From: Protoeuglena noctilucae
Taxonomy: Eukaryota
DNA: 64,000 nt
Direction: 5' to 3'
Assembly: GCA_958009085.1 (NCBI GenBank)
Contig: OY253679.1
Location: forward strand, 434,001-498,000
Position 1 is the first letter of the stretch. Each line of letters begins with the position of its first letter. This document shows, piece by piece, positions 1-64,000 of this stretch. The notes under the pieces are model-generated. The model was not told where the DNA came from. It saw only the letters and a program-made list of their open reading frames with translations, and did not search any database. Both the position numbers and the translations under genes were made by a program.

Positions 1-875
1 GGCCGACGAGCGCTCGGCGAAGTGGACGAAGGCGAAGTCGGCACGCGGGCCGTTGGGCAGGGAGACGCGCTCGATGGCGCCGAAGGGCGCGAGGAGGGCT
101 GTGAGGTCGGCCTCGGTCGTGCCGGCCGGCAGGCCCGACACGTGGACGGCGCGGACCGACTGTGCGGCGCGCTCGTAGGCGGCGGAGCGGGGCTCGGCCC
201 AGTCGGCGGCGAGGGTGCGGCCGCCGGAGGCCACGGCGCCGGAGGCGAGGAGCGAGAGAGCGTGGCGTGCGTGGTCGGGCTGGCGGAACAGGACGAAGCC
301 GCAGCCTCGGCTGCGCGCGCCGCCCGGCGCGAGGAGAACCTCAACATTCTCGATGCCATCGACACCGGCGGCCTCGAGCGCCGCACGGACGTCGGCGCTC
401 TGTGGTGGGGCGGCCAGCGGCTGTGAGCCCGGGGCTCGCGCGCGGGCCTCTGCGTTCGGGCAAGCGCCCGCCGCCTCTGCGACGCCTCGCCGCACCTGGA
501 AGGCGAAGGGCAGCGAGCGGACGAACAGCTTGCGGCCGCTCGACGACGCAGGCCCCGCGAAAGCGGGCAGGTCGCTCCCTACCGCGCCCACGCGGGCTTG
601 CGGCACCGCCTGCAGCGTCAGGTGACTCAGCAATGGAGATGTCTGAGAAGGAGCAGGGCCCGGGCCGCGGGCGAAGCGCGGTCATGGGCGCCCACCTCGA
701 GGCCGAACGAGAGGGCCGCGGCGGGCATGTTGACCTCCGTCAGAGTCATGTCGTTCGCCTCAAACACCACAGGCCGGGCGGCCGGGTGGAACGGCGCTGG
801 GCGCCACGAAACCACCGGCGTGCGATCCCCGGGCGCGGCGCTCGCAGACTCGGGGCCCGTGCGACGGGAGAAAGG
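1..875 (-). CDS. Multi-RRM RNA-binding protein (spliced; 3' end runs off the window; 5' start uncertain)
   Basis: Minus-strand exons give RNP2/RNP1 motifs of two RRMs: RKLFVRSLPFAFQ...SRGCGFVLF...LAADWAEP and VRAVHVSGLPAGTTEADLTALLAPFGAIERVSL...DFAFVHF. The layout resembles hnRNP Q/R. Confidence 0.75.
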
Positions 876-1201
876 TAACGCCTCACACCCGCAGCGGTTC
901 GGGTGCGAGGAGGGATGGGGTGGGGAAAGTCGCCCAGGACGACACACACAGACAAGGTGGATCGCAACACCGACGCCAACCTATGTGTGGGGGAAGGCGT
1001 GCAATCGACGTGGGCGGCGACCGGCCGGGGGCTTTGGTGCCCGTCGCGACACACTGATCTGACACAGTCAGACTGACACTCGGGGCGCGACGCATTGACA
1101 ATGCCATTGTTCGCTCGATTGGCCGTCGCGCATCGCTAGAACAACGCATACTGAGACTCGCGGTATCCTCACTGGGGAGGAGAACATCTGCTCTCGACAA
1201 T

Positions 1202-1982
1202 ATGGCCGAGAAGGTCGAGCTGGACCAGGAGGCCAAGCTCCTGGCCAAATATGGTGGTCTTAAGCCCAAGAAGAAGACCGGCCTGATGGCGCAGGTGCCC
1301 CCTCGGTTTCACTGCCAAACCTGCGGTCAACGCCCTGCGGGGCCTCGCTCGCCCCCCATCGCGCCATGCCCGGGCTTTGTTTTTGTTATGCTCCGCCTGA
1401 ATCGCGCCCTTCTCGGGTGTCGGGGGCCTTCTGTGATCTGCCGCGGGGGCGCGTACGTGAGCGACGATGCCTCGAGCGGCACCGCTACACGCCACCTCCT
1501 GGCCCCCTGCTTATGCCCACAGGATCACAAGTTTTTCGACAGCGCAGACTGGAGCATGCAGCAGCAGCAGCAGCAGCAGCAGCCGGCCATCAGGCACGGT
1601 GACAGGTAACTTGGGCTTGCGGAGCCTCTCACGCGAGGGCTTAGCCGTCTCTCGGGCCGACGTTCTGCGACGTGACCCTTGCAGGGCCGAGGAGGCCGAG
1701 GGCGCCACGCCGAACAGCTCCACGCGCCCGTCCTACGAGCTCACCCGGCAAGACGCCGACGACGACGTCCTCGGCCGCACCGAGGTGAGCTGCCGTTTGC
1801 GTGGCTGCACGGCCGTCTCCACGAAACGCCGCCTGTGCTGCACCACCACGCATTGACATCCCTCTCCTGTCCATCCCTCGCAGTCCCTGGAGGTGCGCTT
1901 GGCGGAGATGCAGCGGGCGCGCTCGCGCCGTGGTTCTCTCGAGATGCGCCACGGGGCGCCACGCCCGAAGCTGGCCCCCTGA
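1202..1982 (+). CDS. ENSA: Endosulfine/ARPP-19 family protein (PP2A-B55 inhibitor), 4 exons
   Basis: Exons 1202-1294, 1523-1605, 1685-1784 and 1884-1982 join in frame: MAEKVELDQEAKLLAKYGGLKPKK...DHKFFDSADWSM. KYGGL and FDSAD are the family signatures. Confidence 0.9.
1559..1582 (+). repeat. (CAG)8 coding microsatellite giving polyQ in endosulfine
   Basis: Read directly from the sequence. Confidence 0.9.
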
Positions 1983-2584
1983 AGTCGCAGAATCGCGGGA
2001 CACCAAACAGTGTCATTTGAGACGAGCCTTGGAGATGAGCTTCCCTTTCGTGAGCTTGCTTCTAGCGGTGCTCCACCAACGCATGCCTGTCTGTCGTGCT
2101 TGCTTTGCTTTCCGCGCACCCTTTTGCGCTGTGAGGGCCAGAGGTGGCAGCGCGCAGCGTCTGCCGGGCCACACTACGCTTCAGCATGTGAGCCGCCGAG
2201 TTGGGGCCGCGGCGCGGCGTGGCCGAGAGCTGGCCCGCCCTGCACCCGCTCCCCATGCATGCATCTCGACGTCATGCGACGGGCCCAGGCCTTTGCCCCT
2301 CCCTTAGCACCATCAGCGCCCTAGAACGCCTCGATTTCGCTAGCTGCCCCCACGCACGTGTAGGCGATGACCTCGGACCGCGTCGCCATGCCATCCCGGC
2401 CGCAGAGGTCGTTGCCTTGCATGCTTGCGTGTCATCTCGACTGACTTAGATTGCCCGGTGACCTGTCGCCCTGAATGTGCAACTCGCCTACGCGGCACTG
2501 GGAACCAACAGCTGCGCTTTGAGCTCCATGTCCGACCCCATAAGAGGCTCTGGCAGACCTACACCGCTCGTCACACGGGTGGCG

Positions 2585-4731
<2,147 letters not shown>

Positions 4732-5209
4732 CGCCTACGTACGTGAATCGATCGTCTCACAGCACTGTTCAGCGAGGGCGAGCACAGGGTTGGGCGGGGG
4801 AGTGGCGCCTGCTTTCCTATTCCACAACTCGAAGTGTCCGGGCAGTGTGAGCAGTTGGGGCTGAGACTGAAGCACATTTGTACGCAGCCACGTTGCGCAG
4901 GCGATGATCTGGGCCCGCAGGTTGCCAACACACTGGCGCCAGTGAAGCGGGCTGGATGATTGTCCAGCAAGCTGGCCCTTGACGCGCAACCCCTGACTTG
5001 CCTTTCGTTCCCTACCAACCAGCTGACTTGGTTCCATCGCGCTGTCTGCTGCGCTCCGGCAAGCAGTGTTTTTTACGGAACGCGCCCCAGCAATCGCACG
5101 CTTCGCTTTCGAGCACCGGTTGTGCCGTGCTTCGCCACATTCTTGCCGTTCTAGGGCAGCGCTACGCTTGTCTCGCCGCCAGCGATATCGGGCAGCGGCA
5201 AGGGGGAAC

Positions 5210-7970
5210 ATGTCGCTCGACCCGCATAACGTGCATCAGCTGTGGGGCCTTTCCCCATACATCGACCACGTCGACCTCTACAAGCGATGCGGAGGTCGTA
5301 TAGTTGCCGAAGAGCGACCGGGAGAAGCGGGGCCTTCGGTGCTCGTCCTGGAAGTGAGGGCAGCGTGGCGCACAGCATTTGGAACGCCACAGCCGCCCTC
5401 TCGCGCGAGACGGCGAGATGTCGCGCTGGCAAAGCTTACATGTCCTCCTGAACGTCCCACGGATGCCCGGCTTCCCTCTCCCTGCGCAGCTGGGCCCCGG
5501 GGACTGCCGCCACGCCGTCGCCACGCTCTCGCGCCTTGCGCGCCACGCGGACGTCCTCCCCCCGGGGTCTCAGCTGCACATCATGGTCCATGAGGACGCA
5601 CCCGAGGCCCTAGCTCGCTACGCGGTCCTGTTGGCGGCCCTGCTCGACACGTCCCTGCCTCCGAGGTACGCATGTAGCTGCAGTGCCCGCCTCACGACCC
5701 CCTTGCTGCGGATGCGAGTGATTTTTACGCGAGCGATCTTCGCAGGTCCCGTCTGGAGACTTTCCTGGAGCTCCACCACAACGCCCTGGTGCGGGACAAC
5801 GTGGCCGGCTACGTGGACGCCAATGCTCGCGAGATCGAGGCCATCGTGACGGACGCGGCGGCAGGGTTCGATCCCCACGGTGCGCGTGTGCTTATAGTGC
5901 CAGTACGTTTAGTGCTATGAGCACTGTGTTCCACCCACCGTGCCCTGTGTCGCACACCCACCCAACCCACAGCCACCCCCAAGCCCTGGCGTTCCTCGCT
6001 GCAGCGGGCGGCCTCCGCTCTCTTCTGGACTTCTCGCTGATGAGACACCAGGACAGGGACGCCGTGGTGGACGCCCTGTGCAACTGCCGGCTGAGGCAGC
6101 AGTACGACATGGCACTGGCATGGGACACGAGGGTCAGGTGCGCATTTCGCTTCCCTTAGAATGGGTGTTCTAAGAAAGGGCGCAGTCGCCAGAACCAAGC
6201 ATAGAGCTTGGTCACGAGCTCCCCCTCTCTATGCGACCGCTTCCACCCATCTCTGGAATTACTGCCACACCCCACGCTCTGTGGTCACGGCTCCTGATTT
6301 CTGTGTTCGTTCCCGTTGCCTCTCAGGAAGCTGACGGGCGACCGGTTTGACCACCGCGCCAACATGGCTGACTGGGACTACCACATGCGCCTGGTGCCGA
6401 TGGGGGTGCCCGGGGAGGAGGCCAAGAAGGGCACCGTGGTCAGTTTCCGGCAGTACCGCTCCTGGCGCCTCACGGGCGTGGCCTACGAGCTGAGGGACGC
6501 CAAGTACACCGCGCCCAACCGCACGCTGGTAAGTGATTGCTCATAGCAATGTCCATACAGTGCAGCGCATATCACCAGGGCCCTACCGGGGCAAGGGACG
6601 GTGCAGAACAGACGCCCTGGTTGTCTTTGTCTGTGACTCTGCAGATATCGACGGCGACGGGACGCACGATGGAGTTTAAGGGTCGGGACGGGAGCGACAA
6701 GGGGCGCAGCGTGACCGCCAAGGGGTACTGGGGCGACATCGTCAATTCCCCGTACCTCTGCTTTGGGGTCACGTGCGACGACCGCAGGTGACGCGCGTGT
6801 CAAGTGATGGAGGCTCCAATTGTGAGGTGTTTACGTAGTACAGGAAACGTCCACGCATTGTAAGCAAAGAGCCTCACCACGTCAGCATCTCTCATGCGGT
6901 GGGCTGTACGACAGCGTGTAACGCCGCGCATCATCCATGGCGACAAGTGAGTCGAGTCCTGACATGTACCTTCTTCGCTCGTACCTCAGGTTCTTCGAGC
7001 AGTCGAACGGGGTGTACATGAGCACGGCAGTGGACGTGGCTGAGTACAACGTGCGCGCTGCGCTGCACGAGTTGCGCGAGGGGGGAACGTATGCAAGCAG
7101 GGATGTGGAGATGGCTCCCAAGGTGCAAGGGGTGACGACGGTGGAGGACTTGGCGGGGGCGGCGGAGAAGAGGGGCGGTGGCGGGGGAGGGAGTGGGAGT
7201 GGCGGTGGTGGGGAGGGGGAGAGTGGCACGGAAAGGGATGAGGGGACCAGCGGGGTGGGGACGGGTGCGAGCGGGGAGGGGCGGGGGGAGGTGGAGGGCG
7301 TGGAAGACGCGCTCGCGGCATGTGGGGTGGACGGGGTGGGCAGGGTCGGCGGCGATTCTGGGGGCGCGGACGGCGACCATGCCGGCGGGGAGGGCAAAGC
7401 AGGGGCGGAGGAGGCGGCGAGGGAGACGGCGCTGGACGCGGCCATGTGGGCCCGGCTGTCTCGCGTGCGCGTGTCGTTTCTGACAGGGGACCTCGGCCGG
7501 GCGCTGGCGAGGCCAGACGTGGCGGGTCGGGCGAGCGTGGTGACGGTGGGGAGGAATGACCTCCACGCTCTCAAGGGCAAGGGCATCGCGAGGGTCCTCG
7601 GGGACTCCGGCGTGGTCGCTGTCGAGTCGGCGAAGGTGAGCGGTTCGTGGTCATCCATGGGGTGGCAAGCTGGTGTATGGGCGTGCGCTGGGCAGCAGTG
7701 GTCGCCTGTGACCGACTCACCGCTGTCCTCCGTGGCCCATGCATGCCTATATGCACGTGCTTGCTCACTGCAACTGAGACAGACTGCCTGTCTCGCACAA
7801 TCACGCCTTGCATGCGCCTACAGTACATGCTGGAGGTCACGCGTGAGCAAGCGGACGCGTACGCGGCCAACTTGGTGCAGCTGGCGGACGGGGAGGGCCT
7901 GGAGGCCATTCCCGGAGACGTGGCTACCCAGGATGGGCAGGTCCTGCTACGGCGCAAGGGCGGGGCATAG
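5210..7970 (+). CDS. DNAAF3: Axonemal dynein assembly factor 3 (PF22/DNAAF3), multi-exon
   Basis: N-terminal WGLSP, then LGPGDCRH, DWDYHMRL, YRSWRLTGVAYE, PNRTL and GYWGDIVNSPYLCFG. Contains a Gly/Glu-rich insert at about 7150-7430. Confidence 0.9.
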
Positions 7971-8096
7971 CGACCGACCTGGTTGGGTCGGGGAAGGCAC
8001 ACCGTGCCATGTGCTTTGACAGTACACGCTCACTCTCTGCGCACTCTTCGCTCTTCAATCATGGCAACAAACAAGGCACCGACACGCTGCGCCGTC

Positions 8097-9771
8097 TCAG
8101 TTATTGACCTCCTTGGAGAGGACCGTGTTGTAGGCGTAGGCCGCCACGCCCCCGAAGATGGCCAGCCAGAAGACGCCCAGGCCGATGTACTGCTCGTAGA
8201 AGATGAGGACGGCCGTGCCGGCCACCGAGAGCACCGCCACGCCCAGCAACGCCACCAGCGCTGCGGATGCGGTGCGATGAGTCATGACACGCGCGGAGAT
8301 GTGCATGCTCGCAGTCACATCAAAGGGCGCCAAGACGGCACACAAGAAGCGCGTCTTTGCGCCCACCAAGCCCTCCCAGCACTTGTGTACCACAGCAGTG
8401 CACCGCAGCGTGTCCCACTCACCCGTGGCGGCGTTGGCAGTCGTGCTACCCCCCTTGGCGTTGAGGTCCTCGTTGAAGGGGTCCTCCGGGTTCGTACCCT
8501 CGACGTACACCTTCGGCTCCGAGAAGAACACGTTGTTGTTCTCGAGGGATGAGTCGGCACCGCCACGCGACCACGGGCGCGCCGACACGGCCGACGCCTC
8601 GACCAGCAGAGCGTCCTGGGTGACCTTCACGGGGAAGATCCTGGGAACAAACAGGAACGCAGATGCAGGTTGTGTGCGAGGTAGCACGTGGGTTGCGAAC
8701 GGGAGGTGGCCAGGGCGTGAGAGGGCGTGAGAGACGGTTGCGTGCGTCGAGCAGTGCCTTGCCTGAGGTTGGCGATGGTGTCCCGGGGTGTGATGGCCCG
8801 CAGCACGTTGTTGTTGGGGAAGAGCTCCAGGGGCTCGCCGGTCTTGAGGGAGAAGACCGACCCGGTCGTGGGGCACACGATGCCGTACTCCTGGGTGAAC
8901 CGCGCCTTGCGGAAACCCTCCGAGTAGAACCCCTGCGAAGGCGCGGAACGACCGTGAGCGCCAATGCCCCTGCTATATGCTGCTGCAGCTTCGCTAAGAG
9001 GCAACGGCGTGCAGCTCACCTCTGCAGGGGACCGCGACTCGATGCAAAAGATCTCGTTGCGGTACCAGAAGAGGAGGCAGCTCTCCCCGTTGACGAGCAC
9101 CTCCCGCCTCTCCCCCTTGGGCAGGTCCTCTGGCCGGCACACGGGCACCCACACACCCTTGTCGGACGTGGACGTCGAGGGCGCGTCGGAGGACTCGCCT
9201 GCGCACACACGAACAGCGCATGCAGTTTGTCTGTCGCAAGAGGATTGCACATCTGGATGGCGCGGGGCAAAGGCGGGTGTGTCGGCGACAGGAAATGGAG
9301 AGCGCTGCTGGCCATGAGGGGGTCCGTGCCGCCGCCTGCGCGCAAGACCCGCCTGGCCGACCAGGCAGGCGTCCTAAACGACCATACTCGATACAGTGAC
9401 GGGGAGCAAACCGCCGCCGGCTCGAGGGCCTCCCTCAAACACCAGATATTTCTCCCATGCCCCAAAAAAAGGTCGACGCTGCCCCCTGGAGCCCCTGTGC
9501 TGCTTCCCGGAAAGCCCACATGCATCTTTGTGACAAATATGTCACTCCGTGGACCCGATTGTCCCCAGCTAGCGCTTGCGGGCGCCCTCAAACCTGAGCC
9601 AAGCTCGGCCCTACCTGCGACGGCCGTCTCATTCTCGGCCCGAGCCCGCACGCTACGACGCGTGGGAGATGTTAGCCGCGCCACGGCGCGCCGGGAAGCC
9701 GCTGCGGGCGCCCGGGACGCCGCGCTCGGCGCATGGACCCGGGCTGCTGGAGTGCACAGGGATGCGCTCAT
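8097..9771 (-). CDS. PSB33: Thylakoid Rieske-like protein PSB33/TEF5 with transit peptide and C-terminal TM helices
   Basis: Ala/Arg/Ser-rich N-terminus from the ATG at 9771. Core [16 protein letters not shown]...[25 protein letters not shown]...[13 protein letters not shown] is a Rieske fold lacking the CxH ligands. C-terminus is hydrophobic. Confidence 0.88.
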
Positions 9772-10037
9772 GGCAGGGGATGGTCGCACGTCTCGCAAGT
9801 AAGGTAACGGTAGATATGCGGCATACGCTGGGGAACGCGCTGGGGAGTTGGCGGCGAGCCAGTCCCTGGTGCCAGGAGCGGGCGTTCATGGGCTTTCCGT
9901 GCTGGCGAGGCTCGGAAGCGCCCAATCTAAGCAGCGGGTCGTTCTGGGATCTCTGGCGCTGCACGACACGACGCGTAGCGGAGCGGAGGAGCAGGACACA
10001 GGGCGTGGGCGCCCACGGCGGGCGAGGGCGGGCGACG

Positions 10038-11821
10038 ATGGGGGTGCCGGATCTCGATGTGTGGATCGAGAAGCTGAGGAAATGCGAGTACCTGCCGGAG
10101 AACGATCTGAAGGCGCTCTGCGAGTACGTGAAGGACATCCTGGTCGAAGAGTCGAACGTTCAGGTGGGCTTCCCCGCTGCCGCTCGGGCCTCCCCGCGGC
10201 GCAAGGAGAATCTTCTCGTGACTATGTATATAACGATGTTTCCGCGGTGGTCCCATCGTGGCGCCCGACGCCTCCTGCGGCCCTGGCGAAGGGCCGGCGC
10301 TGCCCATCACGTCGTGCTGGGCCAGGCCTGAGCGTTTGCGGATCGCAAGAGCTGACGGGGGGCTTGCGGTGCACTTCGGATGTCGACACGGGACCGCGAG
10401 CATCGCGTGGCATCGCCGCGGCCTCCGCATCCGCCGCGGCGCCTTGGTCACGGTGACCCCCGCGTTGTGGTCGCAGCCGGTCCAGAGCCCCGTCACGGTG
10501 TGCGGCGACATCCACGGGCAGTATCATGACATGTTGAAGGTGCGCGCCGCGGCGTCGATGCGCCCACTCGCCCGCCGCCGCGCCCGTCCCGTGGGCAGGT
10601 AGTCACGTGCCCTGTTTTGGCCCGCGCAGCTCTTTGACGAGGGCGGGCAGGTCCCGTCGACGTCGTACATCTTCATGGGGGACTTTGTGGACCGCGGCTA
10701 CAACAGCCTCGAGGTCTTCACGATGCTGATGCTCCTCAAGGCCCGGTGGCCGGCGCACATTACGCTGCTCCGCGGGAACCACGAGTCGCGCCAGATCACG
10801 CAAGTCTACGGCTTCTACGACGAATGTCAGCGCAAGTACGGCAACGCGAACGCCTGGAGGTACTGCGCCGAGGTGTTTGACTACCTCACGGTGTCGGCCC
10901 TCATTGACGGCCGCGCCTTTTGCGTCCACGGGGGCCTGTCCCCGGACGTACGCACCCTCGACCAGGTGAGGATAGTGACAGAGGCTGCCCGGGTGATGCT
11001 TTGCCGGGCACTTGCACGCTCTTTGTGCGCGCGCTGGGTCGCTGGCCCGACACCCGCCCACCACCTGCCTTGGCTCGTGACCTATGCCCTCTTGCTGTGC
11101 GCTCTTCCACCCGCCACATCTCTACCCCGCGCCCCCATGCCCCCAGGTGTGCACCATCGAGCGCGTGCGGGAGGTGCCCCACGAGGGTCCCTTCTGCGAC
11201 ATGGTGTGGTCGGACCCTGAGGAGATTGAGACGTGGGCCATCTCGCCCCGGGGCGCGGGGTGGCTGTTCGGGCACCAGGTGGTCGAGGAGTTTAACCGCC
11301 TCAACGGGCTGCAGGTGTGGGCCGCCATGAGGAGCGCGCTTGACTCCAGACCGAACACACGGTTGGCTGCTACACTACACTTGATGTCTCCTGGTGCTGA
11401 TGCGAGGCTCGTTGGCATACCGCTCGCAGATCATTTGCCGGGCGCACCAGCTCGTGCAGGAGGGGCACAAGTACATGTTTGAGGACGCCCTCGTGACGGT
11501 GTGGAGCGCCCCCAACTACTGCTACCGATGCGGCAACGTGGCGGCCATCCTCGCCTTTGACGACGACCTGCAGGCCAAGCCCAAGGTGAGCGACACGGGC
11601 TCGGTCGGCAGGCTCGCTGGTGTTGCATCACGGACGTCTTTCACCAGCCCGCGTGTGCCTGTCATGGGCCCTGCCAAGGCCAGCTGGTGCGTGGAAGGTA
11701 CGTGTTGGGTCGATCCCCGCGAATGCAGCGACCTTCCTCGCCCTGACCGCAGCTGTTCCACGAGACGAAGGAAAATTCGATGATGCAGGCGCCCCCTCGG
11801 GCAATACCCTACTTCCTCTGA
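10038..11821 (+). CDS. PPP6C: Ser/Thr protein phosphatase 6 catalytic subunit (FyPP/Sit4-like), 7 exons
   Basis: Motifs [50 protein letters not shown] and [12 protein letters not shown]-terminus IPYFL*. Confidence 0.93.
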
Positions 11822-12277
11822 GAGCGAGCGCCAGCGCCTGTGGGGCAGACCCTCAGCATTCGATGCCCTCGTCCATGGCGCTCTCTCACCCTGCTGAGCC
11901 TGTCCGCCGGCCTGCGTGACTCCTGAGCACGGCACGCCCACCGGCGCTTGGCCCGTGGAGGGCTGCCGGCTGCCGACTGTGCCTCGTCTCCATCTCAAAG
12001 CTCCTGCCCCTACACTGCGCCCAGGGTGCTTTGCCCTGGACGCACACTCTGTTCCTGTTTGTAGCCGTCAGCTTGCACCTATGCGGACCCCACCCACGCC
12101 CCGGGCGATTGCTTGAAACGGAAGAGACGCCGAGCGACAGGCAAAGGGCTTAGAGAGCAACCGATGCACAGTGCGAATGGGTCTCTGCGGCCTTCGCTGC
12201 TCGCTGCGTTGCCCTCAAATGCAGGACCGACCCTCGAAAGTCGGTGAGCGCGAGGTGGCCAACGTGACGCGAGGAAC

Positions 12278-14041
12278 TCAGATGAAAGTTCGACGCCCTG
12301 TCTGGTGCGCCTTGTCGCACAGGGGCACGTAGATGACCCCCATGGCCTTCTTCTGCAATCGCAAAGCAAAGGGCGGTTGCTTGAGGCCGGGTGCCTGCTA
12401 CACGCAACTCTGCATCCCCCATACACAACCAGCAAGCCCCCGTTCTCCCCCCATGCGCCGTCACCGTCGTAATCGCCCCCGTCTCGCTCTTGTCGACGAC
12501 CATGAGCGTCTGGGGTCCTCCCTCAGGGCCCACCGGCACGACCATGCGCCCAGGTTTGGCCAGACACCGCGTCAGGTTATCAGGGATGCTCTCCGCGGCA
12601 GCGCCAACGTGGATGGCGTGATAAGGACCATCGCCGATGCTGTCCGCTCTCCCGTCACCCTCCTCCAGGACGAGCCGCCCCGTGCGCCACATGTGCGCTG
12701 CGAGGGCGAAATCCAAACGGGCTGGGACGTGTTTATCCAAGAATAGCACCGACAGACTCGTCCATAGCGTTGCAGGCGAGCATAAGTGTTCCCTGGGCAG
12801 CCCCAGAGCACGGCATCCCGTCGTTGCGTCCACCGTCAGCCTCGCCGCATCGCACCAACTTCCGAGCTTGGGTTTCGCGCCAACCATTGGTCCATGCTCT
12901 GGTGCGATTGCCGCACAAGCTCAGGAATGTGCTCGATGCCCCTTGCGTACCCCTGCAGCGCAAGAGTCGGCGTGGATGCACGGTCTGATGTGCGCCGGGA
13001 GGTGCGGGTGCAGGACAGCCATCAGCACCCTCCCGACTCGGACCTCGATGCCGACGAGGTGCGCCATGACGCAGGTGAGGAAGCCGCTCCCTGCCCCAAT
13101 GTCTAGCGCGCGGTTCCCGGGCTTGAGATGGTCGCGCAGGAGCTCGATGCAGTGCGCGTGCATGTGCGGCGCGCTGATGGTCGCCCCATGTCCTGCAGCG
13201 AACAGGCGAAATGAATGTGCCCACGGCTGTGCGATGTACTGCGTATCGGAGCCGCTGGGAGCGCGGGGGCCGATAGCTTTGCTCACCGATCGGCTGAGGG
13301 CTGTCCTGAGAGGGATCGCCGAAGCCCGCCGGGACGAACAGGCCTCGGTCAATCTGTAAGAACGCTTCCTTCACTGCGAGCATGACGGCAGAAAAGCAAT
13401 CGGCTGCCCCAGCTCTCCGCGGTACGGGCCTGACCTAGTTGCGCCTGGTTGAGGCCGTTGGCGCCCCGCCAATCGTCGCTCATCACCTCGCTCGCTCTCG
13501 ATGAGACCATTGTGAGCCAGATGTTCCACCAGCGTATCGTTGCTGCGGAAGGAGCTCGGAACTGTCGTCAAGACGGGGTGGATGCGGAACGAGGGACCTT
13601 CCCACGCCTGTCGCGCCGCCCCGAAAGCGATCCCGCCAATCCCATCGCCAGGACATTGCAAAAGCGATAAATGACTCCATCGATACTTCAAAAAGCCCCG
13701 GCGTCTCACCTGGAACCGTGGGAGCGCCACGCCATCCCGCTGGGAATTAGTTTCTCGAGAAAGCCTGTGTATCCCACGGTGCGTCTCGCAGTGATCATCA
13801 ACGCAGCGACTGCCAAGCCCGAGAGAGCCAGCTGCTGCAGGAGGCGCCGCCGCACGTTCCCCGTCGCCCCAGTCGAAGCCAAAGCCGAGCAGGCCGGTCG
13901 CTGGGGTGGAGTCCCCCCACGCTGCTCTGGTCGCTTGCAAGCCTGAGGTCTGGCAGGCACCCCCACTGCCCTGCCACAGAAGGCCTGGCGGTGCGCCCAC
14001 GCGTGTGCCCTAGTACACCGCTGCTGCACAGCTGTCTGCAT
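12278..14041 (-). CDS. PIMT: Protein-L-isoaspartate O-methyltransferase; conserved start MAWRSHG at 13735, possible upstream start at 14041
   Basis: MAWRSHGS-SNDTLVEHL, ATISAPHMHA, ALDIGAGSGFL, GIEHIPEL, GDGR, GPYHAIHVGAAA, LAKPGRMVVPVG, GVIYVPLCD; stop at 12278. Confidence 0.92.
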
Positions 14042-14448
14042 ACGGGGGCGAGGTTTGTGGACTGCGATGGAGAACTTGACTGACAGTACGTGTGGCGACA
14101 AACAGTGTGCTGCATCAAGACGAAACGCTGGCTCAGGCGCCTTGGTTTACTGGCGCCTGGCACGCCTGGAAAGCCTGGGCTCGCCCGTCGCTCCCGCACT
14201 CTCCCCTCGTGCCAGCCGCGACATTTCATTCCAGTCTTCACACAGGCACGATGAACAGCCCCTCCGAAGGTGAGCTGTCGCCGCGGCATTCAAACTTTCC
14301 TGTCGCGCCAGGTGCGCCGTTCTTGGCGTCCCCGCGCGTCCTGCCCCTCGCGCGCTGGCTCCGGACGGATGTTATTCACTTGAACAAGCGTCGCGAGGGG
14401 TCGTCGCAGCCTCTCACAGCCCTCCCGCGCGCGCACCCTGGCCTGAAA

Positions 14449-14456
14449 TTTCGCCG
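14449..14456 (+). promoter_or_regulatory. Candidate E2F-binding element (TTTCGCCG) upstream of RNR2
   Basis: Matches WTTSSCSS about 350 bp upstream of the RNR2 ATG. RNR genes are classic E2F targets, but the motif is short and could be chance. Confidence 0.3.
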
Positions 14457-14804
14457 GCTGGCCCGTGCGCCCTCGGCCCCTGTCCCGGCCGCTCGTCGCT
14501 TCCCCATCGTTTGACTGCAATTATTAATGACCTGGCGCCGGATGGCCGCAAATTCGCTCCCGCGCTGGGCTGGGGGAGTGGTTTGAGTGGCTACGCTCGC
14601 CGGGGTCCTCCGCGACGCACGCTCCCTCGCTGCAGTGAACCTTTGCATCTCGTTCTGTCTAGTTTCAAAGGCGTTGCTCGCGGGTGCCCCGGCTGGTGGG
14701 GGGCTCGGCCCTGAGGCGCGCGCTGCTTGGGCCGAGTCCCGCCCGCCCGAGCTCTGGCGCTTCGTTTGGCTGTAACACTCGCGGTTCGGCGTGTCGCAGG
14801 CACC

Positions 14805-16983
14805 ATGTCCGTCCCCTACTCGGACGCGACCGAGCCCTTGCTCGAGGAGAACCCCGACCGGTTTCGCATGTTCCCCATCCGCTATAAGGACATCTGGGAG
14901 ATGTACAAGAAGGCCGAGGCGTCTTTCTGGACGGGTGAGAAGCGGCGCGGCGAGAGGACGCTCGCCGACGCGCCCACATTCAAATTTACATGGCAGGCTG
15001 TCCTTCGCCCGCGGCGCTGTTTGACGCCTCGCACGGGGCTGACTGGCGCCGCTCAGGCACCGCACGTGCATAGCCTAGCGGTTGCGGCGACCCGCTGACG
15101 CGATGCGCGTCGGTAGCGCGACGCACAGCGTGTCGTCTGCCGCTGCACCGTACCTTTCGAACCCCCGCGGTGCGCCGCCGCTCACGCCCTCCCCCGCGCC
15201 AGCCCGTTTGCAGCGGAGGAGGTGGATCTGTCGACGGACGTAAAGGACTGGGAGCGCCTCAACCAGAACGAGCGCCACTTCATCAAGCACATCCTCGCCT
15301 TCTTTGCGGCCTCGGACGGCATCGTCCTGGAGAACCTGGCCGTGCGGTTCATGAAGGTGCGATGGGATGTCGCATTCAAACGCCGCGGCAGGGTCGCGCG
15401 GCCAGGGTAGTTGCAGCAGTGTGGCGCCACGGCGTCTGGTGGACATCGATCCCTGCACTGCCTCACCTATGCCGGCGACCACCCAGGCCCTTTGGTGTTG
15501 CATGAAGTGTCTCCACCCCTATATCTATCCACGGCCATTGCCATAGGCGCAAAGTCACGTTCCTAACCCCGAGTCTGCACCCAAGCGACTCCTCGTCCCA
15601 CTGCCCTGGCGTGCTTGCACCCCTGCAGGAGATCCAGGTTCCGGAGGCCCGGGCCTTCTACGGCTTCCAGATCGCCATCGAGAACATCCACTCGGAGATG
15701 TACTCGCTCCTCCTGGACACCTACATCCGCGACTCCAAGGCGAGTTCCCTCCTTGCGGTGCTTCGGGGTGTGCATGCCAGTGTCGTGGTCTGTGCAGGGG
15801 CTGCACGAGGGTGGCATGGCGGCCCGCACCCACGCCGCCGCTCCCTACCACCGCCGCCTCGCCACCCGACGCATGCCGCTCCGCTCGTGGCCCATCTTCC
15901 AGCCCCCGCTCACGCGCCACCCTGCGACTCCTCGTGACCGCTCGAGATGCACCCCTGGCCCGCAGGAGAAGCACTACCTCTTCCACGCGATCGAGAACGT
16001 GCCGGCGGTGCGCCGCAAGGCCGAGTGGGCGCTGCGCTGGATCGGGTCGTCTGAGTCCTTTGCCGAGCGCATCGTGGCCTTTGCGGCCGTGGAGGGCATC
16101 TTCTTCTCCGGCTCCTTCTGTGCCATCTTCTGGCTCAAGAAGCGCGGCCTCATGCCCGGCCTCACCTTCTCCAACGAGCTCATCTCCCGCGACGAGGGGC
16201 TCCACTGCGACTTCGGTGAGCGCGACGGGGCGAAGTGCTCAGCTCCACCGTCCACTGCCATGTGCACGTCACTGCCGGGTGCATTGAAGCACATGTGACG
16301 TGGTGTGTAACTCGACCTGCCGTGGGCGATCAGGGCACCTCCCCGCGCCCCTCCTGCGGCAGTTCCTACGGCTAGGCCGTGAGGCGGACGGTCCACACCT
16401 CCCCCTTCCCCCGCAGCGTGCCTGCTGTACAGCCACCTGACGAACAAGCTCCCCGAGGAGCGCGTGCGCGAGATCGTGGTGGACGCCGTGGACATCGAGC
16501 GCGAGTTCATCACCGAGGCGCTCCCCTGCGACCTCATCGGCATGAACGCCCGCCTCATGTCGGACTACATCAACTTCGTCGCCGACCGGCTCCTCGTGGC
16601 CCTCGGCCTGCCCCGCCACTTCAACACCCCCAACCCCTTTGACTGGATGGAGCTCATCTCCCTCCAGGGGAAGGTGACATGCGCTCGCATGTGCTTGCAT
16701 AAGACGTGTGGCATGCGAGTCCCCCGGCGTGCGGCGGGCGTGCTGCCCGTGCCCCTGCTCTTGTGCTCTTGTGTTTACCTCAGGCGTTGTCACGTCTCCT
16801 CGCCTCTTCCCACGTCACACAACCACCCGCGCTGTCTCGTCTGACAATCAGAACGTGCTCTCGCCCTCATTGCAGACCAATTTCTTCGAGAAGCGGGTGG
16901 GCGACTACCAGAAGTCCGGCGTCATGGCCGGGGTCGCGGGTGGCCAGGAGATCCGCGCCTTCACGATCGATGAGGACTTCTGA
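14805..16983 (+). CDS. RNR2: Ribonucleoside-diphosphate reductase small (R2) subunit, 6 exons
   Basis: [38 protein letters not shown] (radical Tyr), [20 protein letters not shown] and [13 protein letters not shown]; ends FTIDEDF*. Confidence 0.97.
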
Positions 16984-18313
16984 GCATCGGAAGCACCGGG
17001 GTCGTCCCGGCTGCCACTGCAGGGCGCCGGAGCAAGAGCACCGGGCGTGCATGTGGGGCGGCAGGGTTGCTGGCGGGTGCGCTCATCCGAGGACAGGGGA
17101 CGCGCGGAGGGGGCGTCGGGAGGGCGGGGGGCATGAGCGCACGCACAGCCGCCAGCGATGGCCGCATACCACGGGGTGCGCATGGGGCACGCCACGGGGC
17201 TGCGACGGCCACGGGACACGCGTCGCTTGGCTTGGCTCAGCGGACTGGGATGCGCGATGGGTGATGCTTGACTTGCCCGTGTCGCTGACTCACCAAACAG
17301 CTACTGGGAAATCGCGAGGCGGGGCGTGGGCACGGGGGCTGCCATTGCGGTCCCCGCCCACTGCCGCCTTCCATTTGACGAGACACACTGATGTCGCATG
17401 TAGAAACGGTCGACGGCATTTTGGCAGTGCACCAGCGTGGCCGTCGGCGCACGCCACGCGTAACTAGAGGCGCACATGTCGTTTTGAAGAAACGGACCCA
17501 TCCTGTGCAAGGCATTCAGTCAACGCAAGAGGCCCTTTCTGCACAACGCGAAGTCAGCAGGAGTCCCGGGGTTGCCCCAACCGCACACAGGTCTCGACAG
17601 TATGGTCTTCACACTTCAAGGCAGTGCGGTGGCCGAGCTGGGCTGCTCGCAGCAACGGCGTGTTGCCCAGCTAGCGGCCGAGCGTGCGCGACGATGGGTG
17701 CCCCCGTCACGCGCAAAGCCGGCCCACCGCACGAACTGGCGGTGTCAGGCACGGGTCCCTTGCTGCAACACCAAGGGCGGGCGCGCAAGCTGCCCGTGCG
17801 CGGGCAGGCGCGGCCGCGCGAGCTGCGGGCGTCGTCAGCAAGGCGGCAGCGCGGGGCGTGGGCCGAGATGGCGGAGCGGGGGTGAGGTGATGATCCGGCA
17901 TGCAAGGCAGGGAGTTTTGGGGAGGGTGGGGCAAAGCTACCCGCGGGGTCCTGGTCTCGCAAATGGGAACGACACTCTGAACGCGACGAAAAGAGCAACG
18001 AAGGGCGTGCCGTCACATACGTGCTTGCGGGGCAGCACGGGTGGAGAGGGGCGGGTGGCGAGCGAGGCCATACGCTGCGTGCCGCGACACCAAGCAGCGG
18101 CCGTACGGCGCGTCTGTCGGCGCGCGGCCACTCCACGCACTCTCCCAGGCTGGCAGGGGCGAAGGGGACGCGTGCGCAGGCGGGCGGCGGTGCATGGTTA
18201 TACGCCGGCCCTCCCGCATGCTCCCCGCGCCCGCCTCCGCCGCCGGTCGAGGCCATCGGAACCGGCATTGCGCAGTAGAGGCGGCGCCCTCCGCCCCGCC
18301 GCACCACCCTGGA

Positions 18314-19576
<1,263 letters not shown>

Positions 19577-21024
19577 GCGACGGCCGGGGGCGCGCGATGA
19601 TGCCCCGCACGCGGCGACGCAGGTCCGGGGCTCGTCACGAGCGCGCCGCGATGACCAAGGGCCAGGGCGGGGGGCGGGCCGTCCCGAAAACGCCTGGGAA
19701 GTGCGAGCGCAGGGACTCCCGGGGCGCGCGGCACCGGGCTGCCTCGCGAACGAGGGCGACGGCAAACACGCCGAACAAATAGGCAGCGGGAACCGGGAGA
19801 AAGCCCCCAGCGCTCGCGGGCCGGCTGGGCAAGTCCCGCGACCGAGGAGACGCTCCCCCGCGCCCGCCCCGCCGCGAACGAAGGCGACGCCGGTGCCACG
19901 AGCGAGATACTCGTCCGCCGAGCATCGGACGCCCGCGCATTTCGAAACGGTCGCGCGCATGTCACTCCCCGGCGAGGGCAGAGGCGGGACGGGGAGCCGA
20001 AGGCCTCCCCGCGCGCGAGGGGGATCCGTCGAAACAGACGGTGCGTGCCGCGGGGTGGCGGGCGCCCCAGGGTCCCCGCATCGGCGTCCCGGCTGTTGCG
20101 CCAAAGAGGGACCCCCGCCACGCCGCGAGGGCGAAAAATGGATGGCGCCGCGGAGTTTAAAAGGCTCACGATCCGATCCGCGCGCGAAAGGCCCGCAGCA
20201 GGCAGCGCTCCGGCGCCGGGGAGCGCACGGGGGTTGCGGGAGGAAACCTGGGACATCCGGGCCCGCCGCGGCACGACAGAGGCCCATGCATCGGTGCGGC
20301 AAGGTGTCTCGAGCGGCTGTTTCGACGGGCACGCGCAGTCCCGGCCAAGAGGACGTGCCGGGGCTGAAACACGCAAGGGAGCGTTCCCCGGACCGCCCCG
20401 AGGTCGCGCGCGCGTCCCAGTCGCGGGAAACGACCACCAGCATCGCGACAGCAAGTCGGAGCGCCGCCCTTCGCCCCAGCCAGGCGGTGCAGGGCAAGAA
20501 AGGCCGGGCAGGGAAATGCGCCGGCGCGGGGGCCTCACCATCGGCATGGTGCCCGCTCCTTTATTTCCAACCCCGTGTGTCCCGGCAGGGTGGCCCGCGC
20601 GGGGCCAAAGACCGGCGAAAGAGGCCGGGACTGCTTGCCGTCGATCAAACGCCGGGGGAGGAGCGTCAGCGACAGCAAGTCCTTCGCGTCGGTGTGAAGG
20701 CGTCAAGAGGAACACTGGGCGCGAGGCGGGCAGCGGCGACGGCCAGGAGCGGCGACGCCTGGCAGCGTTTGACCTACCCTGGGTTTGACACCCCGGTCAA
20801 ACGACCCCTCCCGCAGCTAACTAGACTCGTCTCGGGCGCTGACGTGCTCCTGCTTGGATCCAGAGGGCGTTTGGGGCACGGTCCTGCGACGGCGCCAGCG
20901 AGGCTTTAAGTTCCCCCGTGTGTGTCAACAACGGGCTTCGTGGGCGGCCGCGCTCGACTTCGCGGCCTCAGCCGCCGCCCCCTCGCCGCGCGGGAGCCTT
21001 TGAAGTGCACGCATCCCGCCCGTC

Positions 21025-24000
21025 ATGGGGAACATCCTCGACAAGTGCGGCAGGGAGCCCGACACCAGCCCCAGTGCCCGCCCGCGCCTCTCGCTCCGCC
21101 GGCGTGATCGCCGAGGGGCGGCGACGGGTGAAACGAGGTGACTTGCTTCTTCACGTGTGACGTGTGCATGTATCGCGGGCCTTCAAAGGCCCCGCGCTCG
21201 CGTATGTCGCACTCGATGGCGACGTGCGTTGTCAGGGGGCCACGCGCGCGTCTCGCGCGATGCCGAGGGTGTCCTGGCGTCCTCTTGTCGTCCAAAGGCA
21301 CTTCAATACGTCACCCCCAACCACCCGCGCAGAGTGACGGACCTGGAAGGGCTGCCCCCGCGCCCGGAGCCCAGCGCTCTGCTCTCGCCCAAGCCCGTCC
21401 TCGCCAAGTATGCCTATCAAGCCCCGCCTCCGGTGATTGTGCGCCAGCGCGCCTTACCTGCCACCCCTCGCCGCCCAGTCCGTGCCGGAGCGTGTCCACG
21501 CAACCACAGTGTTGCCCCTCGCTTAACCAGCACCTCTCACCACGGGACTGACCCTGGCCACGCAGACGACGCCGAAGCTCGCGGCCACTCCCGGTGCCTT
21601 CCGCGGCCCTGTGCTCGGAGAGCTGCGCAACGGTGTTGGCGCCGCCACGCCTCTGCCCAAAGGCGATGCGGTGGACGGCCTCTCCAGGCAAGCGGCAACG
21701 GGCTCTCCCGGCCGCAGCTATCTCCCGGTCGTTGTTCCTTAAATACTTCATGCACCCACCTGGCATTGGGCACGGAGAGCGCAAGGACGGAGCCCCAGTG
21801 ACGCCCACGCCCCACGATGGCAATTCTATCCAAGTGCCTCCCCCATGGTCCCTTCGCAGGGTTCCCAGCGCCGTGTCCGACGACCCCCACGCGGATGTGA
21901 ACCTGGGGAGCGTCGTGAGCCTTGCAGCCCGGGACAGCACCGCGGTTGATGCCGAGGCCAGTTCCCAGGCAGGGCCGCCCGCAGAGCCACCGGCAGAGAC
22001 GTCCAGCATTCAGTGGCAGAGGGGCGAGCTGCTGGGGAGCGGCGCATTCGGACAGGCGAGAACGGTAGGGGGGTGTGTGTGCGTAGGGAGATGGGCCATG
22101 TCTACATGGACCCCCTTTCTGCTGTCACTTAAGGCTCGCACCTGTTGATGCAACAGGTGCTTGACCAGGTGTCGCCCTTGGGATCCACCCCGCTGCCCTG
22201 CCCTTCCAGGTGTTCCTGGGTATGAACCTGGAGACGGGCGAGCTGATGGCCGTGAAGCAGGTGGCCATCAAGGGCGGTCAGTCGGAGCAGCAGGCGGCCG
22301 TGGCCAGGCACGTGGCGGACCTGGAGGAGGAAGTGGCCATCCTGAGGAGACTCAAGCACCCCAACATCGTGCGCTACCTGGGCACAGGTGACGGCGACAG
22401 CGGTCGAGAGCCGTGGCAAGGTCGCACCGACAGGCCAAGCGAGCTCTCTGCAGCACAGTTCATGATGCTTGTTCACGCTTGCTTGTTTGCCTCGTTCCAG
22501 TGACTCTTTGCAAGCCGGCAACGCCTCACCGCCTCTCCACCGCCTCCAGAGCGCACCGACAGCCACCTCCACATCTTTTTGGAATTCGTGCCCGGCGGCT
22601 CCATCGCCTCCCTCCTGGCCCGTTTCGGCCCTTTCCAGGAGTCCGTCATCCGCATGTACACGCGCCAGATCCTCTTGGGCCTCGACTACCTCCATCAGAA
22701 CCGCCACATGCACCGCGACATCAAGGGGGCCAACATCCTGGTGGACAACAACGGCGTCGTCAAGCTCGCCGACTTCGGGGCTTCCAAAAAGATCGAGAGC
22801 CTCGTGACCATGGGCGACGGGTACAAGTCCATCAAGGGGACACCCTACTGGTGAGCCGACCACTGCATCTTCGCAGCGACTGGCAAGTGGGTCCATGCCT
22901 GTGTGCCCAGGATTGATACGCTTGAGTCCGTAACATGGTTTTGCTGGAACTAAGGATGTGCAGATCTTTGTAGGAACCCAGCTGATCCACCACAGACATG
23001 CAGCAACTCACACGCACACGCACACATGCAACTAGCGTTGGGCAGCACAGCAAGCATGCCATACGGCCCAGCCTCTGGGCCCGGGCGCACCTCACGTCCC
23101 CTGGCGTTCCCTGCTCTCAGGATGGCTCCGGAGGTGATCAAGCAGGAGGGCCACGGGCGGCAGGCGGACATCTGGTCGATCGGATGCACAGTCGTGGAGA
23201 TGGCCACTGCCCGGCCCCCATGGTCCCACATCAAGTCCCAAATGTCCGCCATGTTCCACATTGCCAACGCCACCGAGGGGCCCCCGGTCCCGGACCACCT
23301 GAGCCCTGAGGCCCAGGACTTCTTGCGCCTGTGCTTTGAGCGACGCCCGCGCCTTCGGCCCAACTGCGGCCGACTCCTGCGCCACCCCTTCGTGGCCAAC
23401 GCCCTCCCCAAGCACTCGCCCTCCCGGCCCCTCTTCGACGCCAGGTTCCAAATGCCCTCCCCCATCACCGAGGCCACCGAACGGTCCCCCTCCTCCACCC
23501 CTTCCTCGGCCTCCCAGGGACAGTCGCCCCCCGAGGCGTCCCCCGCCCCGGACGAGGCCCGCGGGACGCAGGTGCTTGGTAACGGGGACGCGGGGGGTGC
23601 GCCGAGGGGCTTGTTGAGCGTGGGCGGGAGCGAGGCGTCGGTGATGTCCATGGGCATGCCGGCCATTGGGGCTTTGGGTGGGCTCGGCACGCTCGACGTG
23701 GAGCCTGGCGACGCGGCGGCGATGCTGGCGGCGATGGGCGTGGCAATTCCGGTTGGGACGGAGGCGGGGGAGGCCCTGGGGTCCCCGATTGGCCCGGCAG
23801 CGACGACGGAGTCCGTGCCGACGACGGTGGAGGAAGAGGAGGTCGGGGAGGGCGTGGAGAGCGCGGGGGTGGATGGGGGGGTCGCAGGAGCGTCGCCGGC
23901 AGGGACGGGGCGGCCACCCAGGTGAGGGGACTGGTGGCTTGAGCTAGGGTGGTTACTGCATGTGGCGTGGTCGCGTTCCATGACATGCGACAGGCGGTTT

Positions 24001-26196
24001 TGCATAGATCGGGCGCAGGTGCACATTTAGCATAGCAGAGAAGTGGCACACAGTGAACGTGGCGCACAGCGTCCCTTGTAGCAATGCCGACCCCGTTTGT
24101 CCCTCCACGCGTGGCCAGCGTCCCACCAACTCTCGCACACTTCCCCTGTCCCCTCAGGCCCCTCTTCAAGTCCCTGGACCCAGCGATGCCCCTCCTCGCC
24201 TCCCCGGCACCTTCGGACTTCGCCACTCCTGCTGGGGCCGTGCCGCCCGCCTGGGCCACCCCGGCCGCCCGCGCCGCCGACGTTCCCGCGACGCCGCGCA
24301 CGGGGTTTTTGACGCCCGCGGGGGCGCTCGACCGCTCCGAGGCTCCGTGGGCGCTGCGGGGGGTGGGGTCCCCTGCGGTAGAGGAGGCCGCTAGCACGGC
24401 ACCCCCCACTGCACGGGGAAGGGAGGGCGCGCCGGTGAGTGCGCGCACGCTTGTACGGCTGTCACTGCGTGCGGCGCTTGGGTCTCATGCGCTGCAGTAG
24501 CACACAAGCTGACAGGAGTGCGGATGGTCGCCTGCCTCATTTGCAGCCGATGCTTGGCAGCTAATCTGTGGTAGGAGTCGCATTGCTGGCTTAGCCTGTC
24601 TTGCGTTGCATGGCGACAGCGTCTCCCTCTTCGCTTCACTCGCAGGCGCCCCAAGCGCCGATGCCCGGGACCCCCCCCGTGGGCCCGCCCCTGACCCCAC
24701 CCACGCCTGGGGGAGAGGTGGGGCGCGTGGACGAGGTCAACCTGTGGGCGTACGTGCAACAGCAGACCAAGGCGAGTCGGGACCACGAACAGGCCTGTGT
24801 ATGTTGTTGTAACCCTGGGGTCCTCGGTGCATCAGTACGCTGTGCTTGGAAGCGCGGCACAGGTGTTAAAGGAGCTTGCAAGCGCAGACGCCCCTCGCGT
24901 GCTGCTACACCTACGCAGAAGCAAGAGGAGATGGTGCGGCGTTCGTTCAACCGAGACATGCTGTCCATCATGAGGAGCGCCACGCCACCATCCGCACACC
25001 CGGGCGGCCCGCCTGACGCGACCCCGCCGCCCGCCAGCGACGCCGCGCGCGCGGAGGGTGCGGGTGCCAGGCCCCGCGGGACTGCTGCGACCCGGGACGC
25101 GAGGGCTGCTGCCGATGCGAGTCCCATGTCGGGGCGCGTGGCAGAGACGCCGGGGAGCGACGTCCTGACGCCGCAGAAGGACAGCAGCCCCTTCCGGTCG
25201 CCCCAGGCGGCGCGCTCCCCGAGTCTGCCGGGTGAGCGGCGGTGGGGGGATCCGCAGCGAGGGGCCGAGAGTGATGGTATGCGCACTCCGGCTGAGGCAT
25301 ACACTAGTCACACAAGGCATGGTTGTTCGGTGCCCGTCTCTGTGCCATCAACACCACTAGCATTTGCGACCGTTGCTTGTCTCTGTTGACGCAGGTGCTG
25401 CGCCGTCGGGCACGTCGTCGCGGCCACAGCGCCCGGCCGCAGCGCAGCACGGGTCCCTGGCCCCCCCCGACATCCAACGCATCCTCAGCGGGGCGATGCC
25501 AGCCGGCGCGACCTCGCCGCTCGGGGCGGGGCCTGCCGGCGGCGCGGGGCTGCTGGCGGCGTCGGTGCCGGTCAGCCTGGGCGTGGTGGGGGCGAGGGCC
25601 GCGGGCAAGGGTGCCGGCGGGGTGTGGTCGGGCAGCCAGGGCGGCCCTCTGTCGAGCTCCTCCCGCAGCAACACGAGCCGGGACACGGCGAGCCAGTCGG
25701 TGGCACAACTGCGCACGCAGGCGAGTTAGTGACGTGCATGAACGGCGATGTTGGCAGAGACTGGGTGTTTGTTAGTCACCGATGACAGGACTTACTGTGA
25801 GCACATCCCCCACTACTCACAGGTGCTTCACATGGGCAAGTCGTTGATTCAGGGCTTGGATGAGATCATCCATGGCGGTGGCGAGGGGGCGGACAATGGG
25901 GGAGGGTCCCGGGCCAAGGCGCAGCAGTGGGAAGCGGAGCTGCAGGTGAGGGGATGTGCAAGGGGCGAGAGGTGCGACGGTAGTGCTGCGACTGTCGCAG
26001 CCACGGCCACACTTGCATACGCTGGTCGATTGCAAGTGTCACGATCGAAATGACCACGCCACATCTGTTTGTGCAGAATGAGATGGCGGCGGAGCTGCGG
26101 AGGATGCGCGGGGAGGGCGGCCCGCGAGGGTCCGCGACCAAAGGGGACCGGGAGAGCCGGCGGGCGAAGGAGACGCGGGCGTCGGACATGCGATGA
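21025..26196 (+). CDS. NPK1: MAP kinase kinase kinase, NPK1/ANP (STE11)-like, multi-exon
   Basis: [54 protein letters not shown] and KGTPYWMAPEV. The C-terminal coiled coil [21 protein letters not shown] resembles the NPK1 tail. The 5' exons from MGNILDKC (21025) are inferred from phase-compatible splice sites; stop at 26196. Confidence 0.85.
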
Positions 26197-26540
26197 GGCG
26201 GCGACGCGTTGAGCCCGGCATGGAGACGCACAGCGTGTGATGAGCTGGCAGGGGAGAGGCAGGAGTAGTTGGTGTCATTGGTGGGACGGCAGCTGCGTGC
26301 ATGCCCCCGCAGCGCCGATGTGAAGAGGTCTGCTGTTTGAAGTGCAAAGTGTGCGTCGCAAGATACCCTATGCGAGCGAAAGGGAATGGAAGGAGCTAGG
26401 AGAGTGCGGCTATCAAATCCCATCACATCATGCCCACCTGCATGTGCTGCATGGCTTATCAGGCATCCACGCGTGCTGCATGGCTACTACCGGTGCATTA
26501 TGTACATGCAAAGCTCCTCGGCGCGTCCTGTCCCTCCCAG

Positions 26541-29500
26541 TCAGCCCGTGGCCCCCTCCTGCTGCGCCACGCTCTCGTTCCCCACCCATCCAGGGCTCGC
26601 CCGCACGTGCACCAGCCGCTGGCACTTGTCCCTCACGGCCTGGAGCGACGAGTCCAGGCGGGCGCGGTCACTAGACGACGAGCACCGGATGCCACTGCGA
26701 GAGAGGACAGGGCACAGGAGTGATGCATGATGCAAGGATCTGCAGCTGGCGAGCTGGCGAGCGTTCAGAGGGTTCCACGGCACCCATGCATTTTGCCCGT
26801 GATGTCATGTCTGTAAGTCCATAGTTCGCTCTCATGCGATGCAGGTGCGCCTGCACCGCACACGGCCCCTTGGCGACGCCACATGCCACAGATCTCGCAT
26901 CGCAGGGACACGGGCGGTCAGCCAGGTCTGCCCCACGCATCACCCCCATGCATCACCTGACGTCCAGGTGTTGCAGCCGACCACACACGGCCAGGTGGGC
27001 GACGTACGAGGGATCCAGATCCGAGCAACCTCGGAGGTTCACGGAGGTGAGGCGGCGGCAGAGGCGGACGTGGCGGAGGAAGCGGCCAGTGAGCCCGGGG
27101 CAGTCCCTGGGGGCACGCAACGACAAGGTGATGAGTGGATGGCGATGATGCCATGTCCGGCTCCTGTGATAGCTTGCTTGTTACAGCTCAAAGACTAAGG
27201 GCCATAAGTGATAACCGCGAGCCATATGTGGGGCGCAACGCGGTGACGTCCTGTCAATGTGTGTGTGGATGACAGCTTGCAGATCGCCAGCCCCCTCGCC
27301 TGAGCTGCAGGTTCTCCATGCCCCGGCAGTTGCGCAGGATGGCCTTGACCCCCCGGTCCGTGACGCGCCCGCACCGCCCCAGGATGAGGTGCGACAGGCG
27401 GGTACAGCCCTGACTCAGCCGCGCCAGCCCGGCGTCCGTGAGGGTCGACAGCTCGGGCAGCTCCAGTCGCTCCAGGAAGGAGCAGCGGGAGGCGAGGAGA
27501 GACAGGGAGCGATCGGAGACTCTGCGGGGCGGGAAGGGAAGAGAAGGTGCTTAGTGTACCGTGCTGGCACTGATGGGCATGTGAGGAGATGGATGACGAA
27601 TCGAGGGCCGCGCTGCCACAAGCCTGGGAAGCGCAGGCTCTCTCAGTGCACAGAAGGAAAGGACTTTGGCGTCGTCGCGCCGCAGTGACACCCGTGCAAT
27701 ACCCCAGCTGTCCCCCCGCTCCTCACCCCGCCACGGCCCCTGCCCCGTCCGCCGCCCCCTCCCCCCCGATGCGCCTGGGCAGCAGCCACGCGGCGACGCG
27801 GAGTCTCTCCAGGCCTGGGAGCTGCGCCGCGGCAGCCACGCCCTCATCGAAGGCATCGGTGAGCATGACGTCCAAAGAGGTGAGGGCGCGGCAGTGGGCG
27901 AGGGGCGCCAGGGCGGTGCCGGGGAAGCACCGCAGGAAGCCCAGGCGCAGGGAGGCGAGTCCGGTGCACCGCGAGACGTGGGCGAGGCATTCTCCCGAGA
28001 GGGAGCCCTTGTGGTTGTGGAGCAGGGCCAAGGAGGTGAGGCGGCCGGGGCGGGCCAGGTGCGCGACGCCGGCGTCGGAGAGGCCCTCGACGAAGAGCTG
28101 CGGTGGATGGGGAGGGTGAGGTGATGACAGACAGATGCATGATACCTCAGCAGAGGCGTAACAGGGCCCGCATCGACAGACCCCACATCCCAGTCCGCCT
28201 GATATGGCGACCCCCCTCTCTCTGCTTACCACAGCAAGTCCCTGCTATCTCATCCCCCGTGGTGTAATGACAACCTGTTCCGCTACCCCTACTCTCACCA
28301 TGGTGACCCCCCGCAGCGTGGCGCTCTTCCCCAGGGACTCGAGCGCCGCGTCGGTGAGCCCCGTGCAAGGCGACACGCTCAGCTCCCGCAGGTACCGGGC
28401 GGCGCCGAGCTTGGCCGCCGCCGCGTCCGTGACCCCCCCGCAGTCGGCCAGCTCCAGGCACTCTAGGGACGGCAGCTGGGCCAGCAGCGACACCCCCGCA
28501 TCCCCCACGAACTGACACCCCTCGAGCGCCACGCGCGTCAGTTGGCCGCAGCCCAGCAGGGGCGCCAGGCCCCAGTCGGACACGGATGCGTCGGACAGGT
28601 ACACCCCGCGGAGGGTGTCGCTCCGCTGCGCCAGGTGCGCCACGGCCTCGTCCCCCACGTCCCCCATGGGGTCGCCCTCCCCCAGGTCCGGCATCATCGC
28701 GTCGCCGTCGTCGTCTAGGATGAGGAATCCGTGGCCGGACAGCGCCCGCGCCACCTCGACGTGCTGGGGGAGCAGAGGGGGACAGGTGTGGCGTCACCCA
28801 CCGCCTAGGACGCGCGAGGAGAGCCCCGGAGCCAACGCTGAGCTACAGTCGAGCAGTGAGCCACGTGGGTGGCCGAGACTGGGATGCAGTTGAGTGCAGC
28901 TGCTGCAGGGGTCTGGCTCACCTGCAGCGCCGGCATGTCCCTGACGGCGGCCAGGTATCGCTGCTCGAGGAGGGGGCAGTCGAAAAGGCGCAGGGTGGCG
29001 AGGCGCGGGCACCCGCGGGCCAGGTCCGCCAGGAAGGCCCCGGAGATGCCGAGGGCGCGCTTGAGGGTCAGGGACTCGAGCGCCGTGCACCGCGCGAGGG
29101 GGGTGAGGTCCAGGTCATTGAAGCAGCCGCGGGTGCCCTGGGGCCAGGCGAGAACCACAGGTGAGCCGATGCCAAGTAAGGTCAGCAGGTGATGCGCCGG
29201 GGCCGGGTGTCAGTGGGGGCAACAGGGGGTCAGCATGTGATGCACTGGGGCTGGATGTTAGCAGGAGGTGCGCTGGGGTTGGACGTTAGCGGGGCCAACA
29301 TATGATGCACCAGGGCTGCTGCTCTCACGTGGAGGGTGAGGTCCCGGAGACGCACGCACGCGGCGAGCGCATTGACGGAGGCGCCCGTGAGCACCTCGGC
29401 AGACAGCACGCGGAGGGCCGTGAGCCGGCTGGCGTTGGGGAGGGCCACGGCGGCCAGCTGCTCGTCCGTGATGGGACCGCGGATGGTGATGTCCGAAAGG

Positions 29501-29980
29501 CACGGGCGCCGGTCCGAGGACGTGGGGAGCTGCCGGATGCGCGCCAGGAGCTGGCGAAGCAGAGGGTCGGTCGTGTGCTGGCCCAACGTGACACCAGAGG
29601 TAAGGATGGAGGTGATCTCGGCTCTGCGGGGGCGATGCATGCTTTGAATTATCCTGATACGGGTCACCTGGAGAATATTCGGCCCATGCTGGTCGACCTC
29701 ACCCCGCAGAGGCGTATTCAGGCGGAATCTCCGACGCATGGAGAGAAACGCGCGTCACGGCGCGGTCGTATACTTCCTTGAAGCGTCTGCGATGCACGGG
29801 TCAGGTGCGCGTGGGTGACCTGCGAACAAGACCGCGGACAACGCACGCTCGTCGAGCGGGCGTCGCGACAGCGCTCGCAGAGGCTCACCTACACACAAGG
29901 CGTACGTCGGGATACCCGACGAGCCGATTGAGGCACTCGCTCAGCGCGTCGTCATCGAGGATAGAGAAAACGTCCGTCAT
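26541..29980 (-). CDS. F-box/leucine-rich-repeat (cysteine-containing LRR, FBXL-type) protein, multi-exon
   Basis: F-box-like N-terminus FSILDDDALSECLNRL...VRLVCRRFKEV, followed by many LxxLxLxxCxxVTDxGL repeats (e.g. LECLELADCGGVTDAA, LRELSVSPCTGLTDAAL). The start could be upstream at 30151. Confidence 0.8.
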
Positions 29981-30568
29981 TTTCCCAACGCGGGCACGAG
30001 CCAGGTCCACCAGCGACGCTAAGGGCTCGAGTGATCTGCTGTGGCATGTCGCAGTGGCCTGGGAGCTTTTCTTCAGGCACTGCGTGCTGACACACGCGAA
30101 GGGCAATGCCCTCCTTGCTCCCCCGGCGGAATGGCCGACAGGCGGCACCATCGGGCTCACAAAATCTGCTCCGTGGACATTGCAGCGGCAGAATCGTGAC
30201 CGTTCGCCTCGTGAAAGGCCCCAACGCCTCGGAGCACCTTCAGTGTCTTTGCTCTGCTCGCAATCGCACCAAACTGCTTGTGCAACTCAAGTCCGTGTCT
30301 GAGATAATCCTCTTATGCTAAATTGGGTTCTGGGGAGGCGAGAGGTGAGCGATTGCGGCCATGCCGCCAACGCCCCGCTTTTAGCACCACGAACACTAAC
30401 TCGAGTCCAGCGGGAAGACGGCACCATTTCCCTCCGTCCGCTTAACGCAGGCGGCAGCTGATGGGAACGATCTACCTGACGGCGGATGCAGGGAGGACGA
30501 CGCGTCTTCCCAGGTGCGGGAAATTGGGATTTTGAAGAGACCTATTTAGGGAACAAACGGCGTTCACG

Positions 30569-32117
30569 ATGCCAAGCCATCATGTTGTCCTGCCAAATAT
30601 GCCATCAGCTATGACGTGTGCGACCCTCAGCGCACAGCCGCACGCTCCTGTCCATCCGCAGCTCGGCGCGGAGGACGTGGAGGACATTGTGCTGAAGCGA
30701 AGCAAACGCCCCGGGTCGCTTTGGCTATCGTGCGCCCTGCAGTGCTTCGGTGGCCGCAAGGTCGTGAGGGACCTCGAGAAGAGGCAGAGTAGGGCCCAGA
30801 TGGACCTCCGCAAGCACAGCAGCGTGACGGCCCCAGGCAGGGCCGCCTCATTCCGCTCCTTCACCGCTGAGGCCCCGACGAGACCGGTTCGCCGGTCGTC
30901 CGCGACCAGCGTACGTAGCGAGGCCATGGCCAAGATGGCCACGGCGCCAGGCAGGGTCCCCTCGTTGCGCTCCTTCACTGCTGAGGCCCAGGCCCCGGCG
31001 AGACCGACTCGCCGGTCGTCCGCAACCAGCGCACGCAGCGAGACTGTGGGCAAGAAGGCCAGCGAGGGCACGCCGTCGTCCGTCCGCACCCGCCCGTTCC
31101 ACCCCATGCACCTCCCACCAGTGTCGCGGCCTGGGCTCCCACCCGCGCGCTCCCGACGCGACCTGAGGCCCAGGGCCGACGAGGCGCCCGAGAGCGAGCT
31201 GGGGGATTTCGGGGCGGTGGTCGCGGGGCGCGCGGGCTCCCGGGGTGGACTCCCTGACATCGGTATTCGTGACGAGCGCCTGCGCCGGGTCATGGAGGCA
31301 CGGCAACGGAGGTCCCGTCGAATGAGCCAGGCGAGCTGACACAGTACGCTTCGTCCACCTGTGCGGGTATCACTGTGTGGGTCAGTGAGTGATGACACTG
31401 TGCTGCCTCGCTTCGCAGGGGGAGCACATGGCACCCCGCCGCGTAAGGACCGCGAGCCAGCAGACGCTGGAGGAGGTTCTGAATTCCCCCAACCAGGCGA
31501 GTAGAGTGGTGGACTGCCGCTGGGGACATGAGGTGAAGGCATGAGGTGAATGCAGATGAATGCAGTATGAACCGTGGTTATCACCCTGGCCTCACAAGAG
31601 TGACCGTCTTTTGCGCATGGGGATGCTCTAACCATCCCCATCCCCCTATCCATACCCCTCTCCCTATATCCCCCCAATCCACTCACCCCAGGCCAGAGAG
31701 CTAGGCACCGACGGCATCAGCTTCTTCTGGGGTGCCCAGTCCGCGGAGACGGGGCAGCGGAGGGCCCGGGCCGCCACTGAGGTCGGGTTTTGATGTTTCG
31801 GCTCCGACGCACTTACCCGGTGATGATGCATCCACGGAGATGTATCATGCGTCATCCACTCTTCCTCTTGTCGGTAGGCAGGTCGCTCATTCGTGCCAGC
31901 GAATGCTCATTCGCGGCACCCATACCTTTGTTCTCCACAACCCATGGGCGCCGCCAGTCCAGGCTCCATGGGGTTTTGGCCGTGGTTCCTTTTCATCAGT
32001 CACAGAGAGGCGCACGGCCGCCCGAGGCTGGGCGGCCTGGTGTGCGCAGGAAAGCTCGGCAAGCTGCCGGAGCAGGGCTCATGCCCTGTGCTTGTCCGTG
32101 CCCTGAAGCACATCTAG
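30569..32117 (+). CDS. Hypothetical Arg/Ser/Pro-rich protein with an internal duplication; extends past the 256-aa ORF through two GC-AG introns (last exon uncertain)
   Basis: Long ORF to 31330, then in-phase exons 31419-31496 and 31692-31781. No recognisable domain. Confidence 0.55.
30827..31045 (+). repeat. Coding tandem duplication, two copies, period 114 nt (TAPGRxxSxRSFTAEA..RPxRRSSATSxRSE)
   Basis: Copies begin at 30827 and 30941 with high nucleotide similarity. Confidence 0.85.
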
Positions 32118-32291
32118 AGAGGCAGCCAGCTGCTGCTGAGAGGCGCAGAGGGCAGAGCACAGGGAGAGCGCAGAGGTGCGGAGAACAGGGAAGGCACTGT
32201 GGCATAGCGGCGGATAGTCCGCCAGCCAGCTCGCAAACGTTCCGTCGGCCCTAGCAGCGTCACGGCGACGCAGCCGGGGCTGGTGAGACAA

Positions 32292-32311
32292 AGCAGCAGC
32301 AGCAGCAGCAG
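32292..32311 (+). repeat. (AGC)6 microsatellite, intergenic or UTR
   Basis: Read directly from the sequence. Confidence 0.8.
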
Positions 32312-32884
32312 TAGAAGCAGTGGTCCACGTCGCGCGTTGCGGCGAGGCTCGAGAGGTAGGCAAGGCACCCCGCCCGTTGGTGACAAAGCCGAGCGGGTGT
32401 GCCAGAAGGGCAGCCCTATGCCCACCGCGACGGAGAGAAAACACTGCAAGATCGACGGGCTCATGACTGGGAAAGGGATGGACAGGCGGGGCTGGAGAAA
32501 CAGCCTCGCGCCTGCGCGCGAGAGAGCAGGGGAAAAGAGAGCGCGTGCTCCCAGGTGCAGAGGTTGCGAAACTGGTGGACGAGCCGCGGTCCCGTGGCCT
32601 CGACGCAGGCGGACGGCAGCGCAGTGCTGCGCCGGCTGGGACGAGGGAGAGGGTGCGAAGGCTCGGCCGAAGGGAAAGGAGGAAAGGCAAAGAGGGAGAG
32701 GAGACACGGTAAGCCGGCCGCTGCTTTGGTTCTTTGCTAAGTGGCAGCGAGCCACGCGAGGTGCGAGCGCGGCCGGTGTCTGAAAAGGGGGCGACGCCGT
32801 GTGTCTGAGGGGACCACCGCGGCGACGCAGGTTGTGATCGCGGCCAGGGTGCGTCTGCGCTTGCTGGGCGTGCCTCGGCGGCCC

Positions 32885-34807
32885 TCACGCCATCAGGGCG
32901 TCAACCTTGGGCATGGAAGGGAGGCGAGGGATGCCGGCGCTGTGGAGCGCACGTGCCAGCTCCCCCGCCGCCGACTCCTGCCCTCCGGGGCAGCTGGCCC
33001 GCATCGCGCTGCGGCCGCTGGCAGCCCCGCCGCGCGAGCCTCCGGCGTCGCGGTCCGCAACACGCTCCGGCGTGCCGTCCGTGGCGCGGCCGTGGGGCGC
33101 GTGCGGGTGCAGCACCCCGTCGATGTGCATCTTGGTCACCGTACCCGCCTGCTGCGCGTACCCATACACGTGGCACAGCCGGTCGTCGTCGGGTTGGGTG
33201 CTGTGGACGTCGTCCTCTGTCTCGGGGGACCGGCGGTGGCGCCGCACCCCCAAGGGCAGGCACGCCGCGATCAGCTTGCGCCAGACCAGGACGGAGGTCG
33301 CAGGTGCAAGCTCCTTGGAAACCTCGGCCTTGTGCATGCGGGGGACCTTGTCGACGTCTCCGCCCCAGGTGCGCCACCGAGGCGAGTCCACCTTGCCCGG
33401 CGTCTCGGCGAGGGCCACCGTGATCTGGCGGGCGCTCCTGGTTGGGGGAGGGAGGCACGCGGAGTCTTGGTCAGACACCAGCCGTACTCGCAGCGCCTTG
33501 ACGGAGAGTGCCACAGTTCACATGGCCGCGCGCTGCCTCGAGCGACTCACCCCTTGTCCAGCTGCACGGTGCGCCGCGACTTGCAGGTGAGGGTCTCCTC
33601 GGGGGTGGCGGCGGCGATGCGGCGCGTCGAGTGGCGCGCGAGGGGCGACGTGGGGCCGGAGACGGGGAGCGTGGGCCCCTCCAGGCTGAGCCGCACGTTG
33701 AGCGACAGGTGGCGGGGGTGCAGGGACCCGGCACTGGGCAGGGGCGCCACCCGTGGGCTGCACGAGTAGCCCAGGAGGGCGGCGTCCTCCGACGCGCCGC
33801 GGGGATGGCTCCCGAACGCGGCGTCCACCCCGGGGATGAAGATGGACTCCGCGCCGGGGCACTGGCACTCCGAGCCGCTGCCCAGGAATGAGTCGCGGGC
33901 GGCAGCCATGCGCGGGCGGTGAGGGGGGACGTCGAGGTGTGCGTCGGAGGGGAGCATGAGGGACGCGGCGGGCTCCAGGGCTCCTCCCGGCAGCGCGCGC
34001 CCGGCGCTGGGCAGGCAGATGGGGGCCTGGCGGGCGACGTGGACGTCCGACGCGGCGGCGCCCCGGGGGGAGGTGACCGTCGGCGCGGCACAGCGGGGGG
34101 TCGAGGGGGACGGGATGGGGATGGGCGCCGCAGGGGCTGGCCGGCGAACCGCTGTGGGGACGAGAAGGCTTCCAAGCTCATGTTGCAGTGACGACGGCAA
34201 ACGACTCAACAAGGGGAACGCAGCAACGCGGCACCCACCTGGCGGATTTACGGCACTCCCGTCATTGCCGGGGGCGGCGTCGCGGGCGTCGCAGCTCATA
34301 GCCGACGAAATCGCCGAGCTGCGGGCGAGAGCGGTGGCAGGCCGTGGATGCCGTGGTCCCCGCTCCCTGCCCCGTGACAGACAGCACCGCGATGTCTCAA
34401 CAAAGGGTCACCTGCGCGCCACCCATCCGATCGGCATGCGCGCGCCAGATGGCACCGCCTCCGCGATGCTGCGCAGAGCCGCCGCCTGGCGGCGCGCCCG
34501 GCCAAGGGTCGCGCCCCGAGGATTCTGGGGAGCGATGAAGAGGCCGTCCGACGTCTCGCTCAGCTCCGATCGCGCGGGCTCTAACAGCCACGACGGCCAC
34601 TTCGGCTCCACGCCCAGGCTCGGGTACAGCTGCTCCGAGTGCCCCGCCTCCTGCAGGGGCGACAGCACACGGGTGTCTCCTCCTGCAGGCCGCCCGCAGG
34701 AAAGCGCAGCGGGACCCCTCGCGCCGGGCCCGCACCAGGTGTTCCAAAACCATCTCCCTGGCCGGTCGGTGATGCGCGGGAGGCTTCCTGCGGTCCAGTT
34801 CTTGCAT
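32885..34807 (-). CDS. Hypothetical low-complexity Pro/Ser/Arg-rich protein, 5 exons
   Basis: Phase-consistent GT-AG chain: MQELDRRK...EHL | EAGHSEQ...VAR | SAISSAM...NPP | VRRPAP...LDKG | SARQIT...VDALMA*. No known domain recognised. Confidence 0.55.
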
Positions 34808-35666
34808 TAACGCCTCCACACATGGATCGCCTCCTGCGGGCGACAGACGGTGCTCGATCGCGGCGGTCGCGCAAGGTCGCCGCGCGTTGGCGACGAACGG
34901 GCGCGCGGGAGGGGAGTAGAGGTCGTGATGCGATGCTCCTTTGCGACGGGAAGCTCGAATCCGCGCTCTCGAGGACCCAGTCAACCGGGCGAGGTGGCAC
35001 ACTTCTGCGCTCCGGTGCGGCCCCGTCCGAGACATTCGGCGTTCCCCACGGTGCTCCATGGCCCAAAACGGCAAAAAGTAACACCTCGGTTCACGCGCGC
35101 GCCCCTCCCGACGCGCCGAGGACAGGGAAGCTCCCCGACCCCCGGCGCGCAGGGCATATTGCTCACCCGCGCGCTCCCCCGCGTCAAGTGAGAACCTCCG
35201 AACCGGAACCACGCCTGGCTGGGCGCGCGGGGCGAGGTCGAGATCTTGCGGGGCCCGCAACAACAGCAGGCCCTCGTGGACGATGCCCCGGGGCCCCAGG
35301 GCCGGTTCCGCGAACGCAAGCATTACAAACGAGCCCAGTGTGCGACGCCGATTGGCCCCAGGTCTCCTTCCCAATCCTCTTCTCCCCGATCCTCCGACGG
35401 GGGCCGCTGTGGCCGGGTGGGCACAGCTCACGGTACCCACGAGGATGGCACGCAGGAAACGGGGTCAGCGTGCGCGCCTGCCGGGGCACAATTCCCGCAA
35501 ACCACACAACTGGCACCGGGGTTTACCTGGGTCGGGCCAAATTCGCCGTTCCCAAGCCCCACGGCGTCGATGCCTAGCTTCCTCGCCAACTTTCGCCGAT
35601 CAATACCCTGCATCGAGCCCCGAGACCTTGTTCCAGCACGATTGGCGGTCCTGGGCGGTCCCCGCG

Positions 35667-38168
35667 ATGGCATCGCGCGAGGAGGATGCGGCCGTGAGCC
35701 ACTCCTCGCAACTGCAGGCGCAGGAGGGCCCGGAGCCCGCGCGGGCTCGTGCTGCCGGCGCAGAGGTTGCACAGGCCGACCCGTCCGCAGCTTCTGCAGC
35801 TGGAGCCTCCGCGAGCGCCGGAAAACCTGGCGCCCTTCCTCGTGACGATCGTAATGGTGGCGCAGCATCCCCCGGAGGGTGAGGCCTGGCGCAGGTGCGG
35901 AGAGAACCCGATGCGCGCCAGCCGTCGCGTCGTGGCTGACCTGCGTGCCGCCAAAGTCCGCAGAGGCCCCGCGGAGGGGAGGCTCGGCAAGAAGCGCAAG
36001 GTCGCGCTCTTCCTGGCGTACGTGGGCGCCGGGTACTCGGTGAGGCTTGGCACGGAGCTCGCCGAGCGAATGCGGGGCAGGGCTCTGAACGGGTGTGGTC
36101 TCCAGACACGCGAGTGCGCTTGCGTGGGCTGTCTTCCCCTGGCCATGTCGTGGCGGAGGGTTCTCCTCCGCCCCCCTCTCGCCCCTCGCCCCACAACATC
36201 ACCTGGGTCCATAGTGCAGCCCCTCGGCCATGCCACCGAGGTGCCGCCTCCGTATTCCAGGACATCTCCCTCGCGTGGCGCTGCCACCGTGCGATGTATT
36301 GCCGTCCCGCACCTCGCGAGGCACCCCCCTGACGTGCAGGGCATGCAGCACAACCCCAACGCCAAGACGATCGAGGCCGACCTGGAGCGGGCGATCGTGG
36401 CCGCGGGTGGCATCAGCGCCGACAACGCGGGAGACTTTCGCAAGGTGTCCTGGAATCGAGCGGCGCGGACAGGTGCGGGGTTATGGGGCGTGGAGACCGG
36501 GGCGTGCATAGCGCACCCAGGAATGTGGAGGAGCCGCGGTGGGAAGCGAAACACCGACGGGCTCCATTTGCGCCGCAGACCGTGGAGTGAGCGCCATCGG
36601 CCAGGTCGTCAGCCTGCGCATGGTGCTCGAGCCGCCGGGCATCATCGAACGGTGAGCGCCTGCAGATCCCAAAGCCGCAAAGCCGGGCCTCGAGGGTGGT
36701 TTGCCAGCCGCTTGCCAGGGCAGTGAGGAGACTCGGGATACGCGACGCCGCGGCCGGGGCTCCGGCCCCGTGCCGCTCCGTGGGCCACATGGAGGCCACC
36801 TCTGGTCTTCCAATAGATCCTACCGAGCCCTGGGGTCTGGCATGTGAATGGCCCCTTCCTGCATGGTCTCACGCCCGCGCCACATGGATCGTCCATATGA
36901 CAGCACGCCACGACCCGCCCCTGGCCCCTCCCCGCAGCATTCAGAAGCACCTGCCGGCGCAGATCCGCGTCTTTGGCTGCGTGCGCACGACGAACGGCTT
37001 CAGCGCCCGCAAGCACTGCGACCACCGTCGCTACCAGTACCTCATCCCCACGTGGGCCCTGGACCGTGCCTATCGTCCTGAGCCCGACGCGCCGTCGTGG
37101 TGGCAACGGTACCGTGCCTCGGGCGAGGTGCTGCCGGAGCACCGGTCGCTGCCCGACGACCGCCGCGCCGAACTCGACGCCCTCCTGAGTCAGTTCGTGG
37201 GCACCCACAACTTCCACAACTACACGGTGGACGTGGCCGGGACGGACCCCTCGGCCAAGCGCCACGTGCTGTCGTTCGGGGTCCGCGACGTCATCGAGGT
37301 CTCGGGCGTACCCTTTGTGCGCCTGGAGATCGTCGGGCAGTCCTTCATGCTCCACCAGGTGACATGGCACCGCCAAGAGGGGTGCGTTGCATGCTGACAC
37401 ATCGCATGACACATTCTATGCCCGGGTTCACGCCTGCTCGCTTCCATCGCAGATCCGCAAGATGGTGGGCATGGTGCTGGCCATCGCCCGGGGCGTCGCG
37501 GACCCCTCCTGCCTGCGCCTGGCGTTGGAGCCCAGGCGCGACATCTTCACGATCCCCATGGCCCCGGCCTCGGGCCTCCTGCTGGCCGAGTCGGTGTTCC
37601 AGGTGTACAACCGGAATTGGGGCAAGGACCGGGAGGTGGCATCCCTGGAGAGGTGGGGGGCCGAGGTGAGCAGCGGGCGGTGGGGAGTCGAACAGCGTTG
37701 CGGGGCCGATGACGATTGTACGTGGTCCCAACAGTCCCAGGGTGGCCCCTGGCCGCCGCTGCCGATCACCACTCCTTTGTCACTACCTCTGAGGCTCCTG
37801 CTGCTGGGACAGGCCGACAGGTGTATGCCTCGTGCCTCATCGCTGCACCAGGGCCGGCCTCCGCTCCTCGCTCGCAGGCGGAGGCGTTTGCCATGGGGCA
37901 CGTCTACCCGCAGATGGTGCGCGATGACGAGGAGCACAACCACATGCACGACTTTGTGGGGCGCCTCGAGAGCAAGGGCAAGGAGATGTTCGGGGACTGG
38001 GCGTCGCTGCCGGTGCACAACCGGCCTTACGACAAGCGCAAGGGCAAGGGGCGCCCGCGGAACGGCAAGCAGGACGCGCCAGACGCCAAGCGGCGGCGGG
38101 GGAGGGGCCGGGAGGTGGACGAGGGGGGGTCGGGGGAGGAGGAGGAGGAGGACGGGGTCAGCGAGTGA
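35667..38168 (+). CDS. PUS1: tRNA pseudouridine synthase, TruA/Pus1 family, multi-exon
   Basis: KRKVALFLAYVGAGYSGMQ, catalytic RAARTDRGVSA, RRYQYLIP, FVGTHNFHNYT, GQSFMLHQIRKMVG and IPMAPASGLLL. Confidence 0.93.
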
Positions 38169-38515
38169 CTCGTGTAGACGAAGGCTTGGGTCTTGCTTAG
38201 AGCTCTCGCTCGAAGGTGGCCGTCTGACCTGCACTCCCGTGTGAATCCCAGGGGATTCGGGCGGCAGACCCGTCTGACCACTGAGCTGGCTAGCGCCGCC
38301 AGCTCGAGCATTCTCCACTTCACACCTCTCTCGGTCTTGGCGGGAAAAGCTGCGCTAGGCTCGGGCGTCGTCAGGGGTCACATTGGGGCAATCAACGTAA
38401 CGATTTGCCAGTAATGGCGCTCTCCATGTCCTCCCGATGCCCTGCGTTCAGCGCAGTGGGCCCACGAAAACCTCACAATCGGAAGCTCGCCATCAGGCTG
38501 GGGGATCTTGCGCCA

Positions 38516-39117
38516 ATGACCCGCGGGCGTCGAGTACGGGCACAGAGCCATGTGGTGGAGGAGGTGCGCGACGTCGCGGCCGAGGTCCAAGGGGTGACAT
38601 TTGTTGATGAAAGGAGTAAAAGAGGCTTGAGCTCCTGGCTGTCCGATGGGCAGGGCAGGGCGATCAAAAATCGTGATCTGGTTCGACTGTGCTTCAACCT
38701 TGGCATAGCGCTACCAGGCCAGCTGCGACCACGTGCTTGAGCGTGGCGCGTCGACGTTGTTAACATAAACCTCTCACAGGTTCATGAAAGCCAAAACCTC
38801 AAGCACCTCAACGATAAGCTAGAGGAGCTCATGCACGACTTGGGCCTCTCGAAAACGCAATTCCGCAAGGCGGTGCACGAGGCCAACATCTGCTTGCGAT
38901 GCATGAAGACCTTCGTGACCGAGAAGGCGAGTCGATTTCTTGGTGCAAGTGCAGCATGTGGATCCATGCGATGATGCGACGTCGACCGGTGCGACCTGCC
39001 CTCGCTCGCGCCACGCAGAGCCTTCAGCAGCACATCCACGCCGTGGGACACTCGCGGAAGAAGAAAGCTGTGAAAAACTACGAGTTCGCACGCTTCGCCC
39101 TGATCCTGATCTGGTAA
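38516..39117 (+). CDS. Small C2H2 zinc-finger protein, 3 exons (alternative upstream ATG at 38414)
   Basis: Exons 38516-38680, 38780-38926 and 39019-39117. A GC-AG intron splits CLRCMKTFVTEK|SLQQHIHAVGH, which fits C-x2-C-x3-F-x5-L-x2-H-x5-H, followed by basic SRKKK. Confidence 0.6.
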
Positions 39118-39434
39118 AACGGCAGGATTGAGGCTGCCGTTTCTTGCAAGTTCCTTCCCCCCGCCGCTCCTCACCTTGAAACTCATGCACACCACAAGAG
39201 ATCTCTGGGAGCCGCACCGGCTCATTGTTCCTGGCTGTCACGACCCGCAACCTCTGCATTTGCATGCATGTGAGGCATCCCCGGCCTTACCTTCCCGCAA
39301 GTCCACCATTCATGAAGGCCAAGTAGGTAAGCAAAGCAGCGCTGGATGCATCGGCGCCCTCACCCCAGGCGCGAGCGCGAACGGGGGGAGCAAGAGGTTA
39401 GCGAAGCCAGCCGTTGTTTCTGCCGCAGGGCGCC

Positions 39435-42400
39435 ATGAGCTCGCAAGACGTGCCGCAGATACCTGAGGGAGAGCTGCAGCTCGGTCCATTGCTGGGCTGG
39501 GGCGGCCAAGGGGAGGTATTTCGGGGCACGTGGCGGAAACGCAGGGTCGCCGTCAAGAAGCTCAATGTCGTCGTGAACGACGGGGATCCGAACAGCGCAC
39601 ATTGCAACATTCTCACCGAACGCGTGCGGGAGCTGCAGCGGATGGCGGTGGCGGCGATGCGGTGCAACCGCGTGTGCAGGCAAGTCAATGCGACGCACGC
39701 AGAGCTGCTGAGGGCGTCAGCGTTGGCTGCATTCCTGATTCATGGCCCCGCTGCGCCTGCTCCTGCCCGCAGACTGCTGGGATACAGCATCATCGACACG
39801 CGCCTCCACATCGTCATGCCCCTGTACGAGCGGGGCTCCCTCGCCGCCCGCATCGCCGAGCGCGGGGCACTGCACGGGGACGAGCTGGTATCTGTCGCCG
39901 AGCGGCTGCTGGAGAGCCTGAAAGAGCTGCACGACTGCGGGATCGTGCACCGGGACGTCAAGCCCGCGAACGTGCTTTTGGACGACGACGGGAAGCTGCT
40001 GCTCGCGGACTTCGGTCTGGCCGTCGTGGTGGAGACGATGAACAGCACGGGCACGACGACGGACAAGTTGTTCGGCACCGCCCATTACGCGTCCCCGGAG
40101 CAGCTGTACTCGAGACCATGCACCCCGGCTTCGGATGCGTTTGCCCTCGCCTGCACCATGTATCATGTGGCGACGGGCCAACGGCCTCACGCTTCGTTGA
40201 CGCCCTTTGAGGTCGGCGTGGTGGTTGCCATCGAACACCGCTTCCCGGAGATCCCTGACGCCGTGCCCGAGCCCCTCCGGTCCGCCCTGCAGGGCGCGCT
40301 TCGTGCGGAACCGGAGGAGCGGACGTCGGTGGAGGACATGCTGCGCGCCGCGAGGGAGGCCAGGCAAGTTGTGAGCGGGAGTGTCGCACCCATGTCGTGA
40401 CATGCACTGCGCTGAGCGCGAAACCCCTTCTGTGCCTGCAGGGTCCGGGACTGCAGCCTCTGCCGGGCGGGGCGTGAGGCGGGCACCATGGTTGCGTGCT
40501 CCGAGGGCCGTCACCGCCTCTGCGGCGACTGCCTGGCCTCGGTGGTGCGGGCGGTGACCGCGGACCCTGGGGTGTTCACGGACGAAGGGCACCTGCCGTG
40601 CGCGAGGTGTGCGGCCACCGAGTGCGACGGGGTGTTCCCAGAGGACACTGTCGTGTTCCAGCTGGGAAGCGAGGACGTGCGGAGGTGCTTCCTGGATGCC
40701 ATCCGGCGTCACGCGGCGCTGATGGCGGGGAGGACCCGGGCGCCGCCAGCCGGGGCTGTGGGACACGAGGGGACGGCGGGGCAGAGGGGGGAGGTGGAGG
40801 AATCTGCGATGGAAGTGGAGCAGGGAGACGTGGTGGGGCAGGAGCGGGGGCCAGAAGGGGTGGAGCACGTGCGGGCAGCGCTGCAAGATATGGTAGCGGA
40901 GCAGGACTGTGTGGTGGGGCAGCAGGGGGGATCAGAGGAACATGAGGGATTAGAACAGCATGAGGGGGTGCCTGAGGAGCCCAGGGAGGCTCCGCAGCCC
41001 AGCGCCGACGAGCACTCGTTCCCGGGAGACGGTACCACCCCAGACGAGCTTGGGGATTCCTTGCCGGTGCCTTCCGGCCATGGCACGTGGGACAGCGATC
41101 GTCCGTCGACGCGCCCTGTGGCCACCTGGGTCGATGTGCCCTCCGAGGCTGGCGCAGACGACGGCTCCGTCCACCAGCACCGGCAGGCGCTCGAGGACGA
41201 GCTGCTGGTGACGCGGTGCCCGTCGTGCCTCAACCCGGGGCTGGCGGGCGGCGACCTGCACGAGTGCATGGTGCTGTGGTGCGCCCAGGAGGACGGCGGG
41301 TGCGGCACGGCCATGTGCGGGTGGTGTTTCGGGAACTGCGGGGAGGACGTCATACGGCACGTGGCCACCTGCGCCTTCAACCCACGCGCCCCATACGTCA
41401 CGGGCTCCGAGCGCGAGCTGCTGGCGCGGGTGCAGGCAGAGCAGCGGCGCCGGGTCGTCGAGTACCTCCGAGAGATGGTGCCCCCCGCGATGCGGGAGGC
41501 GGTGTGGGGCGCCGTCGAGGGCCTGCCCGTCCTGCGGGACGCGGGGCTGCGGTGGGCGCAGGTGGCCGAGGATCTGCAGTCGTCATGGTGCGCGTCCTTG
41601 GACACTCCAGGGAGTGGGTCAACGATACCCCAGCCCTGGGCCGAGGGGAGCAGGGGCCGTACCCACGCCGCGCCCGCCCCAGTCCAGGTGTTGTCCAGCG
41701 ACGGTGGCTTCTCTGATGGACCGCCATCCACCCTGGGCACTGCGTCAGGAGACCCTCTGCAGGACTTGGCAGAGGTGGGCCAGCTGACAGGGCTGCTGGG
41801 GCGCATGGGCCCGGCGGGGACGAGCCACGCGGTGCGCTCGGCGCTGGATCTGAGGAACGAGCCGCGGGGCAAGAGGAAGCCGCTGGTGGGCGAGGGTGGC
41901 AAGGCGATGTTGGCGATGGGCGCTCTGCTGACGGGGGGGACCGTGCTGGGAGCGGTGCTGGACGGGCCGACTTCCGCTCTCTCCGCGCTGTCGCCCACCC
42001 GCGCACCGGCCAAAGCCCCGCCAGCCCCGGACCCCCCTTCCCCGTCCCCACCGCCCCCACCGCCCCCGCTGCCCAAGGCGATGCAGCTGGCCTTGGCGGC
42101 CCAGCAAGGGGGTTCCGTGGACTTGGAAAACTCGGAGGTGGAGCTGGGTGCCGAGCTGCGTGTGGTGGGCTACATGGTGGTCAGCAACGGCACGGTGCGC
42201 GTGCCTGGGGGGGCGCCGTACGCGTTCACGGTTCCGCCGGGCGGCCGGCTGGAGCTGACGTCGGTGCAGGTGGTCGGGGCTGGCGTGTGGTGCGTGGGGG
42301 GGTGCGCGATGCTGTGCAACAGCTTGGTCAAGGCCGCCCCCGAGACGGGCGTGCTGTGCACCACCTCGGGCATCGCGGCGATACTGCCCGCCTGGGCGCA

Positions 42401-43403
42401 TCTCAACGGAGTGACGGTGGAGGGCGCCGGGGCGGACGGAATCGCGTGCGTGGGCGGGGGGTGCGCAGTGACGCTGGACGGCCCATGCGCGGTGCTGGGG
42501 TCGGGCGGGCACGGCCTGGTGTGCCGGGGCGGGGCGCGCATCGTGGCGGAGGGGGTGCAGGTCCGTAAGGCCTTCCTCAGCGGGGTCTTCTGCGAGGGCG
42601 AGAAGAGCGATATGGCGCTCACGGGGGCCTCGGTGGGGCCCGCGAGGGAGCACGGCGTCGAGTGCGCGACGGGGGGCCGCGTGTCAGCAGTGGAGACGGT
42701 GCTGATGGGATTCCGCCTGTGCGGGGCCGTGGCGTGGCAGGGAGGCGTGCTGGCCATGCGCGGCGTGCGGGTGGAGGGGTCCCAGTGCGCGCACCACGGG
42801 GTGTTCTGCAGCGAGGGTGGGAGGGCCGAGGTGCACGGCGGGTGCATCCGGGACTGTGGGAAGATCGGGGTGCACTGCAAGGGGGAGTCGAGCTCTGTCA
42901 CCGTCACGGACGGCCTGGTGACCGGGTGCCGGGAGGGCAGCGGCGTGGCGTGCTGGGAGCGGGGGTCGGTGGAGCTGCGTGCCACGCACGTGCTCGACTG
43001 CCGGCACAGCGGGGTGCTGGTGAGGGACCGGGGCAGCGTGGTCACGGTGGCGGGCGGCGTGGTGCAGAACGCCAGGGAGCACGGGGTGGAGTGCCTGGCG
43101 GGCGGGGAGGCCCGGCTCGACGACGTGCGCGTGCGCGAGTGCGGGCTGTGCGGCATCGCGAGCCGGGGGCGCGGGAGCCGCGTGACCGTGACGGGCGGGG
43201 TGATCGAGGAGGTCCGGGAGCACCACGGCGTGGCGTGTGCCCAGGGCGGGCACGTCAAGGTGCGGGGCGTGACCATCCGGCAGTGCCGGCAGTTCGGCGT
43301 CCTGCAAGGGGACCTGGGCAGCAGCGCCCACGTCGTCGGGTGCACCATCACCGACTGCGGGGAGGGCGCGCAGTTCGTGTCGAGCGGCTGCAACGTCGAC
43401 TGA
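39435..43403 (+). CDS. Multidomain protein: Ser/Thr kinase, C3HC4 RING, RBR RING2-like zinc domain, putative TM, Pro-rich linker and right-handed parallel beta-helix
   Basis: Exons 39435-39679, 39773-40363 and 40442-43403 join in frame through two GC-AG introns. Kinase motifs GWGGQG, VAVK, HRDVKPAN, DFG, SPE. RING CSLC...CSEGRHRLCGDC...CARC. Second zinc domain CPSC...CMVLWC...CGTAMCGWC...HVATC. C-terminal repeats of about 23-25 aa (GVxCxxGG). Confidence 0.8.
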
Positions 43404-43903
43404 GGGCCGAGAACAGGTGAGCGTTTTGTGCGCACCGTTCGCTGTTGCACGGGCTCAGGTGCTTGCATGTAGCGAGCGATGCCGCCCTACCGCGCCAGCA
43501 TAGTATTACATATCGGGCCTCCTGCGTTTGCCTGCAGATTAGTGGCATCCAAGCATGGAAGCCTTGAGCTCTACGCTCGCTGTCATCGTCAGTCTCTTTC
43601 GGTACAGTTTTGCTTGCATAGTGTGTTTAATACGTCCCATGGAAAGAAGTTTGAGATACAGTTTCCGTTTCCGCGCACTTGCGAACTCCTCTTGGTCAGC
43701 ATTTGCTGCAATCAGTCGCTTCATAGAACTGCCTCGGCACCGGTCGAGCAAAACAGCGCCGTTTATCTCGCGTCGAAGCTTGGCGTGCGTATGAACCAAG
43801 TCATCAAGTTCACAAACTGCGTTTGCGCTCGGCAACGTCACAGTAGTGTGGCCGCACAATGGGCGGCCATCGCGTCACTGCCTCGATGCCTCTCCGCCGC
43901 CCC

Positions 43904-46900
43904 TCAGCGGCCGACGGCCAGGCCCCCAATGCGCCCCGCAATGCTCACGTCGCTGGCCACACTCGCGGCGTCCGAGTCGGGCAAGAAGCCACCGAACTCC
44001 CCCGCCAAATCACCCACCCCGCTAGCCTGGGAGGAACAGGTATACGAGGGTCACCATTACTCGCTACACACCACAACAACCACCCCCGACCTTGCGCCGA
44101 TCCCACCACGCCACTCACCAGCGCCTGGCAGACCCACAGCCTCCCCTGCGCCTGCGCCGCCTGCCGCACCGCCGCCTCCTCCCTCCGCGACAGCGACGCC
44201 GCGGGGGCGAGCGCCGACGCAGCGCGGGACCCCGCTCCCAGGCCCGTGAGCATCGCGCGGCCAACAACGGGCTCTGCGACAACGGCAGGCGGTTCTTTTA
44301 CTGAACTGACGACGCAATCTGCCACACATATCTACACTTTCCACGCATGTCCATGCGCTGCTCACCCATCCTGCGCACGACCCCGCTTGAGAACCGCAGA
44401 CTCATGCTAGCCGCCCCCCCTGCGCCGCCCGCGTCCCCATCCGCTGCGCTGCCCGGATCCGCAGAGTGGCCCCGCTGCCCCCGGCGCCTGACGAGCATGG
44501 CGGCCCGGTGCAGCTCGGCGGCCTGGTGCCGCAGCCGCTTGGCCAGCGCCTCCAGGTCCGGCAGGGTCGTGTCCTCGTGGCGGTCCAGCAGGGCCCCGAA
44601 ACGACGCTGCTCGTCGCTGCAGGAGACGACAGGGGTGGGGGACATGTGAGAGAAGCGCCGATACGTGTGCGAGAGGCATACAGGCACACGGACGGTCGTA
44701 ACATGGATGGAGCGGCAGGGGCGTGACGGTCGCAGCCTCCCACCTCGGCACGTGTGGCAGCCCCGCCACCTCCTCCACGAGTGCGTCCAGGCGGGCCGAC
44801 AGCCGCCCCGCCTCCACCTCGGCTGCCGTGAAGCGATCCGCGAGCGCCGACTGCACCGCCCCCGCCTCCTCGGCCCTGGGCTGCAGCTCCTCCACCTTGG
44901 CAGCGCACTCGCGCGCCGACGCCGCCATTTGCGCGAACCGCTCCGTGAGCAGCGCCTCGGCGTGGCCCGCGAATGCCACGAAGGACTTCTTCAGCGCTGT
45001 GGCCGCCTCCACCTGCGCCCACGCACGCGAGTCACGCAAGGTCTATCGCAATCAGGGTGCCAGCGACATCTGAGCGAATCCCGCCAAGTGTCACTTGTGA
45101 GGTCTACCCTGTCGCAACCAGGGTGCCAGCAATGGATGTTCTCCTAACAACAGCCCGGCTGCCTCGGGGGCTCACCAGCGCCTTCCTGCCGTCCACGGAG
45201 TCCGAGTCGAGGTCGGCGGGGATGTCTGGCATGTCCGATGGGGCAGGCGGGCCCTGAAGCACGTCCTTGTACCGCAGGGCCACGGCGGTCAGCAGCTCGT
45301 CTTCCCTGCAATTCGACAGAACAGAGGAGGGCAGCTCGCGTTCGGCCGTCTGCTGCCAGCTCCAGCACAGGAGATCGATCGCAAACACGCATCAGCCCGC
45401 GCCACTCACCTCCCCTTGCTCAGTAGCCCCGGGCCGCCGCCCCGGCTCTTGCGTTCGGTGCTCTTCCGCGCCCCCGCGCGCGCGAGGGGGGACAGCGACA
45501 CCTCCCGCCCCCGCGCCCCCGGGCTGGCAGCGCCCCTCTCGCCCGCCGTCCCATCCCCAGCGGGGGAGGCGCGCGGGGGGGTGTCCCTCGAGACACTCGG
45601 CGCGGCGAGGGAGCCGCGGGCGGCGGAGGGACCCCGCGGGGAGAGGCACGCGGCCTCGTCGGCGGCCCAGGCCACGGCCGGGCGCAGGCACGCGGGGCGG
45701 AGGTCGTCGTCCAGGGCCAGCACCGCCGAGCCGGTGAGTTCGCTGCCGACGGAGGCGACGACGCGGAGGTCCGGGTCCGCGCAGAGCTCCTCGATGGACG
45801 GCTCCGGGAGGGCGCTGAGGGACGGGGGTGGCGCGGACCCGGGGGCGGCCTCGGCGCGGGCGACGCGGGTGAGGTACGAGGAGACGACGGGCATCCAGGG
45901 GAGCGTGACGCTGCGGAGAGGGCGCGGCATGCGGTCATTCCATGGGGTTGACCTGCTCTGCCCAGGCGAGTCCGCGTGGGCGTTGACGTGTGCCGCAGTG
46001 CCAGTTGTGCTGCCCAGTCTTACCTGTGCACGCCGTTAGGGTGCGCGACAAACACGCGCGAGGCCATGGCCCGGTCCGGCATCAGCACCACGCCCCACGA
46101 CTCCCCCGCTGCCACGTCCACGCCGTCGTCATCAGGGTCAGAACCGCCCAGGGGCATACCCAGGGCGTCGCCGCGAGTGGGGACCTCGATGGCCAGAGAC
46201 ACGGTGTCGATGAGCATGAGGGACGTCGGCGACGGGGCCGTGAGAGGGCCAGGCGAGCGCTGGGGGGAAGGGGGCTAGGAAGCGAGGCTCGGGGGCGCCG
46301 ACTAGGCGGAATGCAGTTGGGTCAGAGAGCAAAGGATCAAAGCATCTCTGCCGCTGAGCCCATCTCACCTGCGGGCACGCCCGGAAGGCGGGCAGGCACT
46401 CTCCCGCGAGGACGTGCGTGGTGACGGCGGCCTTTGAGGCCAGGACCACCGCGGTGCAGAGGTGGTGCTGCAGAACGACGGCGGCCTCCCAGGGCGCCTC
46501 TGAATTGGACGTCTCCTGGCCGTCGAACGACTGCAGCACGTCCAGGGGGCCTTGCAGGCACGGCACGTATGGGGCTGCGGGGGTCACGGGCGGTGGATGA
46601 CGTGGGTTGGCCAGGCAGCGCCGGCCACTCGCCCTTTCACCCTCGCTCCACGTCTCTTGCGCCAAGGTCACCTGCACGCCCCGGCAGCACGCAGACGCGG
46701 CCCCCCTCCTCAGCCAGGGCGTCCCCCAGCCACGCCAACCCCTCCCGGACCACGTCCGGCCCGGACCCCTCCGCGGCGTGCAGAGCGTCGCCCGCCTCCG
46801 CCAGGCTCTCCCGCATACCGTCCACGTCCGCGGGCGTCAGCGGCGCCCCCCCGGGGCACACGGGGCAGACGGCAAAGACGCGGCCGTCCCGGCACAGCAC

Positions 46901-48168
46901 CAGGACCGTGAACCGCGCCCAGGGGGCGGCCCCGGCCCCGCTGGGCGCCGCGAAGGCGAACGCGGCGGCCAGAGAGTGCCTGGGGGTTCCTGGGGTGCGC
47001 GACTGTGACCGCTGTCCCCGGGCACGCGACCCCGGCGATGGCCGACTGACAGCACCGGCGCGGGAGGGGGGCGTGAGGCCCAGAGACGCTCCGACGGGCG
47101 CGCCGGGCGGGGGGATCTCGAGGCGAAGCGCGAGCTCAGGTTCGTTGGGGGCGTGGAGGGCGTCAAACTGTGGTGCAGCAGACGGGGGGGCTGGCAGCCG
47201 TCGCGTCAAGGATGTACGAGGCACGGCGCTGGTCAGGCCGCGTGCATGCCAGTCACCATGAGCAGGGTGCCCCCTGACGTGAGGATGACGAGGTGGTGCG
47301 CTGACTGGGGGTGCCAGTCGGCCTGGAGGACGCGGAGGCCGGGGGCATGGCCGAAGAACCCCTGCCCGATGTCCGTGACACCCTTGAGCGTCTCCGTCAC
47401 CAGCCGTGGCCGGGAGTTCACCTCTGCAGGCGCGTTGGGGAGGCCTGTGCATGGTGAACCTGTGTCGGCGCTGAGCGCCCCTACACGGGGTGGCAGGTGC
47501 CGTGGCGTGACTTGCAAGGAGAAGTGGCACGATGCTCAGACGGACTTGAGCGCGTGCGGGCCATCGTGTCGAATGTCACGGCGTGGGCAGCGCAGGAGCA
47601 ACACCCACCCGTGCGGCGGGCCAGGTCGGTCCGCGAAAGGTCAAGCACGCGCACGCACGCGCAGTTGTCCGGACTGGAGTACCCGCACAACGCCACCAGG
47701 ACGCCCGACGGACTCGGCACAGCCAGCGTGACGCGGAACGGAGCGGCGCCCGGGGGAAGGCGGAGCGTGGTGCGCTCGCTGACGGGCTCCAGGCCCCTCT
47801 CGACAGCATCGCGAGCGAAGGAGCCGTACAAGAGCTCCTCCCGGAGGCGGACGCTGCGCAATCCTCCCCGGGCGTCTGCAATGAACAGGTCGCCCCCCAA
47901 GCTCGTCCTGCAGCCGAGGTAACGGGCGCGCGGTGGGAAGAGCTAAGCATGACTTTGTTAGAGCACGCATCGGGATGACATGCGGGATCTGAAACGGATC
48001 AGGGAGCGAAAGGGGGGGAACCGAAGGTGCGAGCACGCCACGGAGCGCGCTGGGCCCCTCGACCTCTGCTGCTCACCCCATGGTCTTGACAAACCCATGG
48101 TGGACGTCCTCCAGATCATCATCGCCGACATCGTCGATGGCGCCTGCGCCACGGAAGAAGGCCTCCAT
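43904..48168 (-). CDS. NUP88: Nucleoporin NUP88/MOS7 (Nup82)-like, multi-exon
   Basis: Propeller motifs SPSGVLVALCG, LRVLQADWHPQSAHHLVILTS and WARFTVLVLCRDGRVFAVCPVCP, plus a C-terminal coiled coil. Start exon MEAFF at 48168; stop at 43904. Confidence 0.78.
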
Positions 48169-48626
48169 CCTGTGGGGCACACAGCGCGGAAAACCAAGCC
48201 CCAACTGCGGGCTGCACCGCTCAGACACAGTCGTGACGTGGATAAAAGCATCGGCGCAGAGAACGCCCAGACGCCAAGCTGGGCGGGCACGTATGACGCC
48301 AGTCCCCTCGCAAGAGCCGCCGTGTCGAGGATGCGCGCACGCGATGGCCGTGTCGTGCATCCCACGTCAGTTTATGTCTTGTGGATTAGCTGGTCCTGGG
48401 GCTTGCCGGGACTCATCGGCCCTGGGCAGGTCACAGCAGGCCATCAGTCCCCCGCACGCGACGGTGACGGCGTCACACTACGTGAAGCCTTGCTTTTGTT
48501 TCCCCGGACTGTGATCTTGAATCCCCAACATCCCGTGGCACGAGTGGCTTGACGCCGGCTGCTGAGGTCTTCGGAGAAGCAGGGAGGCCCCCGTTCACCC
48601 CCTTGCGGGGGGCCAAGCCGCCGCGC

Positions 48627-51600
48627 ATGGCGATCGCGCTGGAGCTGACCTTTCAGGTCGTATACGGCCACACTCCTGACGAGCCCTTGTGCTGCCTCCT
48701 CACCATCTCAGGTGGGACCAGCATGGCACACGTCTCCAGGCTGTCTCGCGACGCGATCGCGGCCGTGCACGTCGCCCTTCCGTGCCTCTCACCATATATT
48801 GCCTTTGAGATTGCATATCTTGCCCTCCCGTCCGCCCTCCTGCTCGCGGGGCCTCCCAGACCCATGTCGCTTCCCGCCCGCAGGCTCCAAGGTCCTTTTG
48901 GACTGCGGTTGGGACGCGGCGTTCTCCGAGGAGTACGCGGACGCACTCCGACACATTGCGCCCGATGTCGACGCGGTCCTGCTCTCCCACGGCACCGTCC
49001 GGCACCTCGGCATGTTCCCCCGTGCCGTCGCCCAGGTCAGAGCTTGGCCCCGGGTTGCACCCCCGGAGCCCTGGCCGCAGCGGCTCGTGCGCTCCCGGTT
49101 CGCCGCCCACGCGCGTCGTCTCTGGCGTATCGCAGCTGGGCCTGTCGTGCCCCGTGTATGCCACTGTCCCCGTGCACCGGATGGGCCAGGTGGCGCTCTA
49201 CGAGGCGGTCATCTGCGGGAGGGACCGGGGCAGGGACATGCCGGGGACGGCGATGGAGGACGTGGATAAGGCATTCGCGACGGTGCAGACGGTGCAGTAC
49301 CAGCAGCCAGTCGTCATCGGGTGAGGGACCGGGACGGTGGCAAGTGACTGCCTGTGGCTGCACGTCAAAGTGACGCTAGGGAACCGGCCCTGGTTGCGCT
49401 GGTTTTTGCCGTGCTGCAGGACATCCCAGGTCCCTGTTAGCCACGGCTCCTCATCTTGCCCCCCGTCTGCACCCCTTATCCATCAACCGTCGCATCTCTG
49501 CCCTCCGCCCCAGGGACCCCGCCCGGGGCATCACGGCGACGGCTCACCCTTCCGGCCACAGCATCGGCGGCAGCGTGTGGTGCGTCAGCGTCCTGGGCGA
49601 GGACGTCATCTACGCCCCCACCTTCACGCACCGTCGCGGCGTGTTGCTGGAGGCGGCCAACCTCGAGGCCATCTCGCACAGGCGAGCGGGACGCACTGTG
49701 CAGTGATTCACTTCTTTGGATTCTCTGTGGTGCTGCCCTCGCATGGTCTCGCAAGTGCCCACCGCTCGCGTCACCGCGCGCCTCTTCCCCTCCACCCCCA
49801 GGCCCGCCGCCCTCGTGGTGGGCGCCCCCCTCTCCACGGGCCTCCAGACCGCCGCCTCGGACGCCCAGAGGGACCGCGCCTTCCTGGACGCAGTCGTCGG
49901 CACCCTCCGCGGGGACGGCAGCGTCCTGGTGCCCTGCGACGCGTCCGCGCGGGTCCTGGAGGTGCTCGCCCTGCTGGACGCGCACTGGCAGGCCAACCGG
50001 GAGCTGCACGTGTACAGGTCAGCGCGGGTGCACGGCCGCGGGGGCTGCAGGTGTCGTTCAGACTGACGCCCTTGGTATGATGGTGACATCACGCAACTGT
50101 GGGCCTGCCCTCGCAGCCTGGTCTTCCTGAGCCACACGTGCCGAGTGATGGTCGACTTCGCTGCCACCCAGCTCGAGTGGGTCCGCCAGGATCTCATCCG
50201 GGGATTCGGGGCGGATGACCGGGCCACACGGGGCCGGCAGAGGTGGGTGACAGCCGTGAGGCGTGCTGCAGGGCTGGCGGCGTGGAGACTCGCGCTGAGA
50301 GCAGGGCCACTCCTCACCCCCTGCAGGGACAACCCTCTGTCGTTCCGGCACGTGTCCCTGGCCACGTCGGTGGGGGAGGCCCTGGGGGAGGGCGGGGGAC
50401 AGCGGTGGCGGCAGGGGGTGTCGCGGGTGGTGGTGGCGACGCAAGAGGACCTCGAGGGTGGGATGGCGCAGGAGGTGTTGGAGAGGTGTGAGGCCGACTG
50501 CGTGTCTGCAGTTGCACAAGGTCCGGGTGCGAGCTGCAGGGCGGAGATGCGACGCGAGTGACCATCGGGTCCCTCACCCGCAGGTGGGCCGCCAGCCCCC
50601 GCAACCTGGTGGCGTTCCCGGGCCTGGCCCGCCGCAACACCACGGCCGCAAACGTCCTGGCCCGCGCCGCTTATGCCAAGGAGCAGACGGTGACGCTGCT
50701 GCTGCCGTCGACGGTGGAGATGCCCTCGCGGATGCCAGGCGGGGGTGGGGAGGGGGCCATGGCCGGTCAGGGTGGCGGGGAGGGAGCGGAGGGGGGTGAA
50801 GCGGCGGCTGCGGCGGGGGACGTGCACAGTCGCGTGGGGCGGCGGGCGATCGTCGGCATGTCCCTCCCTGTGCCTGGCCTGGACCTGGCCGGGGGCGAAG
50901 TGGACGTGGAGGTGATGCAGCGACTGCGCAGCTGGCACTGGTCGCTTACTGCCGGGGTTGATGCATTGGTATGTTATCTGGTAAACATGAGCGCGACTGC
51001 CGCCTGGCCATGGTCGCCCACTGCCAAGGACGATGCATTGGTCTGTTATCTCGTAAACATCTGCTCGCTTCCCTGCGTCTCAGATGGACCTGGGGGAGTC
51101 GCATGCGGGGACGAAGGTGCCAGGGGAGGGCCGCGTCAGGCGTGGGTACATCCCCGGGTGGGACTGCACAGTGCACGGGTTCGAGGTCCCCGCGGACGCC
51201 CTGGCGCCCATGTTCCCGGGCCCTGACGAGGACGCCGGGGCGGACAAGGTGCCTGGGCTGGGGTGCTCTGTGCGGGGTGGTCTGAGGCATTGGTGTCACT
51301 GCTGGCGCCCCACCCTGGGTCTGCGCGGCAGAGAGGTTCGTGTTTGAGCTTCCCGGCGCACTGCGCTGTCGATGATCGTCGCAGGAGTGGGACCTGTACG
51401 GGGAGTCGGTGCGGGAGGGGGAGTTTGCGATGCTGAGGGGCAGGGAGGCGCCGGCGCTGATGGAGGGCGCGGGGGGCGACGGGGCGCAGCTGGGGGCGCA
51501 GCTCGTCAGGCGAGAACCGGGAGGGTGGCCGCGGCCGGGGTTGGCGGAGCTTGCTGACACGTGACGCATCCCGCCAACCCATCCCCCTTGCAGCCTCCGC

Positions 51601-52625
51601 CGCGAGTGGGAGCGCGCCCGGCAGGCGAGCGCCATGCCCCCCGCCCCGCGCGACGTGGCGTTCCGCGCCCGCACCGCCGCCTTCGACTTCGCCGGCGCCT
51701 CGGACCCCGACTCAGTCGCGGCGCTTGTCACGCGAGTGGCGCCGCGCGCCGTGGTGGTGACGCACGGGGAGCCGGGGACGGTGCGGGACTTGAAACAGGT
51801 GTTGGTGCGGGCGCTGGCGGCGGGCAGGGCGGACGTCCGCGCCCCCACGAAGGGCGAGGCCGTGCCTTTGCACGCGGGGACGTGCGCGCTGCCCCTGGAG
51901 CTGCCGCCCGTGACCCTGGGGTCGCTGCGGATGCGGGCCGTGGGCAATTACGAGGTGGCGTTCGCGACGGGGGTGCTGCGGATGGAGGGGTCGGGGGTGC
52001 AGGCGGGGGCGACTGGCGGGGCGGGGCCCAAGGGAGAGGGCGCGGGGGCGGGGGCGGGCGTTGCGGCGAACGGGGGACCCCAACCGGGGCGTGCCGATGA
52101 GGCATTGCCCCGGCTGGTGGTGCTGGGCAGTGAGGAGGAGGCGGGGGAGGCGGCCGGGGGGGTGTTCATCGGGGACGTGAAGCTGTCGGAGCTGAGGCGA
52201 GTTTGCATGAAAATTATCCATGATATGATGTAATGCTGTTGGAAACTGAGGCACTTGGCATGGAAAAGACAGCCATCGACAAGTGTGGGTGGAGGCACGG
52301 AGCGGGGATAAAAGCAACGTGGCCATCGGTGACCGCCCTGGAGGCCCGGACGCAGGTCGGCGCTGTCTCTCCGCGGCATTCGGTCGGCGTTCGTCAAGGG
52401 CGCCCTCGTATGCGACGGCCGCATTGTCATCCACCGCAACGCCGACTCGGGTGCGTCATTGCAGCTCGGCTCAAGCAGCTGCGCCTCCCCCACGCTTGTG
52501 GCGGCAACGCACCCCAACGCCGGCCCCCGCTGCTCCTCGCAGGTGCTGTGGAGGTGGAGGGTCCACTGAGCGCCAAGTTCTACGAAATACGCGACGCCGT
52601 CTACGGGCAGTACTCCATCTGCTGA
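48627..52625 (+). CDS. CPSF2: Cleavage and polyadenylation specificity factor 100 kDa subunit (inactive MBL/beta-CASP), multi-exon
   Basis: VLLDCGW, DAVLLSH..RHLG, GLSCPVYATVPVHRMG, SGHSIGGSVW, GSVLVPCDASARVLE, FIGDVKLSEL and VEGPLSAKFYEIRDAVYGQYSIC*. Confidence 0.92.
50920..51060 (+). repeat. Intronic tandem duplication, two copies, period 72 nt, in CPSF100
   Basis: GATGCATTGGT(A/C)TGTTATCT(G/C)GTAAACAT occurs at 50960 and 51032 with similar upstream flanks. Confidence 0.8.
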
Positions 52626-52726
52626 CACGCCACACGACGTGCCCCGCCAGCGCCCTGCCAGCCTTCAAGCTCGCAGGCAGCTTGCGCCAGGCGCAGTGCG
52701 ATCGTGGGAATTGAACCATACTCCGC

Positions 52727-53991
52727 CTACCCCAGTGCCTCGCTGTCCAGGAAGGCCACCACGCGGTCCGCCAGCAGCTGCGTCTCCCGCGCCAGCAACA
52801 GCGCGGCCCCGGCAGAGACCACCTCCAGCGGCGAAGGGGACCCCCGGCCGCCGCCCGCGAAAGCCCCGCCGCTTCCCGCGTCGGGCGCGCAGGGCGTGAC
52901 GTGGCTCCCCGCCAGCTCCACCAGCGCGCAGTCGGCGGGGTTGCGCCCGCCGTCGATCAGCGCCCGCTGCAGCTTGCGGCTCTCGTCAATCGGGTCGTCC
53001 CGGAAGCGCACCAGCAGCGTGCGGGGCACCTGGTAGCTTGCGGAGATGAGGCGGAGGCTCTCCGCCGGGGGGGGCGTGAAGTCGCGGGTGCCGTCGCGTA
53101 TCTCATTCACCGCGTCCGGGATCTGGTCCAGGGCCGGCTGCAGGTCGGCGAGGATCTTCGGGTCGAGCCCCGCCCATGGCCCCGTGGGGGACAGCCCCTG
53201 GAGCTGGCGGAGGGCCTGCGTGAGGTCTGGGGACCTGCAGGGGGGAGAAGGCGCTGATGACCCGCGAGCACCTGGCGCCGCGAACACCAGCCCGCACCGA
53301 CCTGCAGCAGGCCGCACCTGACGCCCAGGCCCTCGAGCGTCGTCGCCACTGGGCCGATGTTGTCGAGGAAGCCCGGTATGGGCACAGCGTCCGCGACTTG
53401 CTTGTTGTTGAACGACATCACCACGTTCGCCGTCCGCCTCTCACTGTGGCCGTACAGCGACCCGGCCAACATGTGCAGCAGGCTCCCCTGGCTGTGCCCT
53501 ATGCCGAGCACGGGCGCCTCCCTCGGTGCCACGCTCGACCAGTCGGATGCCTCCAGCGCGGCGAGCGCAGACTGGAACTTGGTCCGCACCCGTGACGCGC
53601 AGTCCAAATGCTGCGCACAGCGAAGACCATCCGTGTGCCGCGCTTTTGTATCGAAAGCCCAGAGCTTGTCCATCCACGAGTAACTTGACAGGCCGTAGCG
53701 ACGCGGGGCGACCGAGCATCCAGTTGCTTGCAGTCGCCGCACCTTAAATGAGACCTTATAAGGCGTGCAGACCACCGTGTAGCCAGCATCGGCGACGCGG
53801 CGAATCAGTAAGGGATACGCGGCCTGGGGAAGCGCGCCAACGAACGCGCCACCGATGAAATGGACGATGCCGCGGGTGCGACGAGGTACAGATGTCAGTA
53901 CCGCACATCCTTCCACGGTCCGCGTCTGGATTGCATGGCAAACCGTGCTCCCCCCATGGCCCGCACTGGTTCCCGCCCGCCCCCCCCTCAT
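52727..53991 (-). CDS. DUF1350 family alpha/beta-hydrolase-fold protein (cyanobacterial/plastid type); start uncertain
   Basis: GIVHFIGGAFVGALPQAAY, TVVCTPY, nucleophile elbow GHSQG, NVVMSFNN, LLVRFRDDPIDES and GSHVTP. Confidence 0.82.
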
Positions 53992-54117
53992 CACACACGT
54001 CTGCACCTCCAAGGCTATCGCAGTTTGCCGCCCACGCTGCTCGTACGTATGGCGCTACTGTGCTTCCCATCCATGGCATTTGCGTTGATTATGACCCATC
54101 GGCAGTCACGGACTTGC

Positions 54118-54161
54118 AGGTCGTACCCTAGGTGAGGTCCTACCCTCTCAGGTCCTACCCT
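54118..54161. repeat. Three near-identical 12-mers AGGTC(G/C)TACCCT upstream of the DUF1350 gene
   Basis: Copies at 54118, 54135 and 54150. Confidence 0.7.
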
Positions 54162-54207
54162 TCAAATTAGCATCTGGCAACGACGTCACAATCGCGCATG
54201 CTGGCTC

Positions 54208-57047
54208 CTACACGTCCGCGCGCGCCGCTCCCTTGCGCTCGGCGCGGCGCCGTGCGACCTCCTTGCCCTTGCCGATCGCCTCCATGAGGAGCGCGGGGGC
54301 GTAGCGCACGTCGTCGCCGTTCTGCTCGCAGTCCTCGCAGAAGCACAGGAGGATGGTGTCGATGCCCATGTCGTAAACCTGGAAGAAGATCTCGGCGACG
54401 AAGAAGGCCAGGACGCCCGAGAGGATGATGACCAGGAGGGGCGAGGAGAGGGCCGTGGAGGGGTACTTGGAGGCGTCCTTGTAGCGGCTCATCTCTGCGG
54501 CAACGTGGACAGGGGGGGCGGGTCGACTCTCGGGCCTGGGACTGGGGCCGCGCGGGTGGGGGAGCGGTGCCGCGCTCGCAATCTCACGGGTCATGCCGAA
54601 GGCCACGAGGGTGGCCCCCGCGGCGACGGCGATCTTCCCGAGCCAGAGCAGCGCCGTGGCGATGACGTTGACGGCGGCGAAGCGCAGGATGTTCTTGAGG
54701 ATGAGGCTGACGGCGTGGACGGCCGACCAGCAGTAGCCGCGCCCGGTGATGGCCACGACGATGTAGGCGTTCTTGTTGATGAACTGCATGATTTTCTCGA
54801 GGAGCCAGAGGCAGTACTTGAGGCAGCCGGTGAGGATCTTGGCGGCCCTCTCGCCCATGGTGCCCATGCGGGCCTTGATCTGCTTCTCGGACTGCTCGAC
54901 GAGGAAGCGGATCATCTTGATGACGGCGACAATGAAGGAGCCGAAGGCGATGGAGCCGAGGTGCTTGCGCACGACGAGGCCGAAGGCCGACAGGACGGGG
55001 CGGCTGGGGAGCCGGGCGCGCTCGCCGCGGAAGAAGTAGAACTGCACGAAGACCATGGCCAGGACCATGTTGCCCATGCCGAGGATGAACTCGTTGGTCC
55101 AGAAGAGGCCAAAGAGGTGGTAGATGGCCGCGCCCTCGAGCGGCTTGTTCCACGACGTCGAGTAGTGGCAGCTGTACGAGTCGGCGCACGCCGTCTCCTT
55201 CGCCGCCGTGGCGTTGCCGGACATGTACGAGCTGTAGAGCTTGGTGGAGGCCTGGGACACGTCCACGCTCAGGCTGAGCTTGCTGGAGATGTAGGACCCC
55301 ACGCCCAGGCTGGTGCCGAGCGTGTTGTGGTTCTCGTCGAGCGTGCCGGCCGCGAAGAGGAAGGCCATCACGAAGATCCACCACACGATGAGCAACACCT
55401 CGAACATCTGCGCGCAGCGGGGCGGCGGGGCGGGGCCTGTCGCGCACGGCATCGCGAGGCGCGGCGCCGCGGGGCGCGGGGTCACCAGGCCCGGCCTCAC
55501 CAGGGGCACGATGGGCCAGAAGAGCACCATGGGCACGGCCGCGACGGCCTGCGTGGCGACCTTGAGGACGGCGATGGCGATGCGGATGCGGGGGATCATG
55601 AGGATGGTCACCAGGAAGATGAAGCACGTGACGGCGATCGCTGCCCACGTGAAGCCCTTCCACCGCGTGAGCTCACTCGTGCCCTGCACGGCCGTCACGG
55701 CGACTGCGCGGCCGATGGCAAGTGGGGGTCATCCCTCCGCTGCTGCGCGCGGGCGTGTGGCGGCTAGAGGGTCCTGTGCTGACCGCGGGCCCCACCATCA
55801 GCACTCGCACTCACTGGCGCTGGAGTGGATGAGGTTGGCCTTGAGAGAGCAGTAGATGGTCGTGGCGACGGCGATGAGGTTGACGGCGAGGACCGTGAGC
55901 CAGACGAAGAAGCCCGATAGGTAGCGGAGGATGATGAGCCAGATCATGGCCAGGCCGAAGGCCACGAGCATGCCCGAGACGAAGACGATGAGGATGCCCT
56001 TCAGGAGGTCCCCGATGGAGTTCTGGAGCACGTCGCCGGACACGGAGCCGTCGACGGCGTCCAGGCTGTACGAGGTGCCCGAGGCGATGACGGCCTTGAG
56101 CGCGTCCTCTGCGGGGTGGGGCATGGGCGGGGCACTCGAGGGGCCCCGCGCGGCTGCCAGACGCGCGAGAGCCATGCGCATGCCCTCAGCCGGACGCACC
56201 GACCACGCCGTTGACCTGGGGCAGGCAGCGGTTGAGCGTGTCGGTCTGGTTGGTCCAGTTGGGGTAGCATGGTCCCTCGCCCCAGACCAGGGAGAGGTCG
56301 TGGTAGTAGAGGCCCTTGGCGGACGAGGTCGTGATGTTCTCGCGGTAGTTCACGCTCCACTGGTCGATCGAGCTTGGCACCTGCGGCCCGCGACGCATGT
56401 TTGGTGGTCCCTCCTGCAACCCAGCCACAGGCTGCTGTGCTGCTCAAAAGCGACCTATGACTCACCAGGCCGCTCCCGTACACGTTGTAGTCCGAGTAGC
56501 GGGCGTAGGGGCAGGTGAAGCGGCTGTTGCCCGAGCAGGTGAAGACCGCCGAGGGGTCCGTGCCCCACGTGCACACGTCGTTCTCGCCGGGGCACGACTC
56601 CACGCAGACCTTGCGGCCCGTGATGATGGTGGTGGTGCTGAAGAAGTCCAGCTGGTTGATCCAGTAGCTCTTCTTGCGGCTCTTGAAGTCGGGGAAGTAG
56701 CTCGTGTCGCTGCAGGGCATGGGCCGGGAGTGCAGGCTCGCGTGCAAGCCGACGAGCTGCCCTGCGCCCAAGGGAGGCCGCCTGCGACACGAGCAAGCCA
56801 TCTTTGCGGCGTCCTCGTCGCCCCGCCCTCACGTGGTGTTCGAGACCACCTTGGCCAGCTTGCCGGCCTGGCCCTTGTTGTCGGCGCCGCACTGGAAGCC
56901 GTACGAGTCGTGGTCGTAGAGGAGGCGCTCGAAGCCGCCCTTGTTGAACGCGTAGCCGCCGATGATGAACATGCCCACCCAGAAGGCGATGAAGATGATG
57001 AGGCAGAGGATGTCGGTGCAGCGACGATCCTGCACCTTCTTTATCGG
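54208..57047 (-). CDS. CTL1: Choline transporter-like protein (SLC44/CTL/PNS1 family); first exon not resolved
   Basis: RRCTDILCL, DSYGFQCG, CVESCP, RIRIAIA, HLGSIAFGS, FINKNAYI and DTILLCFCED, with multiple TM segments. Confidence 0.9.
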
Positions 57048-58325
57048 CTGCAGAGGAGAGCCAGGAGCCGGTGTAAGCGGTGGCGTTTGCCGGAGTCAAA
57101 GGGGGTAGTCCCGTCAACTAAGAGAATCGGGGGGCGCGCGGTTAGGGGGCGTGGCTGCAAAAGGACATGGCGGGATATCGCGCGCCGCGCGGGTCAGCTC
57201 GCGGCTCGCCCATGCTCCCCACTGCAACCCCGAGTCATGACAGTGCTGCGGCAGCGAGTGGTACTCGATGCAAGCACGAGTCAAAAGAAGGGGGCCCAAG
57301 ACAGGCGCCAAGGCCGCGGGCGCACCGACGGGCCACTTGCGGGGCACATCGCAGCCGCATTCCATCAAAACGCGACCGATCGGTGGGCTCAGCCCCCGAT
57401 CGGGCAGGCAAAGGGCCGGGGGCGGTGTCGTCAAAGACACCCTTCCCCCGGCTCCTGCAGGGCTCTGAGGCCCCTGCGGCACCTCCGCCACGGCCCCTGC
57501 GAAGCCGAAACCTAGTCACGGCACGCTGCACGCGCAAGGGCCCCGATCGAACCCCCGCGGCGGCGAGCGGGAGGCGGCCCGCCAAAGCTGGCAAGGTTCG
57601 GCGTGACCAGGCGTCCCCTCTCCGACGTCTAGGAGACGAGAAACGCGATTTGGAGCGACACCTCGCGACGGCAGAGGCGCGCGCCGGGGGGGCCGCGGCC
57701 AGGGGGGCGGGGATTACTCCTCGCCTCCCCAAGGGCCAGGGGCGGAAATGTCCCCGACGCGTCCTTTTCGTAGCGTCGGGACCAAAGGTACAAGCGGCGC
57801 CCTTGGAAAGATTGGCCGCTCCACGCATTTTGAACGTGGTCGCCTTGCCCGCGACATGCGATGTGCACATCCGCGCGCGCGCGAGGAGGCAGGCACCTCA
57901 TCCTCCGTGGGCTTGTGCCCCTCATCATTGCCGCAGCAGACCATCCCTGCGACTCGATCAGCGGCCGGAGCGTCTCCGGTGCCCACCTAGCCCTGTCTGC
58001 ACTCAAGTCCCGCGAAGCCAAGGGTCCGCGCTCTGCAGCGATGACTCCCACCGTCGGGACTGAAGGTCCCGGCAGCACGGCCAGGGTGTATCCGACCGCG
58101 CGCGGGGCCGTTTCCCCAGTCCTACGTCACGCTGGCACCTGACGCAGCCCACGTGGGGGCCAAGCCTTGAAGTGCGCAAGCCCGCCGCCGCCCTGGGCTA
58201 CTTTGGCAGATCGCGCATCGGATCCCGCCACTCTGCCCACTTGCTCTGCCTCATCCCGTCTTTGGCCGAGTGCTCAGCGCTCCGTGTTCCGTAGCTTGCG
58301 AAGTTCACTTTGATTTTGCTACAGC

Positions 58326-60342
58326 GTGGCGCATGCGTTCTTTGTCATGGTCGGAGATGAATTGAGACCCGGGCGACCTCCTGCCCATCATGCGGCGGGG
58401 GTGTGTGCGGTGCCCGGCCCCGTGGCGGTGGTGATTTGCGGCACGAATGGGACAGGCAAATCCACCATCGCGTCCCTGTTGGCGTCGCGCCTGGGGGTGC
58501 CGCACGTGCTGGCCACGGACGCCGTGCGCCACATGCTGGCCACGCTCGCCGGCGACCCGGTCCTGCAGGCCTCCACGTACGAAGTGCATCGGGCCCTGAC
58601 GTTCCCCGAGGTGAATGGAGGGCATAGATGCATCAATGACTGTCCGCGTTGGCGCGGCGGGCGGGAAGCTTGGTTGGAAAGGGTTGGGTGGAAGATTCCA
58701 GCACAGGGCTCGCCCATCAAATGCCGATTGGCTCGCCGCGTTCGCTTCGCTTGTTCTTGTCGACTGGGATTACGGCGTTGTGTGGGAGCCTCCGACGCTT
58801 ATGCGTCGGCGCCCGCGGGGGCCGCAGCGTGCCGGCCGTGGCCGTCGTTTGAGCTCGGGCGACTTTGCGCGCCGCGCAGGGGACCTCCCACGAGAAGCGC
58901 GTCGTGCGAGGCTACAAGGCGCAGAGCGCGCTCGTCATGCCGGGCGTTGTGGGCGCCCTGCGACGTGTCGCTGCCCGGCACGAGAGCGTCGTGGTGGAAG
59001 GGATCCACCTCAGACCCCGGACCCTGCTGGCGATGACGGCGGAGCTTGAGGCGAGACGCGAGCGAGGGCATGGCGGGCGGAAGTGCATGGGTGCCTCGCC
59101 AGCGTGACCCTCTGCATGCCCCGTCATCTTTGCAGGGCATGGGCATGACGGTGGTTCCCTTCCTCGTGCACGTTCCCGACGCCGCCAAGCACCGAGACCG
59201 CTTCTCCGTCCGCGCGCGCCACATGTCCCTGGTAGGCGGCGCTTGGGTGGTAGTCATGGGTGATGCAGCCCACACCCACCGGGGGTGTTGCTTGGTTACC
59301 AACCCGTCACCGTCCGTGCAGGACGAGGACCGGAATCGTTATGTCAAGTTCTTCGGACACATCCGCATCGTGCAGGACTACCTCCTCCGCGCCGCTGCCA
59401 AGGTGAGCCTCGATGGCGATCGCTGGCCGAGCGCGCACCGCCCCCCTATGGAGGTGGCAATGTCATCCCCGCCCTGTCCGCTATTCCCAGCATGCGGTCC
59501 CGGTCATCAAGAACACGAGCACGGACCGGTCGCTGGCCCTGATCCACGCCACCGTCCAGCGCTGCCTTTCGACCCCTGGTTCGCTCCAGTCCGGCGTGGC
59601 CCACGGGTGCTTCGATCGCGTTCTGAAGTGCTTCCTGGAGTGTGCGGGGGCGTTGTGCGGCGAGCGCAAGGCGCAGCAGATGGCGATGCGGTACTCGAGC
59701 GTGAAGGGGGGCAGTGCGGGGAGCTCCCGCAGCGCGGAGGGACCAGGGAGTGACGGCGCGGGTGGGAGGGACGGCGCGGGGAGCGACGACTGGCCGCCGG
59801 GTCCCCTGCGCGTGCCGGACGGCTGCGAGGGCTTGTCTGGGGTGGCTAGTCTCGGCATGCAGGGGGACGGGGTCGATTTGGCGGACGGGCAGCCGACGGC
59901 GGAGACAGCGGCGCAGGGAGACGCGGAGCCGCGGCTGTGGTGGGCCGCGGGGGCCGACCCTGGCACGCCGAGCGCGGGGTCTGCGGCCGGCCGGGCCTTG
60001 AGCGCAGCGAGCGGCAGCACTGTGCCGGTGGGCGTGGGGATGGGGCGTGACGATGGGCAGGATTGCGGGGCGAGCAGTGGGGAGGAGGGGGCCGAGTGGT
60101 GTCATTGTGGCGAGGGGGTGGTTGGGGCGTGGGGGGCAGATGTCGGGGCATTGGAGGGGGAAAGCGGGGCTGCTTTGGTGGAAAGGGGGGGTTCGGAAGC
60201 GGCCACGTGTTGGCCGGGGACCCTGACGCGATGCAGCCGCTGCTGGGGCCTGAGGCGGGACGTGTGTGGCGATGACGAGTGGGATGCCTCGGACGGGGAG
60301 TGCTCCGTGGGGCCTGGGGACGATGCAGTGGCGCTCGTGTGA
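58326..60342 (+). CDS. LPA1: P-loop NTPase, LPA1 (low phytic acid 1)/2-phosphoglycerate kinase-related; 5' end uncertain
   Basis: VICGTNGTGKSTIASLLASRLG, TDAVRHML, GYKAQS, ESVVVEGIHL, KHRDRFSVRA, NRYVKF and NTSTDRSLALIHATV. Confidence 0.85.
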
Positions 60343-60612
60343 TTGAGCCGCCTGTTGTGCGTTGAAGGAACAAACTTACTGGGTTAAGTGGGATGTCCAC
60401 AGTCTACGCTCGCTCAGTCGCTGCGTCGCAACGCAAGAGTGCCAGAGCCTGTTGGGTGGGGTGCTCCAAGCCTTCTACTCTGCCCTCGCGCTCTCTACTC
60501 CGCTCGCTGACGCCGGCAGCGATCGCGTATCGAGTCCCACAGCAGCGGGGCGTGAGGGTTTGTAGAAAGCCTTTGACGGGACCCCCCGAGCTTCCTCGGC
60601 TGACGCCGTGCG

Positions 60613-62642
60613 ATGGACTTCTCGCTATTCGACGATGATGTCGAGCAGGGAAAGCACGTGCCCATGGAATTCTACGGCAACAAGGGCACGTTCAACATGG
60701 AGGCGGTCCTCAAGGTGTTATGCGCCGCGAGCGGCCCGGCGTTCGACCTGCGCCCCCGATGAAGGCGTTGAGCGTCTGTAATGCTGCCATCTGCGCCCTT
60801 GTATGGGCCGTTTGACCTCCCTATCTCCCGCCTTTGGGCACGCGCAGGAGCAAATCACCCAGTTCTCACTCTACTACATGTCGCTGCCGCCCAACCTGCC
60901 CTTTTCGAGGATCATCGATGAGATCTACAACGGCGTCGACCACGTCGAGCCGTGGATGTCCGGGAACGTGCGCGGGGCGTCCACGGCCTTCTGCCTCCTG
61001 CATCGCCTTTTCGAGGCGAGTGGGGCGCCCTGGGCGGCGATGTAGCTTGCGGAGCGCTTTGGCCGTTGAGCTTCCAACGCGTCGTTGCGCAGATGGGCTT
61101 GAACGAGAAGCAGGTGCGGGCCATGCTCGACACGGAGCTCTCGCCCTTCGTCCGGGCCGTCGGATTCCTCTACCTGCGGTTCAGCTTGAACCCGAGGAAC
61201 ATATGGGACTGGATCAAGGGCTACGTCGACGACGAGGTGAGACAGGGTCCCGATGCAGAGGCCAGGCCGCCTTCTTCCGTATCCTGCTGCGACGTACTCA
61301 GGCTCTCACCCCCCTTGCCTGTGCAGGAGGAGTTCGAGCCTTCTCCGTTCGGTGGCAAGGTCACCATGGGCGCGTATGTTAGGGACGTTTTCCTCGACAT
61401 GTACTACTTCGAGACCATTCTGCCACGCGTCCCGCAGCACATCGTGGTGCGTGGCTCGGCGGGGCCCCCTGCCATGGCACTCGCGCACCCGCCACGGCCC
61501 TGTGTGATACCTGACAGCGTCGCCGTGTTCGCAGAAGCAAATCAAAGACGAGCTGACGAAGCTGGGCCTCCCCTCCGAGCCCAAGGTGCGTTGGGCCTTC
61601 GGGGGGGAAACACAGAGACAATGCAGACTGCTGCATATTCTCCAATGGCTGGGTCACTCCCTGGACTGTCTTGCAGGGCAACGCCGGCACGGGCGGGCGG
61701 ACGCGCCGGGAGGACAACGCGGGGGCGGGGCGTCCCCAGTCGGTCAAGTCGGCCATGTCGATGAAGGTGGGGGGCATCAGCATGACGCGGAAGCACGCTA
61801 GGCGGGACGAGGGCGACCGCGATCGGGGCGGTGACAAGGACCGGGAGCGGGACGGGAACAAGGGGCGGGACCGGGACACCATGCCCCCCCCAGGTGAGCG
61901 GACTCGAGTCGAGAGCGTGACTTCATGTCATGATCATAGCAAGTTTCATGCCCGACCCTCGCCTTGCTGCGTCGCAGCGGACCGCCCGCGCCGTTCGGAT
62001 GCCGGGTGGGAGCGGGAGCGGGATCGGGATCGGGCGGGTCCAGGGGCGCGCGATCGCAGCCGCAGCCGGGAGCGCGACTGGGGACGGGACGGGGGAAGGG
62101 AGGGACGGGGTCCCGGCGACGGCCACGACCGCGAGAGAGGCGGGGCGTGGGGCAGGGGTGGGGGCGGGGAGGGTGACCGGGCGAGGGCGGGGAGGGGCGG
62201 GGGACCCAGGGACGGCCGCGACCGTGGCGACTGGCGGGGCGGGGGCCCGGGGCGGGACAGGGAGAGGGAGCGGGGGAGGGAGCGGGATGAAGACCGGGGC
62301 GGGCGGAGTGCGGCAGACGCATTCCGCGCGGCGCCACACAGCAAGGCAAGCGATCGGGCGCGCGTAGCCGCTACCTGTCGTGCGGCATCGTATCCGTGGG
62401 ATAGAGACGGTGGGATGGGACCCCTTCGTGGAGGACGCTGGTCCCACCCGCTGACTCCCGCTGACCTCCTCCCCTTGCAGTTCCGGGAGTCCGCCCCCGG
62501 GAGTCTCGGGAACCGGACGCTCAGCGACACGTACGGGGACGCGTCGGGCAAGGTCGCCCTGGGGGTCGTCCGGGGGCGGGACGCCACGGCGGGGTCGGTG
62601 GAGGCGTACCGCCTCGGGATGAAGAACCCGTACAAGCACTGA
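60613..62642 (+). CDS. PRPF38B: Pre-mRNA splicing factor 38B-like with Arg/Asp/Gly-rich C-terminus
   Basis: GNKGTFNME, IDEIYNGVDHVEPW, STAFCLL, SPFVRAVGFLYLR and YFETILPRVP, followed by RD/RE/RS repeats. Confidence 0.9.
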
Positions 62643-62721
62643 GTTGTCGCTGCTGCGAGGTTGAGGCCGTTTCAAGAGCGGGCGCGCGTCCGTTGCCAGC
62701 ACGCCAGCACCTGTGCCGCTG

Positions 62722-63327
62722 CTACTCGTCCACTTGCACGTCCTGGATGACGACGAGGCTGAACTCCTGGTAAGGGGCGACCATGATCTCGTGCTGCTTG
62801 GAGCGCACGCGGAGGAACTTGAGGTCGTTCTGCGGGAGACAGGGAGCAGGCAATTGAAGACGAGGAAGCACCCCTTGCGGCAGTCAGTCGGTGCGGGCAG
62901 CTGTTTTGCCACACACCTGGGGGTCGAGGTCGCGAATGCAAGCCCGGGCCATGCGCACGATCGGCGGAATCAGTTCCGCGTACCTCTGGGCGATCTCAGG
63001 AGAAACGGACTTTTCCAAAATCTGCGAAGGCAAAGCGCAGGGGCACGTCCATGCGTCCATCCCCACAGTCCGGGTGCGGCCCATTCGGCGCCGACTGACG
63101 GTAGCCTCGTCACCTTCCCATCTTTGCTCACAACCACGAGCGCCTTGATGGTCACGTTGTTGTGGTAGAGGCGCTGAATGGCGTTCTTGATGTCCAGCGC
63201 ATTCTGCACGCAGAGACGCCTCGCGCGTCCTCCAAAGTCCATGCGCCGTTGAGATTCACATGCAGGTGTCCCAGTTGCGATAACGCCCGGAAGGGGCCAG
63301 CGGAGAACGCAAGCTACTCACCTCCAT
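62722..63327 (-). CDS. DYNLRB: Dynein light chain, Roadblock/LC7 family, 4 exons (6-nt first coding exon ATGGAG)
   Basis: IQRL...[38 protein letters not shown] and FSLVVIQ. Confidence 0.9.
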
Positions 63328-63923
63328 TACTTTCCACACGCCCCCCTGCCCGCCCGGCATCGTGCCCCCGACCCACACCACCGACGACAGCCGCTGTTGC
63401 CTTCCACGGACGCCTGAGCACGCGGCCTTGGCTGGAGACGATGGTTTCCTGCGGTCCATCGAGCGAGGGGCATGCCGTGCATGTCGCAGACACCGGGACC
63501 CCGCGGGGCAAAAGCTTGGCAGTCAGCCTGCTCGCACGCACACCAGAAGTCGCTTGTCACCACGCCAGGCCCGGGCAGCGACGTCGTCGCTTGGGGAAGA
63601 GAGCTGATTGATGCTGCCCTGCTGCAGGGAATGTTTTGGCCACGAGCTGTGATTCGACGGTTTTATTGGATTTACGGAAACGATGGGAGAGTTTTGCCTG
63701 TCTGTGCGCTGCGCAGCCGCTGAATGTTTACTGGCGGGTAGGGTCTTTCAAGTCTGAAGTCCCCTGCCCGGCCTCCCTTTCGATTCATCGCTTACACATG
63801 GGAAAGTAGCCGGCAATGGGAACGCTCGGTTTCGAGGGTGCGGCTCGCTGACCCGGGGCTGCGTCTTGCCGCCCCCCGCGGTCGGTGCGCGGTGAATTAC
63901 CGCCGAGTGGAGCGCGGGTCGGG

Positions 63924-64000
63924 ATGCGGGCTTTGCTGGTGGCGGGGCACCACCAGGGGGTGGGCAAGACGACGGTGTGCGTCGGCCTCATCGCGTGGAT
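63924..64000 (+). CDS. N-terminus of a SIMIBI-class P-loop NTPase (CobB/CbiA, BioD or Pta/DRTGG-like), truncated by the window
   Basis: MRALLVAGHHQGVGKTTVCVGLIAW: a beta-strand followed by GVGKTT at the extreme N-terminus. Confidence 0.6.
   Translation, partial: MRALLVAGHHQGVGKTTVCVGLIAW

Follow-up and report, generated by a model that had tools for sequence, protein, structure and literature searches.

Exon structure and splicing of the gene

Within the window (the whole 64,000-nt stretch of DNA from Protoeuglena noctilucae, a GC-rich marine eukaryote, that was analyzed), two stop-to-stop frames, a kinase frame (39402-40400) and a long frame (40416-43403), were confirmed to be one spliced gene encoding 1,265 aa, with all of its features on the forward strand. 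Coding exon 1 (39435-39679) contains the start codon and the kinase N-lobe, with the Gly-rich loop, the VAVK lysine K41 and alpha-C, as judged from the translation and the Pkinase match (4e-36). It is followed by a predicted intron 1 (39680-39772; 93 nt, GC-AG, in frame and stop-free), by coding exon 2 (39773-40363), which encodes the remaining kinase (HRD D143, DFG D161, SPE E191), and by intron 2 (40364-40441; 78 nt, GC-AG), which contains the stop of the kinase frame. Coding exon 3 (40442-43403) is an open frame ending in the stop codon at 43401-43403, and a GT-AG intron of 121 nt (43417-43537) lies in the 3' UTR. The joined exons (39435-39679, 39773-40363 and 40442-43403) sum to 3,798 nt, a length divisible by three, and contain a single terminal stop and 1,265 codons for amino acids, the size that a preliminary description had put at approximately 1,265 aa.

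That description had also joined the kinase ORF in frame to a 971-aa ORF via the GC-AG intron at 40364-40441, and both RNA and related proteins agreed with the join. The RNA data were metatranscriptome contigs from three runs (X1, X2 and X3), and libraries of this type also contain pre-mRNA and DNA. At intron 2, 78 nt are missing from one X2 contig (record 10), which is 190 nt long, has a depth of 4 and extends 30 nt beyond the joint on its shorter side; the cut is free over four positions, and only the 40364-40441 placement gives standard ends (GC..AG). Exon 3 was covered in parts by RNA contigs, and X2 record 15, which lies on 43105-43416, continues in its loose end with the letters beginning at 43538, the 3' UTR intron being skipped. 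Each coding-region intron was also found retained: X3 record 16 was unspliced across 39697-39887 (intron 1) and X1 record 2 across 40278-40553 (intron 2). Among the X1-X3 contigs, none crosses the intron 1 donor or covers 39441-39581.

Homology bears on both junctions. The kinase-to-RING1 junction is continuous in eight relatives (L001, L004, P0007, P0088, P0040, P0075, P0120 and P0101), and in L001 it lies inside a single frame of 1,091 codons. Removal of intron 1 gives a gap-free alignment with the kinases of relatives, whose frames begin at the same RLLG point as the sequence after this intron, while the kinase frames P0166 (47% identical) and P0167 (46%) end at the same position as exon 2. 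Moreover, the longest contigs of a kinase cluster (P0166/P0282/P0284) and of a RING1-Rcat cluster (P0002/P0151/P0152) are equal in size (2,773, 12,395 and 560,412), the 12,395 match involving 12 contigs in each of the two clusters. Codon statistics gave GC3 of 0.80-0.89 in exons (0.80-0.87 in those flanking intron 1) vs. 0.60 in both coding-region introns, and of 0.70-1.0 along the length of exon 3. The two introns share the donor AG|GCAAGT and each acceptor ends in CAG; the octamer AGGCAAGT occurs three times in the window vs. 1.36 expected, and three or more copies were obtained in 15 of 100 shuffles. As this count is not enriched by itself, the case for splicing was based on RNA, homology and codon statistics. 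Of the two GC-AG introns claimed previously, intron 2 is therefore backed by the RNA skip and by homology, and intron 1 is predicted from homology and codon statistics. Weak codon periodicity at 41687-41761 raised the possibility of an additional in-frame GT-AG intron of 75 nt, which was rejected, as X1 and X2 contigs run unspliced across it and no joint was reported.

The first CxxC of RING1 (40452-40463) lies within exon 3, upstream of position 40488, where the long frame has its first ATG, in line with the earlier notion that the splice supplies this pair; a stand-alone 971-aa product would consequently be devoid of the first RING1 Cys pair. This bears on an arrangement as two separate genes, namely a kinase of 321-328 aa ending at the 40400 stop and an independent E3-beta-helix protein starting at ATG 40488, which would be consistent with the gap-free course of X1 record 2 over 40278-40553 and with public gene calls, where the frames are listed separately (P0165 and P0001). 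However, the pair missing from such a product aligns with relatives, precisely the 78 nt of intron 2 are missing from an RNA contig, and the junction lies in one frame in relatives, whereas separate calls are the outcome of intron-blind ORF calling and unspliced contigs can come from the pre-mRNA and DNA of the libraries. We give two genes very little credence.

Domains of the encoded protein

The Ser/Thr protein kinase domain (39483-40346, interrupted by intron 1; residues 17-304 of the unspliced frame) matched Pkinase (PF00069) with 125.2 bits against a cut-off of 31.7 (4e-36). Its translation keeps the motifs G21xGxxG26, K41, H141-R-D143, N148, D161-F-G and S189-P-E191, in accordance with the RD kinase of intact appearance described earlier, and the kinase is probably active. 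No support was obtained for the proposed resemblance to KEG/KOC1-type kinases: the nearest solved kinases were STK24/MST3, NEK1, PknA/B and NIK (about 1e-20), in a comparison that did not extend to KEG itself, and the nearest database kinases were unnamed or bacterial-type. A tblastn search within the window returned one other kinase-like stretch only.

Three zinc domains are the defining feature of RBR ligases. Two of these were recognized here, an RBR-type RING1 of C3HC4 type with a helical extension (40443-40730; C283, C286, C298, H303, C306, C309, C335/C332 and C340) and a RING2/Rcat-like zinc domain whose catalytic position is occupied by a Cys, with a helix before it and a three-helix tail after it (41166-41585), but no IBR lies between them; the intervening 188 residues are acidic and disordered and contain two Cys. 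The acidic linker after RING1 reported previously was thereby recovered (40731-41165; 33 Asp plus Glu and one Cys in 145 aa), in the place of the IBR and with pLDDT mostly below 50. In 103 relatives, 56-83 residues with 0-2 Cys separate the final Cys of RING1 from the first of the Rcat domain, and the 145-aa linker is an insertion with respect to all of them. Its composition is codon-like (GC1 0.9, GC2 0.35-0.40), with GC3 down to 0.70-0.75, while the Rcat part has GC3 of 0.9-1.0.

Pfam on the whole frame gave no RING or IBR at E<=0.1, and zf-C3HC4 on RING1 alone reached 0.0063. The RING1 profile matched RING1 of parkin and ARIH1. For the Rcat profile, the top single match was Cullin-9 RING2 (E 2.4e-4, the GC of the family falling on the GC of the ligase); inside the parkin chain it scored 17.9 bits on RING2 vs. 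9.2 bits on IBR, and it matched ARIH1 RING2 at 0.0023, so that the earlier assignment of the second zinc domain as RING2/Rcat-like was upheld. The nearest Atlas cluster was "RNF216 Rcat domain-containing" (0.94), and in P0010 the Rcat-like domain occupies the RING2 position, being preceded by a Pfam RING and a Pfam IBR. The Pfam model IBR_1 matched 11 of 48 family members and likewise counts in favour of this assignment. AF2 folded RING1 and the Rcat domain with pLDDT >85. For neither model did Foldseek find anything at E<=0.001. RNF216 residues 647-772 aligned over 108 aa in the fold search; a single-sequence PDB search with the zinc module gave no useful match. The ligase module is RBR-derived and IBR-less and not a canonical RBR, and the previous designation as RBR-like E3 is retained for RING1 and the Rcat-like domain and not for the canonical architecture.

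The candidate catalytic cysteine, Cys554 (codon at 41265-41267), aligned to the GC of both Cullin-9 RING2 and parkin RING2, and 158 of the 161 relatives in the alignment likewise have Cys at this position. The residues after it are M-V-L-W, the commonest residue at +2 in relatives being Ala (142/161); there is no His two residues past Cys554, and hence the canonical Cys-His-Glu triad is incomplete. The conserved His columns 583 and 585 might substitute in the triad; column 583 is Ile583 in the query vs. His in 158 of 162 relatives.

These observations also bear on the possibility of an ordinary RING ligase, in which RING1 alone would drive direct transfer from the E2 and the second zinc domain would be a structural IBR-like finger forming no thioester. 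The missing His at +2 would fit such an enzyme, as would the Pfam matches of relatives, which are to IBR models (IBR_1 in 11 of 48 family members), and the fold search does not tell the options apart. Against it, parkin RING2 was preferred to the IBR of the same chain, Cullin-9 RING2 was the best single match, and in P0010 an IBR precedes the Rcat-like domain. Furthermore, two zinc ions require eight ligands and 11 Cys/His columns are conserved among the aligned relatives of the Rcat-like domain, which leaves Cys554, nearly invariant, beyond the needs of zinc. An ordinary RING ligase was accordingly considered unlikely.

A degenerate module, with a working kinase and beta-helix and a RING1-Rcat part decayed to a scaffold in this gene, was regarded as quite improbable. 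The query departs from relatives at 7 of 24 columns conserved at >=75% (matching at 17), Ile583 included among its departures from conserved residues, and decay would be in keeping with the 145-aa insertion that only the query has between RING1 and Rcat, as well as with the GC3 drop in the linker; yet every conserved Cys of RING1 and Rcat is retained, the frame runs for 986 codons without a stop and has high GC3 in the Rcat part, and both domains were modelled with high pLDDT.

The ligase module is followed by a low-complexity Pro-rich spacer (41586-42095), the Pro-rich stretch noted earlier, with 28 Pro in 170 aa and a tandem repeat, CCGCCCCCA, at 42042-42067. It is absent from the close relatives P0003 and P0004. 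Its hydrophobic segment (41904-41960; residues 767-785) has a Kyte-Doolittle value of 1.86, the highest for any 19 consecutive residues of the protein, with six Arg/Lys directly before it and the Pro-rich stretch after it. If this segment spanned a membrane, kinase and ligase would be cytosolic, and a Pro-rich stalk and the beta-helix, rich in Cys (27 residues), would lie outside. Nevertheless, the segment is Gly- and Thr-rich and belongs to an Ala/Gly/Leu-rich low-complexity insert lacking in P0003 and P0004, where the beta-helix directly follows the ligase tail; a membrane receptor thus appears very unlikely.

The C-terminal part (42096-43400) is a right-handed beta-helix of approximately 17 repeats of 22-25 aa (type GVxC..GG), which agrees with the more than 15 turns counted before. 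Beta_helix (PF13229) matched two stretches with 63.8 bits against a cut-off of 25.9 (1.9e-17), and no PDB sequence match was found for this domain.

A protist family of RING1-Rcat cassettes

The RING1-helix-Rcat cassette, defined as RING1, a helical linker with few Cys and a length of 56-83 aa, an Rcat-like domain with conserved Cys/His columns and a helical tail, gave 379 matches and constitutes a large protist family. The query conforms to this definition except for its interval of 188 aa and the replacement of the column-583 His by Ile. The cassette is usually C-terminal, behind kinases, helicases or repeat domains, and 16 of 42 scanned family matches carry Pkinase. Seven relatives (P0007, P0040, P0075, P0101, P0120, L001 and L004) share with the query the kinase-RING1-Rcat order, a junction few residues past the kinase C-lobe and the conserved Cys/His columns, but differ from it in their short helical linkers, in the absence of a beta-helix and in kinases that score at most 58 bits to the query. 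In addition, N-terminal domains occur in relatives with this order, WD40 in L001 and ankyrin, LRR or a ubiquitin-like domain in others. P0123 begins with a diverged ubiquitin-like sequence. The query kinase scored 120-129 bits to generic kinases vs. <=58 bits to the kinases of other family members; being nearer to generic kinases, it implies that the kinase-ligase fusions need not have a single origin.

Since kinase plus RING1-Rcat recurs in many protist proteins, the kinase-ligase core is not unique to this gene, and the earlier view of an undescribed architecture is narrowed to the addition of a beta-helix to the kinase. P0003 and P0004 carry the same beta-helix domain after the ligase module, and their contigs differ in size from those of the kinase cluster P0167; kinase, ligase and beta-helix together have so far been seen only in this gene. 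A word-index search with the long frame returned itself only, while an alignment search for longer forms gave at least five non-self matches. A metagenome scan yielded four loci that are only distantly similar, at 31-62% identity across short segments, with no close beta-helix relative among them, and Pfam on 41 large frames at 29.6-52 kb found nothing at 1e-5. No description of kinase-RBR fusions or of IBR-less RBRs was found in the literature searched, which excluded subscription journals and InterPro architecture tables.

Besides unrelated kinases, the partners of the cassette include helicases (DEAD/DEAH and ZNFX1-like), an AAA protein of 4,125 aa and proteins with ankyrin, WD40 or LRR domains, a layout reminiscent of E3s that are linked to helicases and ATPases in animal innate immunity. 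The cassette may represent an undescribed, IBR-less RBR branch, working by thioester and repeatedly attached by protists to sensor-like proteins, in this case with a ligand-binding beta-helix, so that a single chain would bind, phosphorylate and ubiquitinate; we put this wider reading forward tentatively, with the odds somewhat against it. A large natural family with RING1 and an Rcat-like domain, in which a short helix replaces the IBR, would reveal what the RBR mechanism can do without, and the cassette would provide a minimal module for its study. Likewise, kinase and helicase fusions in many protists would offer a testable link of phosphorylation or nucleic-acid sensing to ubiquitination in little-known lineages. 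For annotation, the case illustrates how GC-AG introns cause intron-blind calling to list such a gene as two, a "kinase" and a truncated "RING protein".

Proposed mechanism and comparison with known systems

The best explanation, to which we assign a probability of roughly 0.65, is a single gene whose three coding exons are separated by two GC-AG introns, with a further intron (GT-AG) in the 3' UTR, and whose product, composed of kinase, RING1, IBR-less linker, Rcat, spacer and beta-helix, would work by an RBR-like mechanism. This explanation has to be weighed against the lack of an IBR and of a His at +2, the 7 of 24 differing columns, the splice of intron 2 in one contig with a 30-nt anchor, and the retention of each intron in one contig. 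By analogy with canonical RBR ligases, taken as mechanistic template (PMC9834252), RING1 would dock E2~ubiquitin, the donor ubiquitin would be held by the helix before the zinc domain and by the first half of this domain, and Cys554 would accept ubiquitin as a thioester and pass it to the target. The beta-helix would most likely recruit the target or a ligand, and the kinase may either mark the target or, by phosphorylating its own chain, act as a switch for the ligase. The sense-phosphorylate-ubiquitinate device proposed earlier would be of this kind.

According to PMC9834252, the RBR mechanism was established with 14 human enzymes, each of which has an IBR, and in canonical RBRs the IBR helps to bind allosteric ubiquitin; canonical RING2 has a Cys-His-Glu catalytic triad, and a "helix-RING2-helix" construct of RNF216 is named. 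The query resembles canonical RBRs (parkin, ARIH1/HHARI, ARIH2, Cullin-9, HOIL-1, HOIP and RNF216) in the helix leading into a RING2-like zinc domain, in the Cys at the catalytic position and in the helix after it, and differs from them in having neither IBR nor His at +2 and in its fusion to a kinase and a beta-helix. The conserved C-x-x-D-A-H-x-H-V-x-x-C end of the family was not seen in the aligned solved RING2s.

FBXO11 and FBXO10 are substrate receptors with a right-handed beta-helix of PbH1 type (CASH), and act as F-box adaptors of cullin-RING ligases. The likeness is that of a beta-helix attached to ubiquitination machinery, although the query has the ligase in the same chain, and no F-box family was found by Pfam at E<=0.1 on either frame. 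Arabidopsis KEEP ON GOING (KEG), in turn, has a plain RING before the kinase, followed by ankyrin and HERC2-like repeats, and like the query combines a kinase and a ubiquitin-ligase zinc domain in a single chain. In contrast to the KEG layout, the order in the query is kinase, RING1, Rcat and beta-helix, and Pfam detected no Ank or HERC2-like domain in it. KEG is termed a RING-type E3 ligase in PMC3697954. Finally, in the PINK1-parkin system a kinase also works with an RBR-type ligase, which is activated by phosphorylation; PINK1 and parkin are two separate proteins, the latter with Ubl, RING0 and IBR, whereas in the query kinase and ligase form one chain, within which the two activities would be coupled.

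Gene model and splicing

In the window, whose G+C content is ~67%, the region is occupied by two long open frames, 39402-40400 and 40416-43403, both on the + strand. Joining 39435-39679, 39773-40363 and 40442-43403 yielded 3,798 nt encoding 1,265 aa with a sole, terminal stop, in agreement with the in-frame fusion of the kinase and long frames through two introns put forward in the preliminary description. Both introns (39680-39772, 93 nt; 40364-40441, 78 nt) start with GCAAGT after an exonic AG and finish with CAG; the donor octamer was found 3 times in the window against 1.36 expected, which is within chance (at least 3 in 15 of 100 shuffles). Third-position G+C was 0.80-0.89 in all three exons vs. 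0.60 in the two introns. The opening Cys pair of the RING domain (40452-40463) lies 3' of the intron 2 acceptor and 5' of 40488, where the long frame has its first ATG, and a stand-alone product of that frame would therefore begin within the RING; the splice does supply the first CxxC, as had been proposed. No Pfam match at 1e-5 was obtained for 41 flanking frames of at least 180 aa (29658-38354 and 43473-51947), and most long frames in such GC-rich DNA are probably spurious.

The RNA data consisted of assembled contigs from three runs (X1-X3), all marine metatranscriptomes from one study, in which mature RNA is indistinguishable from pre-mRNA or DNA; a fourth contig set was of near-identical DNA and may represent the source assembly. 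One contig (X2 record 10, 190 nt, depth 4) matched 40201-40360 and then skipped 78 nt; the cut was free over 4 positions, with a short side of 30 nt, and among the five possible registers only 40364-40441 had standard intron ends (GC..AG). Splicing of both GC-AG introns, as first described, was thus seen once for intron 2, though another contig was unspliced across it (X1 record 2, 40278-40553), while intron 1 was found unspliced only (X3 record 16, 39697-39887), its donor being crossed by no contig among the runs. Downstream, X2 record 15 matched 43105-43416 and its loose end resumed at 43538; a 121-nt GT-AG intron of the 3' UTR (43417-43537), beginning 13 nt past the stop codon, is therefore spliced, and genuine mRNA of the gene is present in X2. 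A 75-nt in-frame GT-AG candidate intron (41687-41761, GTGTTG...CTGCAG), located where codon periodicity is weak, was traversed unspliced by contigs of two runs. An X2 contig matched as far as 39378 and continued with 83 letters unlike the window, a break that may mark a junction with an upstream exon or belong to a different transcript.

Four loci, all distant, were recovered in a metagenome scan. In two of them (L001 and L004) kinase and RING1 formed one tblastn segment with the joined product, followed by the second zinc domain, and in L001 all three lay within a single 1,091-codon open frame. This frame (L001:3160-6432) also includes WD40 repeats, an additional fusion partner of the family, ahead of kinase, RING1 and Rcat; its contig has ~50% G+C, so the RING1-Rcat family is not restricted to GC-rich genomes. 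When the product was aligned with both loci and six database relatives (P0007, P0088, P0040, P0075, P0120 and P0101), the first Cys pair was placed ~10 residues or fewer past the kinase C-lobe, the kinase-RING1 junctions coincided, and no gap appeared at the intron 1 position. The nearest kinase relatives, P0166 (47% identity) and P0167 (46%), were both called as isolated frames that run from the RLLG motif at the beginning of exon 2 to the AAR-x-(A/S)-R motif at its end; both intron positions therefore appear, from these protein comparisons, to be conserved. Moreover, members of the P0166 kinase cluster and of the RING1-Rcat cluster P0002 had exactly the same three longest-contig values (2,773; 12,395, with 12 contigs; and 560,412 nt), from which we infer that the two frames occur together in relatives, once within 2.8 kb. 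In the close kinase relatives P0166, P0284, P0282, P0167 and P0286 (alignment A4) the activation segment carries an in-frame insert of ~50-60 aa, not present in the query, which starts G-x-M-x-V-S-V-R-R and has the look of an in-frame intron that was not spliced out.

We place the probability that the kinase and long frames form a single gene at about 0.9, and intron 1 is quite likely spliced out.

The kinase

The kinase was recognized by Pfam Pkinase (125.2 bits vs. a cut-off of 31.7), and its translation showed the Gly-rich loop G21-G26, K41, H141-R-D143 with N148, D161-F-G and S-P-E191. The closest solved kinases, at ~1e-20, were STK24/MST3, NEK1, PknA/PknB and NIK, and database neighbours beyond P0166 and P0167 were unnamed or bacterial-type kinases (34-47% identity, aligned across roughly half the length). 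Neither set, KEG itself being in neither, points to the KEG/KOC1-type resemblance initially suggested. Against the kinases found elsewhere in the family the query kinase scored at most 58 bits, vs. 120-129 bits against generic kinases; judging from these scores, the RING1-Rcat cassette seems to have been joined to different kinases, or the kinases to have diverged fast. A second kinase-like stretch (22558-22851, +) was 31.6% identical to product residues 90-187 (tblastn E 1e-10), with no adjoining RING or Rcat match.

RING1 and the second zinc domain

Pfam reached RING1 only below the cut-off (zf-C3HC4, 0.0063). An AlphaFold model from 70 sequences had pLDDT 84-96 over module residues 1-100, and a structural search without Foldseek against ~48,000 PDB representatives returned RBR RING1 domains, including those of HOIL-1, HOIP and HHARI, in 13 of the top 15 rows; Foldseek ranked the same proteins first, weakly (best E 0.034). 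The module profile matched parkin at E 6e-6 and ARIH1 RING1 at 0.002.

A HMMER search with the 372-aa module against 1.84 billion representatives retrieved 379 proteins (E<=0.001), in which module residues 235-372 (helix, zinc domain and helical tail) form the conserved unit. A profile of 48 short members matched Cullin-9 residues 2226-2280 (E 2.4e-4), the G-C of the family falling on that of the ligase, whose aligned cysteine we take to be the catalytic Cys2249. Matches to ARIH1 RING2, HOIL-1 and parkin were weaker, and ribosomal protein eS27, a zinc ribbon, was also matched (6e-4). A larger profile scored parkin RING2 above the IBR within one chain (17.9 vs. 9.2 bits) and matched ARIH1 RING2 at 0.0023. 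Pfam assigned IBR_1 to 11 of the 48 members and no family to the second zinc domain of the query; the nearest Atlas cluster was 'RNF216 Rcat domain-containing protein' (score 0.94). In relative P0010 (506 aa), Pfam RING and IBR domains precede two tandem copies of the Rcat-plus-tail unit, which thus occupies the RING2 position. Two tandem copies were also observed in P0013, P0144 and P0055.

Across 164 distinct aligned rows, eleven Cys/His columns were conserved: C538, C541, C559, C566, C571, C574, C589, C554 (kept in 158/161), C578 (148/161), H585 and a nearly invariant His (158/162 relatives) replaced by Ile583 in the query, whose sequence differs from the rest of its family at 7 of the 24 columns that are well conserved. 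Since two zinc ions take eight ligands, some of the eleven must be free. The second structure model (pLDDT 88.9) gave RNF216 RING2 crystal entries (7m4m, 7m4o, 7m4n) as top Foldseek rows, weakly (E 0.14-0.7), and in the wide structural search Z scores tied with unrelated helical proteins, these aligning over only 50-60 residues. The assignment of a RING2/Rcat-like domain, which upholds the original one, accordingly draws on the sequence profiles, on a conserved cysteine in excess of zinc requirements and on homology of position rather than on fold scores.

In the 103 of 163 database proteins matching both RING1 and Rcat profiles, 56-83 residues (median 65) with 0-2 Cys separate the last RING1 Cys from the first Rcat Cys. 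The corresponding interval of the query, which contains the acidic linker noted earlier, has 188 residues and 2 Cys; it is acidic and disordered in the model. RING1 and the Rcat-like domain fit the label RBR-like E3, but an IBR is absent; the module is thus RBR-derived, with one defining RBR feature missing.

Fusion partners, proposed mechanism and known ligases

Among 42 family hits scanned with Pfam, Pkinase preceded the module in 16, helicase domains (DEAD/Helicase_C, or AAA_11/AAA_12 with a ZNFX1 domain) were found in 6, ankyrin repeats in 2, and a UBA domain and a ubiquitin-like N-terminus in 1 each; 9 had no Pfam family. Named members came from Pythium and a picozoan. P0123 (1,251 aa) combines a diverged ubiquitin-like N-terminus, ending LRLAGN rather than Gly-Gly, with a long helical region, kinase and RING1-Rcat. 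Beta_helix followed the module in 2 of the 42, P0003 and P0004, the closest relatives (43% and 38% identity), and this addition is confined to the query gene and close relatives. No database protein combined kinase and beta-helix, but the beta-helix relatives are intron-blind calls that begin inside RING1 and may have a kinase exon upstream.

In the query, Beta_helix scored 63.8 bits in two stretches and the motif register gave ~17 repeats of 22-25 aa, consistent with the more than 15 turns originally counted; no PDB sequence match was found for it. The Pro-rich stretch likewise described corresponds to a 170-aa spacer between ligase module and beta-helix, missing from close relatives. Within it, residues 767-785 (41904-41960) form the most hydrophobic segment of the protein (19 residues, Kyte-Doolittle 1.86), with six Arg/Lys just before and a Pro-rich stretch after, and might either anchor the protein in a membrane or simply be of low complexity.

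By analogy with the RBR mechanism as presented in PMC9834252, the protein would most likely act through an RBR-type thioester. E2~ubiquitin would dock on RING1, the donor ubiquitin would be held by the pre-zinc helix and the first half of the zinc domain, a thioester would form on the putative catalytic Cys554, and the target would be positioned by the tail and beta-helix; the kinase could mark the target or regulate the ligase in cis.

In line with the novelty first claimed, full-text searches of the literature, subscription journals and domain-architecture catalogues excepted, yielded no paper on kinase-RBR fusions or IBR-less RBR-like ligases. Canonical RBRs, according to PMC9834252, use a Cys-His-Glu triad with the His two residues after the catalytic cysteine, whereas the query module lacks that His. 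Neither the cassette without an IBR nor its recurrent joining to kinases and helicases appears to have been described; the catalytic parts, kinase and RBR-type ligase domains, are of known kinds.
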